Shown: positions 1 through 64,000 of the stretch, piece after piece | How positions within the stretch are numbered: the stretch's first letter is position 1 | How the letters are laid out: each line of letters begins with the position of its first letter | Assembly (NCBI RefSeq): GCF_022846255.1 | Contig: NZ_AP025682.1 | Strand: one strand, 5' to 3' | Length of the DNA: 64,000 nt | From: Escherichia coli | GTDB taxonomy: Bacteria > Pseudomonadota > Gammaproteobacteria > Enterobacterales > Enterobacteriaceae | Notes under the pieces: model-generated | The model's database searches: none | What the model was told of the DNA's origin: nothing | Seen by the model: only the letters and a program-made list of their open reading frames with translations | Translations under genes and position numbers: made by a program

Positions 1-592
1 TCTATACTTCCACAAAGCGCCGAACGCTAAAGAGTTGCATGAAGAGACGGTGCGTAAACTGCTGGCCCTGCATATGTATGACTGCGCGCGTGCCAACAAA
101 GCGATGTCAGCCTGGGGCGTGGAAGCACGCGTTCCGTTCCTCGACAAAAAATTCCTTGATGTGGCGATGCGTATTAACCCACAGGATAAAATGTGCGGTA
201 ACGGCAAAATGGAAAAACACATCCTGCGTGAATGTTTTGAAGCGTATCTGCCCGCAAGCGTGGCCTGGCGGCAGAAAGAGCAGTTCTCCGATGGCGTCGG
301 TTACAGTTGGATCGACACCCTGAAAGAAGTAGCAGCGCAGCAGGTTTCTGATCAACAGCTGGAAACTGCCCGCTTCCGCTTCCCGTACAACACGCCGACG
401 TCCAAAGAAGCGTATCTGTACCGGGAGATCTTTGAAGAACTGTTCCCGCTTCCGAGCGCCGCTGAGTGCGTGCCGGGCGGTCCTTCCGTCGCGTGTTCTT
501 CCGCTAAAGCGATCGAGTGGGATGAGGCGTTCAAGAAAATGGACGATCCGTCTGGTCGTGCGGTTGGTGTTCACCAGTCGGCGTATAAGTAA
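1..592 (+). CDS. asnB: asparagine synthetase B, C-terminal part (5' end upstream of window)
   Basis: Frame of ORF 35..592 is open to the window edge; translation (...VRKLLALHMYDCARANKAMSAWGVEARVPFLDKKF...) recognised as AsnB C-terminus; followed by hairpin plus T-run. Confidence 0.9.
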   Translation, partial: LYFHKAPNAKELHEETVRKLLALHMYDCARANKAMSAWGVEARVPFLDKKFLDVAMRINPQDKMCGNGKMEKHILRECFEAYLPASVAWRQKEQFSDGVGYSWIDTLKEVAAQQVSDQQLETARFRFPYNTPTSKEAYLYREIFEELFPLPSAAECVPGGPSVACSSAKAIEWDEAFKKMDDPSGRAVGVHQSAYK

Positions 593-602
593 GAAATGCG
601 AA

Positions 603-632
603 ACAGCCCCGGTAAAATCCGGGGCTGTTTTA
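603..632 (+). terminator. rho-independent terminator after asnB
   Basis: acagccccgg-taaaat-ccggggctgt followed by ttt, 11 nt after the asnB stop. Confidence 0.7.
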
Positions 633-903
633 GTTATTGAGCTGCTTGTTGATTCTGATATGCAGTAAGGAAATGTTCCGGGTTTGCCACATCGCTGTTT
701 GACAACTCATTACTGTAGGCCAGTATTTCATAGATTAATTTCCCACCACTATTGTTGAATTCCGAATTTCATCCTGTATGACAAAAGAATGGCTGTAGGG
801 TGGGGAGAAAACACAAAGTAAACAATAATTGACGAATATAGCGCCATGCTGTTCGCAACCTAACCAAACAGTCACTTTCGAGCAATTTTCCTTGAAAAAG
901 AGG

Positions 904-932
904 TTGACGCTGCAAGGCTCTATACGCATAAT
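904..932 (+). promoter_or_regulatory. candidate sigma70 promoter of the tRNA operon (TTGACG-17 nt-CATAAT) with GC-rich discriminator
   Basis: TTGACG at 904-909, 17-nt spacer, CATAAT at 927-932, then gcgcccc discriminator typical of stringently controlled stable-RNA promoters; about 40 nt upstream of metT. Confidence 0.5.
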
Positions 933-972
933 GCGCCCCGCAACGCCGATAAGGTATCGCGAAAAAAAAGAT

Positions 973-1049
973 GGCTACGTAGCTCAGTTGGTTAGAGCAC
1001 ATCACTCATAATGATGGGGTCACAGGTTCGAATCCCGTCGTAGCCACCA
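973..1049 (+). tRNA. metT: tRNA-Met (elongator, anticodon CAU)
   Basis: 77-nt sequence GGCTACGTAGCTCAGTTGGTTAGAGCACATCACTCATAATGATGGGGTCACAGGTTCGAATCCCGTCGTAGCCACCA read directly; cloverleaf and CCA end. Confidence 0.95.
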
Positions 1050-1059
1050 TCTTTTTTTT

Positions 1060-1144
1060 GCGGGAGTGGCGAAATTGGTAGACGCACCAGATTTAGGTTC
1101 TGGCGCCGCAAGGTGTGCGAGTTCAAGTCTCGCCTCCCGCACCA
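1060..1144 (+). tRNA. leuW: tRNA-Leu (anticodon UAG), long variable arm
   Basis: 85-nt sequence GCGGGAGTGGCGAAATTGGTAGACGCACCAGATTTAGGTTCTGG...CGCCTCCCGCACCA read directly. Confidence 0.95.
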
Positions 1145-1167
1145 TTCACCAGAAAGCGTTGTACGGA

Positions 1168-1242
1168 TGGGGTATCGCCAAGCGGTAAGGCACCGGTTTT
1201 TGATACCGGCATTCCCTGGTTCGAATCCAGGTACCCCAGCCA
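1168..1242 (+). tRNA. glnU: tRNA-Gln (anticodon UUG)
   Basis: 75-nt TGGGGTATCGCCAAGCGGTAAGGCACCGGTTTTTGATACCGGCATTCCCTGGTTCGAATCCAGGTACCCCAGCCA. Confidence 0.95.
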
Positions 1243-1276
1243 TATTCTTCGAGTAAGCGGTTCACCGCCCGGTTAT

Positions 1277-1351
1277 TGGGGTATCGCCAAGCGGTAAGGC
1301 ACCGGTTTTTGATACCGGCATTCCCTGGTTCGAATCCAGGTACCCCAGCCA
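1277..1351 (+). tRNA. glnW: tRNA-Gln (anticodon UUG), tandem duplicate
   Basis: Identical 75-nt copy of the glnU sequence. Confidence 0.95.
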
Positions 1352-1366
1352 TCGAAGAAACAATCT

Positions 1367-1443
1367 GGCTACGTAGCTCAGTTGGTTAGAGCACATCACT
1401 CATAATGATGGGGTCACAGGTTCGAATCCCGTCGTAGCCACCA
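1367..1443 (+). tRNA. metU: tRNA-Met (elongator, anticodon CAU), second copy
   Basis: Identical 77-nt copy of the metT sequence. Confidence 0.95.
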
Positions 1444-1491
1444 AATTCTGAATGTGTCGAATACGTTCGGCAAATTCAAAAACCAATTTGT

Positions 1492-1566
1492 TGGGGTATC
1501 GCCAAGCGGTAAGGCACCGGATTCTGATTCCGGCATTCCGAGGTTCGAATCCTCGTACCCCAGCCA
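1492..1566 (+). tRNA. glnV: tRNA-Gln (anticodon CUG)
   Basis: 75-nt TGGGGTATCGCCAAGCGGTAAGGCACCGGATTCTGATTCCGGCATTCCGAGGTTCGAATCCTCGTACCCCAGCCA. Confidence 0.95.
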
Positions 1567-1603
1567 ATTTATTCAAGACGCTTACCTTGTAAGTGCACCC
1601 AGT

Positions 1604-1678
1604 TGGGGTATCGCCAAGCGGTAAGGCACCGGATTCTGATTCCGGCATTCCGAGGTTCGAATCCTCGTACCCCAGCCA
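1604..1678 (+). tRNA. glnX: tRNA-Gln (anticodon CUG), tandem duplicate
   Basis: Identical 75-nt copy of the glnV sequence. Confidence 0.95.
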
Positions 1679-1687
1679 CATTTGAAA

Positions 1688-1715
1688 AGCTCGCTTCGGC
1701 GGGCTTTTTGCTTTT
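1688..1715 (+). terminator. rho-independent terminator of the tRNA operon
   Basis: agctcgc-ttcg-gcgggct stem (one U.G pair) with UUCG loop, followed by ttttgctttt. Confidence 0.65.
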
Positions 1716-1894
1716 CTGCGTATATTCAATGTCGAATGCGATGTTGATACAGCTAATTTGAATTTGGCCCACGGTTCAGGGCAAACCAGCCTGGAAGCAC
1801 ACTCAGGCGCGGTTTTCCCGCTCACCCTAACCCTCTCCCCAAGGGGCGAGGGGACCGTCCGCACGCTTTTGTAGCTTTGGTATCAACCGTTACG

Positions 1895-3070
1895 CTACAA
1901 CCCTAACGCATATTTCAGCGCCTGACGTTTCAACACGCCAGCACGCTCAGCCGCCATTAATCCGAGATTACGCATAAAACGCAGTGGTGGCAGATTATTG
2001 CTGAATCCGGCATAAAACAGATCCATACCACTTTGCATAATGAAGTTATCCGCCATGCGCCGCATCTGGTAACGCTTGAGGACAGGATAACTGGCCCACG
2101 CTTCGCCATAGCTGCGGGCGTTCACCAGAACATCAATCAGGGCATCGACATCACGATAACCAAGATTCACCCCCTGCCCCGCCAGCGGATGGATGGTATG
2201 CGCGGCATCGCCCACCAGTGCAAGCCCTGGTTGCACATACTGCAACGCATGGCGACGTGTCAGCGGAAACGCACCAGCGGCAAGCGGTGTCACGTAACCC
2301 AGACGCGACGGGAAATGCTTCGCGATTTCCGCCTGGAGCTGCGCCATATTCATATTCTGCAACTGGCGAATGCGCGCCGGAGAGTCATACCACACCAGCG
2401 ATGCCCAGTTATCAAACAACGGCAGAAACGCACGCGGTCCGTCCGGGGTAAATTGCTGCCAGGTGCTATCGCCGGGATCGTTCTCGCACTGTACGCTAAT
2501 CAACATACACGACTGTGCATACTGCCAGGCATGAACGCCAATTCCCGCCATCTGCCGCACCTGCGAATTTGCGCCGTCGGCACCAATCACCAGCTTCGCG
2601 CGGATCGTTTCACCGCCCTTCAGTTCCAGCTCCTGAAGATCATTATGGCGATGCAGCGCAATCAGCGAGCCTGGCACACGTAACGTTACTTTCGGATGCG
2701 CTTCCAGCGCCTGCCACAGCGCCTGTTGCAGGACAGTGTTTTCCACCATGTAGCCAAGCAACGGTAGCTTAAGTTCAGCGGCGTCAAACACCACATGCGC
2801 CGTTTCCCACTCCCACGTTTCCAGTCTGCGGTAAGGATGGCAACGCATAGCCTGTACTGCATCCCAGACCCCTAACCCTTTAAGCAATGATACCGAAGCC
2901 GCACTAATCGCCGAGATCCGCACGTCCGGCTGGCTGTCAGCGACAAACGGTGCAGGTTGGGCATGTTCGATAACCGTTACCGAAAATCCGTGCTGAGCCA
3001 GTCCCAGCGCCAGTGCGCCGCCGACCATTCCTCCGCCGACAATGGCAATTTCCGTTGGTTGATTTGTCAT
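1895..3070 (-). CDS. ubiF: 2-octaprenyl-3-methyl-6-methoxy-1,4-benzoquinol hydroxylase (FAD monooxygenase)
   Basis: ORF 1895..3076 translation MTMTNQPTEIAIVGGGMVGGALALG... (Rossmann GxGxxG); start placed at the second Met to match UbiF (MTNQPTEIAIVGGG...). Confidence 0.9.
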   Translation of the reverse strand: MTNQPTEIAIVGGGMVGGALALGLAQHGFSVTVIEHAQPAPFVADSQPDVRISAISAASVSLLKGLGVWDAVQAMRCHPYRRLETWEWETAHVVFDAAELKLPLLGYMVENTVLQQALWQALEAHPKVTLRVPGSLIALHRHNDLQELELKGGETIRAKLVIGADGANSQVRQMAGIGVHAWQYAQSCMLISVQCENDPGDSTWQQFTPDGPRAFLPLFDNWASLVWYDSPARIRQLQNMNMAQLQAEIAKHFPSRLGYVTPLAAGAFPLTRRHALQYVQPGLALVGDAAHTIHPLAGQGVNLGYRDVDALIDVLVNARSYGEAWASYPVLKRYQMRRMADNFIMQSGMDLFYAGFSNNLPPLRFMRNLGLMAAERAGVLKRQALKYALGL

Positions 3071-3215
3071 GGTCAATCATCCTGTTAGCAATATGCTTTA
3101 AGTTTACAGGATTTTTACCCCCAAGGGCTGATAACGCTCATACTGGTCACAACGGCAGCAAAGCATTACACTATGCGCCCTGCATTCCTGGCTACTATTT
3201 CGCAAGAGCAAGTCG

Positions 3216-4640
3216 ATGACCAAAAAACTCCATATTAAAACCTGGGGCTGTCAGATGAACGAGTACGATTCATCGAAGATGGCCGATCTGCTGGATGCCA
3301 CCCACGGCTATCAACTGACCGACGTGGCGGAAGAAGCGGATGTGCTGCTGCTGAACACCTGCTCAATCCGCGAGAAGGCTCAGGAAAAAGTCTTCCATCA
3401 GTTGGGTCGCTGGAAACTGTTAAAAGAGAAGAATCCAGACCTGATTATCGGCGTCGGCGGCTGCGTGGCATCGCAAGAAGGCGAGCACATTCGCCAGCGC
3501 GCCCACTATGTCGATATTATTTTTGGGCCGCAAACGCTGCACCGTCTGCCGGAGATGATCAACTCCGTGCGCGGCGACCGCAGCCCGGTTGTAGATATCA
3601 GCTTCCCGGAAATCGAGAAGTTTGACCGTCTGCCGGAACCGCGTGCCGAAGGGCCGACCGCGTTTGTCTCCATCATGGAAGGCTGCAATAAATATTGCAC
3701 CTACTGCGTGGTGCCTTACACCCGTGGTGAAGAGGTAAGCCGTCCGTCCGACGATATTCTGTTTGAAATTGCCCAGCTTGCGGCTCAGGGCGTGCGTGAA
3801 GTCAACCTGCTCGGTCAGAACGTGAACGCCTGGCGTGGTGAAAACTACGACGGCACCACCGGATCGTTTGCCGATCTGCTGCGTCTGGTTGCGGCGATCG
3901 ACGGGATCGATCGTATTCGCTTTACCACCAGCCATCCGATCGAATTCACCGACGATATCATCGAAGTGTATCGCGACACGCCGGAGCTGGTGAGTTTCCT
4001 GCATCTGCCGGTACAGAGCGGTTCCGATCGCATTCTGAACCTGATGGGACGTACCCATACAGCGCTGGAGTACAAAGCGATCATCCGTAAACTGCGTGCG
4101 GCGCGTCCGGATATTCAGATCAGTTCTGACTTCATCGTTGGCTTCCCTGGCGAAACCACCGAAGACTTCGAGAAAACGATGAAGCTGATTGCCGACGTCA
4201 ATTTCGACATGAGCTACAGCTTTATCTTCTCTGCACGTCCGGGTACGCCAGCCGCCGATATGGTTGATGATGTTCCGGAAGAAGAGAAGAAGCAGCGTCT
4301 GTATATTCTGCAAGAACGTATTAATCAGCAAGCGATGGCATGGAGCCGCCGGATGCTCGGCACCACCCAGCGTATTCTGGTAGAAGGTACATCGCGTAAG
4401 AGCATCATGGAGCTTTCCGGTCGCACTGAAAATAACCGCGTGGTCAACTTTGAAGGCACGCCAGATATGATCGGTAAATTCGTCGATGTAGAAATTACCG
4501 ACGTCTACCCGAACTCTCTGCGCGGTAAAGTGGTGCGTACTGAAGATGAAATGGGTCTGCGCGTGGCAGAAACGCCGGAATCGGTGATTGCCCGTACCCG
4601 CAAAGAAAACGACCTTGGCGTGGGTTATTATCAGCCGTAA
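3216..4640 (+). CDS. miaB: tRNA-i6A37 methylthiotransferase (radical SAM)
   Basis: 474-aa translation [26 protein letters not shown]... with CNKYCTYC radical-SAM cysteine motif. Confidence 0.95.
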
Positions 4641-4645
4641 TTCTC

Positions 4646-4678
4646 AGGCCCGCCGTTCCGGTGGGCCTTGTTTTTTCT
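4646..4678 (+). terminator. rho-independent terminator after miaB
   Basis: aggcccgcc-gttcc-ggtgggcct stem (9 bp, one G.U) followed by tgtttttt. Confidence 0.7.
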
Positions 4679-4792
4679 CTCTTTATCCCCATCTTTATCG
4701 CAATGCTTGCGCCTTTTTCCTGTGGCGTGAATAATTTCCTTATAGGCCGGTGAATGTTCAGCTTCCGGCGGCATACAGATAAGAGGAACGGT

Positions 4793-5833
4793 TTGAACAT
4801 AGACACTCGCGAAATCACCCTGGAGCCAGCAGACAATGCGCGTCTGTTGAGCCTGTGCGGCCCGTTTGATGACAACATCAAGCAGCTCGAACGCCGTCTC
4901 GGCATCGAGATCAATCGCCGCGATAACCACTTTAAACTGACCGGCCGTCCGATTTGCGTCACCGCTGCGGCAGACATTCTGCGTAGCCTGTATGTCGATA
5001 CTGCCCCGATGCGTGGTCAGATTCAGGATATCGAACCGGAACAGATCCACCTTGCGATTAAAGAAGCGCGGGTACTGGAGCAAAGCGCGGAGAGCGTGCC
5101 GGAGTACGGCAAAGCGGTCAATATCAAAACCAAACGCGGCGTAATCAAGCCGCGTACGCCAAACCAGGCGCAGTACATCGCCAATATTCTCGACCATGAC
5201 ATCACCTTCGGCGTTGGCCCGGCGGGTACGGGTAAAACCTACCTGGCAGTGGCTGCGGCAGTTGATGCCCTGGAGCGTCAGGAAATTCGCCGTATTCTGC
5301 TGACTCGTCCGGCGGTAGAAGCCGGTGAGAAACTGGGCTTCCTGCCTGGCGATTTAAGCCAGAAAGTAGACCCGTATTTGCGCCCACTGTACGACGCGCT
5401 GTTTGAAATGCTGGGCTTTGAGAAAGTCGAGAAACTGATTGAGCGCAACGTTATTGAAGTCGCGCCGCTGGCCTATATGCGTGGTCGTACGCTGAACGAC
5501 GCGTTTATCATTCTTGATGAGAGCCAGAACACCACCATCGAACAGATGAAGATGTTCCTGACCCGTATCGGTTTTAACTCAAAAGCGGTTATCACCGGCG
5601 ACGTCACACAGATCGACCTGCCGCGTAATACCAAGTCAGGCTTGCGTCACGCCATCGAAGTGCTGGCCGATGTTGAAGAGATCAGCTTTAACTTCTTCCA
5701 CAGCGAAGACGTGGTTCGTCACCCGGTGGTGGCGCGTATCGTTAACGCTTATGAAGCCTGGGAAGAAGCCGAACAAAAACGTAAAGCGGCGCTGGCAGCA
5801 GAACGCAAGCGCGAAGAACAGGAACAAAAATGA
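4793..5833 (+). CDS. ybeZ: PhoH-like ATPase
   Basis: ORF 4754..5833; Walker A GPAGTGKT; probable native start is the TTG at 4793 ([19 protein letters not shown]...) preceded by aagaggaa SD; ATG at 4754 is the alternative. Confidence 0.9.
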
Positions 5834-6297
5834 GTCAGGTGATCCTCGATTTACAACTGGCATGTGAAGATAATTCCGGGTTACCGGAAGAGAGCCAGTT
5901 TCAAACATGGCTGAATGCGGTGATCCCGCAGTTTCAGGAAGAGTCGGAAGTGACTATTCGCGTGGTCGATACCGCCGAAAGCCACAGTCTGAATCTGACC
6001 TATCGCGGTAAGGATAAGCCGACCAACGTGCTCTCCTTCCCGTTTGAAGTGCCGCCTGGCATGGAAATGTCGCTACTGGGCGATCTGGTTATCTGCCGTC
6101 AGGTGGTTGAGAAGGAAGCTCAGGAGCAAGGCAAACCACTGGAGGCGCACTGGGCGCATATGGTGGTGCACGGCAGTCTGCATTTGTTAGGTTACGATCA
6201 CATCGAAGATGACGAAGCAGAAGAAATGGAAGCCCTCGAAACAGAGATTATGCTTGCTCTGGGCTATGAGGATCCGTACATTGCCGAGAAAGAATAA
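5830..6297 (+). CDS. ybeY: endoribonuclease YbeY (16S rRNA 3'-end maturation)
   Basis: 155-aa translation with [11 protein letters not shown] metal-binding motif; ATGA overlap with ybeZ stop. Confidence 0.95.
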
Positions 6298-6327
6298 TTT
6301 GCCAGGCATTTGACTGGCAGACGTCCC

Positions 6328-6356
6328 CGCCGTTGGTGATTAACGACGGCGTTTTG
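6328..6356 (+). terminator. intra-operon hairpin plus T-run between ybeY and corC (possible attenuator)
   Basis: cgccgttg-gtgattaa-cgacggcg (8-bp stem, one U.G) followed by ttttgatt. Confidence 0.45.
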
Positions 6357-6386
6357 ATTAACTAACATGAGAACCCATACGACGCC

Positions 6387-7265
6387 ATGAGCGACGACAA
6401 TTCACACAGTAGTGACACGATAAGCAACAAGAAGGGATTTTTCTCCCTGTTACTCAGCCAACTTTTCCACGGTGAACCGAAAAACCGTGACGAACTGCTG
6501 GCGCTGATCCGTGATTCCGGGCAGAACGACCTTATCGACGAAGATACGCGCGATATGCTCGAAGGGGTGATGGACATCGCAGACCAACGCGTCCGCGACA
6601 TCATGATCCCCCGCTCCCAGATGATTACCCTGAAACGCAACCAGACACTGGACGAATGCCTTGATGTCATCATCGAGTCCGCCCACTCACGTTTCCCGGT
6701 GATTAGCGAAGACAAAGATCACATTGAAGGGATTCTGATGGCGAAAGACTTGCTGCCGTTTATGCGCAGCGATGCTGAAGCCTTCAGCATGGACAAAGTG
6801 TTACGTCAGGCGGTTGTCGTTCCTGAAAGTAAGCGCGTAGACCGGATGCTGAAAGAGTTTCGCTCTCAGCGTTACCACATGGCGATCGTCATTGACGAAT
6901 TCGGTGGGGTTTCCGGTCTGGTGACCATTGAAGACATCCTGGAACTGATTGTTGGTGAGATTGAAGACGAGTATGACGAAGAAGATGATATCGACTTCCG
7001 TCAGTTGAGTCGTCATACCTGGACCGTGCGCGCACTGGCTTCCATTGAAGACTTCAACGAAGCGTTCGGTACCCACTTTAGCGATGAAGAGGTTGACACT
7101 ATCGGTGGTCTGGTGATGCAGGCATTTGGGCATCTTCCGGCGCGTGGCGAAACCATCGACATCGACGGTTACCAGTTCAAAGTGGCGATGGCCGACAGTC
7201 GGCGTATTATTCAGGTTCATGTCAAAATCCCGGATGACTCACCCCAGCCGAAGCTGGATGAATAA
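6387..7265 (+). CDS. corC: Mg2+/Co2+ efflux protein (CBS-pair plus CorC_HlyC domain)
   Basis: 292-aa translation [38 protein letters not shown]... recognised as CorC/YbeX. Confidence 0.95.
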
Positions 7266-7289
7266 AACCGAAACTGGATAGATAACTAC

Positions 7290-8831
7290 ATGGCTTTTGC
7301 CTCATTAATTGAACGCCAGCGCATTCGCCTGCTGCTGGCGTTATTATTCGGTGCCTGCGGAACGCTGGCCTTCTCTCCTTACGATGTCTGGCCTGCGGCG
7401 ATTATTTCGCTGATGGGGCTTCAGGCGCTGACCTTTAACCGCCGTCCACTCCAGTCTGCCGCTATTGGCTTTTGCTGGGGATTTGGTCTCTTTGGCAGCG
7501 GTATTAACTGGGTCTATGTCAGCATCGCGACCTTTGGCGGAATGCCTGGCCCGGTTAACATCTTCCTGGTGGTACTGCTGGCGGCGTATTTGTCGCTGTA
7601 TACCGGACTGTTTGCTGGCGTGCTGTCGCGTCTGTGGCCGAAAACCACCTGGCTGCGCGTGGCGATTGCCGCTCCTGCTCTCTGGCAAGTGACCGAGTTT
7701 CTGCGCGGTTGGGTGCTGACTGGCTTCCCGTGGTTACAGTTCGGCTATAGCCAGATTGATGGCCCGTTAAAAGGGCTGGCACCGCTAATGGGCGTGGAAG
7801 CCATTAACTTCCTGCTTATGATGGTTAGCGGCCTGCTGGCACTGGCGTTAGTCAAACGCAACTGGCGTCCGCTGGTGGTGGCCGTCGTGCTGTTTGCCCT
7901 ACCCTTCCCGCTGCGTTACATCCAGTGGTTTACCCCGCAACCGGAGAAAACCATTCAGGTTTCGATGGTTCAGGGCGATATTCCGCAATCGCTGAAATGG
8001 GACGAAGGCCAGCTTCTTAATACGCTGAAGATTTACTACAACGCAACGGCACCGCTGATGGGCAAATCATCGTTGATTATCTGGCCGGAGTCGGCGATAA
8101 CCGATCTGGAAATTAATCAGCAACCGTTCCTCAAAGCTCTGGACGGTGAGTTGCGCGATAAAGGTAGCTCGCTGGTCACCGGGATTGTCGACGCGCGTCT
8201 CAATAAGCAGAACCGCTACGATACCTACAACACCATCATCACACTGGGTAAAGGTGCACCGTACAGCTACGAATCAGCCGATCGCTATAACAAAAACCAT
8301 CTGGTGCCGTTTGGCGAGTTTGTCCCGCTCGAGTCGATTCTGCGTCCGTTAGCACCGTTCTTTGATCTGCCGATGTCGTCGTTCAGCCGTGGGCCATATA
8401 TCCAGCCGCCGCTGTCGGTAAATGGTATTGAGCTTACTGCGGCTATTTGCTACGAGATCATTCTCGGCGAGCAAGTGCGCGATAACTTCCGCCCGGATAC
8501 CGACTATCTGCTGACTATCTCCAACGATGCGTGGTTTGGTAAGTCTATTGGTCCATGGCAGCACTTCCAGATGGCGCGAATGCGTGCGTTGGAGCTGGCG
8601 CGCCCATTGCTGCGTAGCACCAACAACGGTATTACGGCGGTGATTGGCCCGCAGGGTGAGATTCAGGCAATGATCCCGCAGTTCACCCGCGAAGTGTTGA
8701 CCACTAACGTGACGCCGACCACCGGACTCACACCGTACGCACGTACCGGCAACTGGCCGCTGTGGGTACTGACGGCATTGTTTGGTTTTGCCGCCGTGTT
8801 GATGAGTCTGCGTCAACGACGTAAACGTTGA
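7290..8831 (+). CDS. lnt: apolipoprotein N-acyltransferase
   Basis: 513-aa translation, N-terminal multi-TM region plus C-terminal CN-hydrolase domain; recognised as Lnt. Confidence 0.95.
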
Positions 8832-8935
8832 TGTGAATGATGCGCTGGCCTGCATAATTGCATCAATTTTGCAGGCCAGATAAACCGTTAACACCGCATC
8901 CGGTATCAACAAAACGTACTTTCTCATTGAGCTGT

Positions 8936-8963
8936 GGGGCGTGATTATCATGCCCCTTTTTTC
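8936..8963 (+). terminator. candidate terminator after lnt
   Basis: ggggc-gtgattatcat-gcccc followed by tttttt; the minus-strand 625-aa gene stop codon (8964-8966) abuts the T-run. Confidence 0.45.
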
Positions 8964-10841
8964 TTACGGTTCAGGGATACAAGCCACATTGCCATATTGG
9001 GGATGCCGAATAATTGCCTGCGGATCAAGCGAGCGCGTCCTGTCCAGTTGGATTAACCCGTTCTTCGCCATAACAAATATCTTTCTACCATCCGCTGAAA
9101 AACGAAGGTGATTAACGTAGCTGGCAGGATAAACGCCAATAATCTGCCCGGCATTAATATTGAGCAGGATGACATAACCTTGCAGGCCATATGACACCAA
9201 CGCTAAATATTGACCGTCCGGGCTAATACCCTCAACGGAATAAACGCTCCTGCTACACCATTGCGTCATAATGCTGGCTTGTTGATCCCCTACGCTTATA
9301 CGTGAAATCCCCTGGCTATCGGCAAAAATAATCTCGCCATTTTTTGGTCGGAATCCCATCGCAGAAACGACACCACGCGCATCACCTGTGGGAAAGTCTT
9401 CTTTCTGATGCGTGATGGTATTGATGCGTACAATGTCGCCTCTGACCATACCGGGTATCAACAATGTTTTTTCATCCGGGGAAAGTGCCATAACCCAGGC
9501 GCCTGGTTTACCGCTCGTCCCCGTCCCGTCGTATTTCTCCAGCGGGATATCCGCCACATGCTGATAAGTCACCAGATCAATGGCTGACACACTATTACTG
9601 GTGCGATTCATCACCCAGGCTTTTGTGCCATCACGCGAGAGGATAAGACTGTCAGGATGTGCACCGGTGGTAATCGACTGAATAATCTCCCCCGTCGCCA
9701 CGTTAATGACCGATAACGCATTCGCTTCAAATGAAGTTGCATAAAGCAACGTTTCATCCGGGCTTAACGCCAGCGATCTGACGCCCTGATCTTTACAGCC
9801 ACCACAATGTTTGAGTGACTTTTCTTTCGCTATGGGCGCTGTAAAGGTATGCAGGATTTTCTTTTGTCCGAGGTCGAAAACAACAATACTGTTGGTGTTT
9901 TCAATTGCGGCATATAACGTATTACCATCCCGATTGATCGCCATATCATGGATATCGGCAATCTCAGCGAGTAAATCACCACTGGCCTGCTCACGACTTA
10001 CCGGAGCGGATAATGTTTCCGTGAGGGCGTTGCGCTCCTCCACTAACTGCTGCTTTTTTTGTCGTCGCTCTTGTTCAATCTCCTGCGGATAAAACTCTTC
10101 ACGCAGGCTTTGCCTGACCTGTAAAACTGATTCATCAATCTGCTGCTGCACAAGCCAGATAGCCCCGGTCAGAAGAAGAGTGACCGCAACAATAATTCCG
10201 CCTTCCGTAACGAATCGGTTTTGCCCAACTAAACGCGCGCTCAGCCAACCCAACGCACCACCCGCAATCAGGCCGCCAATGTGGCAAGCGTTATCTATTC
10301 CTGTTTGCCGGGCACCGTACAACAGTGTCAGCGCCACCATACCCAACAGAGGAAATACTCGCCGCTGGTTTTTATGGTGTGTGCCCGCACCTAAAGCAAG
10401 CTGTGTTGCTATCGCAGCGCCAGCTATTCCCATAATCGCCCCGGATGCCCCAACGCTGATGACTATCTGCTCACTTTCGCGTAACGCATAACAGGCACTG
10501 ATTAGCCCACCAAAGACGCCAGAGAATAGCCAGACAATCAGGAGTCGCCATTTCCCCAGTATCCGCTCCGCCACTGCCCCCACCACCAGAAGTGCAAACA
10601 TATTCATCAGCAAATGGGGAAAACTACTGTGCAGAAAGACACTGCTCAATAAGCGCCAGGATTCATCCGACAACGTGAGAGAAGCAACGTTAGCGCCGAG
10701 ATGGATGAGTGCGGATTGATCGACTTCTTCGTAACTCATCCATTGTGCGAGGTAACAAAATATCCCAACACAGAACGCAAAAAGGATCAGGGTTATTGCG
10801 GGTAATTGAACATTTAACGGCTTAACCGAAGATGCAGACAT
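8964..10841 (-). CDS. rhomboid-family intramembrane serine protease (6+1 TM) fused to a C-terminal seven-bladed YVTN-type beta-propeller
   Basis: 625-aa ORF. Rhomboid motifs read in the translation: L1 WR (WRLLSSVF), TM2 LHSSFPHLLMNMF, catalytic GASG (VGASGAIMG), catalytic His (ACHIGGLIAGG), extra 7th helix GGIIVAVTLLLTGAIWLV, charged linker EQERRQKKQQLVEERNAL, then seven SPDG/SRDG-like blade repeats. Confidence 0.8.
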   Translation of the reverse strand: MSASSVKPLNVQLPAITLILFAFCVGIFCYLAQWMSYEEVDQSALIHLGANVASLTLSDESWRLLSSVFLHSSFPHLLMNMFALLVVGAVAERILGKWRLLIVWLFSGVFGGLISACYALRESEQIVISVGASGAIMGIAGAAIATQLALGAGTHHKNQRRVFPLLGMVALTLLYGARQTGIDNACHIGGLIAGGALGWLSARLVGQNRFVTEGGIIVAVTLLLTGAIWLVQQQIDESVLQVRQSLREEFYPQEIEQERRQKKQQLVEERNALTETLSAPVSREQASGDLLAEIADIHDMAINRDGNTLYAAIENTNSIVVFDLGQKKILHTFTAPIAKEKSLKHCGGCKDQGVRSLALSPDETLLYATSFEANALSVINVATGEIIQSITTGAHPDSLILSRDGTKAWVMNRTSNSVSAIDLVTYQHVADIPLEKYDGTGTSGKPGAWVMALSPDEKTLLIPGMVRGDIVRINTITHQKEDFPTGDARGVVSAMGFRPKNGEIIFADSQGISRISVGDQQASIMTQWCSRSVYSVEGISPDGQYLALVSYGLQGYVILLNINAGQIIGVYPASYVNHLRFSADGRKIFVMAKNGLIQLDRTRSLDPQAIIRHPQYGNVACIPEP

Positions 10842-10998
10842 AAGGTGTTTCTTCCTTGAAAAGACAGGTAAAAAGCATTTTTCCCGTGTGCAGTTATCAT
10901 CCCGGCAAACGTCCCATGCCGAAAAGATAACTCTGTCCGAAATATGACTTTTTCAGCCTAAAATTACAATCGTAATTAATTCACCCCTAAGTATTTTT

Positions 10999-11014
10999 TG
11001 GCATGTAAGTTGCT
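10999..11014 (+). promoter_or_regulatory. candidate sigma54 (-24/-12) promoter upstream of gltI
   Basis: TGGCAT-gtaag-TTGCT; GG at 11000-11001 and GC at 11012-11013 with exact 10-nt spacing; about 280 nt upstream of the gltI start. Confidence 0.35.
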
Positions 11015-11295
11015 TTATTTACTGTGTAAGCAATGAAATCAGCCGCAACGCAACCGGGTTGCACCACCACAAATCAGCGGTAGCACCAAAAAGGTGCGGT
11101 TTAAGAATTTTGCTTCGGAATGGTGCGGCGCATCTCGCAAAAACAAACAATAAAACAGCAATATCTTTACATTTAGTCAAACTAAATGTTACCTAACAGG
11201 CACAACACTGCACAATAAAGTTGCAGACGATAACAACACAAACACTCACAACGGGTATCCATGCGTTCTTAACGCAGAAGATAAAGGAGTTGGAT

Positions 11296-12204
11296 ATGCA
11301 ATTACGTAAACCTGCCACAGCAATCCTGGCCCTGGCGCTTTCCGCAGGACTGGCACAGGCAGATGACGCCGCCCCGGCAGCAGGCAGCACGCTGGACAAA
11401 ATCGCCAAAAACGGCGTGATTGTCGTCGGTCACCGTGAATCTTCAGTACCTTTCTCTTATTACGACAATCAGCAAAAAGTGGTGGGCTACTCGCAGGATT
11501 ACTCCAACGCCATTGTTGAAGCAGTGAAAAAGAAACTCAACAAACCAGACTTACAGGTGAAATTGATTCCGATCACCTCACAAAACCGTATTCCACTGCT
11601 GCAAAACGGCACTTTCGATTTTGAATGCGGTTCTACCACCAACAATGCCGAACGCCAAAAACAGGCGGCTTTCTCTGACACTATTTTCGTGGTCGGTACG
11701 CGCCTGTTGACCAAAAAGGGTGGCGATATCAAAGATTTCGCCGATCTGAAAGGCAAAGCCGTAGTCGTCACTTCCGGCACTACCTCTGAAGTTTTGCTCA
11801 ACAAACTGAATGAAGAGCAAAAAATGAATATGCGAATTATCAGCGCCAAAGATCACGGTGACTCTTTCCGTACCCTGGAAAGCGGTCGTGCCGTTGCCTT
11901 TATGATGGATGATGCTCTGCTGGCTGGTGAACGTGCGAAAGCGAAGAAACCAGACAACTGGGAAATCGTCGGCAAGCCGCAGTCTCAGGAAGCCTACGGT
12001 TGCATGTTGCGTAAAGACGATCCGCAGTTCAAAAAGCTGATGGATGACACTATCGCTCAGGTGCAGACCTCCGGTGAAGCGGAAAAATGGTTTGATAAGT
12101 GGTTCAAAAATCCAATTCCGCCGAAAAACCTGAACATGAATTTCGAACTGTCGTACGAAATGAAAGCACTGTTCAAAGAACCGAATGACAAGGCACTGAA
12201 CTAA
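11296..12204 (+). CDS. gltI: glutamate/aspartate ABC transporter periplasmic binding protein
   Basis: ORF 11221..12204; start set at the Met of the signal peptide MQLRKPATAILALALSAGLAQA (ATG 11296, aaggag SD 7 nt upstream). Confidence 0.95.
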   Translation: MQLRKPATAILALALSAGLAQADDAAPAAGSTLDKIAKNGVIVVGHRESSVPFSYYDNQQKVVGYSQDYSNAIVEAVKKKLNKPDLQVKLIPITSQNRIPLLQNGTFDFECGSTTNNAERQKQAAFSDTIFVVGTRLLTKKGGDIKDFADLKGKAVVVTSGTTSEVLLNKLNEEQKMNMRIISAKDHGDSFRTLESGRAVAFMMDDALLAGERAKAKKPDNWEIVGKPQSQEAYGCMLRKDDPQFKKLMDDTIAQVQTSGEAEKWFDKWFKNPIPPKNLNMNFELSYEMKALFKEPNDKALN

Positions 12205-12205
12205 T

Positions 12206-12360
12206 TACAAGAACCAGGGGCGGAAATTCCAGCCCTCTCGATTGTTACGTAGCACGGACAGACTATACGCCTGGTGGTCGTTCCCCATCGGGCCTGAAAA
12301 CCGCAATACGCTGGGTAACAATCTTCGAGGGTAGCAGTTAACGCTGCTACCCTCTTTTTT
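12206..12360 (+). ncRNA. sroC: SroC sRNA (GcvB sponge) from the gltI-gltJ spacer
   Basis: Position between gltI stop and gltJ start; ends in hairpin gagggtagcag-ttaacg-ctgctaccctc plus tttttt (12327-12360); identity assigned from locus knowledge, not alignment. Confidence 0.5.
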
Positions 12361-12373
12361 CTGGAGTAGATTT

Positions 12374-13114
12374 ATGTCTATAGACTGGAACTGGGGTATT
12401 TTTTTACAACAAGCCCCGTTCGGCAACACCACCTATCTTGGTTGGATCTGGAGTGGTTTTCAGGTGACGATCGCTTTGTCGATCTGCGCCTGGATTATCG
12501 CTTTCCTCGTCGGTTCATTTTTCGGCATTTTACGTACCGTTCCAAACCGTTTTCTCTCCGGTCTGGGTACGTTGTATGTCGAACTGTTCCGCAACGTGCC
12601 GTTGATTGTGCAATTCTTTACCTGGTATCTGGTGATCCCGGAGTTGCTGCCAGAGAAAATCGGCATGTGGTTTAAGGCGGAACTGGACCCTAATATTCAA
12701 TTTTTCCTTTCATCCATGCTCTGCCTGGGGTTGTTTACCGCCGCCCGTGTTTGCGAACAGGTACGCGCCGCTATTCAGTCGCTGCCGCGTGGGCAAAAAA
12801 ATGCCGCGCTGGCGATGGGTCTGACGCTACCGCAGGCTTACCGCTACGTACTGTTGCCTAACGCTTATCGCGTTATCGTCCCGCCGATGACCTCCGAGAT
12901 GATGAACCTGGTGAAAAACTCCGCCATCGCCTCGACTATCGGTCTGGTAGATATGGCGGCGCAGGCGGGTAAATTACTCGATTACTCCGCTCACGCCTGG
13001 GAGTCGTTTACCGCCATTACGCTTGCGTATGTGTTGATTAACGCTTTTATCATGCTGGTGATGACGCTGGTTGAACGTAAAGTTCGCCTGCCCGGCAACA
13101 TGGGGGGCAAATAA
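12374..13114 (+). CDS. gltJ: glutamate/aspartate ABC transporter permease
   Basis: 246-aa multi-TM translation recognised as GltJ. Confidence 0.95.
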
Positions 13115-13788
13115 TGTACGAGTTTGACTGGAGTTCCATTGTCCCTTCCCTGCCATATCTGCTCGACGGGCTGGTGATCACGCTGAAAATCACCGTCACG
13201 GCAGTCGTGATTGGTATTTTGTGGGGCACCATGCTGGCGGTGATGCGCTTGTCCAGCTTTGCGCCCGTAGCGTGGTTTGCCAAAGCCTACGTTAACGTAT
13301 TCCGCTCGATTCCTTTAGTTATGGTTTTGCTGTGGTTTTACCTGATTGTGCCGGGATTTCTGCAAAACGTGCTGGGATTATCGCCAAAAAATGATATCCG
13401 TTTAATTTCGGCAATGGTGGCGTTTTCGATGTTTGAAGCGGCCTACTATTCAGAGATTATCCGTGCCGGTATTCAAAGTATTTCCCGTGGTCAGTCGAGC
13501 GCCGCGCTGGCGTTGGGGATGACTCACTGGCAGTCGATGAAACTGATTATTCTGCCGCAGGCGTTCCGCGCGATGGTGCCGCTGCTGCTCACTCAGGGCA
13601 TCGTACTGTTCCAGGATACCTCACTGGTGTATGTGTTATCTCTGGCCGATTTCTTCCGTACCGCCTCAACCATTGGTGAGCGTGATGGTACGCAGGTTGA
13701 GATGATCCTGTTTGCCGGATTTGTTTATTTCGTTATTAGCCTTAGCGCGTCGTTGTTGGTCAGCTACTTGAAAAGAAGGACAGCATAA
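13114..13788 (+). CDS. gltK: glutamate/aspartate ABC transporter permease
   Basis: 224-aa multi-TM translation; start overlaps gltJ stop. Confidence 0.95.
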
Positions 13789-14513
13789 TGATTACCCTGA
13801 AAAATGTTTCAAAATGGTATGGTCACTTTCAGGTGCTGACCGACTGCTCAACCGAAGTGAAAAAAGGCGAAGTGGTGGTGGTTTGCGGCCCGTCTGGTTC
13901 CGGCAAATCAACGCTGATTAAAACCGTCAACGGCCTCGAACCGGTGCAGCAAGGTGAAATCACCGTCGATGGCATCGTGGTTAACGACAAGAAAACCGAT
14001 CTGGCAAAGCTGCGTTCCCGCGTCGGGATGGTATTCCAGCATTTCGAGCTGTTCCCTCATCTGTCGATTATCGAAAACCTGACCCTGGCGCAGGTGAAAG
14101 TGCTTAAACGCGATAAAGCACCCGCTCGTGAAAAAGCATTGAAATTGCTGGAGCGCGTGGGACTTTCCGCACATGCCAATAAATTTCCGGCACAGCTTTC
14201 CGGCGGTCAGCAGCAGCGTGTGGCGATCGCTCGCGCATTGTGTATGGATCCTATTGCGATGCTGTTTGACGAACCGACATCGGCGCTGGATCCGGAGATG
14301 ATCAACGAAGTGCTGGACGTAATGGTCGAACTGGCGAATGAAGGAATGACCATGATGGTGGTGACCCACGAAATGGGCTTTGCCCGTAAAGTGGCGAATC
14401 GGGTGATCTTTATGGACGAGGGTAAAATTGTCGAAGACTCGCCGAAAGACGCTTTCTTCGATGATCCGAAATCGGACCGCGCAAAAGACTTCCTCGCGAA
14501 AATCCTGCATTAA
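13788..14513 (+). CDS. gltL: glutamate/aspartate ABC transporter ATPase
   Basis: 241 aa; Walker [13 protein letters not shown] signature [15 protein letters not shown]. Confidence 0.95.
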
Positions 14514-14630
14514 TCACTCTGGCGCGCATACCCAAGTGCGCGCCATCTCACGCTTTATCGTTTCGCTCCTCGTATCTGTTACATCCTGGCGGTACCCTTG
14601 TCGCAAAGAAGCACACAACAAGGAGCAACA

Positions 14631-15566
14631 ATGGCACTGCCAATTCTGTTAGATTGCGACCCAGGTCATGATGACGCTATCGCAATAGTTCTCGCCCTCG
14701 CCTCACCAGAGCTTGATGTCAAAGCAATTACGTCTTCCGCCGGAAACCAGACTCCAGAAAAAACCTTACGCAATGTTCTGCGTATGCTGACCTTGCTTAA
14801 TCGCACCGATATTCCGGTAGCAGGCGGCGCGGTAAAACCATTAATGCGTGATTTGATTATCGCGGACAATGTGCACGGCGAAAGCGGTCTCGACGGCCCT
14901 GCATTACCGGAACCGACGTTCGCACCGCAAAACTGTACGGCGGTGGAGCTGATGGCGAAAACGCTGCGTGAAAGTGCGGAACCCGTCACCATTGTTTCTA
15001 CCGGACCGCAAACGAACGTTGCCTTGCTGCTCAATAGCCACCCGGAACTGCATAGCAAAATTGCCCGTATCGTTATTATGGGCGGCGCAATGGGGCTTGG
15101 TAACTGGACGCCTGCGGCTGAATTTAATATTTACGTTGACCCGGAAGCGGCAGAAATTGTCTTCCAGTCAGGAATTCCGGTGGTGATGGCCGGTCTGGAT
15201 GTTACTCACAAAGCACAAATCCACGTTGAAGACACTGAGCGTTTCCGCGCGATTGGCAACCCTGTTTCAACCATTGTTGCCGAACTGCTGGATTTCTTCC
15301 TCGAATATCATAAAGACGAAAAATGGGGCTTTGTCGGCGCACCGCTGCATGACCCATGCACCATCGCCTGGCTGTTAAAACCGGAGTTGTTTACCACTGT
15401 TGAGCGCTGGGTTGGCGTGGAAACACAAGGGAAATATACCCAGGGTATGACGGTTGTTGATTATTATTATCTGACCGGCAATAAACCGAATGCTACTGTA
15501 ATGGTCGATGTTGATCGTCAGGGCTTTGTTGATTTACTGGCTGATCGTCTGAAATTTTACGCTTAA
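14631..15566 (+). CDS. rihA: pyrimidine-specific ribonucleoside hydrolase
   Basis: ORF 14598..15566; start set at [23 protein letters not shown] (DxDxxxDD nucleoside hydrolase motif), aaggag SD upstream. Confidence 0.9.
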
Positions 15567-15649
15567 CACACGTCATTGATTAAGATCACCACGCGTTACC
15601 TGGGTGGTCTTAATCTGTTTATCTCTTTTTCCTTTAAGATATAAATGCA

Positions 15650-17320
15650 ATGGATAATGCAGAACTCGCCATTGGTATCGATCTCGGTACTACCAATAGT
15701 TTAATTGCCGTCTGGAAAGACGGTGCCGCGCAATTAATTCCAAATAAGTTCGGTGAATATTTAACACCATCCATAATTAGCATGGATGAAAATAATCATA
15801 TTTTAGTCGGAAAACCCGCTGTATCACGGCGCACTTCGCATCCGGATAAAACGGCAGCGTTATTTAAACGTGCAATGGGCAGTAATACCAACTGGCGGTT
15901 AGGCAGCGACACATTTAACGCGCCAGAACTGTCCTCTTTGGTATTACGCTCATTAAAAGAAGATGCCGAAGAATTTCTGCAACGTCCGATTAAAGATGTG
16001 GTGATCTCCGTTCCGGCTTATTTCAGCGATGAACAACGCAAGCATACCCGTTTAGCAGCGGAGTTAGCCGGGTTAAATGCGGTACGCTTAATTAATGAAC
16101 CCACAGCAGCTGCGATGGCATATGGCCTGCATACGCAACAAAATACCCGCTCGCTGGTTTTTGATCTCGGTGGCGGCACGTTTGACGTCACGGTGCTCGA
16201 ATACGCCACGCCGGTGATTGAAGTTCACGCCTCCGCTGGCGACAACTTTCTTGGCGGCGAAGATTTTACTCATATGCTGGTGGATGAAGTTTTAAAACGC
16301 GCCGCAGTGGCTAAAAACATGCTCAACGAAAGTGAGCTGGCAGCCCTGTACACCAGCGTGGAAGCGGCAAAATGCAGCAATCAATTACCGCTGCAAATTA
16401 GCTGGCAGTATCAGGAAGAAACGCGTGAGTGCGAATTTTACGAGAACGAACTGGAAGATTTGTGGTTGCCGCTGCTCAATCGCTTGCGAGTGCCGATTGA
16501 ACAGGCGTTGCGCGATGCACGTCTGAAGCCAAGTCAAATCGACAGTCTGGTGCTGGTTGGCGGCGCATCACAAATGCCGCTGGTGCAGCGAATCGCCGTG
16601 CGTCTGTTTGGCAAATTACCGTATCAAAGTTACGACCCGAGTACTATTGTCGCGCTGGGCGCAGCGATCCAGGCCGCCTGCCGCTTACGCAGCGAAGACA
16701 TTGAAGAAGTGATCCTCACCGATATTTGCCCCTACTCCTTAGGTGTTGAAGTTAACCGCCAGGGCGTTTCCGGCATTTTCTCGCCGATTATTGAACGAAA
16801 CACCACTGTACCGGTGTCGCGTGTAGAAACTTACTCGACCATGCACCCGGAACAGGATTCAATTACGGTTAACGTCTATCAGGGAGAAAACCACAAAGTT
16901 AAAAATAACATTCTGGTGGAATCCTTCGATGTGCCGTTGAAGAAAACCGGGGCTTATCAGTCGATTGATATTCGCTTTAGTTATGATATCAACGGGTTGC
17001 TTGAAGTTGACGTGCTTCTGGAAGACGGCAGCGTTAAGTCCAGAGTCATTAATCACAGTCCTGTAACATTGAGCGCGCAGCAGATTGAAGAGAGTCGGAC
17101 GCGGTTATCCGCATTGAAAATTTATCCGCGCGATATGCTCATCAACCGCACCTTTAAGGCCAAACTGGAAGAGTTGTGGGCGCGGGCGCTGGGTGACGAG
17201 CGAGAAGAGATCGGCCGGGTGATCACCGATTTTGATGCGGCGTTGCAGTCAAACGATATGGCCCGCGTCGATGAAGTTCGGCGACGGGCGAGCGATTATT
17301 TGGCTATTGAGCTCCCTTAA
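15650..17320 (+). CDS. hscC: Hsp70-family chaperone HscC (Hsc62)
   Basis: 556 aa; N-terminal IGIDLGTTNSLIAVW actin-like ATPase motif. Confidence 0.95.
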   Translation: MDNAELAIGIDLGTTNSLIAVWKDGAAQLIPNKFGEYLTPSIISMDENNHILVGKPAVSRRTSHPDKTAALFKRAMGSNTNWRLGSDTFNAPELSSLVLRSLKEDAEEFLQRPIKDVVISVPAYFSDEQRKHTRLAAELAGLNAVRLINEPTAAAMAYGLHTQQNTRSLVFDLGGGTFDVTVLEYATPVIEVHASAGDNFLGGEDFTHMLVDEVLKRAAVAKNMLNESELAALYTSVEAAKCSNQLPLQISWQYQEETRECEFYENELEDLWLPLLNRLRVPIEQALRDARLKPSQIDSLVLVGGASQMPLVQRIAVRLFGKLPYQSYDPSTIVALGAAIQAACRLRSEDIEEVILTDICPYSLGVEVNRQGVSGIFSPIIERNTTVPVSRVETYSTMHPEQDSITVNVYQGENHKVKNNILVESFDVPLKKTGAYQSIDIRFSYDINGLLEVDVLLEDGSVKSRVINHSPVTLSAQQIEESRTRLSALKIYPRDMLINRTFKAKLEELWARALGDEREEIGRVITDFDAALQSNDMARVDEVRRRASDYLAIELP

Positions 17321-17326
17321 ACACGG

Positions 17327-17366
17327 CTGCCGGATGCGGCATAAACGCTGCATCCGGCATCGGCGC
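17327..17366. repeat. REP-like palindromic element between convergent hscC and djlC
   Basis: gctgccggatgcggcataaacgctgcatccggcatcggcgc contains the GCCGGATGCGGC REP core as an inverted pair. Confidence 0.5.
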
Positions 17367-17379
17367 AAAAAACACATCC

Positions 17380-18831
17380 TCAGCTAAACAACATCGCGAT
17401 TTTTCCGAGAGCATAACCTATCACCAGCACCGTTAAGCTGATTTTGATAATGCTGGTAATGCTCTGTGGTTTTTCATCCTCATCATTTTTTTCTTCGTGG
17501 TTTTCAGGTGTTGGCTCATCGACATCTTCATCCTCCGGCTCGAGTTTCACTTTCGTCAACAGCATCCGCGTGATAATGGCCTCTAATGGATGAGCATCTC
17601 CACCTTCCAGCCTTGTATTAAGACGGGCCAGCATCTCTTGTTTCGGGAACGCTTCCAGCACAACCTGTTCCGCTACCCGATACAAATCCAGTAACGGTGA
17701 ATCTTGTTCTGTCTCGCTACCGACTCTCGATTTCCACCATGCCCATGCTTTGCGCTTGAAGAATAACGACTCAATAAACGATTGACCTAACGGCGATAAT
17801 TTTCCGCTATGTAAAATTTCCGCCCATAACAGCCGCGTCCGGGCGCTCTCACCAGGAACATATTTCAACGGTTGACCTTGCGCATCTATCATGCTTCGCG
17901 CTTCGATAACCATCACTAATAACGCGAAATAATCCGGGCAATGACGCTTGCTCCACTGCAACAACAAATTATCAGCTTGTGTAGATGGGTAACTCTCCCG
18001 GTATGCGCAGAGATCGGCAAGCAGGCTTTCCCCCTCGCCACAGTACAACCGTTGCGCACACTGGTAATAACGGGCATCTTCGCTTTCTGGATTTTCTGCT
18101 TGCCACTGTTGGGCAACAGGAATAAGTTCCGCCATACCTGTTTTCACCGAGCTGTACCAGCGCAACAGTTTGCGATGTAACTTGACATCATCAGGAATGA
18201 ACCACGGACCTTCCATTGCCATAAACGCAGTGACATAGTCAGGATGGTAACGGCAGCAGCGTTCCAGCGCGAAGTAATACTCAACAGTCTGGTTCTGCAA
18301 CGCGACGGGATATTCCAGAAGGCTAAGGAAATCGAAACAATCACCAGCCTGAATGGCCTCAAGAAAAGCCTCCCTTTCTTCCTCATCCATTCCTTCGCTG
18401 TCATTAAACGAATGCCAGTTCAAACGCTCTGCTAGCAAAGAAGCACAATTTAATGAAAGATATCGCGCTTCTATAGCGACTGCACACAGCGGCCAGCGTA
18501 ATTGATCGACATCCTCCATGTTCCAGGTATTTAATTGCTGAATAAATTTCTGCCAGGCGGAGGGCTGAAAACGATCACTTTCAGAATCCAGTAATGCCCT
18601 GAATGCACGTAGTATTTCATGTTCAGCGGCGGCATCTTTTTCTTCATCATCTGCTTCCTCGACAGGATTTACCGCCAGTCGCAGCGCCTCTTCATAGGCC
18701 TGGCGTAATGCTTTAAACCCCTGCGGATCGGTTTCGGGATGACACAACGGTAAGCGAGCAAGATAAGCCTGGCGGATAATGTCTATTTGCGTCGTGCTTT
18801 CAATTTCGAGGATTTGCCAACATGTTTTCAT
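17380..18831 (-). CDS. djlC: J-domain co-chaperone of HscC, C-terminal membrane anchor
   Basis: 483 aa; N-terminal J-like region CWQILEIE...[20 protein letters not shown] (HPE rather than canonical HPD); C-terminal hydrophobic helix. Confidence 0.9.
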
Positions 18832-19535
18832 AGGTCGCTCACATCCTTAAGCGTTACCGGGCATTCAGGCTGGACAGTTAATGGCTGCCAGGGAAGCGTG
18901 GCATAGAAACGGTCGCTTCCCGCTGCCAGCTCTTCGAACATCCGACTCCCGGCGCTATCGTATTTGTACAGGGTTAGCGCCTCGCGTAGCGAAGCGTTGT
19001 CTTCGCACTGAGAAGATTGCCAGTAGAGACGCCCTAACGAATAGGCGGAAAAATAGTGCATCCAGCTGTGATAGTAATGGTGTGCTCGTATATAGACGCG
19101 CGATTGCAGCCATAAACTCTCGTCTTCCGTCAGCCACTTGTTGAGCACACCAACCCGTGATAAAAACCCCATCCGCACATAATCCCAGGCTTTGATTCCC
19201 CCTTCCCCACAACACATAGCGGTTTGGGCAACGAATTGGGTATAAATCAACCCTCTCTCCGAGCCGCCAGCAATTAATGCTTTCCACTCTTCAGGGGAAG
19301 AGCGATGCCATGTCAGATATAAGCCAGCTAAATCATTAGCATGACCATCATCGGTCATCTGATAAATAGTCTGAATTAAATCATCACGATTATTTATTCC
19401 CCAGGATGATGAGAGATCGAATTCTTTTATCCCGGTATACATTTTTGGCGAGTCATGCGCGGGCTTGCAACCCTGATTAAGTATTTCCATGGGCGTAGAA
19501 AGCGCAAAAAGAAGATATTGTTCTTCCTTATTCAT
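18828..19535 (-). CDS. ybeU: DUF1266-family protein
   Basis: 235 aa; paralogous to ybeR product; 4-nt ATGA overlap with djlC start. Confidence 0.85.
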
Positions 19536-19636
19536 TTGTTAATAATCCCTTATGTGCATTAACTGACTACTTTTTTATTATTGATGAGTATAAACTTGAC
19601 GCTTTCAAAATAAAAAGAAAATCGAAGCATTCACTC

Positions 19637-20191
19637 ATGAATAAAAAATTAATGTATATATTCGCAATATTTATAGTTGCAGCAATAACCTGTATTAGCC
19701 AACCCAAGAAAACGACGTTGCGTGATAAAGCCATGGCGAATTATGCCTTTGATTATTTAAGCTCACCGGGCAGTCTTCCATTCACCACGGCAGCCACGGA
19801 GCTTTCCGCGATTCATGGTCACTCAACGTCGCAATATCGCCTTGGAGAATTTTATCTTCATGGTAGCGACGGTAAACCACTGGATTATACACAGGCGAGA
19901 TACTGGTATGAGCAATCAGCGGAACAGGAAAATCCACGCGCGCAAAGTAAACTGGGGTGGATCTACCTCAAAGGTCTGGGGGTCAAACCCGATACCCGTA
20001 AAGCAATTCTCTGGTATAAGGAAGCAGCTGAACAAGGGTATGCTCATGCTCAATATACTTTAGGTTTGATCTACAGAAACGGCTCAGGTATTAATGTTAA
20101 CCATTATGAATCTCAAAAATGGTTAAAACTGGCCGCCAAACAACATTACAAAAACGCGGAAAGATTACTTGCCGGGCTTCCCGCACATTAA
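19637..20191 (+). CDS. ybeT: Sel1-like repeat protein with N-terminal signal/TM segment
   Basis: 184 aa; Sel1/TPR-like repeats (e.g. [39 protein letters not shown]). Confidence 0.85.
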
Positions 20192-20200
20192 CGTCGACTG

Positions 20201-21628
20201 TCACCCGAACAGATGGAGTATTTTCCCTATCAAACCGGCAAAGATAAAAATGTAGAAAATAATTTTGATGACGCCCAGGCAGCCCGGCCCACCATCGTCA
20301 ACGGGCATCGACTGCGGTTGCGGCTCCGGTTCGACGGTTTGCTTCTCGGTAAAATTTGCCGCCTGAATTAATAATCGACGAATCATTAATGCTTCCAGTG
20401 GACAACGATCTTCTGCATCAAGGCGGCTGACGATCGGCATTAATGATTCTTCTGTCGGTTGGCTGGCCTGAACTAATTGTTTAGCAACTAAATATAATGG
20501 CCATAAGGGATGTTCTGTATCACGCGTGAGTGAGATCCGCGGCTTACGTCCTTTGTGCAAAACCATCTCGACCAGAGAACGCCCCAGCGCAGAGAGTTTT
20601 TCATCACTGAGTATTTCGTATAAATGAAAACGCGTACGAGCGCTGTCACCAGGGACATAAAGTAGCGGTTTTCCCTGATCGTTAACCAGATCACGCGCTT
20701 CAATCATCATCACCACTAACGGGTAATAATCGACCCGATGCTGACGGCACCATTGCAACATTAAAGCATCCGCCTGGGTGGAGGGATACTCGCGCCAGTA
20801 GTCACAAAGTTCTGCCAGCAGGCTTTCGCCTTCTCCACAATAGACGCGTTGCGCGTATTCATAATAACGCGCATCTTCATTATCAGGTTCAGCTTCCTGC
20901 CACGACCGGGCGTAATCCAGAAGTTCGGGGATATCCAGACGGCTTGTGCTATACCAGCGGAGTAAATTTCTGTGCAAATTTGCATCATCGGGGATAATCA
21001 CTGCGCGATGTTGCGCTAAATACAATGTCAGCCATTCTGGATGCGATGACCAAATCCGAGCGAACATTTGGTAAAAATCAATGGTGTCATTTTGTACGGC
21101 AACGGGCAGATGCAGAATGGTCTGGAAGTTAAAAACATTCCCCTTCGCAATGGCATATAAAAAGGATTCCAGTTCTTCTTCGTCTATTTCCCCGACGTTT
21201 TCCTCCTGCAACCACCGCAATCTTTCTGCTAATAACACCACGCACTCGAAGGATAAATGGGCAGTGTTCATGGCTATTGTGCACAGCGACCAGCGTAATT
21301 CATCAATATCTTCCATCGAGCAATAATTTAATTGCTGAATGAATCGCTGCCAGGCAGAGGGCAGAAAACGTTCGCTATCAGAGGCGAGTAACGCACGAAA
21401 GGCGAGCAGAATTTCATGTTCTGCAACTTCATGTTCTTCTGGTTGCCAAACAGATTTAGCAGGCGACTGCGCAATCCGTAGCGCGTCCTCATACGCCTGA
21501 CGAAGTTGTTTAAAACCCTGCGGATCGGTTTCTGGATGAAAGGACGGTAACAGCGCCAGATAAGCGCGGCGGATAATATCGACGTCAGTCGTTTCCTCTA
21601 TTTCGAGAATCTTCCAGCAATTTTTCAT
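20201..21628 (-). CDS. djlB: J-domain protein, paralogue of DjlC
   Basis: 475 aa; N-terminus [39 protein letters not shown] parallels DjlC; C-terminal hydrophobic anchor. Confidence 0.9.
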
Positions 21629-22359
21629 AGGTCGCTCATATCCTTAAGCGTTTCCGGGCATGTGGGGTAGTCAGCCAGTGGTTGCCAGGGTAAGGTCGCG
21701 TAATATGCATCGTCACTGGCAAATAATTGATAAAACATATCATTGCCGGAATCGTCGTATTCTTTACGCGCTAAGAATTCACGTAATAAAGGCAGATCAT
21801 CATCCTCGGGAGACTGCCAATATTGCCGACCAAAGGTATAACCGGCAAAGTATTGCCGCCAGTTACTATAATAACGTAGAGCCCGTAGATGAATGCGCGA
21901 CTGGATCCACAGGCTTTCTTCTTCACTCAACCAGTTATTAAGTACGCCCATTCGGCTTAAAAAACCCATCCGGACATAATCCCAGGCTTTAATTCCTCCC
22001 TCACCACAGCATTCGGCGGTGCTGGCGACAAATTGCGCATAAGCCTGACCTTGCTCATTTAATTCAGCAAGATAGTCACGCCATTCACATGGCGAATAAC
22101 GAAACCAGCAGTGATAAAACCCTGCCAACCGCGCGGCATGACCGTTATCAATCATTCGGTAAATTGTGCGCAGCAGGTCATCACGGTCATCAATTCCCCA
22201 GGAGGAAGAAAGGTCAAAAAAGCGTGTACCTAAATACATTTTGGGGGACGAATGCGAAGGTAAACAGCATTCATTGCGTATTTCCATCGGAGTGGAAAGT
22301 GCAAACAATATTTTTTGCGACTCCATGTCCATATAATTCATCCTTAAATATTCATTCAA
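21625..22359 (-). CDS. ybeR: DUF1266-family protein
   Basis: 244 aa; paralogous to ybeU product; 4-nt overlap with djlB start. Confidence 0.85.
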
Positions 22360-22489
22360 TGAATATTAACCACGTTGCGAGGCTCATTTATTTATACTTT
22401 TCTGACGCAACATAATACGCATAAAATAAGGCTTACGCAAAAATGGAACACATAAAAATATAATATGTTTTATATGCAACCATAAGGAA

Positions 22490-23473
22490 ATGATAATGAT
22501 TTTTACGTCAAGTTGCTGCGATAATTTATCAATAGAAAAGATTGTTAAACGTGCTGAAAAAGGCGATAGCGAGGCTCAATATATTGTTGGGTTTTATTAT
22601 AATCGCGATAGCGCAATTGACTCTCCGGACGACGAAAAAGCCTTCTACTGGCTGAAGCTTGCCGCTGAACAAGGCCATTGTGAAGCACAATATTCCTTAG
22701 GGCGGAAATACTCCGAGGATAAAAGCCGTCATAAAGATAATGAGCAAGCTATCTTTTGGCTGAAAAAAGCTGCCCTACAAGGCCATACTTTCGCTTCCAA
22801 CGCCCTTGGCTGGATACTGGATCGTGGAGAAGACCCCAACTATAAAGAAGCGGTTGCCTGGTATCAGATAGCCGCGGAGAGCGGAATGCCTTATGCGCAA
22901 AATAATCTTGGATGGATGTACAGAAATGGCAACGGAGTCGCACAAGACTATGCGCTGGCATTTTTCTGGTACAAACAAGCTGCATTACAAGGCCATAGTT
23001 ACGCGCAAGACAACCTGGCCGATCTCTATAAAGACGGAGAAGGCGTTGCTCAAAACAAGACACTCGCCGCATTCTGGTATTTGAAAAGCGCACAGCAGGG
23101 TAATCGGCATGCCCAGTTTCAAATTGCATGGGATTATAACGCTGGCGAAGGGGTGGACCAGGACTATAAGCAAGCGATGTACTGGTATCTGAAGGCTGCC
23201 GCTCAGGAAAGCGTCGGCGCTTACGTCAACATCGGTTATATGTATAAACATGGACAAGGCGTTGAGAAAGATTATCAGGCCGCCTTTGAATGGTTTACGA
23301 AAGCCGCTGAATGCGATAATGCCACTGCCTGGTATAACCTTGCCATTATGTATCATTACGGAGAAGGAAGACCTGTCGATCTCCGACAGGCTCTCGATCT
23401 GTATCGTAAAGCTCAGTCATCCGGTACCAGGGATGTCAGTCAAAAAATCCGTGAGATTGAAGATTTACTGTAA
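22490..23473 (+). CDS. ybeQ: Sel1-like repeat protein
   Basis: 327 aa; about 8 tandem Sel1 repeats (AQYxLGxxYxxGxGVxQD pattern). Confidence 0.85.
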   Translation: MIMIFTSSCCDNLSIEKIVKRAEKGDSEAQYIVGFYYNRDSAIDSPDDEKAFYWLKLAAEQGHCEAQYSLGRKYSEDKSRHKDNEQAIFWLKKAALQGHTFASNALGWILDRGEDPNYKEAVAWYQIAAESGMPYAQNNLGWMYRNGNGVAQDYALAFFWYKQAALQGHSYAQDNLADLYKDGEGVAQNKTLAAFWYLKSAQQGNRHAQFQIAWDYNAGEGVDQDYKQAMYWYLKAAAQESVGAYVNIGYMYKHGQGVEKDYQAAFEWFTKAAECDNATAWYNLAIMYHYGEGRPVDLRQALDLYRKAQSSGTRDVSQKIREIEDLL

Positions 23474-23542
23474 GAGATAAAAACAAGGGCCGGGGAATTT
23501 TATTCGGCCCATATCTCTTTATTGCTGTGCGAAATCAGACCA

Positions 23543-24025
23543 TTAAGGCTCGAACGGGCGTCTCTGGAACTGGTCATGACCACATTTCGGGCATAGCGTC
23601 AGCACTTCCGGTGTGTAGATCGGGAGATGGAAGTGACATTTCTCGCAGACCAGATTTCCCAGCCCTACCACTTCTCCGCTGTGATAAACCCCGTGATGAT
23701 TGAGGTCCTGGAAAACTTCTCGCCATTCAAGCTGCGTTTTATCGGTGATGTCTGCCAGCTCCTGCCACAAGCTTTCTTTAATCACCCGCATAAAGACGCT
23801 GTCAGACTCTTCTTTCAGGCTCTCTTCATAGCTCATGGCGAACTCTTCCAGGTCACGTCTGACAGCTCGCGTCAGCTCATCGACCTCGGTTCGCGTTAAC
23901 TCCCCTGTTTTTATTACGCGCTCGCGCGCCTGTTCCACCAGTGCGTCGATATCACGTTCGCCATTGCGCAGGCGTTCGCTCAGTGACGCGACCAGTTCAC
24001 GGTAATATTGAGCAACCTTGTTCAT
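23543..24025 (-). CDS. ybeL: DUF1451 zinc-ribbon protein
   Basis: 160 aa; C-terminal CEKCHFH...CPKCGHDQF zinc-ribbon cysteines. Confidence 0.85.
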   Translation of the reverse strand: MNKVAQYYRELVASLSERLRNGERDIDALVEQARERVIKTGELTRTEVDELTRAVRRDLEEFAMSYEESLKEESDSVFMRVIKESLWQELADITDKTQLEWREVFQDLNHHGVYHSGEVVGLGNLVCEKCHFHLPIYTPEVLTLCPKCGHDQFQRRPFEP

Positions 24026-24259
24026 CGTTTCATCTCCCGGGTCGTTAACTGACTATAATAATAGACGTTCTTTGTTCCTTGCTTTGCTAATACGCCCACA
24101 AACTCTGTAAATTAATGTATGAATAATCCGGGCATCATTTCAACGTCGAGTGCGCGAAAGGCTGTTTTGACGCGGACGTTTGGGCTATGCTATGCGGATC
24201 TGAAAAACCACCTCAACGCTACATTTGTAGCCGTATTGAAAACAGGACCACTGGCTGCC

Positions 24260-26842
24260 ATGCAAGAGCAATACCGCCCGGAAGAGATAGAATCCAAAGT
24301 ACAGCTTCATTGGGATGAGAAGCGCACATTTGAAGTAACCGAAGACGAGAGCAAAGAGAAGTATTACTGCCTGTCTATGCTTCCCTATCCTTCTGGTCGA
24401 CTACACATGGGCCACGTACGTAACTACACCATCGGTGACGTGATCGCCCGCTACCAGCGTATGCTGGGCAAAAACGTCCTGCAGCCGATCGGCTGGGACG
24501 CGTTTGGTCTGCCTGCGGAAGGCGCGGCGGTGAAAAACAACACCGCGCCAGCACCGTGGACGTACGACAACATCGCGTACATGAAAAACCAGCTCAAAAT
24601 GCTGGGCTTTGGTTATGACTGGAGCCGCGAGCTGGCAACCTGTACGCCGGAATACTACCGTTGGGAACAGAAATTCTTCACCGAGCTGTATAAAAAAGGC
24701 CTGGTATATAAGAAGACTTCTGCGGTCAACTGGTGCCCGAACGACCAGACCGTACTGGCGAACGAACAAGTTATCGACGGCTGCTGCTGGCGCTGCGATA
24801 CCAAAGTTGAACGTAAAGAGATCCCGCAGTGGTTTATCAAAATCACCGCTTACGCTGACGAGCTGCTTAACGATCTGGATAAACTGGATCACTGGCCAGA
24901 CACCGTTAAAACCATGCAGCGTAACTGGATCGGTCGTTCCGAAGGCGTGGAAATCACCTTCAACGTTAACGACTATGACAACACGCTGACCGTTTACACT
25001 ACCCGTCCGGACACCTTTATGGGTTGTACCTACCTGGCGGTAGCGGCGGGTCATCCGCTGGCGCAGAAAGCGGCGGAAAATAATCCTGAACTGGCGGCCT
25101 TTATTGACGAATGCCGTAACACCAAAGTTGCCGAAGCTGAAATGGCAACGATGGAGAAAAAAGGCGTCGATACTGGCTTTAAAGCGGTTCACCCATTAAC
25201 GGGCGAAGAAATTCCCGTTTGGGCAGCAAACTTCGTATTGATGGAATACGGCACGGGCGCAGTTATGGCGGTTCCGGGTCACGACCAGCGCGACTACGAG
25301 TTTGCCTCTAAATACGGCCTGAACATCAAACCGGTTATCCTGGCAGCTGACGGCTCTGTGCCAGATCTTTCTCAGCAAGCCCTGACTGAAAAAGGCGTTC
25401 TGTTCAACTCTGGCGAGTTCAACGGTCTTGACCATGAAGCGGCCTTCAACGCCATCGCCGATAAACTGACTGCGATGGGCGTTGGCGAGCGTAAAGTGAA
25501 CTACCGCCTGCGCGACTGGGGTGTTTCCCGTCAACGTTACTGGGGCGCGCCGATTCCGATGGTGACGCTGGAAGACGGTACCGTAATGCCGACCCCGGAC
25601 GACCAGCTGCCGGTGATCCTGCCGGAAGATGTGGTGATGGACGGTATTACCAGCCCGATTAAAGCAGATCCGGAGTGGGCAAAAACTACCGTTAACGGTA
25701 TGCCAGCGCTGCGTGAAACCGACACTTTCGACACCTTTATGGAGTCCTCCTGGTACTATGCGCGCTACACTTGCCCGGAGTACAAAGAAGGTATGCTGGA
25801 TTCCAAAGCGGCTAACTACTGGCTGCCGGTGGATATTTACATTGGTGGTATCGAACACGCCATTATGCACCTGCTCTACTTCCGCTTCTTCCACAAACTG
25901 ATGCGTGATGCAGGCATGGTGAACTCTGACGAACCAGCGAAACAGTTGCTGTGTCAGGGTATGGTGCTGGCAGATGCCTTCTACTATGTTGGTGAAAACG
26001 GCGAACGTAACTGGGTTTCCCCGGTTGATGCTATCGTTGAACGTGACGAGAAAGGCCGTATCGTGAAAGCGAAAGATGCGGCAGGCCATGAACTGGTTTA
26101 TACCGGCATGAGCAAAATGTCCAAGTCGAAGAACAACGGTATCGACCCGCAGGTGATGGTTGAACGTTACGGCGCGGACACCGTTCGTCTGTTTATGATG
26201 TTTGCTTCTCCGGCTGATATGACTCTCGAATGGCAGGAATCCGGCGTGGAAGGGGCTAACCGCTTCCTGAAACGTGTCTGGAAACTGGTTTACGAGCACA
26301 CAGCGAAAGGTGATGTTGCGGCACTGAACGTTGATGCGCTGACTGAAGATCAGAAAGCGCTGCGTCGCGATGTGCATAAAACAATCGCTAAAGTGACCGA
26401 TGATATCGGCCGTCGTCAGACCTTCAACACCGCAATTGCAGCGATTATGGAGCTGATGAACAAACTGGCGAAAGCACCGACCGATGGCGAGCAGGACCGC
26501 GCCCTGATGCAGGAAGCGCTGCTGGCGGTAGTCCGTATGCTTAACCCGTTCACCCCGCACATCTGCTTCACGCTGTGGCAGGAACTGAAAGGCGAAGGCG
26601 ATATCGACAACGCGCCGTGGCCGGTTGCTGACGAAAAAGCGATGGTGGAAGACTCCACGCTGGTCGTGGTGCAGGTTAACGGTAAAGTCCGTGCAAAAAT
26701 CACCGTTCCGGTGGACGCAACGGAAGAACAGGTTCGCGAACGTGCTGGCCAGGAACATCTGGTAGCAAAATATCTTGATGGCGTTACTGTACGTAAAGTG
26801 ATTTACGTACCAGGTAAACTCCTCAATCTGGTCGTTGGCTAA
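24260..26842 (+). CDS. leuS: leucyl-tRNA synthetase
   Basis: ORF 24119..26842; start set at [18 protein letters not shown]...; class I motifs HMGHVRNY (HIGH) and KMSKS present. Confidence 0.95.
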
Positions 26843-26856
26843 GCGCGGGAGGAAGC

Positions 26857-27438
26857 GTGCGATATCTGGCAACATTGTTGTTATCTCTGGCGGTGTTAAT
26901 CACCGCCGGGTGTGGCTGGCATCTGCGTGATACCACGCAGGTTCCTTCCACTATGAAGGTCATGATCCTGGACTCAGGCGATCCGAACGGGCCATTAAGC
27001 CGTGCGGTGCGTAATCAGTTACGTCTGAATGGTGTCGAGTTGCTTGATAAAGAAACCACGCGTAAGGACGTTCCATCCCTGCGTTTGGGTAAAGTGAGCA
27101 TCGCGAAAGATACCGCATCGGTATTCCGTAACGGTCAAACAGCAGAGTATCAGATGATCATGACGGTGAATGCGACCGTGTTGATCCCCGGCCGTGATAT
27201 CTACCCGATTAGCGCCAAAGTCTTCCGTTCGTTCTTCGATAACCCGCAAATGGCGTTAGCGAAAGATAACGAACAAGACATGATCGTAAAAGAGATGTAC
27301 GACCGTGCTGCCGAACAGCTGATTCGTAAGCTGCCAAGCATCCGTGCTGCGGATATTCGTTCCGACGAAGAACAGACGTCGACCACAACGGATACTCTGG
27401 CAACGCCTGCACGCGTCTCCACCACGCTGGGTAACTGA
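26857..27438 (+). CDS. lptE: LPS assembly lipoprotein LptE
   Basis: 193 aa; lipobox LITAGC after signal peptide; GTG start. Confidence 0.9.
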
Positions 27439-28469
27439 TGATTCGGTTGTACCCGGAACAACTCCGCGCGCAGCTCAATGAAGGGCTGCGCGCGGCGTAT
27501 CTTTTACTTGGTAACGATCCTCTGTTATTGCAGGAAAGCCAGGACGCTGTTCGTCAGGTAGCTGCGGCACAAGGATTCGAAGAACACCACACTTTTTCCA
27601 TTGATCCCAACACTGACTGGAATGCGATCTTTTCGTTATGCCAGGCTATGAGTCTGTTTGCCAGTAGACAAACGCTATTGCTGTTGTTACCAGAAAACGG
27701 ACCGAATGCGGCGATCAATGAACAACTTCTCACACTCACCGGACTTCTCCATGACGACCTGCTGTTGATCGTCCGCGGTAATAAATTAAGCAAAGCGCAA
27801 GAAAATGCCGCCTGGTTTACTGCTCTTGCGAATCGCAGCGTGCAGGTGACCTGTCAGACACCGGAGCAGGCTCAGCTTCCCCGCTGGGTTGCTGCGCGCG
27901 CAAAACAGCTCAACTTAGAACTGGATGACGCTGCAAATCAGGTGCTCTGCTACTGTTATGAAGGTAACCTGCTGGCGCTGGCCCAGGCACTGGAGCGTTT
28001 ATCGCTACTCTGGCCGGACGGCAAACTGACATTACCGCGCGTTGAACAGGCGGTGAATGATGCCGCGCATTTCACCCCTTTTCATTGGGTTGATGCTTTG
28101 TTGATGGGAAAAAGTAAGCGCGCGTTGCATATTCTTCAGCAGCTGCGTCTGGAAGGCAGCGAACCGGTTATTTTGTTGCGCACATTACAACGTGAACTGT
28201 TGTTACTGGTTAACCTGAAACGCCAGTCTGCCCATACGCCACTGCGTGCGTTGTTTGATAAGCATCGGGTATGGCAGAACCGCAGGGGCATGATGAGCGA
28301 GGCGTTAAATCGCTTAAGCCAGCCGCAGTTACGTCAGGCCGTGCAACTCCTGACACGAACGGAACTCACCCTCAAACAAGATTACGGTCAGTCAGTGTGG
28401 GCAGAGCTGGAAGGGTTATCTCTTCTGTTGTGCCATAAACCCCTGGCGGACGTATTTATCGACGGTTGA
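27438..28469 (+). CDS. holA: DNA polymerase III delta subunit
   Basis: 343 aa [30 protein letters not shown]... recognised as HolA. Confidence 0.9.
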
Positions 28470-28470
28470 T

Positions 28471-29112
28471 ATGAAATCTTTACAGGCTCTGTTTGGCGGC
28501 ACCTTTGATCCGGTGCACTATGGTCATCTTAAACCCGTGGAAACGCTGGCGAATTTGATTGGTCTGACGCGGGTCACAATCATCCCTAATAATGTTCCTC
28601 CGCATCGTCCCCAGCCGGAAGCGAACAGCGCGCAGCGTAAACACATGCTTGAACTGGCGATAGCTGACAAGCCACTGTTTACCCTTGATGAACGCGAGCT
28701 AAAGCGCAATGCCCCCTCTTACACTGCGCAAACACTGAAAGAGTGGCGGCAGGAGCAAGGACCGGACGTGCCGCTGGCGTTTATTATTGGTCAGGATTCA
28801 TTGCTGACCTTTCCGACCTGGTACGAATACGAAACGATACTCGACAATGCACATTTGATCGTCTGTCGGCGTCCTGGTTACCCACTTGAAATGGCGCAAC
28901 CGCAATACCAGCAATGGCTGGAGGATCATTTGACACATAACCCGGAAGATCTTCACCTTCAGCCTGCCGGTAAAATTTATCTGGCTGAAACGCCGTGGTT
29001 TAACATCTCGGCGACCATCATCCGCGAACGTTTGCAAAATGGTGAATCGTGTGAGGATTTATTACCGGAACCGGTACTGACTTACATTAACCAACAAGGC
29101 TTGTATCGCTGA
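28471..29112 (+). CDS. nadD: nicotinate-mononucleotide adenylyltransferase
   Basis: 213 aa; [12 protein letters not shown] nucleotidyltransferase motif. Confidence 0.95.
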
Positions 29113-29135
29113 TACCTGTCGTTACGGAGGGCATG

Positions 29136-29747
29136 ATGCGACTGTGGTTAATTCGTCATGGTGAAACGCAAGCGAATGTCGATGGTCTGTACAGCGGTCA
29201 TGCGCCCACACCCCTGACCGCGCGCGGTATTGAGCAAGCGCAAAATCTGCATACGCTGCTACATGATGTTTCCTTTGACCTGGTTTTATGCAGTGAACTG
29301 GAACGGGCACAGCATACCGCGCGACTGGTTCTTAGTGACCGCCAGCACCCCGTTCATATCATCCCTGAACTCAATGAAATGTTTTTTGGCGACTGGGAGA
29401 TGCGACATCATCGTGACCTCATGCAAGAAGATGCCGAAAACTATAGCGCGTGGTGCAATGACTGGCAGCATGCTATCCCCACGAACGGTGAAGGATTTCA
29501 GGCATTTTCGCAACGTGTGGAACGATTTATCGCAAGGCTTAGTGAATATCAGCACTATCAGAATATTTTAGTCGTCAGCCATCAGGGCGTACTGAGTCTG
29601 TTAATTGCTCGTTTAATTGGCATGCCTGCCGAGTCTATGTGGCATTTCCGCGTTGACCAGGGGTGTTGGAGCGCCATTGATATCAACCAAAAATTCGCGA
29701 CGCTACGCGTCCTCAATAGCCGTGCCATCGGGGTCGAGAATGCATGA
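29136..29747 (+). CDS. cobC: alpha-ribazole phosphatase (histidine phosphatase family)
   Basis: ORF 29133..29747 (MMRLW...); LIRHGETQAN catalytic RHG motif; start placed at the second Met. Confidence 0.9.
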   Translation: MRLWLIRHGETQANVDGLYSGHAPTPLTARGIEQAQNLHTLLHDVSFDLVLCSELERAQHTARLVLSDRQHPVHIIPELNEMFFGDWEMRHHRDLMQEDAENYSAWCNDWQHAIPTNGEGFQAFSQRVERFIARLSEYQHYQNILVVSHQGVLSLLIARLIGMPAESMWHFRVDQGCWSAIDINQKFATLRVLNSRAIGVENA

Positions 29748-29988
29748 CTTTTCTGTTTTTTTACGGGTAAGCCGCAACGACCATTGACAGCCCCGGGCAG
29801 GCTGATATTCTCCGCAGCCAGACTTTTTCCGCCAGACACGACTTTGTAGAAATTGTTTTACAAAAATGGCGATGCAATCTGCGGCGCGGGGTGGGATGAT
29901 AGCCCACTTTCGAAAGCCGATTCGGCGACAATTGTCCCTAAATCGCCTCTGGTTCAGGTATACTGACAGACCATTTTTATCTATTTGA

Positions 29989-30324
<336 letters not shown>

Positions 30325-30327
30325 TGC

Positions 30328-30795
30328 GTGAAGCTGCAACTTGTCGCCGTGGGAACGAAAATGCCGGACTGGGTACAAACCGGTTTTACCGAGTACCTGC
30401 GTCGTTTTCCGAAAGATATGCCCTTCGAGCTGATTGAAATTCCGGCCGGAAAACGCGGCAAGAATGCGGACATCAAGCGCATACTCGACAAAGAGGGTGA
30501 GCAGATGTTGGCGGCCGCAGGCAAAAACCGCATTGTCACCCTCGATATTCCAGGCAAGCCCTGGGATACGCCGCAGTTAGCCGCTGAGCTGGAACGCTGG
30601 AAGCTGGATGGTCGCGACGTCAGTCTACTTATTGGCGGGCCTGAAGGGTTGTCGCCTGCCTGTAAAGCGGCGGCGGAGCAGAGCTGGTCGCTGTCGGCAC
30701 TTACCCTTCCCCATCCGCTGGTTCGCGTGCTGGTCGCAGAGAGTCTGTACCGGGCGTGGAGCATCACCACCAACCATCCTTATCACCGTGAGTGA
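30328..30795 (+). CDS. rlmH: 23S rRNA (pseudouridine1915-N3)-methyltransferase
   Basis: 155 aa, GTG start; SPOUT-fold methyltransferase recognised as RlmH. Confidence 0.9.
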
Positions 30796-30825
30796 TAAGT
30801 GAGCTTTGAGTAGAAAACGCAGCGG

Positions 30826-42473: not shown

Positions 42474-43859
42474 ATGCTGACATTCATTGAACTCCTTATT
42501 GGGGTTGTGGTTATTGTGGGTGTAGCTCGCTACATCATTAAAGGGTATTCCGCCACTGGCGTGTTATTTGTCGGTGGCCTGTTATTGCTGATTATCAGTG
42601 CCATTATGGGGCACAAAGTGTTACCGTCCAGCCAGGCTTCAACAGGCTACAGCGCCACGGATATCGTTGAATACGTTAAAATATTGCTAATGAGCCGCGG
42701 CGGCGACCTCGGCATGATGATTATGATGCTGTGTGGCTTTGCCGCTTACATGACCCATATCGGCGCGAATGATATGGTGGTCAAGCTGGCGTCAAAACCA
42801 TTGCAGTATATTAACTCCCCTTACCTGCTGATGATTGCCGCCTATTTTGTTGCCTGTCTGATGTCACTGGCCGTCTCTTCCGCAACCGGTCTGGGTGTTT
42901 TGCTGATGGCAACCCTGTTTCCGGTGATGGTAAACGTTGGTATCAGTCGTGGCGCAGCTGCTGCCATTTGTGCCTCCCCGGCGGCGATTATTCTCGCACC
43001 GACTTCAGGGGATGTGGTGCTGGCGGCGCAGGCTTCCGAAATGTCGCTGATTGACTTCGCCTTCAAAACGACGCTGCCTATCTCAATTGCTGCAATTATC
43101 GGCATGGCGATCGCCCACTTCTTCTGGCAACGTTATCTGGATAAAAAAGAGCACATCTCTCATGAAATGTTAGATGTCAGTGAAATCACCACCACTGCTC
43201 CTGCGTTTTATGCCATTTTGCCGTTCACGCCGATCATCGGAGTGCTGATTTTTGACGGCAAATGGGGTCCGCAATTACACATCATCACTATTCTGGTGAT
43301 TTGTATGCTGATTGCCTCCATTCTGGAGTTCATCCGCAGCTTTAATACCCAGAAAGTTTTCTCTGGTCTGGAAGTGGCTTATCGCGGGATGGCCGATGCG
43401 TTTGCTAACGTGGTGATGCTGCTGGTTGCCGCTGGGGTATTCGCTCAGGGGCTTAGCACCATCGGCTTTATTCAAAGTCTGATTTCTATCGCCACCTCGT
43501 TTGGTTCGGCGAGTATCATCCTGATGCTGGTATTAGTGATCCTGACAATGCTGGCGGCAGTCACGACCGGTTCAGGCAATGCGCCGTTTTATGCGTTTGT
43601 TGAGATGATCCCGAAACTGGCGCACTCTTCCGGCATTAACCCGGCGTATTTGACTATCCCAATGCTGCAGGCGTCAAACCTCGGCCGTACCCTGTCACCC
43701 GTTTCTGGCGTAGTCGTTGCGGTTGCCGGGATGGCGAAGATCTCACCATTTGAAGTCGTAAAACGCACCTCGGTGCCGGTGCTTGTTGGTTTGGTGATTG
43801 TTATCGTTGCTACAGAGCTGATGGTGCCAGGAACGGCAGCAGCGGTCACAGGCAAGTAA
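42474..43859 (+). CDS. dcuC: anaerobic C4-dicarboxylate transporter
   Basis: 461-aa polytopic translation recognised as DcuC. Confidence 0.9.
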   Translation: MLTFIELLIGVVVIVGVARYIIKGYSATGVLFVGGLLLLIISAIMGHKVLPSSQASTGYSATDIVEYVKILLMSRGGDLGMMIMMLCGFAAYMTHIGANDMVVKLASKPLQYINSPYLLMIAAYFVACLMSLAVSSATGLGVLLMATLFPVMVNVGISRGAAAAICASPAAIILAPTSGDVVLAAQASEMSLIDFAFKTTLPISIAAIIGMAIAHFFWQRYLDKKEHISHEMLDVSEITTTAPAFYAILPFTPIIGVLIFDGKWGPQLHIITILVICMLIASILEFIRSFNTQKVFSGLEVAYRGMADAFANVVMLLVAAGVFAQGLSTIGFIQSLISIATSFGSASIILMLVLVILTMLAAVTTGSGNAPFYAFVEMIPKLAHSSGINPAYLTIPMLQASNLGRTLSPVSGVVVAVAGMAKISPFEVVKRTSVPVLVGLVIVIVATELMVPGTAAAVTGK

Positions 43860-43867
43860 ATAGTCAT

Positions 43868-43893
43868 GCCGGAGGCAAGTTTCCTCCGGCTTT
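43868..43893. terminator. bidirectional terminator between dcuC and dpiA
   Basis: gccggagg-caagttt-cctccggc followed by ttta; sits between convergent stops. Confidence 0.6.
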
Positions 43894-43899
43894 ATCATG

Positions 43900-44580
43900 T
43901 CACCCACTGTGGTATATGCGTTGCGGTCTGCCAACTTTGCCATGAACAATTTCAGCAATAATCAGATGGCGGCTGGCGCAATATTCAAGATAACGCCTGG
44001 CAGTGGTGCGGCTGATGGTCAGTGCCTGCGCCACCGTTTCTGCCGTATGTTGCACACCAGGCTCTTTGAACAGTTTTCGCACCGCGTTTAGCGTCAAGGG
44101 GTCAATGCCGGTCGGCAGTTCGTCTTTGGGTTCACCGCGAGCATAGGCATTAAACATCTCATCAATTTGCTTCTGGCTGGCGCTATCAATACTTTCCAGC
44201 ATATGTTTACGCTGGCGGAAACGGGTTAGCGTTTGCCCCAACCGTTCATAGGCAATGGGCTTAATGAGATAATCAAATACACCACAACGTACGGCTTCAG
44301 ACACCGTTTCCATATCGCTGGCTGCAGTGGTAAACACCACGTCGCCGGGATAATGCGCCTGCACCAGTTCATGCAGTAAATTAATCCCTCTACCGTCAGG
44401 AAGATAGTTATCGAGCAAGATTAGCCCCGGCTTAAAACGCTCGATCATCATTCGGGCCTGCGCCAGGTTTCCCGCCAGTAATATCTGACTGAATCCGGGA
44501 ATGTGACGAATATATTCCGCATGCATCTCTGCCAGCGGCGTTTCGTCCTCAACGATCAATAGGGTTAATGGAGCTGTCAT
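43900..44580 (-). CDS. dpiA: two-component response regulator DpiA (CitB)
   Basis: 226 aa; receiver domain (LIVEDETPL, D in LILLDNYLPDG) plus C-terminal HTH. Confidence 0.9.
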   Translation of the reverse strand: MTAPLTLLIVEDETPLAEMHAEYIRHIPGFSQILLAGNLAQARMMIERFKPGLILLDNYLPDGRGINLLHELVQAHYPGDVVFTTAASDMETVSEAVRCGVFDYLIKPIAYERLGQTLTRFRQRKHMLESIDSASQKQIDEMFNAYARGEPKDELPTGIDPLTLNAVRKLFKEPGVQHTAETVAQALTISRTTARRYLEYCASRHLIIAEIVHGKVGRPQRIYHSG

Positions 44581-46207
44581 TAGGTTTCACTTTCGGAATA
44601 TAGATTGAAAATAAGGTACCGCAGGGATCATTATCTTCGAGAGTGATAACACCACCGCAGCGCGTTACGTAGCTGGCAATCAAGTACAACCCAATGCCAT
44701 GTTCACCGGGCTCGTCAGCACGCGTACTGACACCCTGCTCAAATATTTTGTCTCGTAGAGACTCTGGAACGCCGCAGCCCTGATCGGCGACTTCAATCAC
44801 CACATCATCGCCTTCATCGCTGAGGAATAATTCAACGCTCTTGTTTCCTTCATCGCTACGCAGGCTTGCTTCGAAGGCGTTATCAAGTAAATTGCCAACA
44901 ATGGCTGCAAACTCGGTGCTGTCCAGTCCTGGCGGCAGTTGCGAAAGCTGGCTACCGGGGACGATGACCATTTTTAGCCCCAGTTCGCGGGCGCGCTGCA
45001 CTTTACCAAAAAGCAGCCCCGCCACCTGGCGATCGGCAAACGCCTCACGCAGGCTGTCAATAAGCTGTTGCTGGGCCTGAGACTCCCCCTGCACCATCAC
45101 CAGCACGCGATCATACTCTTTCATCTGCAACAGACCATTGAGCGTCGACATCCAATTGAGATGCTCGTGTCGCAATGTACGAAGGCTCTCGACGTATTGT
45201 TTAATTTGCGTCAGTTGCGCATTGAGGGTGGAAATTTCGTCTTTACTACGAAAGCTAATAATGGCCCCCAGTAAATCATCGCCAGAACGAATAGCTTCCC
45301 GGTTGGCAATAACACTCAGACCGTTAAAGTTCGCCACCACATCCTGACGTTTTTCATCAATCTGTTCGGTAAAGAAATCGGCGGGCCTGACCACTTCAGC
45401 AATGGGTTTACCCAACCATTGCCGTCCGGGGGAGCTCAGCCCCAGCATCTTTCTTGCGTTACGATTGATGGCGGTAATGTACCCGTGCGGATCCACCGCA
45501 ATCAGCCCTTCATAAACCGAACTAAACAGCGCCTCTTGCTGACGGACCACGCGAGCGATTTGCTTTGGCTCCATGCCCATCATCTGCCGACGGATATGCG
45601 CGGCCAGGAACCACGACAGCAACATCAAAATCCCTAACAGCACGACAAACACGCCTGCCATCGGTAATAAAAACTCAGCCCGCCAGCTATCGATTTTACT
45701 CACCAGATAGCCAATCGACACCACGCCGATGACTTTTCCATCGTCATCAAAGATTGGCGTTTTGGCACGCATCGCCATGCCAATTGACCCTTTCCCGGTG
45801 ATGAAGTAGCTCTCCCCTTTCTCCAGCGCGCCCGGTTTGGTGAACTGCATAGGATAACCAATTTTCTCCGGATTAGGATGGTAAAGACGAATCGAGTGCC
45901 GATCGCCAATCACCACATAATCGAAATCAGTATCTCTTTGTAATTTGTCAGCGATGGTCGCCAGCCTCTTGTAGTCACGCGTTTTCACTGCACTGATGAT
46001 ACTGTCATTAGAAGCAATAATTTTTGCCTGATTCATTGCCATGTCGCGCACATGAAGCGTTAAATAGTCCTCAAAACTGGCTGTAAAATATTGCGCCAGG
46101 GCTGCAATGACAAATATTGAGAACACCAGAATCAGCAAAAAGATACGCAGCGGAAATGCCAGTCTTTGGAAAAATGCAAACTGTTTATTCTCTTTAAGCT
46201 GCAACAT
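44549..46207 (-). CDS. dpiB: citrate-sensing histidine kinase DpiB (CitA)
   Basis: ORF 44549..46267; start set at MLQLKENKQFAFF...; periplasmic PAS-like sensor between two TM helices; H-box and ATPase motifs. Confidence 0.9.
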   Translation of the reverse strand: MLQLKENKQFAFFQRLAFPLRIFLLILVFSIFVIAALAQYFTASFEDYLTLHVRDMAMNQAKIIASNDSIISAVKTRDYKRLATIADKLQRDTDFDYVVIGDRHSIRLYHPNPEKIGYPMQFTKPGALEKGESYFITGKGSIGMAMRAKTPIFDDDGKVIGVVSIGYLVSKIDSWRAEFLLPMAGVFVVLLGILMLLSWFLAAHIRRQMMGMEPKQIARVVRQQEALFSSVYEGLIAVDPHGYITAINRNARKMLGLSSPGRQWLGKPIAEVVRPADFFTEQIDEKRQDVVANFNGLSVIANREAIRSGDDLLGAIISFRSKDEISTLNAQLTQIKQYVESLRTLRHEHLNWMSTLNGLLQMKEYDRVLVMVQGESQAQQQLIDSLREAFADRQVAGLLFGKVQRARELGLKMVIVPGSQLSQLPPGLDSTEFAAIVGNLLDNAFEASLRSDEGNKSVELFLSDEGDDVVIEVADQGCGVPESLRDKIFEQGVSTRADEPGEHGIGLYLIASYVTRCGGVITLEDNDPCGTLFSIYIPKVKPNDSSINPIDR

Positions 46208-46585
46208 TGTTTTCCTTGCGGGTTGTCCCGAGCCTCTTTGACGGATGTAATTAAAATGTTGAATCAAAATACATAGATATTAAATATGATCGTGGCAAAT
46301 TTTATTCATTAAATCAATTAAATCACTTAAACCTGCGGGTTATTTCGTAATTACATTAGTTAAAAAACTTAAAACCATTAAATAAATAAAAAACCACTAA
46401 CTCTATGTGAAATAAATCAAAATTTCACGCCGAAATACTCCTTAGGATGTATAGCGAAAGGAGAAAAAGATATACCTCGATCGCCCCCTTTCTCCCAAGT
46501 GAAAATAAAAGGTTATCAATTTGCAACATTGAACAACATTCGTTGCAAATCGATAACAACATGCACCTTCAGGATACTATTTATT

Positions 46586-47644
46586 ATGTTCGGCAATGAT
46601 ATTTTCACCCGCGTAAAACGTTCAGAAAATAAAAAAATGGCGGAAATCGCCCAATTCCTGCATGAAAATGATTTGAGCGTTGACACCACAGTCGAAGTAT
46701 TTATTACCGTAACCCGCGATGAAAAGCTTATCGCGTGCGGTGGAATTGCCGGAAATATTATTAAATGCGTTGCTATCAGTGAATCCGTTCGCGGTGAAGG
46801 ACTGGCGCTGACATTAGCCACTGAACTGATAAACCTCGCCTATGAGCGGCATAGCACGCATCTGTTTATTTATACCAAAACCGAATACGAGGCGCTGTTC
46901 CGCCAGTGCGGTTTTTCCACGCTGACCAGCGTACCCGGCGTGATGGTGCTGATGGAAAACAGCGCCACGCGACTGAAACGCTATGCCGAATCGCTGAAAA
47001 AATTTCGTCATCCAGGGAACAAGATTGGCTGCATTGTGATGAACGCCAATCCCTTTACGAATGGTCACCGTTATCTGATTCAACAGGCTGCGGCACAGTG
47101 CGACTGGTTGCATCTGTTTTTAGTCAAAGAAGATTCTTCACGCTTCCCCTATGAAGACCGGCTGGATCTGGTGTTAAAAGGCACCGCCGATATTCCACGC
47201 CTGACCGTGCATCGCGGCTCCGAATACATCATCTCCCGCGCTACGTTCCCTTGCTACTTCATTAAAGAACAGAGCGTCATTAACCATTGTTACACCGAAA
47301 TTGATCTGAAGATTTTCCGTCAGTACCTCGCTCCCGCGCTGGGTGTAACTCACCGCTTTGTCGGTACTGAACCCTTTTGTCGCGTTACCGCCCAGTACAA
47401 CCAGGATATGCGCTACTGGCTGGAAACGCCGACTATCTCCGCACCGCCCATCGAACTGGTTGAAATTGAGCGGCTGCGTTACCAGGAGATGCCGATATCC
47501 GCTTCCCGGGTACGTCAACTGCTGGCGAAAAACGATCTCACGGCTATCGCGCCGCTGGTCCCTGCAGTCACGCTGCATTATTTGCAGAACCTGCTTGAGC
47601 ACTCCCGCCAGGACGCGGCAGCTCGTCAAAAGACCCCCGCATGA
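46586..47644 (+). CDS. citC: [citrate (pro-3S)-lyase] ligase
   Basis: ORF 46499..47644; start set at MFGNDIFTRVKRSENKK... Confidence 0.9.
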   Translation: MFGNDIFTRVKRSENKKMAEIAQFLHENDLSVDTTVEVFITVTRDEKLIACGGIAGNIIKCVAISESVRGEGLALTLATELINLAYERHSTHLFIYTKTEYEALFRQCGFSTLTSVPGVMVLMENSATRLKRYAESLKKFRHPGNKIGCIVMNANPFTNGHRYLIQQAAAQCDWLHLFLVKEDSSRFPYEDRLDLVLKGTADIPRLTVHRGSEYIISRATFPCYFIKEQSVINHCYTEIDLKIFRQYLAPALGVTHRFVGTEPFCRVTAQYNQDMRYWLETPTISAPPIELVEIERLRYQEMPISASRVRQLLAKNDLTAIAPLVPAVTLHYLQNLLEHSRQDAAARQKTPA

Positions 47645-47658
47645 GAAACAGGTGAAAA

Positions 47659-47955
47659 ATGAAAATAAACCAGCCCGCCGTTGCAGGCACCCTTGAGTCT
47701 GGGGATGTGATGATACGCATCGCCCCACTCGATACGCAGGATATCGACCTGCAAATCAACAGCAGCGTTGAGAAACAGTTTGGCGATGCAATTCGCACCA
47801 CCATTCTGGACGTTCTCGCCCGCTACAACGTGCGCGGCGTACAGCTGAATGTCGATGACAAAGGCGCACTGGACTGCATTTTACGTGCACGACTGGAAGC
47901 CCTGCTGGCACGCGCCAGCGGTATCCCGGCTCTGCCATGGGAGGATTGCCAATGA
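47659..47955 (+). CDS. citD: citrate lyase acyl carrier protein (gamma subunit)
   Basis: 98-aa translation recognised as CitD. Confidence 0.9.
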
Positions 47956-48860
47956 TTTCCGCTTCGCTGCAACAACGTAAAACTCGCACCCGCCGCAGTA
48001 TGTTGTTTGTGCCTGGTGCTAATGCCGCGATGGTCAGCAACTCCTTTATCTACCCGGCTGATGCCCTGATGTTTGACCTCGAAGACTCCGTTGCATTGCG
48101 TGAAAAAGACACCGCCCGCCGCATGGTTTACCACGCGCTGCAACATCCGCTTTATCGCGATATTGAAACCATTGTGCGTGTAAACGCGCTGGATTCCGAA
48201 TGGGGTGTTAACGACCTGGAAGCCGTCGTTCGCGGTGGTGCGGACGTTGTGCGTCTGCCGAAAACCGATACCGCTCAGGATGTTCTGGATATCGAAAAAG
48301 AGATCCTGCGTATCGAAAAAGCCTGTGGTCGTGAACCCGGCAGTACCGGCCTGCTGGCGGCGATTGAATCTCCGCTGGGCATTACCCGCGCGGTAGAAAT
48401 CGCTCACGCTTCCGAGCGTTTGATCGGTATCGCCCTCGGTGCAGAAGACTATGTGCGCAACCTGCGTACAGAACGCTCCCCGGAAGGAACTGAACTGCTG
48501 TTCGCTCGCTGCTCCATTTTGCAGGCCGCGCGCTCTGCAGGTATTCAGGCGTTCGATACCGTCTATTCCGACGCTAACAACGAAGCCGGATTCCTGCAAG
48601 AAGCCGCCCACATCAAACAGCTGGGCTTTGACGGCAAATCGCTGATCAACCCGCGTCAGATTGATCTGCTGCACAACCTCTACGCACCGACCCAGAAAGA
48701 AGTGGATCACGCCCGCCGCGTCGTAGAAGCCGCTGAAGCCGCCGCTCGCGAAGGCCTCGGCGTGGTTTCCCTGAACGGCAAGATGGTGGACGGTCCGGTT
48801 ATCGATCGCGCCCGTCTGGTGCTCTCCCGTGCAGAACTTTCCGGCATCCGCGAAGAATAA
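47952..48860 (+). CDS. citE: citrate lyase beta subunit (citryl-ACP lyase)
   Basis: ORF 47937..48860; start set at [32 protein letters not shown] overlap with citD. Confidence 0.9.
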
Positions 48861-48870
48861 GGCAATCAAA

Positions 48871-50403
48871 ATGACGCAGAAAATTGAACAATCTCAACGA
48901 CAAGAACGGGTAGCGGCCTGGAATCGTCGCGCTGAATGCGATCTTGCCGCTTTCCAGAACTCGCCAAAGCAAACCTACCAGGCTGAAAAAGCGCGCGATC
49001 GCAAACTGTGCGCCAACCTGGAAGAAGCGATTCGTCGCTCTGGTTTACAGGACGGCATGACGGTTTCCTTCCATCACGCTTTCCGTGGCGGTGACCTGAC
49101 CGTCAATATGGTGATGGACGTCATCGCGAAGATGGGCTTTAAAAACCTGACTCTGGCCTCCAGCTCCCTGAGTGATTGCCATGCGCCGCTGGTAGAACAC
49201 ATTCGCCAGGGCGTGGTTACCCGCATTTATACCTCTGGCCTGCGCGGTCCACTGGCGGAAGAAATCTCCCGTGGTCTGCTGGCGGAACCGGTGCAAATCC
49301 ACTCTCACGGCGGACGTGTGCATCTGGTACAGAGCGGCGAACTGAATATCGATGTGGCTTTCCTCGGCGTCCCGTCCTGTGATGAATTCGGTAATGCCAA
49401 CGGCTACTCCGGTAAAGCCTGCTGCGGCTCCCTCGGCTATGCAATGGTTGATGCCGACAACGCAAAACAGGTCGTGATGCTTACCGAAGAACTGCTGCCT
49501 TATCCGCATAATCCGGCAAGCATTGAGCAAGATCAGGTTGATCTGATCGTCAAAGTTGATCGCGTTGGCGATGCTGCAAAAATCGGCGCTGGTGCTACCC
49601 GTATGACCACTAACCCGCGCGAACTGCTTATTGCCCGTAGCGCTGCGGATGTGATTGTTAACTCTGGCTACTTCAAAGAAGGTTTCTCCATGCAGACCGG
49701 CACCGGCGGCGCTTCGCTGGCGGTAACCCGTTTCCTGGAAGACAAAATGCGTAGCCGCGATATTCGCGCCGACTTCGCCCTCGGCGGTATTACCGCAACG
49801 ATGGTTGATCTGCACGAAAAAGGTCTGATCCGCAAACTGCTGGATGTGCAGAGCTTTGACAGCCATGCTGCGCAATCGCTGGCCCGTAACCCCAATCACA
49901 TCGAAATCAGCGCCAACCAGTACGCTAACTGGGGGTCGAAAGGCGCAGCGGTTGATCGTCTCGACGTGGTGGTACTGAGCGCGCTGGAAATTGACACCCA
50001 GTTCAACGTTAACGTGCTGACCGGCTCTGACGGCGTACTGCGTGGTGCTTCCGGTGGTCACTGCGATACCGCGATTGCTTCTGCGCTTTCCATCATCGTC
50101 GCGCCGCTGGTACGCGGTCGTATTCCGACGCTGGTGGATAACGTGCTGACCTGCATCACCCCGGGCTCCAGTGTCGATATTCTGGTCACAGACCACGGCA
50201 TCGCTGTTAACCCGGCACGTCCGGAGCTGGCAGAACGTCTGCAGGAAGCGGGGATCAAAGTGGTTTCTATTGAGTGGCTGCGTGAACGTGCGCGTCTGCT
50301 GACCGGTGAACCACAGCCGATTGAATTCACCGACCGCGTCGTTGCCGTTGTGCGTTACCGCGATGGCTCGGTGATCGATGTTGTGCATCAGGTGAAGGAA
50401 TAA
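48871..50403 (+). CDS. citF: citrate lyase alpha subunit (citrate CoA-transferase)
   Basis: ORF 48829..50403; start set at MTQKIEQSQRQERVAAW... Confidence 0.9.
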   Translation: MTQKIEQSQRQERVAAWNRRAECDLAAFQNSPKQTYQAEKARDRKLCANLEEAIRRSGLQDGMTVSFHHAFRGGDLTVNMVMDVIAKMGFKNLTLASSSLSDCHAPLVEHIRQGVVTRIYTSGLRGPLAEEISRGLLAEPVQIHSHGGRVHLVQSGELNIDVAFLGVPSCDEFGNANGYSGKACCGSLGYAMVDADNAKQVVMLTEELLPYPHNPASIEQDQVDLIVKVDRVGDAAKIGAGATRMTTNPRELLIARSAADVIVNSGYFKEGFSMQTGTGGASLAVTRFLEDKMRSRDIRADFALGGITATMVDLHEKGLIRKLLDVQSFDSHAAQSLARNPNHIEISANQYANWGSKGAAVDRLDVVVLSALEIDTQFNVNVLTGSDGVLRGASGGHCDTAIASALSIIVAPLVRGRIPTLVDNVLTCITPGSSVDILVTDHGIAVNPARPELAERLQEAGIKVVSIEWLRERARLLTGEPQPIEFTDRVVAVVRYRDGSVIDVVHQVKE

Positions 50404-50406
50404 GCC

Positions 50407-51811
<1,405 letters not shown>

Positions 51812-51861
51812 TTATTTAAGCACTTGATAAATTTGGAAATATTAATTTTCGGAGAACCCGT

Positions 51862-53325
51862 ATGTCTTTAGCAAAAGATAATATATGGAAATTATTGGCG
51901 CCCCTGGTGGTGATGGGTGTCATGTTTCTTATCCCTGTACCTGACGGTATGCCGCCGCAGGCGTGGCATTACTTTGCAGTGTTTGTGGCAATGATTGTCG
52001 GCATGATCCTCGAGCCAATTCCGGCAACGGCGATCAGTTTTATTGCGGTTACTATTTGCGTTATTGGCAGTAATTACCTGCTCTTTGATGCCAAAGAATT
52101 AGCTGACCCAGCGTTTAATGCGCAAAAACAGGCGCTGAAATGGGGTCTGGCTGGTTTTTCCAGCACCACGGTATGGCTGGTATTTGGCGCATTTATTTTT
52201 GCATTAGGGTATGAAGTTTCCGGGTTAGGCCGTCGTATTGCCCTTTTCCTGGTGAAATTCATGGGCAAACGCACGCTGACGTTGGGTTATGCGATTGTCA
52301 TTATCGACATTCTGCTGGCACCGTTTACACCGTCCAACACCGCGCGTACCGGGGGTACGGTTTTTCCGGTCATTAAAAACCTGCCGCCGCTGTTTAAATC
52401 ATTCCCGAACGATCCGTCCGCGCGTCGTATTGGCGGCTATTTGATGTGGATGATGGTCATTAGTACCAGTCTGAGTTCGTCCATGTTTGTCACCGGTGCG
52501 GCACCAAACGTGCTGGGTCTGGAGTTCGTCAGCAAAATTGCCGGTATCCAGATTAGCTGGTTGCAGTGGTTCCTCTGCTTCCTGCCGGTTGGGGTTATCT
52601 TGCTTATCATTGCGCCGTGGCTTTCCTACGTGCTGTACAAACCGGAAATCACACACAGTGAAGAAGTGGCAACCTGGGCGGGTGATGAACTAAAAACCAT
52701 GGGTGCGCTGACACGCAGAGAGTGGACGCTGATTGGCCTTGTATTGCTCAGCTTAGGCTTGTGGGTATTTGGCAGTGAAGTCATTAATGCTACTGCGGTA
52801 GGTCTGCTGGCAGTTTCGCTGATGCTGGCGCTGCACGTTGTGCCGTGGAAAGACATTACTCGCTATAACAGCGCATGGAACACGCTGGTCAACCTGGCAA
52901 CGCTGGTTGTTATGGCGAATGGCCTGACCCGTTCTGGCTTTATCGACTGGTTCGCCAACACGATGAGTACGCACCTGGAAGGCTTCTCACCAAACGCAAC
53001 GGTGATTGTACTGGTTCTGGTGTTCTACTTTGCCCACTACCTGTTTGCCAGCCTGTCTGCGCACACCGCAACCATGCTGCCGGTTATTCTGGCCGTCGGT
53101 AAAGGGATTCCGGGCGTACCAATGGAACAACTGTGTATCCTGCTGGTGCTGTCTATCGGTATCATGGGCTGTCTGACGCCTTATGCAACCGGTCCTGGGG
53201 TGATTATTTACGGCTGTGGCTATGTGAAATCAAAAGATTACTGGCGTCTTGGCGCAATCTTCGGGGTGATTTACATCTCTATGCTGCTGTTGGTTGGCTG
53301 GCCGATTCTCGCCATGTGGAACTAA
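51862..53325 (+). CDS. citT: citrate:succinate antiporter
   Basis: 487-aa polytopic translation recognised as CitT. Confidence 0.9.
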   Translation: MSLAKDNIWKLLAPLVVMGVMFLIPVPDGMPPQAWHYFAVFVAMIVGMILEPIPATAISFIAVTICVIGSNYLLFDAKELADPAFNAQKQALKWGLAGFSSTTVWLVFGAFIFALGYEVSGLGRRIALFLVKFMGKRTLTLGYAIVIIDILLAPFTPSNTARTGGTVFPVIKNLPPLFKSFPNDPSARRIGGYLMWMMVISTSLSSSMFVTGAAPNVLGLEFVSKIAGIQISWLQWFLCFLPVGVILLIIAPWLSYVLYKPEITHSEEVATWAGDELKTMGALTRREWTLIGLVLLSLGLWVFGSEVINATAVGLLAVSLMLALHVVPWKDITRYNSAWNTLVNLATLVVMANGLTRSGFIDWFANTMSTHLEGFSPNATVIVLVLVFYFAHYLFASLSAHTATMLPVILAVGKGIPGVPMEQLCILLVLSIGIMGCLTPYATGPGVIIYGCGYVKSKDYWRLGAIFGVIYISMLLLVGWPILAMWN

Positions 53326-53438
53326 TACGTTCGCCAAACGCTGAATAAATCATCACGCCCGCCAGGTAAGCCCACCTGGCGGGCTTTTTTATGATTTAAT
53401 AGATAATATTCAGTGTATGTATGAGTTCCACACCCATT

Positions 53439-54245
53439 ATGAAAGCATTCTGGCGTAACGCCGCGTTGCTCGCGGTTTCTCTGCTTCCCTTCTCTTCTGC
53501 CAACGCCGTGGCGTTGCAGGCAAAACAGTATGGCGATTTTGATCGCTATGTCCTGGCCCTCTCCTGGCAAACCGGATTTTGCCAGAGTCAACATGATCGA
53601 AATCGTAACGAACGAGATGAATGTCGCCTGCAAACCGAAACGACCAACAAAGCTGATTTTTTGACCGTACATGGTCTGTGGCCAGGATTGCCTAAATCGG
53701 TTGCTGCCCGTGGTGTTGATGAACGCCGCTGGATGCGCTTCGGTTGCGCTACTCGCCCAATCCCGAATCTGCCAGAAGCACGCGCCAGCCGGATGTGTTC
53801 ATCGCCGGAAACTGGGTTATCACTGGAAACGGCAGCTAAACTAAGTGAAGTCATGCCAGGAGCTGGCGGACGTTCCTGCCTGGAACGCTACGAATATGCC
53901 AAACACGGTGCCTGCTTTGGTTTTGATCCAGACGCATACTTCGGCACGATGGTACGCCTGAATCAAGAAATTAAAGAGAGCGAAGCCGGAAAATTCCTTG
54001 CGGATAACTACGGTAACACAGTGAGCCGCCGTGACTTTGATGCCGCCTTTGCCAAAAGCTGGGGAAAAGAGAACGTGAAAGCAGTTAAGCTAACGTGCCA
54101 GGGTAACCCTGCGTATTTAACTGAAATTCAGATCTCGATCAAAGCTGACGCCATCAACGCTCCGCTTTCTGCAAACTCATTCTTGCCACAACCACACCCA
54201 GGTAACTGTGGCAAAACCTTTGTGATTGATAAAGCAGGTTATTAA
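53439..54245 (+). CDS. rna: ribonuclease I (periplasmic T2-family RNase)
   Basis: ORF 53421..54245; start set at MKAFWRNAALLAVSLLPFSSANA signal peptide; T2 RNase CAS motifs (HGLWP, KHGAC). Confidence 0.9.
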   Translation: MKAFWRNAALLAVSLLPFSSANAVALQAKQYGDFDRYVLALSWQTGFCQSQHDRNRNERDECRLQTETTNKADFLTVHGLWPGLPKSVAARGVDERRWMRFGCATRPIPNLPEARASRMCSSPETGLSLETAAKLSEVMPGAGGRSCLERYEYAKHGACFGFDPDAYFGTMVRLNQEIKESEAGKFLADNYGNTVSRRDFDAAFAKSWGKENVKAVKLTCQGNPAYLTEIQISIKADAINAPLSANSFLPQPHPGNCGKTFVIDKAGY

Positions 54246-54474
54246 TCCTCTGATTTACAAAACACGCTAATTCGTCTCCCATAAACCATGACGATTAAGA
54301 TTTATACATAATGCGCTACATTGAGGAATTCCCTGAATGTGACGCAAATCACTTCAAAGAGTGAGCAACAGTCAGTATCATCATGTGAGTTAAACCCTCG
54401 CCGCCTGACGGTGAGGGTTTTCTTTTGGGTATGTTTATCTGCGACACTCGCAGTACCGACGACATGGAGTAAAA

Positions 54475-54885
54475 ATGTCCAGACCAACTATCATCATTAA
54501 CGACCTTGATGCCGAACGCATCGATATTCTGCTGGAGCAACCCGCCTATGCTGGTTTGCCAATCGCCGACGCGTTAAACGCAGAGTTGGATCGCGCCCAA
54601 ATGTGTTCGCCAGAAGAGATGCCACACGACGTGGTGACAATGAACAGCCGGGTTAAATTCCGCAATCTTAGCGATGGCGAAGTGCGTGTGCGCACGCTGG
54701 TGTATCCGGCAAAAATGACCGACAGCAATACTCAGCTTTCCGTTATGGCTCCGGTAGGTGCCGCACTGCTGGGGCTGCGCGTTGGCGATTCCATTCACTG
54801 GGAACTTCCGGGCGGCGTTGCAACCCACCTTGAAGTGCTGGAACTCGAATACCAGCCAGAAGCTGCTGGCGACTACCTGCTTTAA
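54475..54885 (+). CDS. rnk: regulator of nucleoside diphosphate kinase (GreA/GreB-like C-terminal domain)
   Basis: 136-aa translation recognised as Rnk. Confidence 0.9.
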
Positions 54886-54918
54886 TCCCATCTGCACAAG
54901 CGATAACTCGCTTTGCCC

Positions 54919-54944
54919 AGAGGATGCACTCGCATCCTCTTTCC
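54919..54944 (+). terminator. rho-independent terminator after rnk
   Basis: agaggatgc-actc-gcatcctct followed by ttcc. Confidence 0.55.
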
Positions 54945-55027
54945 GCTCAAATATCAACCAGATTTATCATTTTGCGCTTAAGCGCAGCATTCTAATCTGA
55001 ACTGGTTATTCATCTGCGGAACCTCAT

Positions 55028-55117
55028 ATGAGCGAAGCTCTCGGTATCACTGCATTTTATATATTCATAGCCGCAATTATTGTTGCTGCAGTGCTATACC
55101 TTGAACAACGCTGGTAG
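55028..55117 (+). CDS. candidate small hydrophobic protein (29 aa), unverified
   Basis: ATG 55028 to TAG 55115-55117 read directly: MSEALGITAFYIFIAAIIVAAVLYLEQRW; single predicted TM helix; weak SD; below the ORF-track length cutoff. Confidence 0.3.
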   Translation: MSEALGITAFYIFIAAIIVAAVLYLEQRW

Positions 55118-55240
55118 CGCCTGGTTTTATTTATTTTCCAGCTCAATAGCAAATTCAGATCAAATCAGCCTCGCAAATCATAGATTCATAACCAATAATG
55201 TGCTGTTATGTATACATGCAAAAACAAGGAGAGAATGCTT

Positions 55241-55669
55241 ATGTACAAAACAATCATCATGCCAGTGGATGTTTTCGAAATGGAATTGAGCGACAAAGCG
55301 ATTCGCCACGCTGAATTCCTCGCCCAGGATGACGGAGTTATTCATCTACTTCACGTACTACCGGGGTCAGCCAGCCTGAGCCTGCACCGTTTTGCCGCTG
55401 ATGTACGTCGTTTTGAAGAGCATCTGCAACATGAAGCAGAAGAACGTTTGCAAACGATGGTCAGCCACTTTACCATCGATCCTTCCCGCATTAAGCAACA
55501 TGTCCGTTTTGGTAGTGTGCGGGATGAAGTTAACGAGTTAGCGAAAGAACTTGATGCAGATGTAGTAGTGATTGGTTCGCGTAACCCATCAATTTCAACT
55601 CATCTGTTGGGTTCTAACGCCTCGAGCGTAATCCGCCACGCCAATTTGCCGGTGCTGGTTGTGCGTTAA
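55241..55669 (+). CDS. uspG: universal stress protein G
   Basis: ORF 55208..55669; start set at [26 protein letters not shown] with aaggagag SD; 142 aa. Confidence 0.9.
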
Positions 55670-55703
55670 TTGCCAGAATAAGTATCCCGCCCTGCCCGGA
55701 GCC

Positions 55704-55722
55704 ATCCCTGCAGGGCTTTTTA
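55704..55722 (+). terminator. terminator after uspG
   Basis: ccctg-cagggc followed by ttttt. Confidence 0.5.
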
Positions 55723-55728
55723 ATGCAA

Positions 55729-55760
55729 TAAAAAAGCCGCCAGGTTTGACCCCGGCGGCT
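55729..55760 (-). terminator. rho-independent terminator after ahpF (minus strand)
   Basis: reverse complement agccgccggggtcaaacctggcggctttttt. Confidence 0.65.
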
Positions 55761-55789
55761 AAGCAATTACAGGTGAATCTTACTTCTTC

Positions 55790-57355
55790 TTATGCAGTTT
55801 TGGTGCGAATCAGGTAGTCAAAAGCACTCAGAGAGGCTTTGGCACCTTCGCCAGTGGCGATGATGATCTGCTTGTACGGAACCGTCGTACAGTCACCCGC
55901 TGCGAACACGCCTTTGACGTTGGTTTCGCATTTCGCATCAATGATAATCTCGCCCATGCGATTACGTTCGACTGCGCCTTCCAGCCAGTTGGTGTTCGGC
56001 AGCAGACCAATCTGGACGAAAATACCGGCCAGTTCGATGTTGTGAATATCGCCGCTGACACGATCGCGATATTCCAGACCTACGACTTTGCTACCGTCGC
56101 CTTTCACTTCCGTGGTTTGCGCATTCAGAATAATGTCGACGTTTTTCAGGCTGCGTAGTTTGTCCTGCAGAACCTGGTCGGCTTTCATTTCTGGCGCAAA
56201 TTCCAGCAGCGTTACGTGCTCAACGATACCCGCCAGGTCAATTGCCGCTTCCACGCCGGAGTTACCGCCGCCGATAACCGCTACGCGTTTGCCTTTAAAC
56301 AGCGGGCCGTCGCAGTGCGGGCAATAGGTCACGCCTTTGGTGCGATACTGATCTTCGCCAGGAACGTTCATGTTGCGCCATTTTGCACCAGTCGCCACGA
56401 TAATGCTGCGTGCTTTCAGTACCGCGCCAGAAGCTGTTTCAATCTGATGCAAGCCGCCTTCAACCGCTGCCGGGATCAGTTTGCTCGCGCTCTGGCTGTC
56501 GATCACATCAACGTCGTATTCATCAACATGAACTTTCAGCGCACCTGCCAGTTTCTGGCCTTCGGTCTTCGGTACAGAAATGTAGTTTTCGATATCAACG
56601 GTATCGAGGATCTGACCACCAAAACGTTCGCCCATCAAACCGGTACGGATGCCTTTACGTGCGGAGTAAATTGCTGCCGCTGCACCCGCCGGGCCGGAAC
56701 CAACGATTAATACGTCATAAGCATCACGCTTATTCAGCTCTTCTGCCGCACGTTTTTCCGCACCAGTATCAATTTTGGCAACGATTTCAGTCAACGTCAT
56801 GCGGCCCTGACCAAACTCTTTCCCGTTTACGAACACTGCCGGAACGCCCATCACGTTGCGATCGGTGATTTCGTTCTGGAAGGTGCCGCCGTCAATTGCA
56901 GTGTGCTTGATGCGCGGGTTCAGTACGCTCATCAGGTTCAGCGCCTGCACCACGTCCGGGCAGTTGTGGCAAGAGAGCGAGTAATAGGTTTCGAATTCAA
57001 AATCACCGTCAATATGGCGAATCTGCTCCAGCAGAGACTGCGCTTCTTTCGACGGATGACCACCGGTCCACAGCAACGCCAGTACCAGCGAGGTGAACTC
57101 GTGGCCCAGCGGGGAGCCTGCAAAACGTGGTCCCTGGTTGGAACCTGGGTTGGTGATCAGGAAAGACGGCTTACGCACCGGCAAGCTGTTATCTTCTTTA
57201 AAGGTGACTTTGTCTGACAGTTCTGCGATTTCAGCCAACAGTTCCTTGATTTCTGCCGATTTAGCGCTGTCATCCAGCGTGGCAATTAACTCAACAGGCT
57301 TGGTCAATTTCTCAAGGTAAGCCTTGAGTTGAGTTTTCATATTTGTGTCGAGCAT
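55790..57355 (-). CDS. ahpF: alkyl hydroperoxide reductase subunit F
   Basis: ORF 55790..57385; start set at [16 protein letters not shown]...; two redox CxxC centres (CHNCPD, CPHCDG) and FAD/NAD GxGxxG motifs. Confidence 0.95.
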
Positions 57356-57525
57356 GTTTATCTCCTGGGCTTTAAACATCATCATGCAAGCGGCCTCTGC
57401 GGCTAGCTGGATGCAGCTTGCATCATGGTGCGGGGAAGAAAATCGGGTGCCGCAGCACCCGAAGAATTAGGTGAATTTCCGAAGTATCTCGCGCCGGAGT
57501 TGATAGCGCGAAAGACGAAGGAAAT

Positions 57526-58089
57526 TTAGATTTTACCAACCAGGTCCAGAGACGGAGCCAGAGTTGCTTCACCTTCTTTCCATTTAGCCGGGCAAACTTC
57601 ACCTGGGTGAGAAGCTACGTACTGTGCTGCTTTGATTTTACGCAGCAGGTCTGACGCGTCACGGCCAATGCCTTCAGCGGTAACTTCGATTGCCTGGATG
57701 ATACCCTGCGGGTCAACAACGAAGGTCGCACGGTCAGCCAGACCTTCATCTTCACGCATGTTGTCGAAGTTACGGGTCAGGGCGCCAGTCGGGTCGCCGA
57801 TCATCGCATATTTGATTTTAGCGATGGTTTCAGAGCTGCTGTGCCATGCTTTGTGGGTGAAGTGAGTATCGGTAGATACTGCGTATACGTCTACGCCCAG
57901 TTTCTGCAATTCTTCGTAATGGTCAGCAACGTCACCCAGTTCGGTCGGGCATACGAAAGTAAAGTCAGCCGGGTAGAAGAAGAAGACGCTCCAGCGGCCT
58001 TCGGTATCTTTTTCGGTGATTTCGATGAATTCGCCGTTTTTGAATGCCTGGTTTTTAAAAGGTTTAATTTTGGTGTTAATCAAGGACAT
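57526..58089 (-). CDS. ahpC: alkyl hydroperoxide reductase subunit C (2-Cys peroxiredoxin)
   Basis: 187 aa; peroxidatic FTFVCPTE and resolving VCPAKW cysteine motifs. Confidence 0.95.
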
Positions 58090-58460
58090 CTATACTTCCT
58101 CCGTGTTTTCGATGAGATGTAAGGTAACCAATTTTTGCCGATTCGGCTAATGCGTTTCCATTATCAAATCGATAAGTTTTACCTTACAACCTTCGTAAGA
58201 CAACTTTGTGAACTTTGCACCGCCAGCGGCGATAAAAAGTAAAATGGCCCCCTTTCCAGGTGACCGTGTAATCTGAACTACCCTTTGGTATCTTCAGCGC
58301 CTGCCTGCAGGCTGAGGTGTTGCCCTTACAAATGCAACAACGACATGGATTACAACACCCTCATAAACAAAGGGCAATCACCTGATCTAAGCTCTTACCT
58401 ATGACAGTGATAGGTTATGCCTTTTACTCGACTTTTGCACTGACTGAAAAGGACAAATTA

Positions 58461-59207
58461 ATGTTAAAAAAGATACTTTTACTGGCCCTGCTTCCTGCAA
58501 TCGCCTTCGCAGAGGAACTTCCTGCCCCAGTAAAAGCGATTGAAAAACAGGGTATTACAATCATCAAAACGTTCGATGCCCCTGGAGGAATGAAAGGTTA
58601 TCTCGGTAAGTATCAGGATATGGGCGTCACCATCTACCTGACTCCAGATGGTAAGCACGCTATCTCTGGTTACATGTACAACGAAAAAGGTGAAAACCTG
58701 AGTAACACGCTTATCGAAAAAGAAATTTACGCACCCGCCGGACGTGAAATGTGGCAACGGATGGAACAATCCCACTGGCTCCTCGACGGTAAAAAAGACG
58801 CGCCGGTCATTGTCTACATCTTCGCCGATCCGTTCTGCCCATATTGTAAACAGTTCTGGCAGCAGGCTCGTCCGTGGGTAGATTCTGGCAAAGTGCAATT
58901 GAGAACATTGTTGGTTGGGGTTATCAAGCCAGAAAGCCCGGCGACAGCAGCGGCAATTCTTGCCTCCAAAGATCCCGCAAAAACCTGGCAACAATATGAA
59001 GCCTCTGGTGGCAAGCTTAAGCTAAGCGTGCCTGCAAACGTAAGTACAGAGCAAATGAAAGTGTTAAGCGACAACGAGAAACTCATGGACGATCTGGGGG
59101 CAAATGTCACACCAGCTATCTATTACATGAGTAAGGGAAATACCCTGCAACAGGCCGTCGGATTACCCGATCAGAAAACACTTAATATCATTATGGGGAA
59201 TAAATAG
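58461..59207 (+). CDS. dsbG: periplasmic thiol:disulfide oxidoreductase DsbG
   Basis: ORF 58401..59207; start set at [17 protein letters not shown] signal peptide; CPYC active site. Confidence 0.9.
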
Positions 59208-59414
59208 AATATAATTCATGGGTGGTTGAAATACATCCTTGCTTTTCAACCATCCTAAAAACTCATGAATTGCTCGTAACCCACCTGACAGCTATGCTAT
59301 TTTAGATAAACTTAATCCAAAGTTAAGCAGAAAAACATAATACATATAAATACAACAGCAACACTATTGATCAAGTGAATGATTTCTGGAAGAGACAATA
59401 CAGCGGAGTATGTT

Positions 59415-60317
59415 ATGGCTAATCTTTATGATCTAAAAAAATTTGACCTCAATTTACTGGTCATATTTGAATGTATTTATCAACATCTCAGCATTAGTAA
59501 AGCGGCAGAATCATTATATATAACGCCCTCTGCTGTTAGTCAGTCGTTACAACGTTTACGTGCGCAATTTAATGACCCGTTATTCATTCGCTCTGGGAAA
59601 GGTATCGCGCCGACTACAACAGGGTTAAACCTGCATCACCATCTTGAGAAAAATCTCAGAGGCCTTGAACAAACGATCAATATCGTAAATAAGTCTGAAC
59701 TAAAGAAAAATTTTATTATCTACGGTCCTCAGCTTATTTCTTGTACTAATAACAACATGCTAATCCGCTGTCTTAGACAAGATACTTCAATCGATATAGA
59801 ATGCCATGACATCCTGCTTTCAGCTGAAAATGCCGAAGAACTGTTGGTTCAACGCAAAACTGACCTGGCAATTACGCTGCAACCAGTAATTAGTCGCTCT
59901 GTCATCTGCATGCCGTTACACACTATTCGCAATTCCCTTATATGTAGCAACAAACATCCTCGTATTACTGATACCAGTAACTATGAACAAATTATCGCCG
60001 AAGAATTCACCCTGTTGATATCTAAATCAGCAGGGATTGACGAAATTCAAATGGACATAGATGAACGTTTTATAAACCGTAAAGTTTCATTTCGCAGTTC
60101 TTCTTTGTTGACTATAATTAATAGCATTTCTGTTACTGACTTATTAGGCATTGTGCCCACCGAACTGTACGATTTACATCGTGATTTTTTGAAGTTAAAA
60201 GAAATAAAACTAGAACAACCTCTTCCTGCGGTTAAACTTTATATTTCCTATAACAAGGCTTCGTTGAACAACCTTGTCTTCTCCCGATTCATAGATCGTT
60301 TAAATGATAGCTTCTGA
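59415..60317 (+). CDS. ybdO: LysR-family transcriptional regulator
   Basis: ORF 59379..60317; start set at MANLYDLKKFDLNLLVIFECIYQHLSISKAAESLYITPSAVSQSLQRLR (LysR HTH); AT-rich gene. Confidence 0.85.
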   Translation: MANLYDLKKFDLNLLVIFECIYQHLSISKAAESLYITPSAVSQSLQRLRAQFNDPLFIRSGKGIAPTTTGLNLHHHLEKNLRGLEQTINIVNKSELKKNFIIYGPQLISCTNNNMLIRCLRQDTSIDIECHDILLSAENAEELLVQRKTDLAITLQPVISRSVICMPLHTIRNSLICSNKHPRITDTSNYEQIIAEEFTLLISKSAGIDEIQMDIDERFINRKVSFRSSSLLTIINSISVTDLLGIVPTELYDLHRDFLKLKEIKLEQPLPAVKLYISYNKASLNNLVFSRFIDRLNDSF

Positions 60318-60463
60318 TTCATTACCACTGACAAATAATATATTACGCATCAATTAATTCATTGTGTGAATATAAAATAATGTGCTCTATCTTGCTTCGT
60401 TTATCCTATAATTAGCGGATTCATCTCACGAGTCACCCCGTAACGTTCAGAGAGCGTTTTTAG

Positions 60464-61684
60464 ATGTCTATTTATAAAATCCCGCTTCCACTGAATATTC
60501 TGGAAGCTGCAAAAGAACGTATTACCTGGACACTTAATACCCTACCCCGTATCTGTGTTTCTTTTTCGGGTGGTAAAGATTCCGGATTAATGCTGCATCT
60601 GACAGCCGAAATTGCCCGACAAATGGGCAAAAAAATCTGCGTTTTGTTTATCGACTGGGAAGCGCAGTTCTCATGCACTATTAACTATGTTCAGTCATTA
60701 CGTGAGTTTTACGCCGATGTCATCGAAGAGTTTTACTGGGTTGCGCTCCCGCTTACGACGCAAAATTCCCTTTCTCAATACCAACCCGAATGGCAGTGCT
60801 GGGAACCTGATGTCGAATGGGTACGTCAGCCCCCGCAAGATGCGATAACCGATCCTGACTTTTTCTCCTTTTACCAGCCTGGCATGACCTTCGAACAATT
60901 TGTGCGTGAGTTTGCTGAATGGTTTTCACAAAAACGTCCGGCGGCGATGATGATCGGCATCCGTGCAGATGAGTCCTACAACCGTTTTGTCGCCATCGCC
61001 AGTTTAAATAAACAACGTTTTGCCGATGATAAGCCCTGGACCACCGCCGCACCAGGCGGTCATAGTTGGTACATTTACCCCATCTACGACTGGAAAGTGG
61101 CTGATATCTGGACCTGGTATGCTAACCATCAACAGCTCTGTAACCCACTGTATAATATAATGTATCAGGCAGGCGTTCCTCTGCGTCATATGCGAATTTG
61201 CGAACCTTTTGGCCCGGAGCAACGGCAAGGATTATGGCTCTATCACGTTATCGAACCGGATCGCTGGGCTGCTATGTGCGCACGAGTCAGCGGGGTAAAA
61301 AGTGGCGGCATTTACGCCGGACATGATAATCATTTTTATGGTCATCGGAAAATCCTCAAGCCAGAACATTTAGACTGGCAAGAATATGCATTATTGCTGC
61401 TCAATAGCATGCCGGAAAAAACAGCTGAGCATTACCGCAATAAAATCGCCATTTATTTGCACTGGTATCAGAAAAAAGGCATCGAAGTTCCACAAACCCA
61501 GCAAGGGGACATTGGCGCGAAAGATATCCCCTCCTGGCGGCGAATATGCAAAGTTTTACTCAATAACGATTACTGGTGCCGGGCATTATCATTTAGTCCT
61601 ACGAAAGCGAAGAACTATCAGCGTTATAACGAACGGATAAAAGGAAAACGTCAGGAATGGGGGATACTATGCAACAACGATTAA
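60464..61684 (+). CDS. ybdN: PP-loop ATP pyrophosphatase / PAPS-reductase-like protein (DUF3440)
   Basis: 406 aa; PP-loop SGGKDS in CVSFSGGKDSGLMLHL. Confidence 0.85.
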   Translation: MSIYKIPLPLNILEAAKERITWTLNTLPRICVSFSGGKDSGLMLHLTAEIARQMGKKICVLFIDWEAQFSCTINYVQSLREFYADVIEEFYWVALPLTTQNSLSQYQPEWQCWEPDVEWVRQPPQDAITDPDFFSFYQPGMTFEQFVREFAEWFSQKRPAAMMIGIRADESYNRFVAIASLNKQRFADDKPWTTAAPGGHSWYIYPIYDWKVADIWTWYANHQQLCNPLYNIMYQAGVPLRHMRICEPFGPEQRQGLWLYHVIEPDRWAAMCARVSGVKSGGIYAGHDNHFYGHRKILKPEHLDWQEYALLLLNSMPEKTAEHYRNKIAIYLHWYQKKGIEVPQTQQGDIGAKDIPSWRRICKVLLNNDYWCRALSFSPTKAKNYQRYNERIKGKRQEWGILCNND

Positions 61685-62286
61685 CGCAGGATTTAACCCA
61701 ATTTCTCGCCAGCTTGCCGGAAGATGATCGCATCAAAGCGATTAATGAAATCCGCATGGCGATCCATCAGGTTAGCCCCTTTCGTGAAGAGCCAGTGGAT
61801 TGCGTTCTGTGGGTTAAAAACAGCCAACTTATGCCTAATGATTACAACCCAAACAACGTGGCACCACCCGAAAAAAAACTGCTGAAAAAATCCATTGAAA
61901 TAGATGGTTTTACCCAACCCATTGTGGTCACGCATACGGATAAAAATGCCCTGGAAATCGTGGATGGTTTTCACCGCCATGAAATTGGTAAAGGCTCATC
62001 ATCGTTAAAATTACGCTTAAAAGGTTATTTGCCGGTGACCTGTCTGGAAGGTACGCGTAATCAACGCATCGCCGCGACTATTCGTCATAATCGCGCTCGT
62101 GGACGTCACCAAATCACTGCCATGTCAGAAATCGTCCGTGAACTCAGCCAGTTGGGATGGGACGATAATAAAATTGGCAAAGAGCTGGGAATGGACAGCG
62201 ACGAAGTGTTGCGCCTGAAGCAAATTAACGGCCTGCAAGAGTTGTTTGCCGACCGTCAATTTTCCCGCGCCTGGACGGTTAAATAA
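61657..62286 (+). CDS. ybdM: ParB/sulfiredoxin-fold protein
   Basis: 209 aa; DGxHR-type motif (VDGFHRHEIG); 5' end overlaps ybdN 3' end by 28 nt (16 nt if the second ATG at 61669 is used). Confidence 0.8.
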   Translation: MGDTMQQRLTQDLTQFLASLPEDDRIKAINEIRMAIHQVSPFREEPVDCVLWVKNSQLMPNDYNPNNVAPPEKKLLKKSIEIDGFTQPIVVTHTDKNALEIVDGFHRHEIGKGSSSLKLRLKGYLPVTCLEGTRNQRIAATIRHNRARGRHQITAMSEIVRELSQLGWDDNKIGKELGMDSDEVLRLKQINGLQELFADRQFSRAWTVK

Positions 62287-63447
62287 CTACAGCTGGCGCA
62301 GGCGTTCTGCTGCTGCCAGCAACGTCGATTCCTTTTTGGCAAAACAGAGACGAATCAGTTTATGTGGGAAGGGATCGGCGCAAAACACCGACAGCGGAAT
62401 CGCCGCTACGCCGTGCTCCCGCGTCAGCCACTGGCAAAACTCAACATCATCCATCGTAGATACGGCACTGTAATCCACCAGCAAAAAGTATGTACCTTCG
62501 CACGGTAAAATCTCCAGCCGACTTTCATTTAAGGCATTCACCAGAATATCGCGCTTCTGGCGATAAAAGTCCGGTAACGCAAGATAATGCTCAGGTTCTG
62601 CACGTAGCATATCGGCAAGCGCCAACTGTGCCGGGGTATTCACCGAAAAGGTCAGATACTGATGCACTTTGCGGATCTCGGCGCTGATGGGCGCAGGTGC
62701 AACGCAATACCCCACTTTCCAGCCGGTCATATGATAGGTCTTGCCAAACGATGACACCGCCACCGCTCGCTCACACAATTGCGGATGCGCCAGCACGCTG
62801 GCATGGCCCTGTTGTGAAAAATTGATGTGCTCGTAGACTTCATCGCTAATGACAAAAATCTCGTGCCCGGCAATCGCCTGCCACAGAGCGGAGAAATCAG
62901 CCTGCTGCCAGACAGTTGCACTGGGGTTATGCGGGGTGTTGAGGATCACCAGTCGGGTGCGCTCGCTTAACAATGCGGCAAATTCCTGCCAGTCCACGCG
63001 AAAATGCGGTGGTTGCAGTGCCATACGCTTCACTATTCCCCCAGAAAGCGCGATGGCGGGGGCGTAACTGTCATAGCTGGGATCAAAGCAGATCACTTCA
63101 TCACCATTGCGCACCAATGCGGTAATCGCTGCATATAACGCTTCCGTCGCCCCTGCCGTTACGGTGATATCACTATCGGCATCCGGTTGATAGCCATACA
63201 GACGTTCCGTTTTCTGAGCAATCGCCTCGCGCAAGGCCTGCACGCCAGTCATAGGCGCGTATTGGTTTGCCCCCTGGGCAACGTGGTACGCCAGCCGCTC
63301 TTGTAAATAGCGCGGACCATCAAAATCAGGAAAGCCTTGCGAAAGGTTAATGGCCTGGTGTTGCTGCGCCAGCGCGCTCATCTGGGTGAAAATAGTGGTG
63401 CCAAGTTGTGGAAGTTTGCTTTGTGGAATCAGAGGGTTATTTGTCAT
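62287..63447 (-). CDS. ybdL: PLP-dependent methionine aminotransferase
   Basis: 386 aa; aminotransferase class I fold, PLP-lysine region (SFGKTYHMTGWKVGY). Confidence 0.9.
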   Translation of the reverse strand: MTNNPLIPQSKLPQLGTTIFTQMSALAQQHQAINLSQGFPDFDGPRYLQERLAYHVAQGANQYAPMTGVQALREAIAQKTERLYGYQPDADSDITVTAGATEALYAAITALVRNGDEVICFDPSYDSYAPAIALSGGIVKRMALQPPHFRVDWQEFAALLSERTRLVILNTPHNPSATVWQQADFSALWQAIAGHEIFVISDEVYEHINFSQQGHASVLAHPQLCERAVAVSSFGKTYHMTGWKVGYCVAPAPISAEIRKVHQYLTFSVNTPAQLALADMLRAEPEHYLALPDFYRQKRDILVNALNESRLEILPCEGTYFLLVDYSAVSTMDDVEFCQWLTREHGVAAIPLSVFCADPFPHKLIRLCFAKKESTLLAAAERLRQL

Positions 63448-63555
63448 TTTTATTGTACCTGACGAAGTTGCGTGTTGAAGGCACTATAACACGATGCTAG
63501 TATTTGGCAATCAAGACGTTTAGATGTCTAAATAAAACAATAAGGACAACACAAC

Positions 63556-64000
63556 ATGCCTCACAATCCTATCCGCGTGGTCGTCGGCCCGGCTAACTAC
63601 TTTTCACATCCCGGAAGTTTCAATCACCTGCACGATTTTTTCACTGATGAACAACTTTCTCGCGCAGTGTGGATCTACGGCGAACGCGCCATTGCTGCGG
63701 CACAAACCAAACTGCCGCCTGCGTTTGAACTGCCAGGGGTAAAGCATATTTTGTTTCGTGGTCATTGCAGCGAAAGCGATGTACAACAACTGGCGGCTGA
63801 GTCCGGTGACGATCGCAGCGTGGTGATTGGCGTCGGCGGCGGCGCACTGCTCGACACCGCAAAAGCCCTCGCCCGCCGTCTCGGTCTGCCGTTTGTTGCC
63901 GTTCCGACGATCGCCGCCACCTGCGCCGCCTGGACACCGCTCTCCGTCTGGTATAACGATGCCGGACAGGCGCTGCATTATGAGATTTTCGACGACGCCA
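63556..64000 (+). CDS. ybdH: iron-containing alcohol dehydrogenase family protein (3' end beyond window)
   Basis: ATG at 63556 read directly; translation MPHNPIRVVVGPANYFSHPGSFNHLHDFF... with GVGGGALLDTAK nucleotide-binding motif; open to window edge. Confidence 0.85.
   Translation, partial: MPHNPIRVVVGPANYFSHPGSFNHLHDFFTDEQLSRAVWIYGERAIAAAQTKLPPAFELPGVKHILFRGHCSESDVQQLAAESGDDRSVVIGVGGGALLDTAKALARRLGLPFVAVPTIAATCAAWTPLSVWYNDAGQALHYEIFDDA

What the first reader, a model, noticed from the sequence alone, without database searches (positions are those of the whole stretch)
973..1678. Seven-tRNA operon with internal tandem duplications
The operon is Met-Leu-Gln(UUG)-Gln(UUG)-Met-Gln(CUG)-Gln(CUG). 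The duplicated pairs are sequence-identical, and the two tRNA-Met copies are identical, so the operon is itself a set of nested direct repeats prone to recombinational copy-number change. A stringent-type promoter precedes it and a UUCG-loop terminator follows. Known arrangement.
Basis: seen in the sequence. Interest (0 to 1): 0.15.

Follow-up and report, generated by a model that had tools for sequence, protein, structure and literature searches.

The report
Known E. coli seven-tRNA metT operon

Summary
Confirmed and already known. [quoted passage not shown] 1981), lying between asnB and ubiF in an E. coli lineage. The two Met genes, the UUG-Gln pair and the CUG-Gln pair are each 100% identical, and identity stops at the gene edges. 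The promoter (TTGACG-17-CATAAT plus a GCGCCCC discriminator) is conserved in 110 of 114 Enterobacterales species. A hairpin plus T-run follows the array in 89 of 101 species, with 22 different inner stems. "Stringent" is inferred from sequence only. The recombination inference holds, at low frequency. Among 5,426 complete E. coli genomes, 85 lack the UUG-UUG spacer and 159 lack the CUG-CUG spacer, and there are 40 and 33 extra spacer copies. Some losses are assembly errors. Across species, 5- to 8-gene versions exist. Paralog identity is not universal, so in E. coli it is a homogenised state. One addition: a covarying helix pairs the 5' leader with the spacer after metT, and only metT has it. 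Interest is low.

The parts
894..903 (+). A-tract (GAAAAAGAGG) directly upstream of the -35 hexamer; resembles a proximal UP-element subsite
   Evidence: Sequence. An A-run at this position is kept across Enterobacterales genera. The function is inferred.
904..932 (+). Sigma-70 promoter: -35 TTGACG (904-909), 17-nt spacer, -10 CATAAT (927-932)
   Evidence: Scan (10 of 12 matches). TTGAC[AGT]-N16-18-[CT]A[TC]AAT-GCGCC is present in 110 of 114 species, while the spacer sequence varies freely.
933..939 (+). GC-rich discriminator GCGCCCC, with the transcription start at about 939-940
   Evidence: Nearly invariant in the loci shown. The in-vitro precursor used in PMC3985628 starts at CGCAACGCCGATAAGGTA, which is window 939. 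Stringent control is inferred from established knowledge of GC-rich discriminators.
940..972 (+). 5' leader of about 33 nt. Its first ~16 nt (GCAACGCCGATAAGG) are as conserved as the tRNAs, and its 3' A-run (962-971) forms one strand of the leader-trailer helix
973..1049 (+). metT, elongator tRNA-Met(CAU), CCA encoded
1050..1059 (+). metT-leuW spacer TCTTTTTTTT; the 3' strand of the leader-trailer helix, pairing with 962-971
   Evidence: Covariation count (82.6% paired, 6 of 7 pairs with compensatory change, 0 of 500 shuffles as high). RNAfold minimum-energy and centroid structures contain the helix. Specific to metT.
1060..1144 (+). leuW, tRNA-Leu(UAG)
1168..1242 (+). glnU, tRNA-Gln(UUG), copy 1
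1243..1276 (+). glnU-glnW spacer (34 nt) with a GCGG-TTCA-CCGC hairpin; used as the marker for the UUG duplication
1277..1351 (+). glnW, tRNA-Gln(UUG), copy 2, identical to glnU
1367..1443 (+). metU, tRNA-Met(CAU), identical to metT
1444..1491 (+). metU-glnV spacer (48 nt) with a stable hairpin (-11.4 kcal/mol); lies in the part of the transcript where RNase E cuts
   Evidence: RNase E sites map only downstream of metU according to PMC3985628 and PMC2241853.
1492..1566 (+). glnV, tRNA-Gln(CUG), copy 1
1567..1603 (+). glnV-glnX spacer (37 nt) with a hairpin; used as the marker for the CUG duplication
1604..1678 (+). glnX, tRNA-Gln(CUG), copy 2, identical to glnV; this is the position that carries supE44 in K-12 laboratory strains
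   Evidence: RP437 has CTA at this position. glnX44 is documented in PMC4444293.
1685..1715 (+). Rho-independent terminator: AAAA, then GCTCGC-TTCG-GCGGGC, then TTTTTGCTTTT. The core stem is 1689-1694 with 1699-1704, the loop is 1695-1698. The window allele has a T1691-G1702 wobble where most E. coli have T-A
   Evidence: -15.5 kcal/mol. Experimentally a Rho-independent terminator that RNase E removes (PMC2241853).

Best explanation
[quoted passage not shown] One sigma-70 promoter with a GC-rich discriminator drives a single transcript of about 780 nt that ends at a UUCG-loop intrinsic terminator. RNase E first removes the terminator and cuts downstream of metU. RNase P then separates the tRNAs at their mature 5' ends, and 3' exonucleases trim back to the encoded CCA. 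The unit holds every tRNA-Gln gene, both elongator tRNA-Met genes and the only tRNA-Leu(UAG) gene of K-12, so it is essential as a whole, while the duplicates make each individual gene dispensable. That redundancy is why supE44 (glnX CUG to CUA) is tolerated. The identical paralogs act as direct repeats. Unequal homologous exchange between them adds or removes whole Gln units, or Met-Leu-Gln units, and gene conversion keeps the copies identical in the Escherichia lineage. Shown here: gene content, identity, synteny, promoter and terminator conservation, and the existence of variants. Taken from the literature: co-transcription, processing order and essentiality. Inferred: stringent control and the recombination mechanism.
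For: The seven tRNAs are called at the stated coordinates and anticodons. Paralogs are 100% identical, and identity ends at the gene edges. The locus lies between asnB and ubiF, as in K-12-derived RP437 and other E. coli. 5,423 of 5,426 complete E. coli genomes carry it. The promoter is conserved in 110 of 114 Enterobacterales species, with a variable -35/-10 spacer. A hairpin plus T-run follows the array in 89 of 101 species, with 22 distinct inner stems. Literature: a full-length seven-tRNA transcript, terminator removal by RNase E, and separation by RNase P (PMC2241853); RNase E sites only downstream of metU, and a precursor starting at CGCAACGCC (PMC3985628); the unit is essential and holds all CAU, UAG, UUG and CUG anticodon genes (PMC11480407; PMC6265465); supE44 = glnX44 (PMC4444293), seen directly as CTA in RP437. 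Copy-number change: strain 214-4 has one CUG-Gln gene; at least 20 genomes have one UUG-Gln gene (rows H133-140 and H159-170); 85 and 159 genomes lack the UU and CC spacers, with 40 and 33 extra spacer places and up to 3 and 4 per genome. Among 91 arrays not cut by a locus end, 46 have the 7-gene order and 23 have six genes; 8-gene arrays, arrays with 3-4 UUG genes and Met-Leu-Gln-Gln-Met-Leu-Gln arrays also occur. Homogenisation: paralogs differ in 30 of 100 (Met), 25 of 98 (UUG) and 24 of 60 (CUG) species, including Citrobacter, Enterobacter and Raoultella.
Against: No expression or regulation was measured here, so 'stringent' rests on sequence class only. Several variant E. coli layouts cannot be viable: there is no tRNA-Gln(UUG) in NWU_1 or WB61, and no operon at all in CEA224S. 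Five of the eight single-piece single-UUG hits come from one strain series (GF), and both STK strains examined show anomalies, so part of the apparent variation is assembly error or shared descent rather than independent recombination events. A missing spacer could also mean spacer divergence beyond megablast seeding. I could not list any E. coli genome with an expanded array, so I did not verify that the extra spacer places are tandem. Short-read assemblies in the cross-species set may collapse identical repeats.
Confidence: 0.95

Rival explanations
1. The paralogs are identical simply because each tRNA sequence is under strong purifying selection. No recombination or gene conversion is needed, and the array is structurally stable.
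For: tRNA genes are invariant across the E. coli loci compared, while the spacers vary. About 94% or more of E. coli genomes keep the canonical layout.
Against: Other Enterobacterales tolerate different sequences in the two copies, with about ten differences between the two CUG-Gln genes in Citrobacter, Enterobacter and Raoultella. Selection therefore does not force identity. Whole-unit gains and losses exist within E. coli and between species. STK77-E carries a Gln::Met hybrid joined at the shared GGTTCGAATCC T-arm, which is a recombination-type product if the assembly is correct.
Confidence: 0.15
2. The copy-number variants seen in E. coli assemblies are all assembly or consensus artefacts of a repeat-rich locus. 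Real E. coli always has seven genes.
For: Non-viable layouts exist in deposited 'complete' genomes: CEA224S, NWU_1 and WB61. Variants cluster by sequencing study, as in the GF and STK series.
Against: The repeat unit is only 109-112 bp, which long reads span easily. Single-copy variants occur in unrelated laboratory and clinical strains such as Origami2(DE3), AS19, an ST131 isolate and 214-4. Fixed copy-number differences between genera, each seen in several independent assemblies, show that the process is real on evolutionary time scales.
Confidence: 0.2

Closest known systems
[quoted passage not shown]
   Same: Same gene order, anticodons, tRNA sequences, leader, promoter hexamers and discriminator, and the same asnB/ubiF flanks.
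   Different: Only allelic differences: the metT-leuW spacer has 10 T instead of 9; there is one SNP in the UU spacer; the metU-glnV spacer is 48 nt instead of 47; the terminator stem is GCGGGC instead of GCGAGC, and CATTTGAAAAG replaces CATTAAAAAAG. A different 146-bp segment replaces the REP-like sequence between the terminator and ubiF.
Other tandem identical tRNA gene arrays in E. coli, such as glyVXY, which has three or four identical copies across strains according to PMC4539685
   Same: Identical tandem copies inside one transcription unit, with copy number differing between strains.
   Different: The metT operon mixes three amino-acid specificities and has two nested levels of repeat: adjacent Gln pairs, plus Met genes 394 bp apart.
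Large-scale tandem duplications that change tRNA gene dosage in Pseudomonas fluorescens SBW25 (PMC7661048, PMC10954465)
   Same: tRNA gene copy number changes by duplication under selection for tRNA supply (abstracts).
   Different: Those events duplicate large chromosomal segments ("large-scale" in the abstracts). Here the unit gained or lost is a single gene plus its spacer of about 110 bp, or a block of about 400 bp, and the exchange occurs between the tRNA genes themselves.

Membership tests
E. coli metT-leuW-glnUW-metU-glnVX tRNA operon | Seven tRNA genes in the order Met(CAU)-Leu(UAG)-Gln(UUG)x2-Met(CAU)-Gln(CUG)x2 on one strand | tested here: met
   ARAGORN and Rfam.
E. coli metT-leuW-glnUW-metU-glnVX tRNA operon | Chromosomal position between asnB (same strand, upstream) and ubiF (convergent, downstream) | tested here: met
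   The window aligns across asnB, the operon and ubiF of annotated E. coli genomes.
E. coli metT-leuW-glnUW-metU-glnVX tRNA operon | tRNA sequences identical to the E. coli genes, with CCA encoded | tested here: met
   Exact-string matches of the window's Met, Leu, Gln(UUG) and Gln(CUG) genes in the E. coli loci fetched. All seven genes end in CCA.
E. coli metT-leuW-glnUW-metU-glnVX tRNA operon | Single polycistronic transcript processed by RNase E (terminator and distal part) and RNase P | not testable with these tools
   Shown experimentally for K-12 in PMC2241853 and PMC3985628. Here only one conserved promoter and one terminator are seen.
Stringently controlled (ppGpp/DksA-sensitive) stable-RNA promoters | GC-rich discriminator between the -10 element and the transcription start | tested here: met
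   GCGCCCC at 933-939, present in 110 of 114 species as part of the promoter motif.
Stringently controlled (ppGpp/DksA-sensitive) stable-RNA promoters | Transcription falls on amino-acid starvation or ppGpp induction; short-lived open complex | not testable with these tools
   No expression data are available here, and no paper measuring this promoter was retrieved.
Intrinsic (Rho-independent) terminator | GC-rich hairpin immediately followed by a U-tract | tested here: met
   GCTCGC-TTCG-GCGGGC followed by TTTTT.
Intrinsic (Rho-independent) terminator | The structure, rather than the sequence, is conserved in relatives | tested here: met
   89 of 101 species have a hairpin plus T-run within 70 nt, with 22 different inner 6-bp stems.
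Concertedly evolving tandem gene family | Paralogs more alike within a genome than orthologs are between genomes; copy number varies by whole units | tested here: inconclusive
   Whole-unit copy-number variation is seen. E. coli paralogs are identical while sister genera carry diverged pairs. No paralog/ortholog phylogeny was built.

The most novel reading that the evidence does not exclude
The 5' leader A-run (window 962-971) and the metT-leuW spacer (1050-1059) form a conserved, covarying helix that extends the metT acceptor stem. This helix is specific to the first gene of the operon. It would be an undescribed processing element, for example one that delays RNase P cleavage at metT or shields the transcript's 5' end until downstream cuts are made. 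Separately, the invariant first 16 nt of the transcript suggest a further conserved leader function.
Probability: 0.35. Interest if true: 0.3.

Novelty: already known. Interest (0 to 1): 0.12.

Why it matters
The operon is textbook material, so the finding itself changes nothing. What this check adds is scale. It gives a first-pass count of how often an essential, repeat-built tRNA unit gains or loses genes in 5,426 E. coli genomes and about 120 related species. It shows that the perfect identity of the duplicates is a lineage-specific homogenised state. It warns that 'complete' assemblies contain impossible versions of this locus. The metT leader-trailer helix is a small, testable lead for people who study tRNA precursor processing.

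Tried and rejected
1. Synthetic 'deletion-allele' queries, intended to count single-copy variants by coverage, failed as a counting method. The search tool joins overlapping pieces, so normal loci also reach 100% coverage. Only single-piece rows and rows listing a single tRNA-Gln were usable.
2. Doubled-spacer queries, intended to list expanded arrays, failed for the same reason. They only reproduced the counts. No expanded E. coli array was inspected directly.
3. I tested whether the UUG-pair and CUG-pair spacers are homologous, which would indicate duplication of a Gln-spacer-Gln block. There was no significant similarity: sp34 against sp37 did not reach z>2.
4. I considered the T-run after metT as an internal terminator or attenuator. 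I rejected this because ACCA separates it from the acceptor stem, and the covariation fits pairing with the leader instead.
5. I checked whether CEA224S lacks tRNA arrays in general. It does not: its lysT-valT array is intact.
6. One literature search failed on syntax.

Full report
**Observation.** Rfam's tRNA model hits all seven at 57.6-71.1 bits, well above the gathering score of 29. String comparison shows that the two Met genes, the two UUG-Gln genes and the two CUG-Gln genes are each identical. Identity stops within 2 nt of the gene edges. The six spacers (10, 23, 34, 15, 48 and 37 nt) are unrelated to one another, and the UUG and CUG genes differ at 7 of 75 positions.

**Identity.** The segment matches 5,423-5,424 of 5,426 complete E. 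coli genomes. In annotated genomes the flanks are asnB (upstream, same strand) and ubiF (downstream, convergent). [quoted passage not shown] It was first sequenced by Nakajima, Ozeki and Shimura (Cell 1981; cited as reference 78 of PMC9514646). The window is an E. coli lineage not present in the collection. Its best identity is 98.9% over 8 kb, to strains such as IMT16316 and MS6198.

**Promoter.** The scan finds TTGACG (904-909), a 17-nt spacer and CATAAT (927-932). That result alone is no better than chance. I therefore scanned one genome per species for the Met-to-Leu junction, which returned 120 Enterobacterales loci. In 110 of the 114 loci with enough upstream sequence, the motif TTGAC[AGT]-N16-18-[CT]A[TC]AAT-GCGCC is present 34-51 nt upstream of metT. 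The hexamers and the following GCGCCCCGCAACGCCGAT(A/G)AAGG are almost invariant from Escherichia to Proteus and Budvicia, while the spacer between the hexamers varies freely. This is a clear phylogenetic footprint. An A-run directly upstream of the -35 hexamer is also kept. The in-vitro precursor used in PMC3985628 starts at CGCAACGCCGATAAGGTA, which is window 939, consistent with a start about 7 nt after the -10 element. The GC-rich discriminator is the sequence hallmark of stringently controlled stable-RNA promoters. That label is an inference from established knowledge, because no regulation was measured here.

**Terminator.** GCTCGC-TTCG-GCGGGC followed by TTTTTGCTTTT lies at 1689-1715, with a flanking A-run (-15.5 kcal/mol). 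The window allele has a T-G wobble where the other five E. coli loci that retain this stem have T-A. Of 101 species with enough downstream sequence, 89 have a hairpin plus T-run within 70 nt. They show 22 different inner stems, for example GCCCGC/GCGGGC, GCCCAC/GTGGGC and CTCACC/GGTGAG, so it is the structure that is conserved. Mohanty and Kushner showed experimentally that this is a Rho-independent terminator. Its removal, mainly by RNase E, is needed for efficient RNase P processing of the full-length seven-tRNA transcript. RNase E also separates the distal genes, and 3' exonucleases finish maturation (PMC2241853). RNase E sites map only downstream of metU (PMC3985628).

**Function and redundancy.** In K-12 this unit carries all genes for the anticodons CAU (elongator Met), UAG (Leu), UUG and CUG (Gln). 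It could not be deleted without a complementing plasmid (PMC11480407; PMC6265465). The duplicates make single genes dispensable. The K-12 derivative RP437 has the full-length locus, but its last Gln gene reads CTA. This is the classical supE44 amber suppressor, now assigned to glnX (PMC4444293).

**Copy-number change within E. coli.** Queries made only of the spacer that lies between duplicated genes, with flanks too short to seed a match, give direct counts.

| Spacer | Genomes lacking it | Extra places | Most places in one genome |
|---|---|---|---|
| UUG-UUG | 85 of 5,426 | 40 | 3 |
| CUG-CUG | 159 of 5,426 | 33 | 4 |

The loci I inspected include the following:
- Strain 214-4 has a clean 6-gene operon with one CUG gene.
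- At least 20 genomes have one UUG gene (rows H133-140 and H159-170).
- STK77-E has a Gln::Met hybrid gene joined at the T-arm sequence GGTTCGAATCC, which the Gln and Met genes share.

There are caveats. Some layouts cannot support life:
- NWU_1 has Met-T-Met-Gln(CUG)x2.
- WB61 has Met-Leu-Gln.
- CEA224S has lost window 972-1678 exactly, with no copy elsewhere in the assembly, while its lysT-valT array is intact.

Variants also cluster by sequencing study. The loss counts are therefore upper bounds. I could not list the expanded arrays, because two query designs failed.

**Copy number and identity across species.** Of the 91 arrays not cut by a locus end:
- 46 have the 7-gene order.
- 23 have six genes, with a single CUG-Gln (Serratia, Rahnella, Morganella, Sodalis and others).
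- Smaller numbers have three CUG genes, three or four UUG genes, a single UUG gene, or Met-Leu-Gln-Gln-Met-Leu-Gln (Budvicia).

All of these differ by whole repeat units, as unequal exchange between the identical genes would produce. Paralog identity is not universal. All copies are identical in 70 of 100 species for Met, 73 of 98 for Gln(UUG) and 36 of 60 for Gln(CUG). Citrobacter, Enterobacter and Raoultella carry two clearly different CUG-Gln genes. The perfect identity in Escherichia is thus a homogenised or recently re-duplicated state, not merely the result of purifying selection. A test for homology between the two Gln-pair spacers was negative.

The A-run that ends the 5' leader (962-971, AAAAAAAAGA) is complementary to the spacer that follows metT (1050-1059, TCTTTTTTTT). 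Other genera show compensatory changes:

| Genus | 5' flank | 3' flank |
|---|---|---|
| Hafnia | AAATAGA | TCTATTT |
| Budvicia | ATATTA | TAATAT |
| Edwardsiella | AATAAAGA | TCTTTATT |
| Tatumella | AAAACA | TGTTTT |

I counted pairs on an ungapped alignment of 46 distinct sequences. For the seven pairs from -8..-2 to +1..+7:
- 82.6% of cells are standard pairs, against 73.7 +/- 1.1 in shuffles (0 of 500 reach the observed value).
- 23 cells have changes on both sides, against 6.1 in shuffles.
- 6 of the 7 pairs show compensatory change.
- The chosen register beats every slid register (covariation score 0.267 against 0.183 or less).

RNAfold's minimum-energy and centroid structures both contain the helix. 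In 51 canonical arrays, metT flanks are 97.9% paired in this register, against 16-53% for the other six tRNAs. The helix would extend the acceptor stem, with ACCA and the -1 nucleotide bulged out. A role in ordering RNase P cleavage or protecting the 5' end is speculation. The papers I could read do not mention it. I could not read the 1981 paper.

**Verdict.** Interest is low.

Noticed in passing
window 962-971 with 1050-1059: The leader A-run and the metT-leuW spacer form a 10-bp helix flanking metT. Compensatory changes occur across Enterobacterales, and the helix is specific to the first gene of the operon. I did not find it described in the papers I could read.
   Followed up: yes
window 939-955: The first ~16 nt of the transcript (GCAACGCCGATAAGG) are as conserved across Enterobacterales as the tRNAs themselves, well beyond what a discriminator needs. 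They can form a small 5' hairpin (GCC-GAUAA-GGU).
   Followed up: partly
window 1748-1893: The segment between the terminator and ubiF is found at this locus in only 37-43 of 5,426 E. coli genomes (for example IAI39 and CUVET19-1396). K-12-type strains have a REP-like palindromic sequence there instead. Its GC-rich core (about 1817-1861, CTCACCCTAACCCTCTCCCCAAGGGGCGAGGGGAC) also matches elsewhere in a few genomes, so it looks like a small repeat element.
   Followed up: partly
window 1683-1704: The window's terminator allele differs from the common E. coli allele. Its stem is GCGGGC instead of GCGAGC, which creates a G-U wobble, and the upstream A-run is TTGAAAAG instead of TAAAAAAG.
   Followed up: partly
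L002 (E. coli CEA224S, NZ_CP166080.1) 4270-4275: This 'complete' assembly lacks the entire seven-tRNA array. The loss is precise, from 1 nt before metT to the last base of glnX, and there is no copy elsewhere, although the strain's lysT-valT array is intact. This is biologically implausible for an essential unit, and the junction has no repeat that would explain it.
   Followed up: partly
L006 (NWU_1), L127 (WB61), L004 (STK77-E): Other odd assemblies of this locus. NWU_1 has Met-T-Met with Leu and both UUG-Gln genes missing. WB61 has Met-Leu-Gln only. STK77-E has a Gln::Met hybrid gene joined at the shared T-arm GGTTCGAATCC. The first two layouts would be non-viable, so they are probably assembly errors.
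   Followed up: partly
L001 (RP437) 2402-2476: The last Gln gene has anticodon CTA, which ARAGORN labels 'Pyl' and PGAP leaves unannotated. This is the supE44/glnX44 amber suppressor of K-12 laboratory strains. C600 likewise shows only one annotated Gln at the CUG pair.
   Followed up: yes
L007, L021, L029, L083, L086 and other loci: In Citrobacter, Enterobacter, Raoultella and Pseudocitrobacter the two CUG-Gln genes are of two distinct sequence types. The order of the two types differs between genera, which hints at conversion or reshuffling.
   Followed up: no
L107 (CACSKA010000002.1): A contig titled 'Chryseobacterium sp. 18061' carries an Enterobacteriaceae-type Met-Leu-Gln array with exact matches to the E. 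coli tRNA ends. The assembly is probably mislabelled or contaminated.
   Followed up: no
window 600-633: A hairpin plus T-run (GAAACAGCCCCGG-TAAAATC-CGGGGCTGTTTT) sits at the end of the upstream asnB gene. It is presumably the asnB terminator and would insulate the tRNA promoter from read-through.
   Followed up: no

What the first reader, a model, noticed from the sequence alone, without database searches (positions are those of the whole stretch)
1790..1875. GC-rich imperfect palindrome between the tRNA operon and ubiF
The sequence cgctcaccctaaccctctccccaaggggcgaggggaccgtccg contains an imperfect hairpin (cctctcccc / ggggcgagg) with no adjoining T-run on either strand. It sits just past the ubiF stop and looks like a member of a dispersed intergenic repeat family, but not the REP sequence seen at 17327.
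Basis: seen in the sequence. Interest (0 to 1): 0.2.

Follow-up and report, generated by a model that had tools for sequence, protein, structure and literature searches.

The report
Known BoxC triplex-motif repeat near ubiF
The GC-rich hairpin just past the ubiF stop codon is one slightly decayed copy of BoxC (also called PIT or TMECO), a dispersed intergenic repeat of E. coli described since 1992, so it is real but ordinary.

Summary
Window 1831-1852 forms a 10-position hairpin with 9 pairs and one T/C mismatch, and no T-run adjoins it. The hairpin is two-thirds of a three-block motif. On the minus strand, 1852-1819 reads CCCTCGCCCCTTGGGGAGAGGGTTAGGGTGAGCG. This fits the published TMECO/BoxC/PIT consensus (CCCTCNCCC N3-6 GGGNGAGGG N3 GGGNGAGGG) with one substitution, and the family's conserved flanks span about 1803-1888.

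A 201-base query centred on it finds a median of 15 places per genome in 5,425 of 5,426 complete E. coli genomes. The orthologous copy in strain SMS-3-5 is already catalogued as TMECO no. 156 (Holder et al. 2015, Table S8).

The copy at this locus is rare and derived. Only 37 of 5,426 genomes carry it. 5,353 genomes, a 94%-UbiF Escherichia-like contig and three more distant relatives (Citrobacter koseri and two unnamed) hold a REP-type palindrome in the same slot instead. The spacer was replaced whole (143 bp for 80 bp), with no target duplication or terminal repeats.

The window's copy has a G-to-C change in block 3, and its fold is no more stable than shuffled sequence. No function is known for the family; published tests found no promoter or terminator activity. 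Verdict: already known, low interest.

The parts
1819..1855 (-). BoxC / PIT / TMECO core, type A (TTA second loop) with the usual G/A mismatch. Block 1 is CCCTCGCCC(C), loop TT, block 2 (G)GGGAGAGGG, loop TTA, block 3 GGGTGAGcGGG. Block 3 carries a C where the consensus has G.
   Evidence: Regex match to the published consensus with 1 substitution. Compared with the 23 K-12 sequences in Table 1 of PMC4666352. Aligned with K-12 copies.
1831..1852 (+).
   Evidence: Direct reading. The same helix appears in the DNA fold of the plus strand.
1803..1888 (-). Approximate full repeat unit: the core plus family-conserved flanks. On the minus strand these read ...TGATACCAAAGCTACAAAAGCGTGCGGACGGT[core]GGGAAAACCGCGCCTGAGTGTGC...
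   Evidence: BLAST matches at other loci cover up to query positions 95-192, which is window 1794-1891. Multiple alignments with the flgF-flgG, gabT-gabP, fimH-gntP, frlR-yhfS, yihR-yihS and pstA-pstB copies.
1748..1893 (.). Lineage-specific spacer of about 143-146 bp that carries the BoxC unit. It replaces the spacer of about 80 bp containing a REP that is found in K-12 and most E. coli.
   Evidence: Alignments A1 and A2: homology with K-12 and strain 536 stops after GATGTTGA (1747) and resumes at GCTACAA (1894). Allele counts.
1683..1710 (+). Intrinsic terminator of the metT-glnX tRNA operon. It is context, not part of the repeat. Read on the minus strand it is also the nearest hairpin plus T-run downstream of ubiF, so BoxC would lie in the ubiF 3' untranslated region (inferred).
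   Evidence: Terminator scan, tRNA calls, direct reading of the sequence.

Best explanation
This is one copy of the BoxC repeat, also published as PIT (potential intrastrand triplex) and TMECO. It is a non-coding, non-autonomous dispersed intergenic repeat of E. coli and its relatives. Its core is one C-rich block followed by two near-identical G-rich blocks. Block 1 can therefore pair with either block 2 or block 3. In single-stranded DNA the three blocks can stack into a purine-motif intrastrand triplex; that was shown in vitro by others for consensus copies, not for this one. At this locus the element most likely has no dedicated cellular function. It entered one E. coli lineage once, in an event that replaced the ancestral REP-containing spacer between ubiF and the tRNA operon. 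It has been inherited vertically since then and is now decaying: in the window, block 3 has a G-to-C change. It sits between two convergent 3' ends, where a passenger repeat does least harm, and is probably transcribed as part of the ubiF 3' UTR. Shown here: family membership, copy numbers, the allele distribution, REP-type palindromes in the same slot in the four relatives sampled, and the clustering of changes in the core. Inferred: a single replacement event, neutrality, and transcription into the 3' UTR.
For: The core fits the consensus with 1 substitution, against a chance expectation of 1.4e-7. The flanks align with ten K-12 copies listed by Holder et al., including the original fabI (envM) BoxC locus. 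The family gives a median of 15 places per genome in 5,425 of 5,426 genomes. The orthologous SMS-3-5 copy is published as TMECO no. 156 at NC_010498 695776-695809. The BoxC allele is in 37 of 5,426 genomes, including SMS-3-5, IAI39 and CE10. The REP allele is in 5,353. It is also in a contig whose UbiF is 94% identical, while Citrobacter koseri and two further relatives with 90-91% UbiF carry other REP-type palindromes. There are no junction direct repeats or terminal inverted repeats. The window and SMS-3-5 alleles differ at 4 positions inside the 34-nt core and 3 in the terminator hairpin, and nowhere else in about 220 bp. The window copy's fold is not better than shuffles (z -0.8), while the consensus and SMS-3-5 copies give z -1.9 and -2.5. 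Seven of the 11 single type-A copies examined lie between convergent genes and none between divergent genes (binomial p 0.008 at an assumed 25%, post hoc). Published work found no promoter or terminator activity and no in vivo triplex footprint, but more sequence variability around these elements than around control intergenic sites (PMC4666352).
Against: Neutrality is an argument from absence, because no experiment addresses this copy. The strong conservation of the core across 23 K-12 copies, and the presence of the same three-block motif in Myxococcota, Betaproteobacteria and other MAGs, could reflect selection for the structure rather than recent copying. The mechanism that spreads the family is unknown. 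The source of the non-BoxC part of the new spacer (1748-1802) was not found. The relatives are metagenome or draft contigs identified mainly by UbiF identity.
Confidence: 0.72

Rival explanations
1. The element is a functional 3'-end RNA element for ubiF. The G/C-rich hairpin in the ubiF 3' UTR would block 3'-to-5' exonucleases and stabilise the mRNA. That is the role classically assigned to REP sequences, which occupy the same slot in other strains.
For: The element lies 42 nt after the ubiF stop codon, upstream of the only hairpin plus T-run in the spacer. The same slot holds a REP-type palindrome in K-12, strain 536, a 94%-UbiF contig, Citrobacter koseri and two further relatives. Seven of 11 examined copies sit at convergent 3' ends. 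The minus-strand RNA fold includes a long helix at -35 kcal/mol.
Against: The fold is no more stable than shuffled sequence (z -0.8). Family copies show no consistent orientation relative to flanking transcripts: the pstA-pstB and yihS-yihR mRNAs carry the C-rich strand and the flgF-flgG mRNA the G-rich strand (PMC4666352 section 18). Flanking-stem complementarity is not copy-specific (p 0.57). Hoyne and Maher 2002, as summarised in PMC4666352, found no effect on transcription.
Confidence: 0.12
2. The element is a structure-forming DNA element. It would transiently fold into an intrastrand triplex or hairpin on single-stranded DNA during replication or transcription, stall polymerases, and so act as a local hotspot of recombination and mutation. 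This is the 'source of genomic instability' proposal of Holder et al.
For: Consensus TMECO oligonucleotides form triplexes in vitro with melting temperatures of 70-82 C and stop primer extension (PMC4666352). TMECO loci are more variable among 56 strains than control sites. At this locus the whole spacer was exchanged, and the two BoxC alleles differ only inside the core and the nearby terminator hairpin.
Against: In vivo DMS footprinting gave no sign of a triplex. Variability around a repeat is also what insertion, loss and gene conversion of any repeat would produce. The window copy has a C in block 3 that removes one G*G:C triad and weakens block 1:block 3 pairing, so it should be a poorer former of the structure than the consensus.
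Confidence: 0.13
3. [quoted passage not shown]
For: It is a short, multi-copy, dispersed, roughly palindromic unit that is present or absent between strains.
Against: There is no target-site duplication at the junctions and no terminal inverted repeats bounding the new segment. The locus shows replacement of 80 bp by 143 bp rather than a clean insertion. The family is essentially absent from phages, with 3 of 50,697 records. Of 102 plasmid records with a match, 86 are non-mobilizable, and many E. coli hits are megabase-size records. No partner transposase is known.
Confidence: 0.03

Closest known systems
BoxC (Bergler et al. 1992; Bachellier et al. 1999), also published as PIT elements (Hoyne et al. 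2000, 2002) and as TMECO type A with mismatch (Holder et al. 2015, PMC4666352)
   Same: It has the three-block core, the TTA second loop, the G/A mismatch in the hairpin, and the conserved flanks ACGGTCCCC... and ...GGGGAAAA. It is intergenic. The orthologous copy in SMS-3-5 is listed as TMECO no. 156.
   Different: Loop 1 is one base shorter (TT rather than TTT or TCT). Block 3 reads GGGTGAGCGGG instead of GGGTGAGGGG, so the strict published consensus is missed by one base. Predicted block 1:block 3 pairing is weaker. The locus is occupied in only 37 of 5,426 complete genomes.
REP / BIME (repetitive extragenic palindromes)
   Same: It is a short GC-rich imperfect palindrome, dispersed, found at 3' ends and between convergent genes. 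It occupies exactly the slot that a REP holds in K-12 and most E. coli.
   Different: There is no sequence similarity to REP. It has three blocks rather than two arms. It is present in tens rather than hundreds of copies. No TnpA(REP)/RAYT partner and no binding by gyrase, IHF or Pol I is known for it (the last two points from general knowledge).
H-DNA / intramolecular triplex-forming mirror repeats
   Same: Purine and pyrimidine tracts are arranged so that a third strand can fold back on a hairpin duplex.
   Different: Here the triplex is proposed for a single strand (three blocks on one strand), not for supercoiled duplex mirror repeats. It is unproven in vivo.

Membership tests
BoxC / PIT / TMECO | Core consensus CCCTCNCCC N3-6 GGGNGAGGG N3 GGGNGAGGG | tested here: met
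   Minus strand 1852-1819 matches with one substitution, block 3 GGGTGAGcG. The strict zero-mismatch pattern is not met. The SMS-3-5 orthologue matches it exactly.
BoxC / PIT / TMECO | Conserved sequence outside the 37-nt core (the roughly 56-bp BoxC unit) | tested here: met
   CGGACGGTCCCC upstream and GGGGAAAAC downstream are shared with ten K-12 copies. Longer flanks are shared with the flgF-flgG, gabT-gabP and fimH-gntP copies.
BoxC / PIT / TMECO | Many dispersed copies per genome | tested here: met
   A median of 15 and up to 25 places per genome in 5,425 of 5,426 E. coli genomes. 23 copies are published for MG1655. Only one copy lies in this 64-kb window, and the rest of the source genome could not be read.
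BoxC / PIT / TMECO | Strictly intergenic location | tested here: met
   It lies between glnX (ends 1678) and the ubiF stop codon (1895).
BoxC / PIT / TMECO | Forms an intrastrand purine-motif triplex in vitro | not testable with these tools
   Shown by CD and NMR for consensus oligonucleotides only (PMC4666352). The block 3 G-to-C change is predicted to remove one triad. Hairpin folding alone gives z -0.8.
REP / BIME | REP consensus arms (GCCGGATG...CTTATCCGGCCTAC type) | tested here: not met
   No match in the window to a degenerate REP pattern recalled from memory, at up to 3 mismatches. That pattern also failed to match the REP-like hairpin at 17327-17360, so the scan is a weak test. By eye the element does not resemble that hairpin, and the K-12 allele at this locus does contain GATGCGACGC...CGTCTTATCCGACCTAC.
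ERIC / IRU | Conserved central inverted repeat (ERIC2 primer region) | tested here: not met
   No match to AAGTAAGTGACTGGGGTGAGCG at up to 3 mismatches. The primer sequence was recalled from memory.
MITE | Terminal inverted repeats plus target-site duplication, with an empty site in relatives | tested here: not met
   No junction direct repeat. The only inverted pairs near the ends are 8 and 15 nt and are expected by chance. Relatives show a replaced spacer, not an empty site.
Intrinsic (rho-independent) terminator | GC-rich stem-loop immediately followed by a T-run | tested here: not met
   The scan finds only the tRNA-operon terminator at 1683-1710. The nearest T-run to the hairpin is TTTT, 14 nt away.
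Any Rfam RNA family | Covariance-model match | tested here: not met
   No hit better than E = 5 overlaps 1790-1875, even at E up to 10.

The most novel reading that the evidence does not exclude
BoxC and REP may be functionally interchangeable occupants of a '3'-end slot' between convergent transcription units. On this reading the whole-spacer swap seen here (REP in 5,353 genomes and in the four relatives sampled, BoxC in 37) would be a selected replacement of one RNA/DNA structural module by another. Changes would then cluster in the core because of ongoing gene conversion among BoxC copies. It would give BoxC its first assigned role, as a 3' UTR stabiliser or a buffer where transcription and replication collide.
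Probability: 0.07. Interest if true: 0.5.

Novelty: already known. Interest (0 to 1): 0.12.

Why it matters
It matters little for discovery. The family has been in the literature since 1992, and the copy at this locus is already tabulated for strain SMS-3-5. The practical value is for annotation: the hairpin should be labelled BoxC/PIT/TMECO, not terminator, REP or small RNA. The locus is also a clean natural example of one repeat family replacing another in the same intergenic slot. Such a pair of alleles could be used to test whether BoxC does anything for a neighbouring gene, which remains an open question for this family.

Tried and rejected
An exceptionally stable structure was rejected.
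- **Rfam scan** at E up to 10 found nothing at the site.
- **Other copies in the window:** none.
- **Cross-species scan:** It gave no enterobacterial copies for covariation work. It confirmed only that the motif is widespread.
- **Copy-specific outer stem** was tested by comparing cognate with non-cognate flank pairing. The means were -10.2 and -10.3 kcal/mol, permutation p 0.57. Rejected.
- **MITE reading:** no target duplication, terminal repeats or empty site. Rejected.
- **Terminator reading:** rejected.
- **Plasmid and phage carriage:** essentially none. Many E. coli 'plasmid' hits are megabase-size records.
- **Literature after 2015** on a BoxC function: nothing relevant found. Other 'boxC' hits concern the unrelated rRNA/lambda nut boxC.
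- **NC_000913 annotation** lists no repeat feature at the K-12 loci examined.

Full report
**Setting.** The window begins with the end of asnB. It continues with the seven-gene tRNA operon metT-leuW-glnU-glnW-metU-glnV-glnX (973-1678, plus strand) and its terminator (1683-1710). ubiF follows on the minus strand (stop codon 1895-1897, ORF 1895-3076), then miaB. This is the E. coli K-12 arrangement at 693.5-698.5 kb. The finding lies in the 216-bp spacer between two convergent 3' ends.

**Observation.** The quoted sequence is there. Arms 1831-1840 (CCCTCTCCCC) and 1843-1852 (GGGGCGAGGG) pair at 9 of 10 positions around an AA loop. No T-run adjoins the hairpin; the nearest is TTTT at 1867-1870.
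- As a structure it is unremarkable. RNA folds of 1790-1875 give z -0.54 on the plus strand and -0.82 on the minus strand against dinucleotide shuffles.
- DNA folds of the core give z -0.77 and 0.04.
- Rfam finds nothing there.

**What it is.** Read on the minus strand, 1852-1819 is CCCTCGCCCC-TT-GGGGAGAGGG-TTA-GGGTGAGCG.
- This is the three-block motif that Holder et al. 2015 (PMC4666352) call TMECO. It was earlier published as BoxC (Bergler 1992; Bachellier 1999) and as PIT elements (Hoyne and Maher 2000, 2002).
- The published consensus is CCCTCNCCC N3-6 GGGNGAGGG N3 GGGNGAGGG. The window copy fits it with one substitution in block 3.
- Under an independent-base model such a fit is expected 1.4e-7 times in 64 kb, and 30 shuffles gave none even with 3 substitutions allowed.
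- It is 'type A mm' in that paper's terms: TTA second loop and a G/A mismatch in the hairpin. That is the commonest type, 13 of the 23 MG1655 copies.

**Flanks.** I fetched ten of the published K-12 loci, including the original fabI (envM) BoxC site. Conservation extends beyond the core.
- CGGACGGT precedes the core and GGGGAAAAC follows it.
- In the flgF-flgG, gabT-gabP and fimH-gntP copies the similarity runs roughly over window 1803-1888.

**Copy number.** A 201-base query around the element finds matches in 5,425 of 5,426 complete E. coli genomes. The median is 15 places per genome and the maximum 25, almost all on chromosomes. This agrees with the 23 copies at 18 sites published for MG1655. 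The window itself holds only this one copy.

**This locus.** The copy here is rare.
- Only 37 of 5,426 genomes match at least 80% of the 201 bases, among them SMS-3-5, IAI39 and CE10.
- 5,353 genomes carry the K-12 form of the spacer.
- Alignment shows that K-12 and strain 536 have a REP-type palindrome (…GGATGCGACGCTGCCGCGTCTTATCCGACCTAC…) in an 80-bp segment. The window has a 143-bp segment containing BoxC instead.
- Homology stops after GATGTTGA (1747) and resumes at GCTACAA (1894), next to the ubiF stop codon.
- There is no target-site duplication and there are no bounding inverted repeats. This is a replacement, not a clean insertion.

**Polarity of the change.** I fetched DNA downstream of ubiF homologues to decide which form is older.
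- A contig whose UbiF is 94% identical, presumably another Escherichia species, has the K-12-type REP spacer.
- Citrobacter koseri has a different REP-type palindrome, as do two further unnamed relatives (UbiF 90-91% identical).
- None has BoxC. The BoxC allele is therefore derived and lineage-restricted.
- The SMS-3-5 orthologue is already listed as TMECO no. 156 (NC_010498 695776-695809) in Supplementary Table S8 of Holder et al. That table gives only 6-7 copies for SMS-3-5, IAI39 and CE10.

**The window's variant.** The window's exact allele is found in two NCBI draft assemblies that also encode the identical UbiF.
- It differs from the SMS-3-5 allele at four positions, all inside the 34-nt core: TT-GGGGAGAGGG against TC-GGGTGAGGG, and C against G in block 3.
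- It also differs at three positions in the tRNA terminator hairpin, and nowhere else in about 220 bp.
- The block 3 change weakens the alternative block 1:block 3 pairing. The consensus and SMS-3-5 cores fold with z -1.9 and -2.5, the window core with z -0.8.
- I read this as decay, or as conversion between copies. The tools here cannot tell these apart.

**Mechanism.** Published experiments, as summarised in PMC4666352, report the following.
- Consensus oligonucleotides form a triplex in vitro (melting temperature 70-82 C) and stop polymerases.
- There is no in vivo triplex footprint, and no promoter or terminator activity.
- Copies show no orientation or gene-class bias.
- Sequence variability around TMECO sites is higher than around control sites.

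My own small additions are these.
- Of the 11 single type-A copies examined, 7 lie between convergent genes and none between divergent genes (post hoc, p about 0.008 at an assumed 25%). REPs show a similar placement (general knowledge). It fits insertion being tolerated where it is harmless.
- Flank complementarity is a property of the family consensus, not of individual copies (p 0.57). There is thus no covariation support for a selected outer stem.
- The family is nearly absent from phages and from genuinely mobile plasmids.

I therefore favour a passenger repeat acquired once by spacer replacement (confidence about 0.7). A role as a 3'-UTR module and a role as an instability hotspot remain minority alternatives.

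**Wider distribution.** One Archangium MAG alone supplied 73 of the 120 stretches. This agrees with the published claim of a wide distribution. It adds nothing about this locus.

**Verdict.** Interest is low.

Noticed in passing
window 1748-1802: The non-BoxC part of the lineage-specific spacer (TACAGCTAATTTGAATTTGGCCCACGGTTCAGGGCAAACCAGCCTGGAAGC) matches nothing else in 5,426 E. coli genomes. All matches outside this locus begin at query position 95 or later. Its origin is unknown.
   Followed up: partly
window 1683-1710: The tRNA-operon terminator differs from the K-12, SMS-3-5 and strain 536 form. GCGGGC replaces GCGAGC, giving a G-U pair on the plus-strand RNA and a C/A mismatch on the minus strand. 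TTTGAAAAGC replaces TTAAAAAAGC, which shortens the minus-strand T-run to TTTT. The hairpin should therefore be a weaker terminator for ubiF than in K-12.
   Followed up: partly
window 1-8000: The first 8 kb are at most 98.8% identical to any of 5,426 complete E. coli genomes. The source is therefore a lineage not closely represented among complete genomes. Identical UbiF and an identical spacer occur in GCA_014771515.1 and GCA_032208525.1.
   Followed up: partly
window 1824-1831 and 1900-1907: There is an 8-nt direct repeat, ACCCTAAC, inside the BoxC core and again in the last codons of ubiF. About 0.4 such pairs are expected by chance. It could be microhomology involved in the spacer replacement.
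   Followed up: no
It is REP-like, but it did not match my degenerate REP pattern, recalled from memory, within 3 mismatches.
   Followed up: partly
L026-L098 (Archangium sp. MAG-75), L099-L124 (unclassified MAG GL140_5_metabat_74): The same three-block motif is present in dozens of copies in a myxobacterial MAG, with non-conserved flanks. It also occurs in two subfamilies with about 25 nt of conserved flank on each side in an unclassified MAG.
   Followed up: partly
phage records MG065686.1 (141084-141144) and MG065691.1 (32979-33039): Two 174-kb 'Campylobacter phage' records each hold two places matching the E. coli BoxC unit, the best at 90% over 61 nt. This is odd for that host and may reflect contamination or chimeric assembly.
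   Followed up: no
L146 and L147, about 2210-2330 (contigs with 91%-identical UbiF): Between the two tRNA-Gln genes downstream of ubiF there are two tandem copies of a degenerate tRNA-like fragment (…GGTATGTCGGTTATCTCGTGCCGG.CTCAGCCCGG.GCCTTACAGCCTGGAGATACCC…).
   Followed up: no
L139, L140, L142 (flgF-flgG spacer of O157:H7, O91 and MS6198): The whole 137-bp flgF-flgG intergenic spacer is essentially one long BoxC unit. It decays in some strains: MS6198 has several core substitutions.
   Followed up: partly

What the first reader, a model, noticed from the sequence alone, without database searches (positions are those of the whole stretch)
8832..11295. Single-gene islet between lnt and gltI with atypical codon usage
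The stop codon of the rhomboid-propeller gene (8964-8966) sits directly against the T-run of the lnt terminator hairpin, and the gene is convergent with lnt and divergent from gltI, so roughly 1.9 kb of coding sequence occupies a spacer that would otherwise be about 0.6 kb. Its codons are enriched in ATA (three of five Ile in the GASGAIMGIAGAAIATQ stretch; many more across the gene) and AGA/AGG, which are rare in E. coli core genes. This suggests horizontal acquisition. From memory, K-12 carries an IS5 copy at this position, so the locus may be a recurrent insertion hot spot. No repeats, integrase or IS ends flank the gene.
Basis: partly seen in the sequence, partly recalled or inferred. Interest (0 to 1): 0.55.

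Follow-up and report, generated by a model that had tools for sequence, protein, structure and literature searches.

The report
Known rhomboid protease gene Rhom7
The gene between lnt and gltI is the E. coli copy of Rhom7, a membrane protease already studied in Shigella sonnei; it is an old, fast-evolving resident of this site that strains such as K-12 have lost, not a recent foreign insertion.

Summary
The sequence observations hold. A 625-aa ORF (8964-10841, minus strand) lies convergent with lnt and divergent from gltI. Its stop codon sits one base from the T-run of a hairpin terminator. It is rich in ATA and AGA/AGG codons, and no repeats or mobility genes flank it.

The interpretation of a horizontally acquired islet is not supported on the E. 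coli timescale.
- The gene is the orthologue of Shigella sonnei Rhom7 (SSON_0610), with the same catalytic Ser133/His187, a seventh TM helix and a periplasmic 7-bladed YVTN beta-propeller.
- It is present at this site in 3232 of 5426 complete E. coli genomes, including B2, B1 and E. coli B strains.
- It is also at this site in S. sonnei, in E. albertii, E. whittamii and Escherichia sp. MOD1-EC7003, in a strain labelled E. fergusonii, and at 49-57% protein identity in Klebsiella and another enterobacterial genus.
- Its synonymous divergence matches the flanks. GC and GC3 are native. Only codon adaptation is low (CAI 0.21), and dN/dS is about 0.2.
- The other 2186 genomes, including K-12 and O157:H7, share one "empty" haplotype in which about 100 bp replaces about 2.17 kb.
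- K-12's IS5 is a separate event, about 200 bp from the boundary.

This is a known gene with an ordinary presence/absence polymorphism, most likely caused by loss.

The parts
7290..8831 (+). lnt (apolipoprotein N-acyltransferase), 513 aa here. Its last codon lies inside the variable segment, and lnt is 512 aa in the gene-less haplotype.
   Evidence: ORF list; RefSeq annotation of matching loci; junction alignment.
8826..10996 (.). Presence/absence segment of about 2.17 kb. In 2186 E. coli genomes about 100 bp of unrelated hairpin plus REP sequence replaces it. The right edge is approximate (10996-10998).
   Evidence: BLAST of empty loci against the window; alignments; counts.
8845..8905 (.). 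Palindrome (8845-8860 / 8864-8879) overlapping a REP-like element (about 8869-8905). REP content here varies from 0 to 2 copies among strains and Escherichia species. On the minus strand the REP scores as a terminator-like hairpin for the rhomboid transcript (8912..8885).
   Evidence: Inverted repeat I4; terminator scan; left-junction alignment. The match to the REP consensus is my own reading from memory.
8936..8962 (+). Intrinsic-terminator hairpin plus T6 for the corC-lnt transcript, one base from the rhomboid stop codon. It is conserved in all Escherichia loci that carry the gene.
   Evidence: Terminator scan; sequence; alignment.
8964..10841 (-). rhom7 coding sequence, 625 aa: a rhomboid intramembrane serine protease with a C-terminal beta-propeller. 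The exact protein is WP_137501676.1 (E. coli).
10239..10664 (-). Rhomboid core (aa 60-201, Pfam PF01694). It contains H71/H76/N80 on TM2, the W62-R63 loop motif, Ser133 (10443-10445) in GASG and His187 (10281-10283).
   Evidence: Pfam E=2.8e-28; motif positions; invariance in a 17-sequence family alignment. The same residue numbers were shown to be catalytic in S. sonnei Rhom7 (PMC7232013).
10143..10217 (-). Seventh transmembrane helix (aa 209-233). It would place the C-terminal domain in the periplasm.
   Evidence: Hydropathy; AlphaFold2 helix 209-233. The topology is inferred, as also proposed in PMC7232013.
9984..10133 (-). Helical, charged linker (aa 237-286).
   Evidence: AlphaFold2 helices 237-250 and 253-272.
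8967..9977 (-). Seven-bladed YVTN-type beta-propeller (aa 289-625), with family-conserved cysteines (C529 nearly invariant, C621 invariant).
   Evidence: TIGR02276 YVTN repeats at 5e-16; PDB 1l0q at 1.2e-24 by sequence and top Foldseek hit; strands in the model; conserved Cys.
10842..10998 (-). 5' region of rhom7 with an unmapped promoter. It is conserved among Escherichia loci that carry the gene and absent from the empty haplotype.
   Evidence: Alignment. No sigma-70 consensus match was found here.
10999..11013 (+). TGGCAT-N5-TTGC, a sigma-54 type -24/-12 element at the right edge of the variable segment. It is conserved in filled and empty loci of Escherichia, Salmonella, Citrobacter and Klebsiella. 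It belongs to gltI control, not to the rhomboid gene.
   Evidence: Alignments. gltIJKL is listed as RpoN/NtrC-dependent (PMC4987338). Assigning this motif as the promoter is my inference.
11296..12204 (+). gltI (glutamate/aspartate binding protein), divergent from rhom7.

Best explanation
The ORF is the E. coli orthologue of Shigella sonnei Rhom7.

What the protein is:
- It is a 7-TM rhomboid intramembrane serine protease with a Ser133/His187 dyad.
- The seventh helix places a helical linker and a 7-bladed YVTN beta-propeller in the periplasm.
- By homology with the Shigella enzyme, it cleaves the transmembrane anchors of orphan subunits of respiratory complexes (HybA, FdnH), so that they can be degraded.
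- The propeller probably binds substrates or partners. It is not needed for catalysis itself.

How it evolved:
- The gene is an old resident of the lnt-gltI spacer in Enterobacteriaceae.
- It is weakly expressed or weakly constrained. This explains its rare codons, low CAI and dN/dS near 0.2, and why it evolves about three times faster than lnt at the protein level.
- Because it is dispensable it has been lost repeatedly: it is absent in Salmonella and C. freundii, and disrupted by a frameshift or by IS1 in some E. coli.
- In E. coli one old deletion/replacement haplotype, shared by K-12 and O157:H7, removed the end of lnt's last codon, the REP, the terminator, the gene and its promoter region.
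- K-12's IS5 inserted later, into the gltI control region of that empty haplotype.

Shown here: gene identity, domain make-up, conservation of position, haplotype counts and substitution rates. Inferred: the direction of the event (loss), the topology, the role of the propeller and low expression.
For: Identity:
- Pfam Rhomboid at 2.8e-28 plus beta-propeller families.
- GASG Ser133, His187 and HxxxxHxxxN at 71-80, invariant across 17 family members. These residue numbers equal the mutationally proven catalytic residues of SSON_0610/Rhom7 (PMC7232013).
- Proteins labelled S. sonnei are 92-93% identical and are encoded at the same gltI/lnt site.

Structure:
- The AlphaFold2 model has mean pLDDT 79.7. 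It shows 7 long helices, a helical linker and a propeller of many beta strands.
- The top PDB match is the YVTN propeller 1l0q. TIGR02276 YVTN repeats are present.

Old resident of the site:
- The arrangement gltLKJI | rhomboid | lnt-corC-ybeY-phoH-miaB is also found in K. aerogenes (49% aa), Klebsiella sp. RHBSTW-00484-like (52%) and an unnamed enterobacterium (57%; only lnt and the next downstream gene are visible on its 4.3-kb contig). It is also found in E. albertii, E. whittamii, Escherichia sp. MOD1-EC7003 and a strain labelled E. fergusonii.
- Rhom7 identity follows the flank identity in rank order.
- dS against Klebsiella is 2.3, against 1.0-1.9 for the flanks. The dN ratio of rhom7 to lnt is 3.1, similar to 1.9-3.5 within Escherichia.
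- Within E. coli, dS is 0.09-0.16, as for lnt (0.10-0.11) and gltI (0.06-0.16).

Distribution in E. coli:
- 3232 of 5426 complete genomes carry at least 80% of the gene. They include O25b:H4-ST131, O83:H1 NRG857C, BEN2908, O111 strains and E. coli B derivatives.
- 2186 genomes carry one shared empty-site sequence.

Other points:
- Base composition is native: GC z -0.34, GC3 z -0.69.
- There are no flanking repeats or mobility genes.
- Ongoing decay: a frameshifted copy and an IS1-split copy.
- IS5 is in a different place, with CTAA duplicated.
Against: - The empty haplotype has no statistically detectable remnant of the gene or its promoter. The best local match, 19 of 24 bases, was reached by 57 of 300 shuffles. 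The direction of the event therefore rests on comparison with other species, not on a scar.
- Salmonella and C. freundii are empty at this site, and the GTDB species-representative scan found the gene in few Enterobacteriaceae. Vertical descent therefore needs many independent losses.
- rhom7 dS between E. coli and E. albertii or E. whittamii (0.17-0.19) is lower than for the flanks (0.24-0.45). Some Escherichia-level sharing may therefore reflect recombination between species rather than independent retention.
- Codon adaptation is among the lowest in the window.
- Expression, substrates and topology were not tested for this strain.
- This allele carries Asp in place of a nearly invariant Gly59 in the L1 loop.
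Confidence: 0.85

Rival explanations
1. Recent horizontal acquisition. A foreign single-gene islet was inserted into a short lnt-gltI spacer in this E. coli lineage, at a site prone to insertions.
For: - The gene is variably present among E. coli.
- CAI is 0.213, the second lowest of 52 genes, and rare codons make up 5.6%.
- K-12 has IS5 in the same spacer.
- REP copy number varies beside lnt.
- Distant homologues (26-32%) occur in Betaproteobacteria and other Enterobacterales in unrelated contexts.
Against: - Orthologues sit at the same site in several Escherichia species and in Klebsiella.
- Synonymous divergence equals the flanks within E. coli and is saturated against Klebsiella.
- GC and GC3 are native.
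- There are no target duplications, inverted repeats, integrase or IS ends.
- The alleles in E. coli genomes are only 93.9-98.9% identical to this one at the nucleotide level, and gene dS among E. coli alleles matches the flanks. A recent sweep would give much lower diversity than this.
- Other long-resident genes in the same window have equally poor codon usage (17380-23473 and citR at 59379-60317).
Confidence: 0.04
2. Ancient acquisition plus continuing exchange. The gene entered an ancestor of Enterobacteriaceae or of Escherichia at this site. Since then both the filled and the empty haplotypes have moved between E. coli phylogroups and Escherichia species by homologous recombination through the conserved lnt and gltI flanks. 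Today's patchwork would then reflect allele exchange more than repeated deletion.
For: - A single empty haplotype is found in both phylogroup A (K-12) and E (O157:H7), while E. coli B (phylogroup A) carries the gene.
- rhom7 dS to E. albertii and E. whittamii is lower than flank dS.
- The B2 strain SF-173 shares its REP arrangement with E. albertii.
- The end of lnt is mosaic (RQRRKR, RARKR or RQRRK).
Against: - This is not really a rival for what the gene is. It differs only in the population mechanism.
- No recombination breakpoints were mapped, and phylogroups were assigned from strain names only.
Confidence: 0.1
3. The gene is a decaying relic with no function in this strain.
For: - dN/dS is 3-10 times higher than in the neighbouring genes.
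- Frameshifted and IS1-split copies exist in other strains.
- About 40% of E. coli genomes lack the gene.
- This allele carries the G59D change at a nearly invariant position.
Against: - The 625-codon ORF is intact.
- All catalytic and structural motifs are kept.
- dN/dS of 0.17-0.29 is well below 1 in both domains.
- Klebsiella orthologues are intact after saturating divergence.
- The S. sonnei orthologue is an active protease (PMC7232013).
Confidence: 0.03

Closest known systems
Rhom7 of Shigella sonnei (SSON_0610, UniProt Q3Z4D6; Liu et al., EMBO J 2020, PMC7232013)
   Same: - S. sonnei-labelled proteins are 92-93% identical.
- The catalytic residue numbers are the same (Ser133, His187).
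- Both have seven predicted TM helices plus a C-terminal domain.
- Both are encoded at the same gltI/lnt site.
   Different: - This is a different allele, with about 7% amino-acid differences that include G59D in the L1 loop.
- Activity and substrates were not tested in E. coli.
- The word 'propeller' does not occur in the paper's main text. The C-terminal domain is identified here as a YVTN 7-bladed propeller, which database annotations already say.
YqgP/GluP of Bacillus subtilis and the GluP-type rhomboids with a C-terminal TPR domain
   Same: - Both have a rhomboid core followed by a seventh TM helix and an extracytoplasmic repeat domain.
- The nearest non-propeller relatives of the rhomboid core in the database search are GluP-like TPR fusions.
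- Both are described as acting in membrane-protein quality control (PMC12615303).
   Different: - The C-terminal repeat domain here is a beta-propeller, not TPR.
- No N-terminal cytosolic domain is present.
- The reported substrates differ.
GlpG (E. coli, H. influenzae) and AarA (Providencia stuartii)
   Same: - They share the rhomboid fold and the Ser/His dyad.
- H. influenzae GlpG 2nr9 matches at 2.8e-9.
- The paper reports 30% identity between Rhom7 and AarA.
   Different: - GlpG has 6 TM helices with an N-terminal cytoplasmic domain and no periplasmic domain.
- The NCBIfam GlpG models score far below their cut-offs (38 against 250 bits).
YncE and archaeal S-layer YVTN beta-propellers (PDB 3vgz, 1l0q)
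   Same: The C-terminal domain has the same 7-bladed YVTN repeat architecture.
   Different: - Here the propeller is tethered to a membrane protease.
- The YncE equivalog model is not met (33 against 400 bits).

Membership tests
Rhomboid intramembrane serine proteases (MEROPS S54, Pfam PF01694) | Significant match to the rhomboid domain profile | tested here: met
   PF01694 at E=2.8e-28 over aa 60-201.
Rhomboid intramembrane serine proteases (MEROPS S54, Pfam PF01694) | Catalytic Ser in GxSG on TM4 and His on TM6; TM2 H/N motif; WR in loop L1 | tested here: met
   GASG Ser133, His187 and H71-x4-H76-x3-N80. S133, H187, H76, N80, W62 and R63 are invariant in the 17-sequence alignment.
Rhomboid intramembrane serine proteases (MEROPS S54, Pfam PF01694) | At least six transmembrane helices | tested here: met
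   Hydropathy segments and AlphaFold2 helices 15-34, 74-95, 97-121, 132-150, 155-178, 182-203 and 209-233.
Rhomboid intramembrane serine proteases (MEROPS S54, Pfam PF01694) | Intramembrane proteolytic activity | not testable with these tools
   Shown for the S. sonnei orthologue with S133A and H187A controls (PMC7232013).
Rhom7 orthologous group (S. sonnei SSON_0610) | High identity to the S. sonnei protein, with the same catalytic positions | tested here: met
   92-93% identity to proteins labelled Shigella sonnei. Ser133 and His187 match. The SSON_0610 sequence itself was not retrieved.
Rhom7 orthologous group (S. sonnei SSON_0610) | Same chromosomal position | tested here: met
   The S. 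sonnei contig L099 reads gltKJI | rhomboid | lnt-corC-ybeY.
Rhom7 orthologous group (S. sonnei SSON_0610) | Seventh TM helix plus C-terminal extracytoplasmic domain | tested here: met
   Periplasmic location is inferred.
Rhom7 orthologous group (S. sonnei SSON_0610) | Cleaves orphan HybA and FdnH | not testable with these tools
   Literature only (PMC7232013).
Horizontally acquired genomic islet | Mobility signatures: flanking direct repeats or att sites, integrase, IS ends | tested here: not met
   No bracketing repeats. No such ORFs.
Horizontally acquired genomic islet | Atypical base composition | tested here: not met
   GC 0.496 (z -0.34) and GC3 0.501 (z -0.69) against 52 genes in the window.
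Horizontally acquired genomic islet | Atypical codon usage | tested here: inconclusive
   CAI 0.213 (2nd lowest of 52) and 5.6% rare codons (7th highest). Long-resident, poorly expressed genes in the window have the same values.
Horizontally acquired genomic islet | Absent from the same site in sister species and genera | tested here: not met
   Present at the same site in E. albertii, E. whittamii, Escherichia sp. MOD1-EC7003, a strain labelled E. fergusonii, Klebsiella spp. and another genus.
Horizontally acquired genomic islet | Gene younger than its flanks (lower synonymous diversity) | tested here: not met
   dS within E. coli is 0.09-0.16 for the gene, 0.10-0.11 for lnt and 0.06-0.16 for gltI. 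Against Klebsiella it is 2.3, against 1.0-1.9 for the flanks.
YVTN-type 7-bladed beta-propeller | YVTN repeats and a propeller fold | tested here: met
   TIGR02276 at 58 bits against a 27.85-bit cut-off. 1l0q at 1.2e-24 by sequence and Foldseek rank 1 at 7e-18.

The most novel reading that the evidence does not exclude
The filled (Rhom7-plus) and empty haplotypes may be an old polymorphism that is maintained by selection rather than by neutral loss. Both haplotypes are internally diverse, both cross E. coli phylogroups, and the filled one crosses Escherichia species boundaries. Maintenance could reflect a trade-off tied to anaerobic respiratory-complex quality control in the gut. The fast-evolving periplasmic YVTN propeller could act as a substrate- or signal-sensing module that sets which orphan proteins are cleaved.
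Probability: 0.1. Interest if true: 0.45.

Novelty: already known. Interest (0 to 1): 0.15.

Why it matters
There is little new here. The gene is annotated in RefSeq as a rhomboid family intramembrane serine protease, and its Shigella orthologue has been characterised biochemically.

Three points are useful:
- This "islet" should not be counted as a horizontal-transfer event. Rare codons without a shift in GC are a poor indicator of foreign origin.
- E. coli K-12, the usual rhomboid model organism, lacks the second rhomboid that most E. coli carry.
- The role of the propeller domain of Rhom7 is still unknown and could be studied in common E. coli strains.

Tried and rejected
- Gene remnant in the empty haplotype. 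I made a local alignment of its unique sequence against window 8832-10996 on both strands. The best hit (19 of 24 bases at about 10894-10917) was matched or beaten by 57 of 300 shuffles, so I rejected it.
- Target-site duplications or terminal inverted repeats around the gene. I found only short chance matches.
- A sigma-70 promoter for the gene in 10842-10998. There was no consensus match, and the only hit in the region lies inside the ORF.
- Known RNA families in the spacers. The only match was sroC, downstream of gltI.
- Alignment of the empty spacers of E. coli, Salmonella and C. freundii. The part next to lnt consists of different REP arrangements and cannot be aligned, so it does not show which state is ancestral.
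- Clustering of amino-acid variation. Variation is spread over all domains, with only a mild peak at aa 446-510, and there is no clear hypervariable surface.
- IS5 as the cause of gene loss in K-12. I rejected this because other empty genomes lack IS5, and IS5 lies about 200 bp from the boundary with its own CTAA duplication.
- Biopython's built-in E. coli CAI table was not available, so I retyped the weights from memory.
- P0039 could not be located on any contig.
Full report
**What is there**

Window 8832-11295 is the spacer between lnt (7290-8831, +) and gltI (11296-12204, +). It holds one long ORF, 8964-10841 on the minus strand, of 625 aa.

Downstream of lnt lie three features:
- a palindrome at 8845-8879;
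- a REP-like element at about 8869-8905;
- a hairpin at 8936-8956 followed by T6 (8957-8962), one base from the ORF's stop codon at 8964-8966.

ATA codes 11 of 53 Ile and AGA/AGG 6 of 30 Arg, against 0-1 in the neighbouring genes. Three of the five Ile around the active-site GASG use ATA. CAI is 0.213, the second lowest of 52 genes, and rare codons make up 5.6% (7th highest). GC (0.496, z -0.34) and GC3 (0.501, z -0.69) are ordinary for the window. No repeats bracket the gene, and no integrase or transposase is present.

**What the gene is**

- Pfam finds a Rhomboid domain (aa 60-201, E=2.8e-28) followed by beta-propeller families.
- The rhomboid hallmarks are all present: H71-x4-H76-x3-N80, W62-R63, Ser133 in GASG and His187. 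They are invariant in an alignment of 17 family members whose identity to this protein goes down to 25%.
- The S. sonnei rhomboid Rhom7 (SSON_0610) was defined by predicted seven TM helices and catalytic Ser133 and His187. The S133A and H187A mutants are inactive (PMC7232013). The residue numbers are identical here.
- Proteins labelled S. sonnei are 92-93% identical and are encoded at the same gltI/lnt site.
- The exact protein of the window is on record as E. coli WP_137501676.1.
- An AlphaFold2 model (mean pLDDT 79.7) shows six core helices, a seventh helix (209-233), a helical linker (237-272) and a propeller made of many beta strands.
- The best PDB match by sequence (1.2e-24) and by fold is the YVTN 7-bladed propeller 1l0q. 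NCBIfam finds YVTN repeats.
[quoted passage not shown] It identified orphan HybA and FdnH as substrates (summary table in PMC12615303).

**Is it an inserted islet?**

Of 5426 complete E. coli genomes, 3232 carry at least 80% of the gene (3231 carry the whole interval). A further 2186 carry a single alternative "empty" sequence. Together these make 5417-5418 genomes.

Carriers include O25b:H4-ST131, O83:H1 NRG857C, BEN2908, O111 strains and E. coli B derivatives. K-12 and O157:H7 are empty.

Homology between the two haplotypes stops at 8825, just before lnt's last codon. As a result lnt is 513 aa in this window and 512 aa in the empty haplotype; among gene-carrying loci it is 513 or 512 aa. Homology resumes at about 10996, at a conserved TGGCAY-N5-TTGC element. 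In the empty haplotype about 100 bp of hairpin plus REP takes the place of about 2.17 kb. It contains no significant remnant of the gene.

**Evidence on polarity**

The gene occupies the same slot, gltLKJI | rhomboid | lnt-corC-ybeY-phoH-miaB, in these genomes:
- E. whittamii and Escherichia sp. MOD1-EC7003;
- E. albertii;
- a strain labelled E. fergusonii;
- Klebsiella aerogenes, at 49% protein identity;
- a K. oxytoca-complex strain, at 52%;
- a further enterobacterium, at 57%, where only lnt and the next downstream gene are visible on the 4.3-kb contig.

In the other genera Lnt is 83-85% identical and, where it is on the contig, GltI 88%. Synonymous divergence from Klebsiella is saturated for the gene (2.3), as for its neighbours (1.0-1.9). 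The dN ratio of rhom7 to lnt is 3.1, about the same as within Escherichia.

Within E. coli the gene's dS (0.09-0.16) equals that of lnt and gltI. The gene has therefore diverged together with its flanks. dN/dS is 0.17-0.29 in both domains, against 0.02-0.10 in the neighbours. This is purifying selection, but relaxed.

Salmonella and C. freundii are empty, with non-alignable REP arrays next to lnt. More distant homologues (26-32%) in Budvicia, Cedecea, Providencia and Betaproteobacteria lie in unrelated contexts.

The simplest reading is a long-resident, dispensable, fast-evolving gene that has been lost repeatedly. A frameshifted copy and an IS1-split copy show that decay continues.

**Caveats**

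- The direction of the E. coli event is inferred from outgroups and diversity, not from a deletion scar.
- Vertical descent requires many losses across the family.
- rhom7 dS to E. albertii and E. whittamii (0.17-0.19) is below that of the flanks (0.24-0.45). This points to some exchange between species through the conserved flanks.
- Phylogroups were judged from strain names only.

**K-12's IS5**

It sits in the empty haplotype with its own CTAA duplication, equivalent to window 11193-11196. That is about 200 bp to the right of the variable segment and about 100 bp upstream of gltI. Other empty genomes lack it. It is a separate, later event and did not cause the loss of the gene.

**Verdict**

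The observations are confirmed. The interpretation of horizontal acquisition and a recurrent insertion hot spot is only partly supported. The gene is variable and poorly codon-adapted, but it was not inserted on the E. coli timescale. The gene is already known as Rhom7.

Noticed in passing
window 10999-11013 and about 11060-11130: A TGGCAT-N5-TTGC element (sigma-54 -24/-12 type) marks the right edge of the variable segment. It is conserved in filled and empty loci of Escherichia, Salmonella, Citrobacter and Klebsiella. NtrC-like TGCACC...GGTGCA sites follow on the gltI side. gltIJKL is a known RpoN/NtrC operon, and an NtrC ChIP peak has been reported in this K-12 spacer. In K-12 the IS5 (CTAA at the equivalent of 11193-11196) separates these elements from gltI.
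   Followed up: partly
window 8840-8912: The REP/BIME content between lnt and the terminator varies. This window has one REP plus a palindrome. SF-173 and E. albertii have a different arrangement with the same spacing. Strains such as O111:H8 SF4-1 have none, and E. whittamii has a larger array. The lnt C-terminus varies with it (RQRRKR, RARKR, RTHKR or RQRRK).
   Followed up: partly
window 10665-10667 (codon 59 of the rhomboid gene): This allele, and its close relative in isolate AF3, has Asp where the family has a nearly invariant Gly in the L1-loop motif LTLxGExWRL. The effect on activity is unknown.
   Followed up: partly
L089 (E. albertii) and L007 (E. whittamii) compared with the window: Synonymous divergence of the rhomboid gene between Escherichia species (0.17-0.19) is lower than that of the flanking lnt and gltI (0.24-0.45). 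This suggests recombination of this segment between species.
   Followed up: partly
window 12200-12362: The sRNA sroC lies between gltI and gltJ, with a full-length Rfam match of 172.6 bits.
   Followed up: yes
window 17380-23473: A block of six genes has low GC (0.43-0.48), low CAI and many rare codons. From memory of the K-12 gene order they are probably the djlC/ybeU/ybeT/djlB/ybeR/ybeQ group. They look at least as 'foreign' by codon usage as the reported gene.
   Followed up: no
window 59379-60317: This LysR-type regulator gene has the most atypical composition in the window (GC 0.372, GC3 0.349, ATA 10 of 36 Ile). It matches the NCBIfam CitR repressor equivalog at 454 bits against a 400-bit cut-off. 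dsbG lies just upstream.
   Followed up: partly
L096 (E. coli EcPNK004) and hit H5 (E. coli DP051): Some strains carry inactivated copies of the rhomboid gene. One is annotated as frameshifted and one is split by IS1A.
   Followed up: no

What the first reader, a model, noticed from the sequence alone, without database searches (positions are those of the whole stretch)
8964..10841. Rhomboid intramembrane protease fused to a periplasmic seven-bladed beta-propeller
The 625-aa minus-strand ORF carries every rhomboid catalytic signature in the correct order: L1-loop WR (WRLLSSVF), TM2 H..H...N (LHSSFPHLLMNMF), TM4 GxSG (VGASGAIMG) and TM6 His (ACHIGGLIAGG). A seventh hydrophobic helix (GGIIVAVTLLLTGAIWLV) follows the catalytic His, giving a 6+1 topology that would put everything C-terminal to it on the periplasmic side. 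After a charged linker (EQERRQKKQQLVEERNAL) come seven YVTN/lactonase-type blade repeats (NRDGNTLYAA, SPDETLLYAT, SRDGTKAWVM, SPDEKTLLIP, FRPKNGEIIF, SPDGQYLALV, SADGRKIFVM). The closest described architecture I know is Bacillus YqgP/GluP (rhomboid plus extracytoplasmic TPR domain); a propeller in that position suggests a rhomboid whose activity or substrate capture is gated by a periplasmic ligand or partner. From memory, K-12 has only GlpG as a rhomboid and has no gene here.
Basis: partly seen in the sequence, partly recalled or inferred. Interest (0 to 1): 0.85.

Follow-up and report, generated by a model that had tools for sequence, protein, structure and literature searches.

The report
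E. coli copy of Rhom7 protease
This gene is the E. coli version of Rhom7, a membrane-embedded rhomboid protease already tested in Shigella sonnei; its large tail is a seven-bladed propeller, probably facing the periplasm, whose job is still unknown.

Summary
It has a seventh TM helix, a helical linker and a seven-bladed YVTN-type beta-propeller (Pfam Rhomboid E=2.8e-28; AlphaFold pLDDT 79; best fold match 1l0q).

It is not new. The protein is the orthologue of Shigella sonnei Rhom7 (SSON_0610), characterised in EMBO J 2020 (PMC7232013). Both are 625 aa, share Ser133/His187 numbering and the lnt|rhom7|gltI locus, and are about 91% identical to the published sequence. That study showed protease activity and candidate substrates (FdnH, HybA, HybO). 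[quoted passage not shown]

RefSeq annotates the gene in 3,237 of 5,426 complete E. coli genomes, including BL21(DE3). K-12 lacks it.

What this analysis adds:
- The uncharacterised C-terminal domain is a propeller.
- Two cysteine pairs that are kept or lost together, plus loop charges, support a periplasmic location.
- The fusion extends to Klebsiella, Budvicia, Janthinobacterium and metagenomes.
- Both domains are under purifying selection (dN/dS about 0.2).
- About one in five sampled carrier genomes has a disrupted copy, often at an A7 tract that would remove only the propeller.

The propeller's function remains open. Overall interest is low to moderate.

The parts
8964..10841 (-). rhom7 CDS, 625 aa (exact protein WP_137501676.1). 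Orthologue of S. sonnei Rhom7/SSON_0610.
   Evidence: ORF list. Exact-sequence look-up. Colinear with the published Rhom7_Ss sequence, 557 of 610 aligned residues identical despite letters lost in machine reading.
10851..10857 (-). Shine-Dalgarno-like AAGGAAG, 9 nt upstream of the ATG
   Evidence: Read directly from the sequence.
10239..10664 (-). Pfam Rhomboid domain, aa 60-201 (L1 loop to TM6). The whole six-helix core spans about aa 15-203.
   Evidence: Pfam PF01694 at E=2.8e-28. Aligns to GlpG structures. AF2 helices at 15-34, 74-95, 97-122, 131-150, 155-178 and 184-203.
10653..10658 (-). L1-loop Trp62-Arg63 (WR motif)
   Evidence: R63 is kept in 59/59 and W62 in 55/59 family representatives.
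10602..10616 (-). TM2 His76-x3-Asn80 (oxyanion-hole region)
   Evidence: H76 in 59/59 and N80 in 58/59 representatives.
10440..10451 (-). TM4 Gly-Ala-Ser133-Gly. The catalytic serine codon is at 10443-10445.
   Evidence: G131, S133 and G134 are kept in 59/59. S133A abolishes activity in S. sonnei Rhom7 (PMC7232013).
10281..10283 (-). TM6 catalytic His187
   Evidence: Kept in 59/59. H187A abolishes activity in S. sonnei Rhom7.
10143..10217 (-). Seventh transmembrane helix (aa 209-233), which carries the chain from cytoplasm to periplasm
   Evidence: Hydropathy peak of 1.99. AF2 helix 209-233. Poorly conserved in sequence, 0.26. Aligns with the last helix of AarA in Fig EV1.
10026..10133 (-). 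Two charged linker helices (aa 237-272)
   Evidence: AF2 helices 237-250 and 253-272. Low sequence conservation, 0.29.
10054..10060 (-). A7 homopolymer (CDS nt 782-788, codons 261-263). It is a recurrent frameshift site in other E. coli genomes and is intact here.
   Evidence: A 1-nt deletion occurs at or next to the tract in UMNK88, 2022H047, CH4784 and UTME-9. The first three sit on allele backgrounds 66-119 nt apart. PGAP flags them as frameshifted. The resulting stop is at aa 266.
9978..10013 (-). Conserved pre-propeller motif P-x-P-V281...A286-x-G288
   Evidence: V281 is kept in 88%, A286 in 96% and G288 in 98% of 59 representatives. Invariant in alignment A1.
9042..9977 (-). Seven-bladed YVTN-type beta-propeller (aa 289-600)
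   Evidence: TIGR02276 YVTN repeat at 58.4 bits against a cutoff of 27.85. 1l0q by sequence at 1.2e-24. AF2 shows about 28 strands with pLDDT mostly 85-95. Foldseek top hit is 1l0q at E=1.7e-17, and the other listed matches I recognise (G-beta, Groucho/TLE1 WD40, hydrazine synthase beta) are seven-bladed propellers.
9795..9806 (-). Cys346-x2-Cys349 loop between blades 1 and 2. Putative disulfide.
   Evidence: A pair of cysteines is present in this loop in 55 of 59 representatives. Both are absent in two of them. C346 is kept in 89% and C349 in 96%.
9255..9257 (-). Cys529, putative disulfide partner of Cys621
   Evidence: Co-occurrence with C621: both present in 51, both absent in 6, unpaired in 2 of 59.
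8979..8981 (-). Cys621 in the C-terminal tail (aa 601-625 = window 8967-9041)
   Evidence: Invariant in A1. Co-occurs with C529.
8826..11055 (.). Presence/absence segment. It is present in about 60% of complete E. coli genomes and is replaced by about 170 bp of unrelated sequence in K-12-type genomes. The left breakpoint lies in the last codons of lnt and the right breakpoint about 240 bp upstream of gltI.
   Evidence: Alignments of occupied and empty sites. Genome counts.
8936..8956 (+). G+C-rich hairpin followed by a T-run between lnt and the rhom7 stop codon. On this strand it is terminator-like for lnt.
   Evidence: Consensus scan. This is a pattern match only.

Best explanation
The ORF encodes the E. 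coli orthologue of Rhom7, the second rhomboid intramembrane serine protease of the Escherichia/Shigella lineage.

Shown for the Shigella orthologue, which is about 91-93% identical:
- The six-helix core uses a Ser133-His187 dyad to cut transmembrane helices inside the inner membrane.
- It cuts the TatA model substrate. When over-produced it also cuts the membrane anchors of FdnH, HybA and HybO. Full-length FdnH and HybA are cut when orphaned from their respiratory complexes, and cleavage depends on a helix-destabilising proline.

Inferred here:
- Helix 7 takes the chain back across the membrane, so that two linker helices and a seven-bladed YVTN-type beta-propeller sit in the periplasm.
- The propeller is braced by two disulfides (C346-C349 and C529-C621).
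- Because the propeller is dispensable for catalysis on a model substrate yet is under purifying selection, the most likely role is a protein-binding platform. It would select, or restrict access of, the folded periplasmic domains of substrates or partner proteins, rather than contribute to chemistry.

The gene is a stand-alone accessory gene between lnt and gltI. It is syntenic as far as Klebsiella aerogenes and has been lost from K-12-type E. coli.
For: Identity:
- 625 aa, colinear with the Rhom7_Ss sequence printed in Fig EV1 of PMC7232013 (557 of 610 aligned residues identical despite letters lost in machine reading).
- The catalytic numbering is identical, S133 and H187.
- A S. sonnei copy sits at the same gltLKJI|rhom7|lnt locus.
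- RefSeq annotates the gene as a rhomboid family protease.

Core:
- Pfam Rhomboid E=2.8e-28.
- R63, H76, G131, S133, G134, H187, G190 and G194 are kept in 59/59 representatives at 27-57% identity.
- Activity, S133A/H187A loss of function and the substrates are reported in PMC7232013.

Propeller:
- NCBIfam and PDB sequence matches.
- AF2 model with pLDDT around 90 in the domain.
- Foldseek returns 1l0q first, followed by other propellers known to be seven-bladed.

Periplasmic side:
- Topology by homology with GlpG plus one extra helix.
- Cytoplasmic loops hold K+R 8 and D+E 0. Periplasmic loops hold K+R 3 and D+E 8.
- Most representatives have exactly 4 Cys in the CTD, as two pairs that are kept or lost together.

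Selection: dN/dS is 0.25 for the core and 0.20 for the propeller among six alleles, with dS similar to lnt and gltI.

CTD not catalytic: the delta-CTD and delta-TM7 constructs remain active.

Synteny: K. aerogenes and another enterobacterial contig carry it at the same locus. More distant homologues have no conserved neighbour.
Against: - No experiment places the C-terminal domain in the periplasm. The authors of PMC7232013 only suggest it.
- The disulfides are inferred from co-occurrence of cysteines, not from coordinates, which the tools did not return.
- Inter-domain geometry in the model is uncertain (pTM 0.60).
- Native Rhom7 levels in S. sonnei were too low to give detectable cleavage, and the double rhomboid mutant had no phenotype. 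The physiological substrates are therefore not established.
- No binding partner of the propeller is known, and no conserved neighbouring gene points to one.
- About one in five sampled carrier genomes has a disrupted copy, which argues that the function is often dispensable.
Confidence: 0.85

Rival explanations
1. The propeller is mainly an auto-inhibitory gate. It holds the protease in a low-activity state until a periplasmic ligand or partner releases it. Natural propeller-less truncations would then be de-repressed enzymes.
For: In B. subtilis YqgP, deleting the extracytoplasmic TPR domain raised specific activity four- to six-fold on both substrates (PMC7231995). Rhom7 lacking its CTD is still active. 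Recurrent frameshifts at the A7 tract would leave the core and TM7 and remove the propeller.
Against: No quantitative comparison of full-length and delta-CTD Rhom7 was found in the text. TPR and propeller domains are unrelated folds. No ligand is known. The A7 frameshifts may be ordinary decay, or homopolymer sequencing errors in long-read assemblies.
Confidence: 0.25
2. The gene is an accessory gene in decay with no current function in most E. coli. The intact ORF in this window is simply a copy that has not yet been hit.
For: It is absent from about 40% of complete genomes. Of 39 evenly sampled carriers, 7 are flagged as frameshifted and 1 is IS1-disrupted. There is no phenotype in S. sonnei, and native expression is too low for detectable cleavage. 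No sigma-70 consensus promoter was found upstream.
Against: dN/dS is about 0.22 in both domains, with dS equal to that of the neighbouring genes. The catalytic residues and cysteine pairs are invariant or nearly so across 59 divergent representatives. Synteny is conserved to Klebsiella aerogenes at 49% identity. Most sampled copies are exactly 1,878 bp.
Confidence: 0.1
3. The propeller is the functional unit, acting as a periplasmic enzyme or nucleic-acid/ligand binder like YncE or the lactonases. The rhomboid part would serve mainly as a membrane anchor.
For: There are weak profile matches to YncE, Lactonase and PQQ-associated propellers. The propeller makes up about half of the protein and is under purifying selection.
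Against: The full rhomboid catalytic signature is kept in 59/59 representatives, which a mere anchor would not require. All matches to specific propeller families are far below their curated cutoffs (YncE 32.8 against 400; PQQ_ABC_repeats 52.9 against 287). No metal- or cofactor-binding motif was recognised.
Confidence: 0.07
4. It is a rhombosortase-type enzyme that processes a dedicated C-terminal sorting signal (GlyGly-CTERM) on partner proteins.
For: NCBIfam rhombosortase TIGR03902 gives a partial match at E=3.6e-11.
Against: The score is 43.3 bits against a curated cutoff of 84. No conserved partner gene is adjacent in any of the contexts examined. Escherichia is not, to my knowledge, a GlyGly-CTERM lineage.
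Confidence: 0.02

Closest known systems
Shigella sonnei Rhom7 (SSON_0610, UniProt Q3Z4D6; Liu et al., EMBO J 2020, PMC7232013)
   Same: Same length (625 aa) and colinear over the whole protein at about 91-93% identity. Same Ser133/His187 dyad, same seventh helix and C-terminal domain, and same lnt|rhom7|gltI locus.
   Different: It is an allelic or orthologous variant from E. coli (exact protein WP_137501676.1). The published work did not identify the fold, topology or role of the C-terminal domain, which here is assigned as a disulfide-braced seven-bladed propeller.
Providencia stuartii AarA
   Same: A 6+1 rhomboid with about 30% identity to Rhom7 according to PMC7232013. It aligns through TM7 (Fig EV1). 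Its substrate TatA is also cut by Rhom7.
   Different: AarA is 281 aa and ends shortly after TM7. It has no linker helices and no propeller.
Bacillus subtilis YqgP/GluP
   Same: A rhomboid core plus a seventh helix that places a repeat-type protein-interaction domain outside the cytoplasm. The extracytoplasmic domain is not needed for catalysis. It has a membrane-protein quality-control role (PMC7231995). Many of the next-best sequence relatives of the Rhom7 core are TPR-bearing GluP-type proteins.
   Different: YqgP has a cytosolic N-terminal metal-sensing domain, which Rhom7 lacks (Rhom7's TM1 starts at about residue 15). Its outer domain is three TPR motifs (all-helical), not a beta-propeller. 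The Pfam scan of the window protein found no TPR match.
E. coli GlpG
   Same: Same catalytic fold and motifs. The Shigella work reports overlapping substrates (HybA, HybO).
   Different: GlpG has six TM helices, an N-terminal cytoplasmic domain and no periplasmic domain. The window protein scores 37.9 bits against the GlpG equivalog cutoff of 250.
YVTN-repeat propellers (Methanosarcina S-layer protein 1l0q; E. coli YncE)
   Same: Seven-bladed fold. It is the best sequence and structure match for residues about 290-600.
   Different: Those are soluble or surface proteins, not fused to a protease. Identity is only about 21%. The specific-family scores are far below their cutoffs.

Membership tests
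Rhomboid intramembrane serine proteases (Pfam PF01694 / MEROPS S54) | Significant match to the Rhomboid domain profile | tested here: met
   PF01694 at E=2.8e-28, 99.4 bits, residues 60-201.
Rhomboid intramembrane serine proteases (Pfam PF01694 / MEROPS S54) | Catalytic Ser in GxSG on TM4 and catalytic His on TM6, in that order | tested here: met
   GASG with S133, and H187. Both are kept in 59/59 family representatives.
Rhomboid intramembrane serine proteases (Pfam PF01694 / MEROPS S54) | L1-loop WR and TM2 HxxxN motifs | tested here: met
   W62-R63 and H76/N80. R63 and H76 are kept in 59/59, N80 in 58/59 and W62 in 55/59.
Rhomboid intramembrane serine proteases (Pfam PF01694 / MEROPS S54) | Six-helix membrane core | tested here: met
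   AF2 helices at 15-34, 74-95, 97-122, 131-150, 155-178 and 184-203. Sequence alignment to the H. influenzae and E. coli GlpG structures.
Rhomboid intramembrane serine proteases (Pfam PF01694 / MEROPS S54) | Intramembrane proteolytic activity | not testable with these tools
   Shown for the S. sonnei orthologue, including S133A and H187A controls (PMC7232013). Not measured for this allele.
Rhom7 orthologue group (S. sonnei SSON_0610) | Full-length colinearity and high identity with the published Rhom7 sequence | tested here: met
   625 aa against 625 aa. 557 of 610 aligned residues are identical to the machine-read Fig EV1 sequence. S. sonnei database proteins are 92-93% identical.
Rhom7 orthologue group (S. 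sonnei SSON_0610) | Same chromosomal locus | tested here: met
   The window has lnt | rhom7(-) | gltI. A S. sonnei contig has gltLKJI | rhom7 | lnt-corC-ybeY. The same holds in other E. coli genomes.
Rhom7 orthologue group (S. sonnei SSON_0610) | Seventh TM helix plus a large C-terminal domain | tested here: met
   Helix 209-233 followed by residues 237-625.
YVTN-family seven-bladed beta-propellers (TIGR02276 repeat) | Repeat profile above the curated cutoff | tested here: met
   58.4 bits against a cutoff of 27.85, E=5.1e-16.
YVTN-family seven-bladed beta-propellers (TIGR02276 repeat) | Seven four-stranded blades closing into a ring | tested here: met
   About 28 strands grouped as 7 x 4 in the AF2 model. 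Foldseek top hit is 1l0q, and the other listed matches I recognise (G-beta, Groucho/TLE1 WD40, hydrazine synthase beta) are seven-bladed propellers. Ring closure by the N-terminal strand 289-292 is inferred from the strand count, not from coordinates.
GlpG (TIGR04239 / NF008155 equivalogs) | Score above the equivalog cutoff; N-terminal cytoplasmic domain | tested here: not met
   37.9 bits against 250, and 32.9 against 335. TM1 begins at about residue 15, so there is no N-terminal domain.
Rhombosortase (TIGR03902) | Score above the equivalog cutoff | tested here: not met
   43.3 bits against a cutoff of 84.
YqgP/GluP-type rhomboids | Extracytoplasmic TPR domain and cytosolic N-terminal domain | tested here: not met
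   No TPR family appears among the Pfam matches for the window protein, although TPR families are listed for its GluP-type relatives. There is no N-terminal extension.
YncE (NF052280) and PQQ-associated propeller (TIGR03866) | Score above the family cutoff | tested here: not met
   32.8 bits against 400, and 52.9 against 287.3. The resemblance is at the fold level only.

The most novel reading that the evidence does not exclude
The disulfide-braced periplasmic propeller may be a receptor. It would recognise the folded periplasmic domains of orphan respiratory-complex subunits, or a periplasmic ligand or partner, and so decide what the rhomboid core is allowed to cut. Slippage at the A7 tract in the linker would then be a recurrent natural switch that produces propeller-less, unrestrained Rhom7. 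That would make this a tractable bacterial model for how extramembrane domains confer substrate choice on rhomboids.
Probability: 0.15. Interest if true: 0.6.

Novelty: already known. Interest (0 to 1): 0.3.

Why it matters
How rhomboid proteases choose their substrates in bacteria is still poorly understood, and the role of extramembrane domains is an acknowledged gap (PMC7232013 discussion; PMC12615303).

Assigning the unexplained 390-residue tail of Rhom7 as a periplasmic, disulfide-braced seven-bladed propeller, conserved together with an intact catalytic core across gamma- and betaproteobacteria, gives a concrete handle for testing substrate selection or gating.

There are two practical points:
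- K-12 lacks the gene, but BL21(DE3) and about 60% of complete E. coli genomes carry it. The two standard laboratory lineages therefore differ in their intramembrane protease complement.
- Natural alleles truncated just before the propeller exist and could serve as ready-made comparisons.

None of this changes the fact that the gene itself is a known, annotated and experimentally characterised protease.

Tried and rejected
1. Conserved operon partner. I looked for a partner that might point to the propeller's ligand. Enterobacterial copies are always alone between lnt and gltI. Distant homologues (Budvicia-like, metagenomic) sit in unrelated contexts. No partner was found.
2. Rhombosortase, GlpG, YncE and PQQ-propeller membership. 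All are sub-threshold in NCBIfam and were rejected.
3. Diversifying selection or foreign origin. I considered whether the 4-6% DNA divergence between E. coli alleles signals either. dS (0.12) matches that of flanking lnt and gltI (0.10) and dN/dS is 0.22, so this is ordinary purifying selection in a locally divergent region.
4. Self-release of the propeller by cleavage of TM7. I rejected this on orientation: TM7 runs N-in/C-out, opposite to known rhomboid substrates. This is reasoning from established knowledge and was not tested.
5. Literature on a propeller or YVTN domain on a bacterial rhomboid. Nothing relevant turned up, and the Rhom7 papers do not use the word.
6. Promoter scan. No sigma-70 consensus site was found upstream of rhom7. 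This is uninformative beyond being consistent with the reported low expression.
7. Disulfide geometry and propeller placement. I could not measure Cys-Cys distances or the position of the propeller relative to the active site, because model coordinates are not exposed by the tools.
8. A mistake of my own. An early script queried the wrong residue numbers for the loop cysteines (341/344). The correct residues are C346 and C349.
Full report
**1. The observation**

Window 8964-10841 on the minus strand is an uninterrupted 625-codon ORF. It starts with ATG, ends with TAA, and has an AAGGAAG Shine-Dalgarno sequence 9 nt upstream. It lies convergent with lnt (7290-8831, +) and divergent from gltI (about 11296-12204, +).

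- WR 62-63
- H76/N80
- GASG with Ser133
- ACHIGG with His187
- a seventh hydrophobic helix at 214-231
- a charged linker at 256-273
- seven blade-like repeats starting at 303, 360, 402, 454, 497, 540 and 582

The statistics rule out chance. Pfam Rhomboid matches at E=2.8e-28 over residues 60-201. The NCBIfam YVTN repeat scores 58.4 bits against a cutoff of 27.85. PDB sequence matches are the YVTN propeller 1l0q at 1.2e-24 and H. influenzae GlpG at 2.8e-9.

**2. What it is**

The exact protein is WP_137501676.1, annotated in E. coli as "rhomboid family intramembrane serine protease". It belongs to a 90%-identity cluster of 8,814 sequences that also includes E. fergusonii and Shigella sequences.

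A literature search found that the Shigella sonnei gene SSON_0610 was named Rhom7 and characterised by Liu et al. (EMBO J 2020, PMC7232013). Figure EV1 of that paper prints the Rhom7 sequence. It is 625 aa, starts MSASSVKPLNVQLPAITLIL and ends GNVACIPEP. It aligns end to end with the window ORF, with 557 of 610 aligned residues identical even though the machine-read text has lost letters. The catalytic residues are numbered Ser133 and His187 in the paper, exactly as in the window ORF. A S. sonnei contig carries the gene at the same locus, gltLKJI | rhom7 | lnt-corC-ybeY. The window gene is therefore the E. coli orthologue of Rhom7.

**3. What is already known about Rhom7** (all from PMC7232013)

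- It cleaves an artificial substrate carrying the P. stuartii TatA transmembrane domain.
- S133A and H187A each abolish this cleavage.
- Constructs lacking the C-terminal domain, or lacking TM7 plus the C-terminal domain, still cleave the substrate.
- When expressed from a plasmid it cleaves the transmembrane domains of FdnH, HybA and HybO. Full-length FdnH and HybA are cut when they are orphaned from their complexes, and cleavage depends on a conserved proline.
- Native expression is too low to give detectable cleavage.
- The glpG rhom7 double mutant has no phenotype in growth, Biolog, oxidative-stress or type III secretion assays.
[quoted passage not shown] They do not identify the domain, and the word "propeller" does not occur in the paper.

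A 2025 review lists Rhom7 among the characterised rhomboids, again without a domain assignment. Searches for rhomboid with beta-propeller or with YVTN found nothing relevant.

**4. Anatomy added here**

An AlphaFold2 model was built from a 17-sequence alignment spanning 25-94% identity. Mean pLDDT is 79, and about 90 through most of the C-terminal domain. The model gives:
- seven TM helices at 15-34, 74-95, 97-122, 131-150, 155-178, 184-203 and 209-233
- two linker helices at 237-250 and 253-272
- about 28 beta-strands between residues 289 and 600, which group as seven four-stranded blades

Foldseek against the PDB returns the YVTN propeller 1l0q first (E=1.7e-17). It is followed by G-beta, Groucho/TLE1 WD40 and hydrazine synthase beta, which from general knowledge are seven-bladed propellers.

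**5. Which side of the membrane**

Three independent lines point to the periplasm.
- By homology with GlpG, the N-terminus and the end of TM6 are cytoplasmic, so one further helix puts the rest of the protein outside. This rests on established knowledge of the fold.
- The loops predicted to be cytoplasmic carry 8 Lys/Arg and no Asp/Glu. The predicted periplasmic loops carry 3 Lys/Arg and 8 Asp/Glu.
- In an alignment of 59 full-length representatives at 27-57% identity, most C-terminal domains contain exactly four cysteines, arranged as two pairs that are kept or lost together. The loop pair (C346-x2-C349 here) is present as a pair in 55 of 59 and entirely absent in two. C529 and C621 are both present in 51, both absent in 6, and unpaired in only 2.

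Paired retention and loss is the signature of disulfides, and hence of an oxidising compartment. This is inference; no experiment has tested it.

**6. Family and distribution**

A search of 1.84 billion cluster representatives found about 50 proteins of 590-850 aa that align over both domains in a single stretch at 27-36% identity. Named members come from Klebsiella aerogenes, Budvicia aquatica and Janthinobacterium; the rest are metagenomic.

Across the 59 aligned representatives, R63, H76, G131, S133, G134, H187, G190 and G194 are invariant. The fusion is therefore an old, recurrent architecture in which the protease is kept active.

In K. aerogenes (49% identity) and another enterobacterial contig (53%), the gene sits between lnt and gltI, as here. 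More distant homologues lie in unrelated contexts with no conserved neighbour.

**7. Population picture in E. coli**

The CDS is found in 3,237 of 5,426 complete genomes, and 3,232 of these cover at least 80% of it. It is essentially all-or-none, one copy per genome, and chromosomal. BL21(DE3) has an intact copy. K-12 and many other strains have none.

The occupied and empty sites differ by a replacement. About 2.2 kb (window about 8826-11055) is exchanged for about 170 bp of unrelated sequence. The left breakpoint lies in the last codons of lnt, so the Lnt C-terminus differs between forms. The right breakpoint lies about 240 bp upstream of gltI.

Among six intact alleles, dN/dS is 0.22 (core 0.25, propeller 0.20). 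dS is 0.12, similar to lnt and gltI at 0.10. Both domains are therefore under purifying selection, though weaker than for the neighbours (0.04-0.09).

Against this, 7 of 39 evenly sampled carrier genomes are flagged as frameshifted and one carries an IS1 insertion. Four of the seven frameshifts fall at or next to an A7 tract in the linker (CDS nt 782-788, window 10054-10060). Three of these four are on allele backgrounds 66-119 nt apart, so they arose independently. They give a stop at residue 266, which would leave the core and TM7 and remove the propeller. Some of these may be homopolymer errors in long-read assemblies; I could not check the reads.

**8. Mechanism**

Shown in the Shigella orthologue: a Ser133-His187 rhomboid protease in the inner membrane cuts proline-containing single-pass anchors of orphan respiratory-complex subunits when it is over-produced.

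Inferred here: TM7 exports a disulfide-braced seven-bladed propeller to the periplasm.

Most likely role of the propeller, with roughly even odds: a protein-binding platform that selects or restricts which periplasmic domains, and so which anchors, reach the active site. The reasons are that it is dispensable for catalysis, is selected, is always fused to an active core, and belongs to a fold that generally acts as an interaction scaffold.

A purely inhibitory gate is a close rival. It is suggested by the four- to six-fold activation of YqgP on deletion of its TPR domain (PMC7231995). Decay, an "anchor only" role for the rhomboid part, and a rhombosortase role are less likely for the reasons given under the rival explanations.

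**9. Comparison and verdict**

The protein is a member of the rhomboid family (all sequence and fold criteria met) and of the Rhom7 orthologue group (identity, numbering, architecture and locus met). It is not GlpG, a rhombosortase or a YqgP/GluP-type protein, since the defining features were tested and not met.

Its implication that this is an undescribed kind of protein is not. What is new here is limited to the fold and probable location of the Rhom7 C-terminal domain, the breadth of the fusion family, and the population data.

I rate the finding as already known, with interest 0.3. The open question, what the propeller does, is real but is a follow-up to published work rather than a discovery.

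Noticed in passing
window 10054-10060 (T7 on + strand = A7 in the CDS, codons 261-263): This homopolymer in the linker is a recurrent frameshift site in other E. coli genomes (UMNK88, 2022H047, CH4784; UTME-9 next to it). The first three are on clearly different allele backgrounds. The truncation at aa 266 would keep the rhomboid core and TM7 and drop the propeller. It could be real slippage or a long-read homopolymer error.
   Followed up: partly
window 8810-8831 (3' end of lnt) and 8832-8963: The left breakpoint of the rhom7 presence/absence polymorphism lies inside the last codons of lnt, so the Lnt C-terminus varies. It is ...QRRKR in the window, SCU-172 and N63, ...RARKR or ...RARKH in other rhom7 carriers, and one codon shorter in K-12-type genomes. 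The spacer holds REP-like palindromic sequence and a terminator-like hairpin at 8936-8956.
   Followed up: partly
window 7290-8831 (lnt), 11296-12204 (gltI), 6387-7265 (corC): Synonymous divergence among six E. coli strains is about 0.10 for lnt and gltI, which flank the indel, but only 0.034 for corC one gene further away. This suggests old, recombining haplotypes centred on the rhom7 locus.
   Followed up: no
L016 (NC_012892.2, E. coli BL21(DE3)) 301-2178: The standard expression host BL21(DE3) carries an intact rhom7 (WP_001276742.1), whereas K-12 strains have none. The two common laboratory lineages therefore differ in their rhomboid complement.
   Followed up: partly
hit H52, NZ_CP106756.1 1609743-1612396: An IS1A insertion splits rhom7 in strain B-JRPT-4119. 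The annotation then shows a separate 'beta-propeller fold lactonase family protein' and a 'rhomboid family intramembrane serine protease'.
   Followed up: no
P0038/P0039 (Klebsiella aerogenes; L003 6001-7917): The K. aerogenes orthologues have lost both cysteines of the blade 1-2 loop pair together with a six-residue deletion, while keeping the C529/C621 equivalents. This fits the loop pair being a disulfide that can be dispensed with as a unit.
   Followed up: partly
window 9978-10013 (aa 277-288): A short motif just before the first propeller strand, P-x-P-V...A-x-G, is among the most conserved features outside the catalytic core (V281 88%, A286 96%, G288 98% of 59 representatives). Its role is unknown; it may help close the propeller ring.
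   Followed up: no
window 12200-12362 (+): A full-length match to the sRNA SroC (Rfam RF00369, 172.6 bits) lies between gltI and gltJ, as expected for this operon.
   Followed up: no
window 15650-23473: A block of ORFs sits between rihA and the leuS region: an Hsp70-type chaperone (HscC-like, 556 aa), four ORFs without NCBIfam matches and a Sel1/TPR-repeat protein. GC falls to 0.43-0.47. Strain SCU-172 lacks the block; there rihA is followed directly by ybeL and leuS. From memory it resembles the K-12 hscC-ybeQ region.
   Followed up: partly
window 973-1675 (+); 40895-41343 (-); 54321-54429 (+); 58234-58327 (-): Ordinary chromosomal RNA features: a cluster of seven tRNA genes, a cspA-type thermoregulator 5' UTR, the rnk leader and an STnc70 sRNA match (Rfam gathering-score hits).
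   Followed up: no

What the first reader, a model, noticed from the sequence alone, without database searches (positions are those of the whole stretch)
10999..11097. Sigma54-type -24/-12 element and NtrC-like palindrome upstream of gltI
TGGCAT-N5-TTGCT at 10999-11014 matches the sigma54 consensus (TGGCAC-N5-TTGCA) with exact GG-N10-GC spacing and is oriented toward gltI. A palindrome GCACC-aaaaa-GGTGC at 11083-11097 resembles NtrC half-sites (TGCACC/GGTGCA). The gltIJKL transporter is known to be nitrogen-regulated. The odd point is that the NtrC-like site is downstream of the -24/-12 element rather than upstream, so either the enhancer is elsewhere or the palindrome serves another purpose. 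The long leader that follows contains CA-rich runs (acaacacaaacactcacaac) typical of GcvB target sites.
Basis: partly seen in the sequence, partly recalled or inferred. Interest (0 to 1): 0.4.

Follow-up and report, generated by a model that had tools for sequence, protein, structure and literature searches.

The report
Known nitrogen-regulated promoter of gltI
This is the already documented sigma-54/NtrC (nitrogen-starvation) promoter of the E. coli glutamate/aspartate transporter operon gltIJKL, ordinary except that its activator sites lie downstream of the promoter rather than upstream, an arrangement kept in 81 Enterobacteriaceae genomes.

Summary
TGGCAT-N5-TTGCT (10999-11014, + strand) is the best sigma-54 match in the 64-kb window (20.9 bits). 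It is the ortholog of sites bound by sigma-54 in E. coli K-12 (ChIP-seq) and Salmonella LT2 (ChIP-chip). NtrC binds the same K-12 region in vivo and in vitro, and gltI (ybeJ) expression falls in rpoN mutants of E. coli strains lacking the K-12 IS5 insertion. The CA-rich run is the published GcvB target, 45 nt upstream of the start codon.

The "odd point" is real. In 81 Enterobacteriaceae genomes the -24/-12 core and the dyad GCAC-N7-GTGC (11083-11097) are invariant, and the dyad always lies downstream of the promoter. No NtrC-like dyad lies upstream, and no second sigma-54 promoter lies downstream. Nine other K-12 NtrC promoters scanned the same way show dyads only upstream.

The likeliest reading is a downstream enhancer in the transcribed leader (+44 to +95), sitting between the sigma-54 promoter and a putative proximal sigma-70 promoter. 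That enhancer role is inferred, not shown. The promoter, the regulators and the GcvB site are already known; only the geometry is a modest, testable curiosity.

The parts
10999..11016 (+). Sigma-54 -24/-12 promoter element TGGCATGTAAGTTGCTTT of gltIJKL. The start site predicted from the -12 GC is about 11024-11027, giving a leader of about 270 nt.
   Evidence: PWM 20.9 bits, top of the window. TGGCA and TTGC are invariant in 81 genomes. Orthologs are bound by sigma-54 in K-12 and Salmonella. The start site is inferred, not mapped.
11060..11076 (.). NtrC-like site 1: a strong left half-site TGCACCA with a weak right half. Its centre lies at about +44 from the predicted start.
   Evidence: GC.C is invariant and the rest of GCACCA is at least 90% conserved in 81 genomes. 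The centre is 22 bp from the centre of site 2 (sequence).
11082..11098 (.). NtrC-like site 2: AGCACCAAAAAGGTGCG, 14 of 17 matches to TGCACCA-N3-TGGTGCA with a perfect GCAC-N7-GTGC core. Its centre lies at about +66, or +84 from the centre of the -24/-12 element.
   Evidence: The core is invariant. The exact dyad occurs in 74 of the 81 loci then held; it is the sole match in 71 of them and always includes site 2.
11111..11127 (.). NtrC-like site 3: TGCTTCGGAATGGTGCG, with a degenerate left half and a conserved right half TGGTGCG. Its centre lies at about +95.
   Evidence: GTGCGG is invariant and TTTTGC is at least 90% conserved. The distance from site 2 is fixed at 40 bp in 80 of 81 genomes. 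Assigning it to NtrC is an inference.
11120..11199 (+). Near-invariant 80-bp block. It overlaps site 3 and contains A-rich tracts and a putative sigma-70 promoter: -35 TTTACA at 11166-11171 and an extended -10, TGtTACCTA, at 11187-11195.
   Evidence: Mean column conservation is 0.88-0.93. There are no indels from site 2 to TTTACA in 80 of 81 genomes. The strict consensus scan does not call a sigma-70 promoter here, so the promoter assignment is an inference. It fits the statement that gltIJKL has both sigma-70 and sigma-54 promoters (PMC9731577).
11194..11197 (.). CTAA, the target site where IS5D is inserted in E. coli K-12. The insertion separates both promoters from gltI.
   Evidence: PMC9731577 attributes weak nitrogen induction in K-12 to this IS5.
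11223..11252 (+). C/A-rich GcvB target and translational enhancer in the gltI 5' UTR.
   Evidence: The duplex with GcvB R1 is -33.2 kcal/mol and unique among the sampled windows. The position matches the published "45 nt upstream of the initiation codon".
11263..11275 (+). Small 5' UTR hairpin GCGTT-ctt-AACGC between the GcvB site and the Shine-Dalgarno sequence (AAGGAG, 11284-11289).
   Evidence: 88.8% of cells are paired, and 4 of 5 pairs show changes on both sides across 36 genomes. Support is modest.
11296..12204 (+). gltI (ybeJ) coding sequence, the periplasmic glutamate/aspartate-binding protein. gltJKL follow.
   Evidence: ORF list. RefSeq annotation of near-identical genomes.
12200..12362 (+). 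sroC, the sRNA derived from the gltI 3' UTR that acts as a sponge for GcvB.
   Evidence: Rfam RF00369, 172.6 bits.

Best explanation
Window 10999-11016 is the NtrC-activated sigma-54 promoter of gltIJKL.

Proposed mechanism:
1. RNA polymerase with sigma-54 sits there as a closed complex.
2. Under nitrogen limitation, phosphorylated NtrC binds a cluster of sites at 11060-11127. The cluster has one perfect-core dyad flanked by two partial sites, all downstream of the promoter at about +44, +66 and +95.
3. NtrC oligomerises and reaches back to the polymerase by looping 60-110 bp of DNA. Its ATPase then drives open-complex formation.
4. The transcript runs through the enhancer and through a proximal, probably sigma-70, promoter at 11166-11195. 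It carries the same 5' UTR elements as the short transcript: the C/A-rich GcvB target at 11223-11252, a small hairpin and the Shine-Dalgarno sequence.

Shown by sequence here or by cited experiments: the motif and its conservation; sigma-54 binding at the orthologous sites; NtrC binding to the orthologous region; rpoN dependence of gltI; and the GcvB target.

Inferred: the sigma-54 start site; that the three sites are the NtrC sites; that they act as the enhancer from downstream; and the sigma-70 promoter.

My sub-confidences are 0.95 for a genuine sigma-54 promoter, 0.8 for site 2 being an NtrC site, and about 0.65 for the downstream cluster being the working enhancer.
For: Sigma-54 promoter:
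- The motif is the top PWM hit of the window.
- It is the only exact consensus match in the window.
- The -24/-12 core is invariant in 81 genomes, while the sequence to its left is unalignable (lnt 3' end, REP elements, or a rhomboid gene).
- Two E. coli haplotypes are 20% identical upstream and 35% identical in 11017-11050. They still keep the core and the exact spacing.

Experiments on orthologs:
- Sigma-54 ChIP-seq site OS04 in K-12 and ChIP-chip in Salmonella.
- NtrC ChIP-seq peak at 688381-688461.
- RpoN and NtrC genomic SELEX on the insH-lnt spacer.
- ybeJ is down in delta-rpoN CFT073 and EDL933.
- SroC/gltI is induced under nitrogen limitation in strains without IS5.

Downstream enhancer:
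- The dyad GCAC-N7-GTGC occurs in 74 of the 81 loci then held. It is the only match in 71 of them and always includes site 2.
- Within about 200 bp upstream of the promoter there are 0 exact dyads in 81 genomes, against 75 downstream.
- No sigma-54 PWM hit above 9.8 bits lies downstream of the sites, and none above 8.3 bits lies on the minus strand.
- The same scan at nine other K-12 NtrC/sigma-54 promoters finds dyads only upstream, at -68 to -313. These include positions consistent with the known glnA (-121, -89) and glnH sites. At gltI it finds them only downstream, at +84.
- +84 mirrors the -89 of the proximal sites at glnA and glnH.
Against: - No start site is mapped for the sigma-54 promoter in any source I could read.
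- NtrC ChIP-seq resolution cannot place the sites. At glnK, glnH and rutA the reported peaks centre within about 20 bp of the -24/-12 motif even though those enhancers are upstream. The 38-bp downstream offset at gltI is therefore only suggestive.
- Sites 1 and 3 are partial matches to the NtrC consensus.
- The sites are rigidly spaced to the proximal promoter (no indels in 80 of 81 genomes). Their distance to the sigma-54 element varies from 83 to 119 bp. They could therefore belong functionally to the proximal promoter.
- In Salmonella a promiscuous, DNA-binding-independent activator raised gltIJKL only 1.8-fold.
- The sigma-70 promoter is not called by the strict consensus scan.
Confidence: 0.75

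Rival explanations
1. The sigma-54 promoter is real, but the dyad cluster at 11060-11127 mainly serves the proximal promoter. NtrC or another protein would bind at about -134, -112 and -83 from the proximal start and repress or tune sigma-70 transcription. The sigma-54 promoter would then be activated by NtrC from solution or from a weak or unrecognised site.
For: Spacing from site 2 to TTTACA is fixed in 80 of 81 genomes, while spacing to the sigma-54 element varies from 83 to 119 bp. The block 11120-11199 is more conserved than a simple promoter needs. At glnA, NtrC sites double as repressor sites for a sigma-70 promoter (established knowledge of glnAp1/glnAp2).
Against: The sites do not overlap the putative -35 or -10. 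No other NtrC-type dyad exists within about 2 kb in any genome. Variable distance is what is expected for an enhancer. The two roles are not exclusive.
Confidence: 0.15
2. The palindrome acts as an RNA hairpin (attenuator or stabiliser) in the long sigma-54 leader, not as a protein-binding site.
For: It lies in the predicted transcribed leader and can form a 5-bp stem.
Against: Both half-sites are invariant at the DNA level and show no compensatory change, while the loop varies. The stem is short. The leader as a whole folds no better than shuffled sequence (z = -1.62). No terminator-like site is predicted on the + strand. The sequence matches the NtrC consensus, and NtrC binds the region.
Confidence: 0.03
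3. The motifs are chance matches with no function.
For: Matches with one mismatch to the sigma-54 consensus, or three mismatches to the NtrC consensus, occur at chance frequency in the window.
Against: The exact matches are rare, this is the top PWM hit, the core columns are invariant in 81 genomes, and the orthologs are bound experimentally.
Confidence: 0.01

Closest known systems
gltIp, the sigma-54 promoter of E. coli K-12 and Salmonella LT2 gltIJKL (ybeJ-gltJKL)
   Same: It is the orthologous sequence in the same position relative to the NtrC-like sites and to gltI. It is bound by sigma-54 in both organisms, and the region is bound by NtrC in K-12.
   Different: In this window the promoter is intact and adjacent to a rhomboid-family gene. 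In K-12, IS5 separates it from gltI. The -24 hexamer is TGGCAT here, not TGGCAC.
The glnAp1/glnAp2 dual promoter with an NtrC enhancer (E. coli/Salmonella glnALG)
   Same: A sigma-54 promoter is combined with a sigma-70 promoter, and NtrC dyads of the TGCACC-N5-GGTGCA type lie about 85-120 bp from the sigma-54 element.
   Different: The order is mirrored. At glnA the sigma-70 promoter and the enhancer are upstream of the sigma-54 promoter. Here the sigma-54 promoter comes first, and the dyads lie downstream of it, between the two promoters.
Natural downstream enhancers of other sigma-54 activators (Vibrio cholerae FlrC at flaA/flgK; Caulobacter FlbD ftr elements), and the experimental relocation of NtrC sites downstream of glnAp2
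   Same: Activator sites lie downstream of the sigma-54 start site and still activate by looping.
   Different: They involve different activators or artificial constructs. For enteric NtrC I read no description of a natural downstream enhancer.
GcvB-targeted C/A-rich elements in ABC-transporter mRNAs (gltI, oppA, dppA, argT and others)
   Same: This is the published gltI target itself: a C/A-rich sequence 45 nt upstream of the AUG, complementary to GcvB R1.
   Different: None of note.

Membership tests
Sigma-54 (-24/-12) promoter | GG and GC dinucleotides separated by exactly 10 bp within TGGCAC-N5-TTGCW | tested here: met
   TGGCATGTAAGTTGCT at 10999-11014. It is the only exact match in the window.
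Sigma-54 (-24/-12) promoter | Quantitative match to experimentally bound sites | tested here: met
   20.9 bits against a training median of 18.9, top of the window, not exceeded in any of 200 shuffles (largest 20.9).
Sigma-54 (-24/-12) promoter | Sigma-54 holoenzyme binds the site | not testable with these tools
   Published for the orthologs: K-12 ChIP-seq OS04 and genomic SELEX, and Salmonella ChIP-chip.
Sigma-54 (-24/-12) promoter | Transcription of the downstream gene depends on rpoN, and the start site lies about 12 nt downstream of the GC | not testable with these tools
   ybeJ is down in delta-rpoN CFT073 and EDL933. I found no mapped sigma-54 start site. The only gltI start site I found is from IS5-disrupted K-12, with a 52-nt 5' UTR.
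NtrC enhancer (upstream activating sequence) | Dyad TGCACCA-N3-TGGTGCA | tested here: met
   Site 2 matches 14 of 17 positions with a perfect GCAC-N7-GTGC core. The core is invariant in 81 genomes.
NtrC enhancer (upstream activating sequence) | At least two adjacent sites, to allow oligomerisation | tested here: inconclusive
   Site 1 (half-site TGCACCA) and site 3 (right half TGGTGCG) are conserved but are only partial matches.
NtrC enhancer (upstream activating sequence) | Located about 80-150 bp upstream of the sigma-54 promoter | tested here: not met
   The sites centre at +62, +84 and +113 from the promoter centre, that is, downstream. Nine other NtrC promoters show dyads upstream only. 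The distance is typical; the side is not.
NtrC enhancer (upstream activating sequence) | NtrC-P binds the sites and is required for activation | not testable with these tools
   NtrC binding is shown at regional resolution in K-12. NtrC control is cited from expression studies I could not read.
GcvB R1 target (C/A-rich element) | Unstructured C/A-rich sequence in the 5' UTR complementary to GcvB R1, at the published position | tested here: met
   The duplex is -33.2 kcal/mol at 11223-11252 and unique among the sampled windows. The element ends 43 nt before the ATG, against the published 45 nt. AACAAC is conserved.
Sigma-70 promoter (proximal gltI promoter) | -35 and -10 hexamers with 16-18 bp spacing | tested here: inconclusive
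   TTTACA, then 18 bp, then TACCTA preceded by TG. These positions are invariant or nearly so. The strict consensus scan finds no promoter because the -10 lacks the final T.

The most novel reading that the evidence does not exclude
The NtrC enhancer of gltIJKL works from inside the transcribed leader, at +44 to +95. This would make it a natural downstream enhancer for enteric NtrC, conserved across Enterobacteriaceae and locked at fixed spacing to a proximal sigma-70 promoter. The arrangement mirrors glnAp1/glnAp2. Each sigma-54 transcript would have to displace its own activator, and NtrC could tune both promoters at once.
Probability: 0.35. Interest if true: 0.4.

Novelty: already known. 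Interest (0 to 1): 0.22.

Why it matters
The element links nitrogen starvation (NtrBC and sigma-54) to glutamate/aspartate scavenging. Through the gltI 3' UTR sRNA SroC it also links nitrogen starvation to the GcvB amino-acid regulon. All of this is published.

The remaining point of interest is architectural. If the conserved downstream dyads are the working enhancer, gltI would be a natural test case for two questions. How does an NtrC-type activator operate from within the transcribed region? And how do a sigma-54 and a sigma-70 promoter share one regulatory module?

Tried and rejected
- A second sigma-54 promoter downstream of the NtrC-like sites, which would make the layout canonical. Rejected: the best PWM score there is 9.8 bits in any of 81 genomes, with a median of -0.1. 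AGGCAC-N4-CTGCA at 11198-11213 has the wrong spacing and is specific to E. coli.
- A sigma-54 promoter on the minus strand. Rejected: the maximum score is 8.3 bits.
- An upstream enhancer. None found within about 200 bp or about 2.2 kb.
- Using the NtrC ChIP-seq peak position to place the enhancer. Rejected as too coarse, because peaks at canonical promoters centre on the -24/-12 motif.
- Helical phasing of the promoter-to-dyad distance (83-85, 96/97, 107, 115/116, 119 bp). The increments are roughly whole turns, but there are too few independent events to count as evidence.
- RNAalifold on the proximal 5' UTR returned no consensus structure. Counting named hairpins gave only modest support.
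- A full-length GcvB duplex calculation over-extended and was discarded in favour of R1 only.
- A conserved small ORF in the leader. Rejected: the ATG at 11121 is not conserved.
- Papers I could not obtain: Reitzer and Schneider 2001, Zimmer 2000, Sharma 2007 and Kroger 2012.
- The held supplements for Klebsiella start sites had no gltI entry.

Full report
**Context.** The window is E. coli. The gene order is corC, lnt (7290-8831, +), a rhomboid-family protease gene (8964-10841, -), gltI (11296-12204, +), gltJKL and rihA. The finding lies in the 455-bp spacer between the rhomboid gene and gltI.

**The observation.** All three features sit at the stated coordinates.
- TGGCATGTAAGTTGCT (10999-11014, + strand) has GG-N10-GC spacing and faces gltI.
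- The degenerate consensus with one mismatch is no rarer than chance (8 found, 6.95 expected).
- The exact pattern is unique in the window (1 found, 0.31 expected).
- I built a PWM from 28 Salmonella intergenic sigma-54 ChIP-chip sites, with gltI excluded. It ranks 10999-11016 first among all positions on both strands, at 20.9 bits. The next hit scores 17.9, the training median is 18.9, and none of 200 shuffles exceeds the observed score (largest 20.9).
- GCACC-N5-GGTGC at 11083-11097 is unique in the window (0.05 expected).

**It is a known promoter.**
- The Salmonella LT2 ortholog TGGCACGTCTATTGCTTT is listed as the gltI sigma-54 site. Its ChIP-chip ratio is 3.2 and its PSSM score is 22.1, among the three best in that genome (PMC3844500).
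- The K-12 ortholog TTGGCACATCTATTGCT is ChIP-seq site OS04 (FAT 21, motif centre 688459, minus strand). It is assigned to insH3 because IS5 lies downstream (PMC4591121). I mapped the K-12 motif to 688458.5 in the same coordinate system.
- NtrC ChIP-seq in nitrogen-starved K-12 gives a 55-fold peak at 688381-688461, labelled gltIJKL (PMC4066584).
- Genomic SELEX finds both RpoN holoenzyme and NtrC on the insH-lnt spacer (PMC8743547).
- In CFT073 and EDL933, which lack the IS5, ybeJ (gltI) is down-regulated in delta-rpoN (PMC9017345).
- PMC9731577 states that gltIJKL has sigma-70 and sigma-54 promoters. It also states that nitrogen induction is marginal in K-12 because of the IS5.
- In K-12 the IS5 sits at CTAA, which corresponds to window 11194-11197. 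The sigma-54 element and the NtrC-like sites are therefore all on the far side of it.

**Conservation.** I aligned 520 nt upstream of gltI from 81 Enterobacteriaceae genomes, from Escherichia to Buttiauxella, Cedecea and Kosakonia.
- Sequence to the left of the -24 element is unalignable. It is the lnt 3' end, REP-like repeats, or the rhomboid gene.
- Invariant columns:
  - TGGCA (10999-11003) and TTGC (11010-11013).
  - GC.C of TGCACCA (11061-64).
  - GC.C and GTGC of the dyad (11083-86, 11094-97).
  - GTGCGG (11123-28) and TCGCAAA (11135-41).
  - TTTACA (11166-71), and a pattern at 11183-11195 that reads as TGnTAnCnA.
- Every genome has a sigma-54 PWM hit of 15.2-22.3 bits at the homologous place.
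- Within E. coli two haplotypes exist. About 3235 of 5423 complete genomes carry the window type with the rhomboid gene; the rest carry the K-12 type. The haplotypes are 20% identical upstream of 10999 and 35% identical in 11017-11050. They still keep the -24/-12 core and the identical distance to the dyad.

**The odd point is real and general.**
- The distance from TGGCA to the dyad is 84 or 85 bp in 65 of 81 genomes. In the rest it is 83, 96/97, 107, 115/116 or 119 bp, always downstream.
- No exact GCAC-N7-GTGC lies in the roughly 200 bp upstream of the promoter in any genome, against 75 downstream.
- The exact dyad occurs in 74 of the 81 loci then held. It is the only match in 71 of them and always includes site 2.
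- No sigma-54-like site follows the dyads (maximum 9.8 bits), and none lies on the other strand (maximum 8.3 bits). A canonical layout is therefore not hiding nearby.
- As a control I ran the same dyad scan around the ChIP-seq motifs of nine other K-12 NtrC-linked sigma-54 promoters: glnK, glnH, rutA, ddpX, astC, yeaG, nac, argT and glnA. Every match was upstream, at -68 to -313. The positions recovered for glnA (-121, -89) and glnH (-115, -102, -89) are consistent with what I recall of the known sites. None was downstream. At gltI, in both the window and K-12, the matches are only downstream, at +84.
- The published NtrC peak centres 38 bp downstream of the sigma-54 motif. Peaks at glnK, glnH and rutA centre within about 20 bp of their motifs even though those enhancers are upstream. 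ChIP-seq therefore cannot settle the site positions.

**Best explanation.** The NtrC-like cluster has three parts:
- Site 1, 11060-76, a strong half-site.
- Site 2, 11082-98, with a perfect core.
- Site 3, 11111-27, with a conserved right half.

The cluster most likely acts as the enhancer of the upstream sigma-54 promoter, working from +44 to +95 of the leader. Its distance to the promoter centre (84 bp for site 2) equals that of the proximal sites at glnA and glnH, but on the other side. This is mechanistically permissible, because such activators act by looping. From my own knowledge, NtrC sites moved downstream still work, and FlrC and FlbD use natural downstream sites.

The rival reading cannot be excluded. 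Spacing from site 2 through GTGCGG to TTTACA is fixed (40 and 43 bp in 80 of 81 genomes). The block 11120-11199 is the most conserved part of the whole spacer (0.88-0.93). The cluster is therefore tightly coupled to the proximal promoter and may also, or mainly, regulate it.

That proximal promoter is TTTACA, then 18 bp, then an extended -10 (TGtTACCTA). It is an inference. The strict scan does not call it, and the only gltI start site I found comes from IS5-disrupted K-12 (PMC3415461 supplement).

An RNA-hairpin role for the palindrome is unlikely:
- The halves are invariant, with no covariation.
- No terminator is predicted on the + strand.
- The leader does not fold unusually well (z = -1.62).

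**The leader.**
- The CA-rich run is the published GcvB target and translational enhancer, located 45 nt upstream of the AUG (PMC3879156; PMC4474525).
- GcvB R1 from K-12 pairs best at 11223-11252, at -33.2 kcal/mol. No other sampled site on the + strand of the 64 kb comes within 2 kcal/mol.
- sroC follows gltI at 12200-12362.

**Verdict.** The promoter, its regulators and the GcvB site are already known. The only part not found in the literature I could read is the conserved downstream placement of the NtrC sites, together with their rigid coupling to a second promoter. That is a modest and testable architectural curiosity. I could not check whether older reviews already mention it.

Noticed in passing
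window 11120-11199: An 80-bp block is the most conserved part of the gltI upstream region in 81 Enterobacteriaceae genomes (0.88-0.93). It has no indels from NtrC-like site 2 to the putative -10 in 80 of 81 genomes. That is more conservation than a -35/-10 pair needs, and the binding protein or proteins are unknown.
   Followed up: partly
window 8964-10841 (- strand) and 10842-11050: A 625-aa rhomboid-family protease gene lies between lnt and gltI. About 3235 of 5423 complete E. coli genomes have it; K-12-type genomes lack it. The two haplotypes are unalignable up to the sigma-54 core and diverged again just after it.
   Followed up: partly
window 11194-11197: CTAA is the target site of the IS5D insertion that separates the promoters from gltI in E. 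coli K-12. Some other complete genomes give split matches ending at this point.
   Followed up: partly
window 55247-55264 (- strand): This is the second-best sigma-54 PWM hit of the window: TGGCATGATGATTGTTTT, 17.9 bits. It lies antisense inside uspG (55208-55669, +). It is not among the sigma-54 ChIP-seq sites in the main-text tables of PMC4591121.
   Followed up: partly
window 12200-12362 (+ strand): sroC sRNA (Rfam RF00369, 172.6 bits) lies at the gltI 3' end. It is the known sponge of GcvB.
   Followed up: yes
window 11263-11275 and 11208-11226: Two small hairpins lie in the proximal 5' UTR. The one between the GcvB site and the Shine-Dalgarno sequence (GCGTT/AACGC) is paired in 88.8% of cells and has four pairs with changes on both sides. 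The 5' one (CTGCA/TGCAG) is replaced by a different stem (CTCGC/GCGAG) in Enterobacter-like genomes.
   Followed up: partly
window 11047-11063: GCAACCGGGTTGC is a 6-bp inverted repeat overlapping the left edge of NtrC-like site 1. It is partly conserved across genera (consensus GTGCAACCnGGTnGCACCA). It could be a further overlapping activator site.
   Followed up: no

What the first reader, a model, noticed from the sequence alone, without database searches (positions are those of the whole stretch)
12206..12360. gltI-gltJ spacer encodes a terminator-ended RNA consistent with the SroC sponge
The 169-nt spacer inside the gltIJKL operon ends in a strong hairpin plus T6 (12327-12360) immediately before gltJ. 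This matches the locus from which the SroC sRNA, which titrates GcvB, is released in E. coli and Salmonella. Identity is by position and structure, not by alignment.
Basis: partly seen in the sequence, partly recalled or inferred. Interest (0 to 1): 0.25.

Follow-up and report, generated by a model that had tools for sequence, protein, structure and literature searches.

The report
The known SroC small RNA
The stretch between gltI and gltJ is the already well-studied E. coli small RNA SroC, which is cut out of the glutamate/aspartate transporter mRNA and destroys the regulator RNA GcvB; it is an ordinary copy.

Summary
Window 12200-12362 (+) matches the Rfam family sroC (RF00369) over the full model at 172.6 bits, against a gathering score of 45. 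It is 162/163 identical to the annotated sroC gene b4763 of E. coli K-12 and 100% identical to the same stretch in other complete E. coli genomes. The spacer is 169 nt. It ends in a 12-bp hairpin plus T6 at 12327-12360, 13 nt before the gltJ ATG. Both GcvB contact sites that were mutationally validated in Salmonella are intact. BS1 (GGACAGAC, 12256-12263) pairs with K-12 GcvB 156-163. BS2 (UCGUUCC, 12278-12284) pairs with GcvB 13-19. They lie 14 nt apart, as published (PMC4474525). An alignment of 57 Enterobacteriaceae species shows compensatory changes in the stems and nearly invariant contact sites. The one difference from K-12 (G at 12274) turns an A-U pair into G-U and does not change the predicted fold. 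Two small corrections apply. The RNA starts a few bases inside gltI (about 12197-12200), not at 12206. Its action is RNase E-mediated destruction of GcvB, not simple titration. This is already known, so interest is low.

The parts
12200..12362 (+). sroC, the SroC small RNA, at the extent given by the K-12 annotation and the Rfam model. The Salmonella numbering implies a 5' end about 3 nt further upstream, near 12197.
   Evidence: RF00369 at 172.6 bits, model positions 1-163. 162/163 identical to K-12 b4763. 100% identical in other E. coli genomes.
12217..12236 (+). Stem-loop 1 (GGGGCGGAAAUUCCAGCCCU)
   Evidence: MFE structure. Helix 1 is 87.6% paired across 57 species, with 2 pairs changed on both sides.
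12240..12323 (+). Stem-loop 2: a long composite hairpin that carries both GcvB contact sites
   Evidence: MFE structure. The upper helix is 97.3% paired, with compensatory changes in 6 of 9 pairs. The long-range lower helix has compensatory changes in 6 of 13 pairs.
12256..12263 (+). BS1, GGACAGAC, in the internal loop of SL2. It pairs with GcvB 156-163 (GUCUGUCC, the R3/SL4 region).
   Evidence: Exact 8-nt complementarity to K-12 GcvB at -15.3 kcal/mol. It contains the C that corresponds to Salmonella C63, which pairs with GcvB G160 (PMC4474525). Invariant in 57 species, although the search pattern fixed 6 of these 8 bases.
12278..12284 (+). BS2, UCGUUCC, the apical loop of SL2. It pairs with GcvB 13-19 (GGAACGA, SL1).
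   Evidence: Exact 7-nt complementarity at -10.9 kcal/mol. Predicted unpaired probability is 0.99. It corresponds to Salmonella C87:G14. It is invariant in 55 of 57 species and was not part of the search pattern.
12274..12274 (+). The only difference from K-12 sroC: G here, A in K-12. It lies in the 5' arm of the SL2 upper helix, between BS1 and BS2.
   Evidence: G-U replaces A-U. The MFE changes by 0.6 kcal/mol, with the same structure and the same site accessibility. The same allele is found in complete E. coli genomes.
12327..12360 (+). Intrinsic terminator (12-bp stem, 4-nt loop, T6). It sets the 3' end of SroC and of the monocistronic gltI mRNA. It is leaky, and read-through gives gltIJKL.
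   Evidence: Conserved in 55 of 57 species. Leakiness and its role are taken from PMC4474525.
11296..12204 (+). gltI, the parental gene. Its mRNA 3' end is processed into SroC.
   Evidence: ORF. RefSeq annotation under the match.
11218..11255 (+). C/A-rich element in the gltI 5' UTR, the target of the GcvB R1 seed. It closes the feedback loop between gltI, SroC and GcvB.
   Evidence: Predicted duplex with K-12 GcvB 61-95 at -40.1 kcal/mol. [quoted passage not shown]
12363..13114 (+). The gltJ ribosome-binding site (GGAG at 12363-12366) and coding sequence (12374-13114). It is expressed only from transcripts that read through the terminator.
   Evidence: Sequence, ORF, annotation.

Best explanation
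This is the sroC gene of E. coli. Transcription from the gltI promoter mostly stops at the leaky intrinsic terminator at 12327-12360, which gives a monocistronic gltI mRNA. Read-through gives gltIJKL. RNase E, working from the 5' end with the help of Hfq, trims the gltI mRNA down to a stable, tightly folded fragment of about 160-163 nt that begins around the gltI stop codon (about 12197-12200). This fragment, SroC, uses two short exposed sequences to pair with two distant parts of the GcvB small RNA. BS1 lies in an internal loop and BS2 in the apical loop of stem-loop 2. The pairing exposes GcvB to RNase E, while SroC is not consumed. Loss of GcvB lifts its repression of many amino-acid transport and metabolism mRNAs. 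These include gltI itself, which GcvB targets at the C/A-rich element at 11218-11255. Shown here are the sequence identity, the fold, the terminator, the complementarity to K-12 GcvB, and conservation with covariation. Taken from the literature and inferred for this strain are the processing, the Hfq dependence, GcvB decay and the physiological effect.
For: The Rfam sroC match is full length at 172.6 bits against a gathering score of 45. The sequence is 162/163 identical to the annotated K-12 sroC, in the same position between gltI and gltJ, and 100% identical to other E. coli genomes. The stretch is present in 5421 of 5426 complete genomes. The terminator has a 12-bp stem plus T6, and the fold has z = -6.0. 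BS1 (8 nt) and BS2 (7 nt) are exactly complementary to K-12 GcvB 156-163 and 13-19. They are 14 nt apart and include the bases equivalent to the mutated and compensated pairs C63:G160 and C87:G14 (PMC4474525). BS2 is predicted to be 99% unpaired and BS1 59%, in line with the published probing. Across 57 Enterobacteriaceae species the structure is 88.5% paired, with 162 cells changed on both sides against 59 +/- 8 in shuffles. Slid controls give 37-54% paired. The published work shows RNase E and Hfq dependence, GcvB half-life rising from 1.7 to more than 15 min without sroC, and equal function of the E. coli homologues. RIL-seq in E. coli finds up to about 70% of GcvB chimeras with SroC in stationary phase (PMC9299463).
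Against: Nothing in the sequence argues against it. Several limits apply. The gcvB gene of this genome is not in the window, so K-12 GcvB served as a proxy. An 8-mer plus a separate 7-mer of complementarity arises in about 20% of shuffled SroC sequences. The pairing is therefore convincing only because it coincides with the experimentally validated sites. No expression data exist for this strain. The exact 5' end (12197 or 12200) is inferred from numbering offsets, not measured here.
Confidence: 0.97

Rival explanations
1. The spacer is only an intra-operon attenuator. Under this view the hairpin plus T-run sets the GltI : GltJKL ratio, and the RNA upstream of it is an inert decay remnant without a trans-acting role.
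For: The terminator is real and sits 13 nt before gltJ. Excess production of the periplasmic binding protein through this leaky terminator is an accepted function (PMC4474525).
Against: This role is not exclusive of the sRNA role. An attenuator alone would not explain the invariant 7-8-nt loops complementary to GcvB, or the compensatory changes that maintain SL1 and SL2 across 57 species. Point mutations in the equivalent bases abolish GcvB decay in Salmonella, and compensatory mutations restore it.
Confidence: 0.02
2. The region encodes a small protein on the opposite strand: the 75-aa GTG ORF at 12205-12432 (-).
For: The mechanical ORF list contains it.
Against: In 44 of 57 species the longest stop-free antisense stretch over the region is under 60 aa, and in some as short as 30 aa. 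Indels in the spacer are not multiples of three. Variation follows RNA base-pairing, not codon structure. The ORF also overlaps the gltJ start on the other strand, and RefSeq annotates no such gene.
Confidence: 0.005
3. SroC is an independently transcribed sRNA with its own promoter inside the 3' end of gltI.
For: Some 3'-UTR sRNAs, such as DapZ and MicL, are made this way.
Against: No sigma-70-like site was found on the + strand in 10800-14800. This is weak evidence, because the scan also missed the gltI promoter. Published data show a 5' monophosphate, no transcription start site, and a requirement for RNase E and a 5'-P precursor.
Confidence: 0.005

Closest known systems
SroC (Rfam RF00369; E. 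coli K-12 b4763; Salmonella SroC of Miyakoshi, Chao & Vogel 2015, PMC4474525)
   Same: It has the same locus (gltI-gltJ spacer, sense strand) and 162/163 identity to K-12. It also has the same three structural modules (SL1, SL2, terminator), the same two GcvB contact sites with the same 14-nt spacing, and the same 3' terminator.
   Different: There is one base difference from K-12 (G at 12274 against A), a natural E. coli polymorphism that keeps the pair as G-U. Compared with Salmonella, Citrobacter, Enterobacter and Klebsiella, the Escherichia terminator stem is longer (12 against 7 bp), because of about 9-11 extra bases.
Other RNase E-processed 3'-UTR-derived sRNAs (SdhX, CpxQ, NarS, MalH, OppZ; review PMC9438474)
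   Same: All are cut from the 3' end of a parental mRNA by RNase E. All share the mRNA's intrinsic terminator as an Hfq-binding 3' module and have no promoter of their own.
   Different: SroC comes from an operon-internal terminator, not from the end of the transcription unit. Its main target is another sRNA (a sponge or decoy action) and not an mRNA.
Other sRNA sponges (chbBC spacer against ChiX; 3'ETS-leuZ against RyhB/RybB; AgvB against GcvB)
   Same: Each is an RNA by-product that base-pairs with an Hfq-dependent sRNA and lowers its activity.
   Different: SroC induces RNase E cleavage of its partner through two separate short duplexes and is not co-degraded. ChiX decay on chbBC involves its terminator region and PNPase.

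Membership tests
SroC (RF00369) | Sequence and secondary structure match the family covariance model above its gathering score | tested here: met
   172.6 bits against 45, E = 2.5e-36, model positions 1-163 of 163
SroC (RF00369) | [quoted passage not shown] | tested here: met
   gltI 11296-12204, sroC 12200-12362, gltJ 12374-13114. The layout is the same as K-12 b0655/b4763/b0654.
SroC (RF00369) | 3' end formed by a conserved Rho-independent terminator | tested here: met
   12-bp stem plus T6 at 12327-12360. Conserved in 55 of 57 species. Termination itself was not measured.
SroC (RF00369) | Two short sites (BS1, BS2), 14 nt apart, complementary to GcvB R3/SL4 and SL1 | tested here: met
   GGACAGAC pairs with GcvB 156-163 and UCGUUCC with GcvB 13-19, using K-12 GcvB. 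This matches PMC4474525. The gcvB allele of this genome is not in the window.
SroC (RF00369) | Conserved fold supported by covariation (SL1, SL2) | tested here: met
   16 pairs have changes on both sides. The covariation score is 0.200 against 0.111 in shuffles and 0.047-0.069 in slid controls. RNAalifold independently recovers the SL2 upper helix and the terminator.
SroC (RF00369) | 5' end made by RNase E processing (5' monophosphate), with no promoter of its own | not testable with these tools
   Only a weak negative is available: no sigma-70-like site on the + strand. Processing is shown in Salmonella.
SroC (RF00369) | Stable Hfq-bound RNA of about 160 nt that shortens GcvB half-life | not testable with these tools
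   From the literature only (PMC4474525; PMC9299463).

The most novel reading that the evidence does not exclude
The SroC region may also be a regulated terminator. The near-invariant bases outside the GcvB contact sites (CCCUCUCGAUUG and AAUCUUCGAGGGUAG) could form a cis element, or bind a factor, that tunes read-through into gltJKL and the release of SroC. Miyakoshi et al. raised this possibility. The Escherichia/Kluyvera-specific lengthening of the terminator stem would then shift that set-point. Nascent-transcript folds do show a transient CUCGA:UCGAG pairing that borrows 3 nt of the terminator's 5' arm. However, the full terminator wins by about 12 kcal/mol, and the U39:A129 pair is broken in 10 of 57 species.
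Probability: 0.08. Interest if true: 0.4.

Novelty: already known. Interest (0 to 1): 0.06.

Why it matters
It matters little as a discovery. SroC has been known since 2003, and its mechanism as a GcvB sponge was worked out in 2015. The value here is in annotation. RefSeq/PGAP records for most E. coli genomes list only gltI and gltJ under this stretch, so the sRNA is easily missed. [quoted passage not shown]

Tried and rejected
1. Whole-molecule RNAduplex of SroC against GcvB gave meaningless full-length duplexes. I replaced it with exact-complement k-mer searches and local duplexes.

2. Statistical support for the pairing from complementarity alone fails. About 20% of shuffled SroC sequences show an 8-mer plus a separate 7-mer complementary to GcvB. 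Two other 7-8-mers also match (ACCGCAAT with the GcvB terminator at 189-196, and UGCUACC with GcvB 114-120). They lie in stems and are taken as chance.

3. I tested an antiterminator or switch hypothesis, pairing CUCUC/CUCGA at 36-42 with GAGGG/UCGAG at 126-132. Forcing it costs about 12 kcal/mol, and the only variable pair is broken in 10 of 57 species with a single compensatory case. It is not supported.

4. The G at 12274 has no functional effect that I could detect. The predicted structure and site accessibility are unchanged, and the allele occurs in other E. coli genomes.

5. The antisense 75-aa ORF is not conserved.

6. The genome contigs pattern scan returned many non-enterobacterial chance matches. 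These had only 1-103 of 163 identities, against 112 or more for the sequences kept as homologues, and were discarded. One further apparent homologue, the Kosakonia locus L052, was cut off by its contig end and was left out. Two Python calls failed because a locus file had not been synchronised.

Full report
**Observation.** gltI runs from 11296 to 12204 with stop codon TAA at 12202-12204, and gltJ starts at 12374. The spacer 12205-12373 is therefore 169 nt. The consensus scan finds a stem at 12327-12354 (GAGGGTAGCAGT / GCTGCTACCCTC; 12 pairs, 7 G-C, 4-nt loop). It is followed by TTTTTT at 12355-12360 and is clearly the strongest terminator-like site in 10800-14800. The 163-nt stretch 12200-12362 folds at -65.7 kcal/mol, against -42.7 +/- 3.8 for 200 dinucleotide-preserving shuffles (z = -6.0).

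**Identity.** A scan of the whole window against Rfam 15 gives sroC (RF00369) at 12200-12362 on the + strand. The score is 172.6 bits against a gathering score of 45, E = 2.5e-36, and model positions 1-163 of 163 are covered. In E. coli K-12 MG1655 the ncRNA gene sroC (b4763, 686681-686843) sits between gltI (b0655) and gltJ (b0654), overlapping the last 5 nt of gltI. An alignment of window 12190-12380 with that locus shows a single difference: G at window 12274 where K-12 has A. The 163-nt sequence is 100% identical to several complete E. coli genomes. The stretch is present in 5421 of 5426 complete genomes, where RefSeq lists only gltI and gltJ under it.

**Anatomy.** The predicted structure has three modules.
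- A short SL1 lies at 12217-12236.
- A long composite SL2 lies at 12240-12323.
- The terminator lies at 12327-12360.

The published work on Salmonella (Miyakoshi, Chao & Vogel 2015, PMC4474525) describes two GcvB-binding sites of 7-8 nt that are 14 nt apart. One lies in an internal bulge and one at the tip of SL2. They were defined by probing and by the compensatory mutant pairs SroC C63/C87 and GcvB G160/G14.

I took the K-12 gcvB sequence (b4443) as a proxy and found exact complementarity at both sites.
- GGACAGAC (SroC positions 57-64, window 12256-12263) pairs with GcvB 156-163.
- UCGUUCC (positions 79-85, window 12278-12284) pairs with GcvB 13-19.

The two sites are exactly 14 nt apart. 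The bases opposite G160 and G14 are the C residues at window 12259 and 12283. This implies that Salmonella numbering equals K-12/Rfam numbering plus 3, so the Salmonella-type 5' end would map near window 12197. That is an inference, not a measurement. BS2 is predicted to be 99% unpaired and BS1 59%, in line with the probing data.

One caution applies to the pairing. An 8-mer plus a separate 7-mer complementary to GcvB arises in about 20% of shuffled SroC sequences. The pairing is convincing because it coincides with the validated sites, not on statistics alone.

**Comparative evidence.** A pattern scan of one genome per species (AGCACGGACNNACTATA) returned 97 loci. I aligned 56 of these from Enterobacteriaceae with the window. 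The genera are Escherichia, Salmonella, Citrobacter, Enterobacter, Klebsiella, Raoultella, Kluyvera, Kosakonia, Siccibacter, Pluralibacter and others. They showed 112 or more identities out of 163 to the window's SroC. The remaining loci were chance matches.

- BS2 was not part of the search pattern. It is invariant in 55 of 57 sequences, and Siccibacter carries a U-to-C change.
- The two free positions of the pattern inside BS1 are also invariant.
- RNAalifold independently recovers the SL2 upper helix and the terminator.
- Counting pairs on the window-derived structure gives 88.5% of cells paired. There are 16 pairs with changes on both sides, and 162 such cells against 59 +/- 8 in shuffles.
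- The covariation score is 0.200, against 0.047-0.069 when partners are slid by 1-3 columns. The SL2 upper helix has compensatory changes in 6 of 9 pairs.

The window's G at 12274 makes the only G-U at a pair that is otherwise A-U (23), G-C (23) or C-G (7). This changes the MFE by 0.6 kcal/mol. It leaves the structure and the accessibility of both sites unchanged.

**Mechanism.** The following steps are taken from the literature and inferred for this strain.
- The single gltI promoter yields full-length gltIJKL mRNA and, through the leaky terminator, a monocistronic gltI mRNA.
- 5'-end-dependent RNase E cleavage with Hfq releases SroC, which carries a 5' monophosphate and has no transcription start site.
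- SroC pairs with GcvB at the two sites and provokes its RNase E-dependent decay without being co-degraded. GcvB half-life rises from 1.7 min to more than 15 min without sroC.
- GcvB targets such as opp, dpp and gltI itself are thereby de-repressed.
- The E. coli homologues were shown to be equally functional. RIL-seq in E. coli finds up to about 70% of GcvB chimeras with SroC in stationary phase (PMC9299463).
- Further reported partners are MgrR and the fliE and flhBAE mRNAs (PMC9438474).

The window also holds the other half of the loop. The C/A-rich element in the gltI leader at 11218-11255 forms a predicted -40.1 kcal/mol duplex with the GcvB R1 region.

**Rivals.** A pure attenuator role is real but not exclusive. 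It does not explain the conserved loops or the covariation. The 75-aa antisense ORF at 12205-12432 is not conserved, and most species have stops in it. An own promoter is not indicated (weak evidence) and is contradicted by published 5'-end data.

I also tested whether the invariant bases outside the GcvB sites could form an antiterminator. Prefix folds show a transient CUCGA:UCGAG pairing. However, the terminator form wins by about 12 kcal/mol, and the one variable pair is broken in 10 of 57 species. The idea is not supported.

**Verdict.** Two corrections to the finding apply. The RNA starts at about 12197-12200, inside gltI, and ends at about 12360-12362. Its action is induced degradation of GcvB and not passive titration.

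Noticed in passing
window 8964-10841 (-): A 625-aa ORF lies between lnt and gltI. RefSeq E. coli records annotate it as a rhomboid family intramembrane serine protease. K-12 lacks it and carries IS5D about 100 bp upstream of gltI instead. Only 3231 of 5426 complete E. coli genomes cover at least 80% of window 8800-11300, and the best identity is 98.4%.
   Followed up: partly
window 12338-12343, compared with alignment A2 columns 162-170: Escherichia and Kluyvera have about 9-11 extra bases in the sroC terminator. These lengthen the stem from 7 to 12 bp relative to Salmonella, Citrobacter, Enterobacter and Klebsiella. The Rfam consensus follows the short form, so the cmscan alignment is out of register at the 3' end.
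   Followed up: partly
L027 2030-2150 (-) (Citrobacter braakii); also L041, L089, L096: About 125 nt are inserted between the gltI stop codon and SroC stem-loop 1, displacing the usual 5' end and processing context. The insert (…CTTACATGAGTAAGTAACCGGGATGAA…) resembles an ERIC/IRU repeat. That resemblance is from memory and was not tested.
   Followed up: partly
L015 3543-3740 (-) and L050 11865-12062 (+) (Siccibacter): SL1, BS1 and SL2 are kept, but BS2 has a U-to-C change and the 3' part differs. The lower-stem 3' arm, the terminator and the gltJ junction are replaced by unrelated sequence, which suggests a truncated or remodelled SroC.
   Followed up: no
window 973-1678 (+): A cluster of seven tRNA genes: Met(CAT), Leu(TAG), Gln(TTG) x2, Met(CAT), Gln(CTG) x2. 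This matches the metT-leuW-glnUW-metU-glnVX cluster of E. coli; those gene names are from memory.
   Followed up: partly
window 40895-41343 (-), 54321-54429 (+), 58234-58327 (-): Three other Rfam matches were found. A cspA-thermoregulator-like 5' UTR plus gene scores 136 bits and is probably cspE by map position (from memory). The rnk leader scores 124.9 bits. STnc70 scores 44.1 bits, just above its gathering score of 40.
   Followed up: no
E. coli genome search results: Two of the 5431 sroC-containing places are on plasmids, and 5 of 5426 complete genomes lack the region altogether.
   Followed up: no
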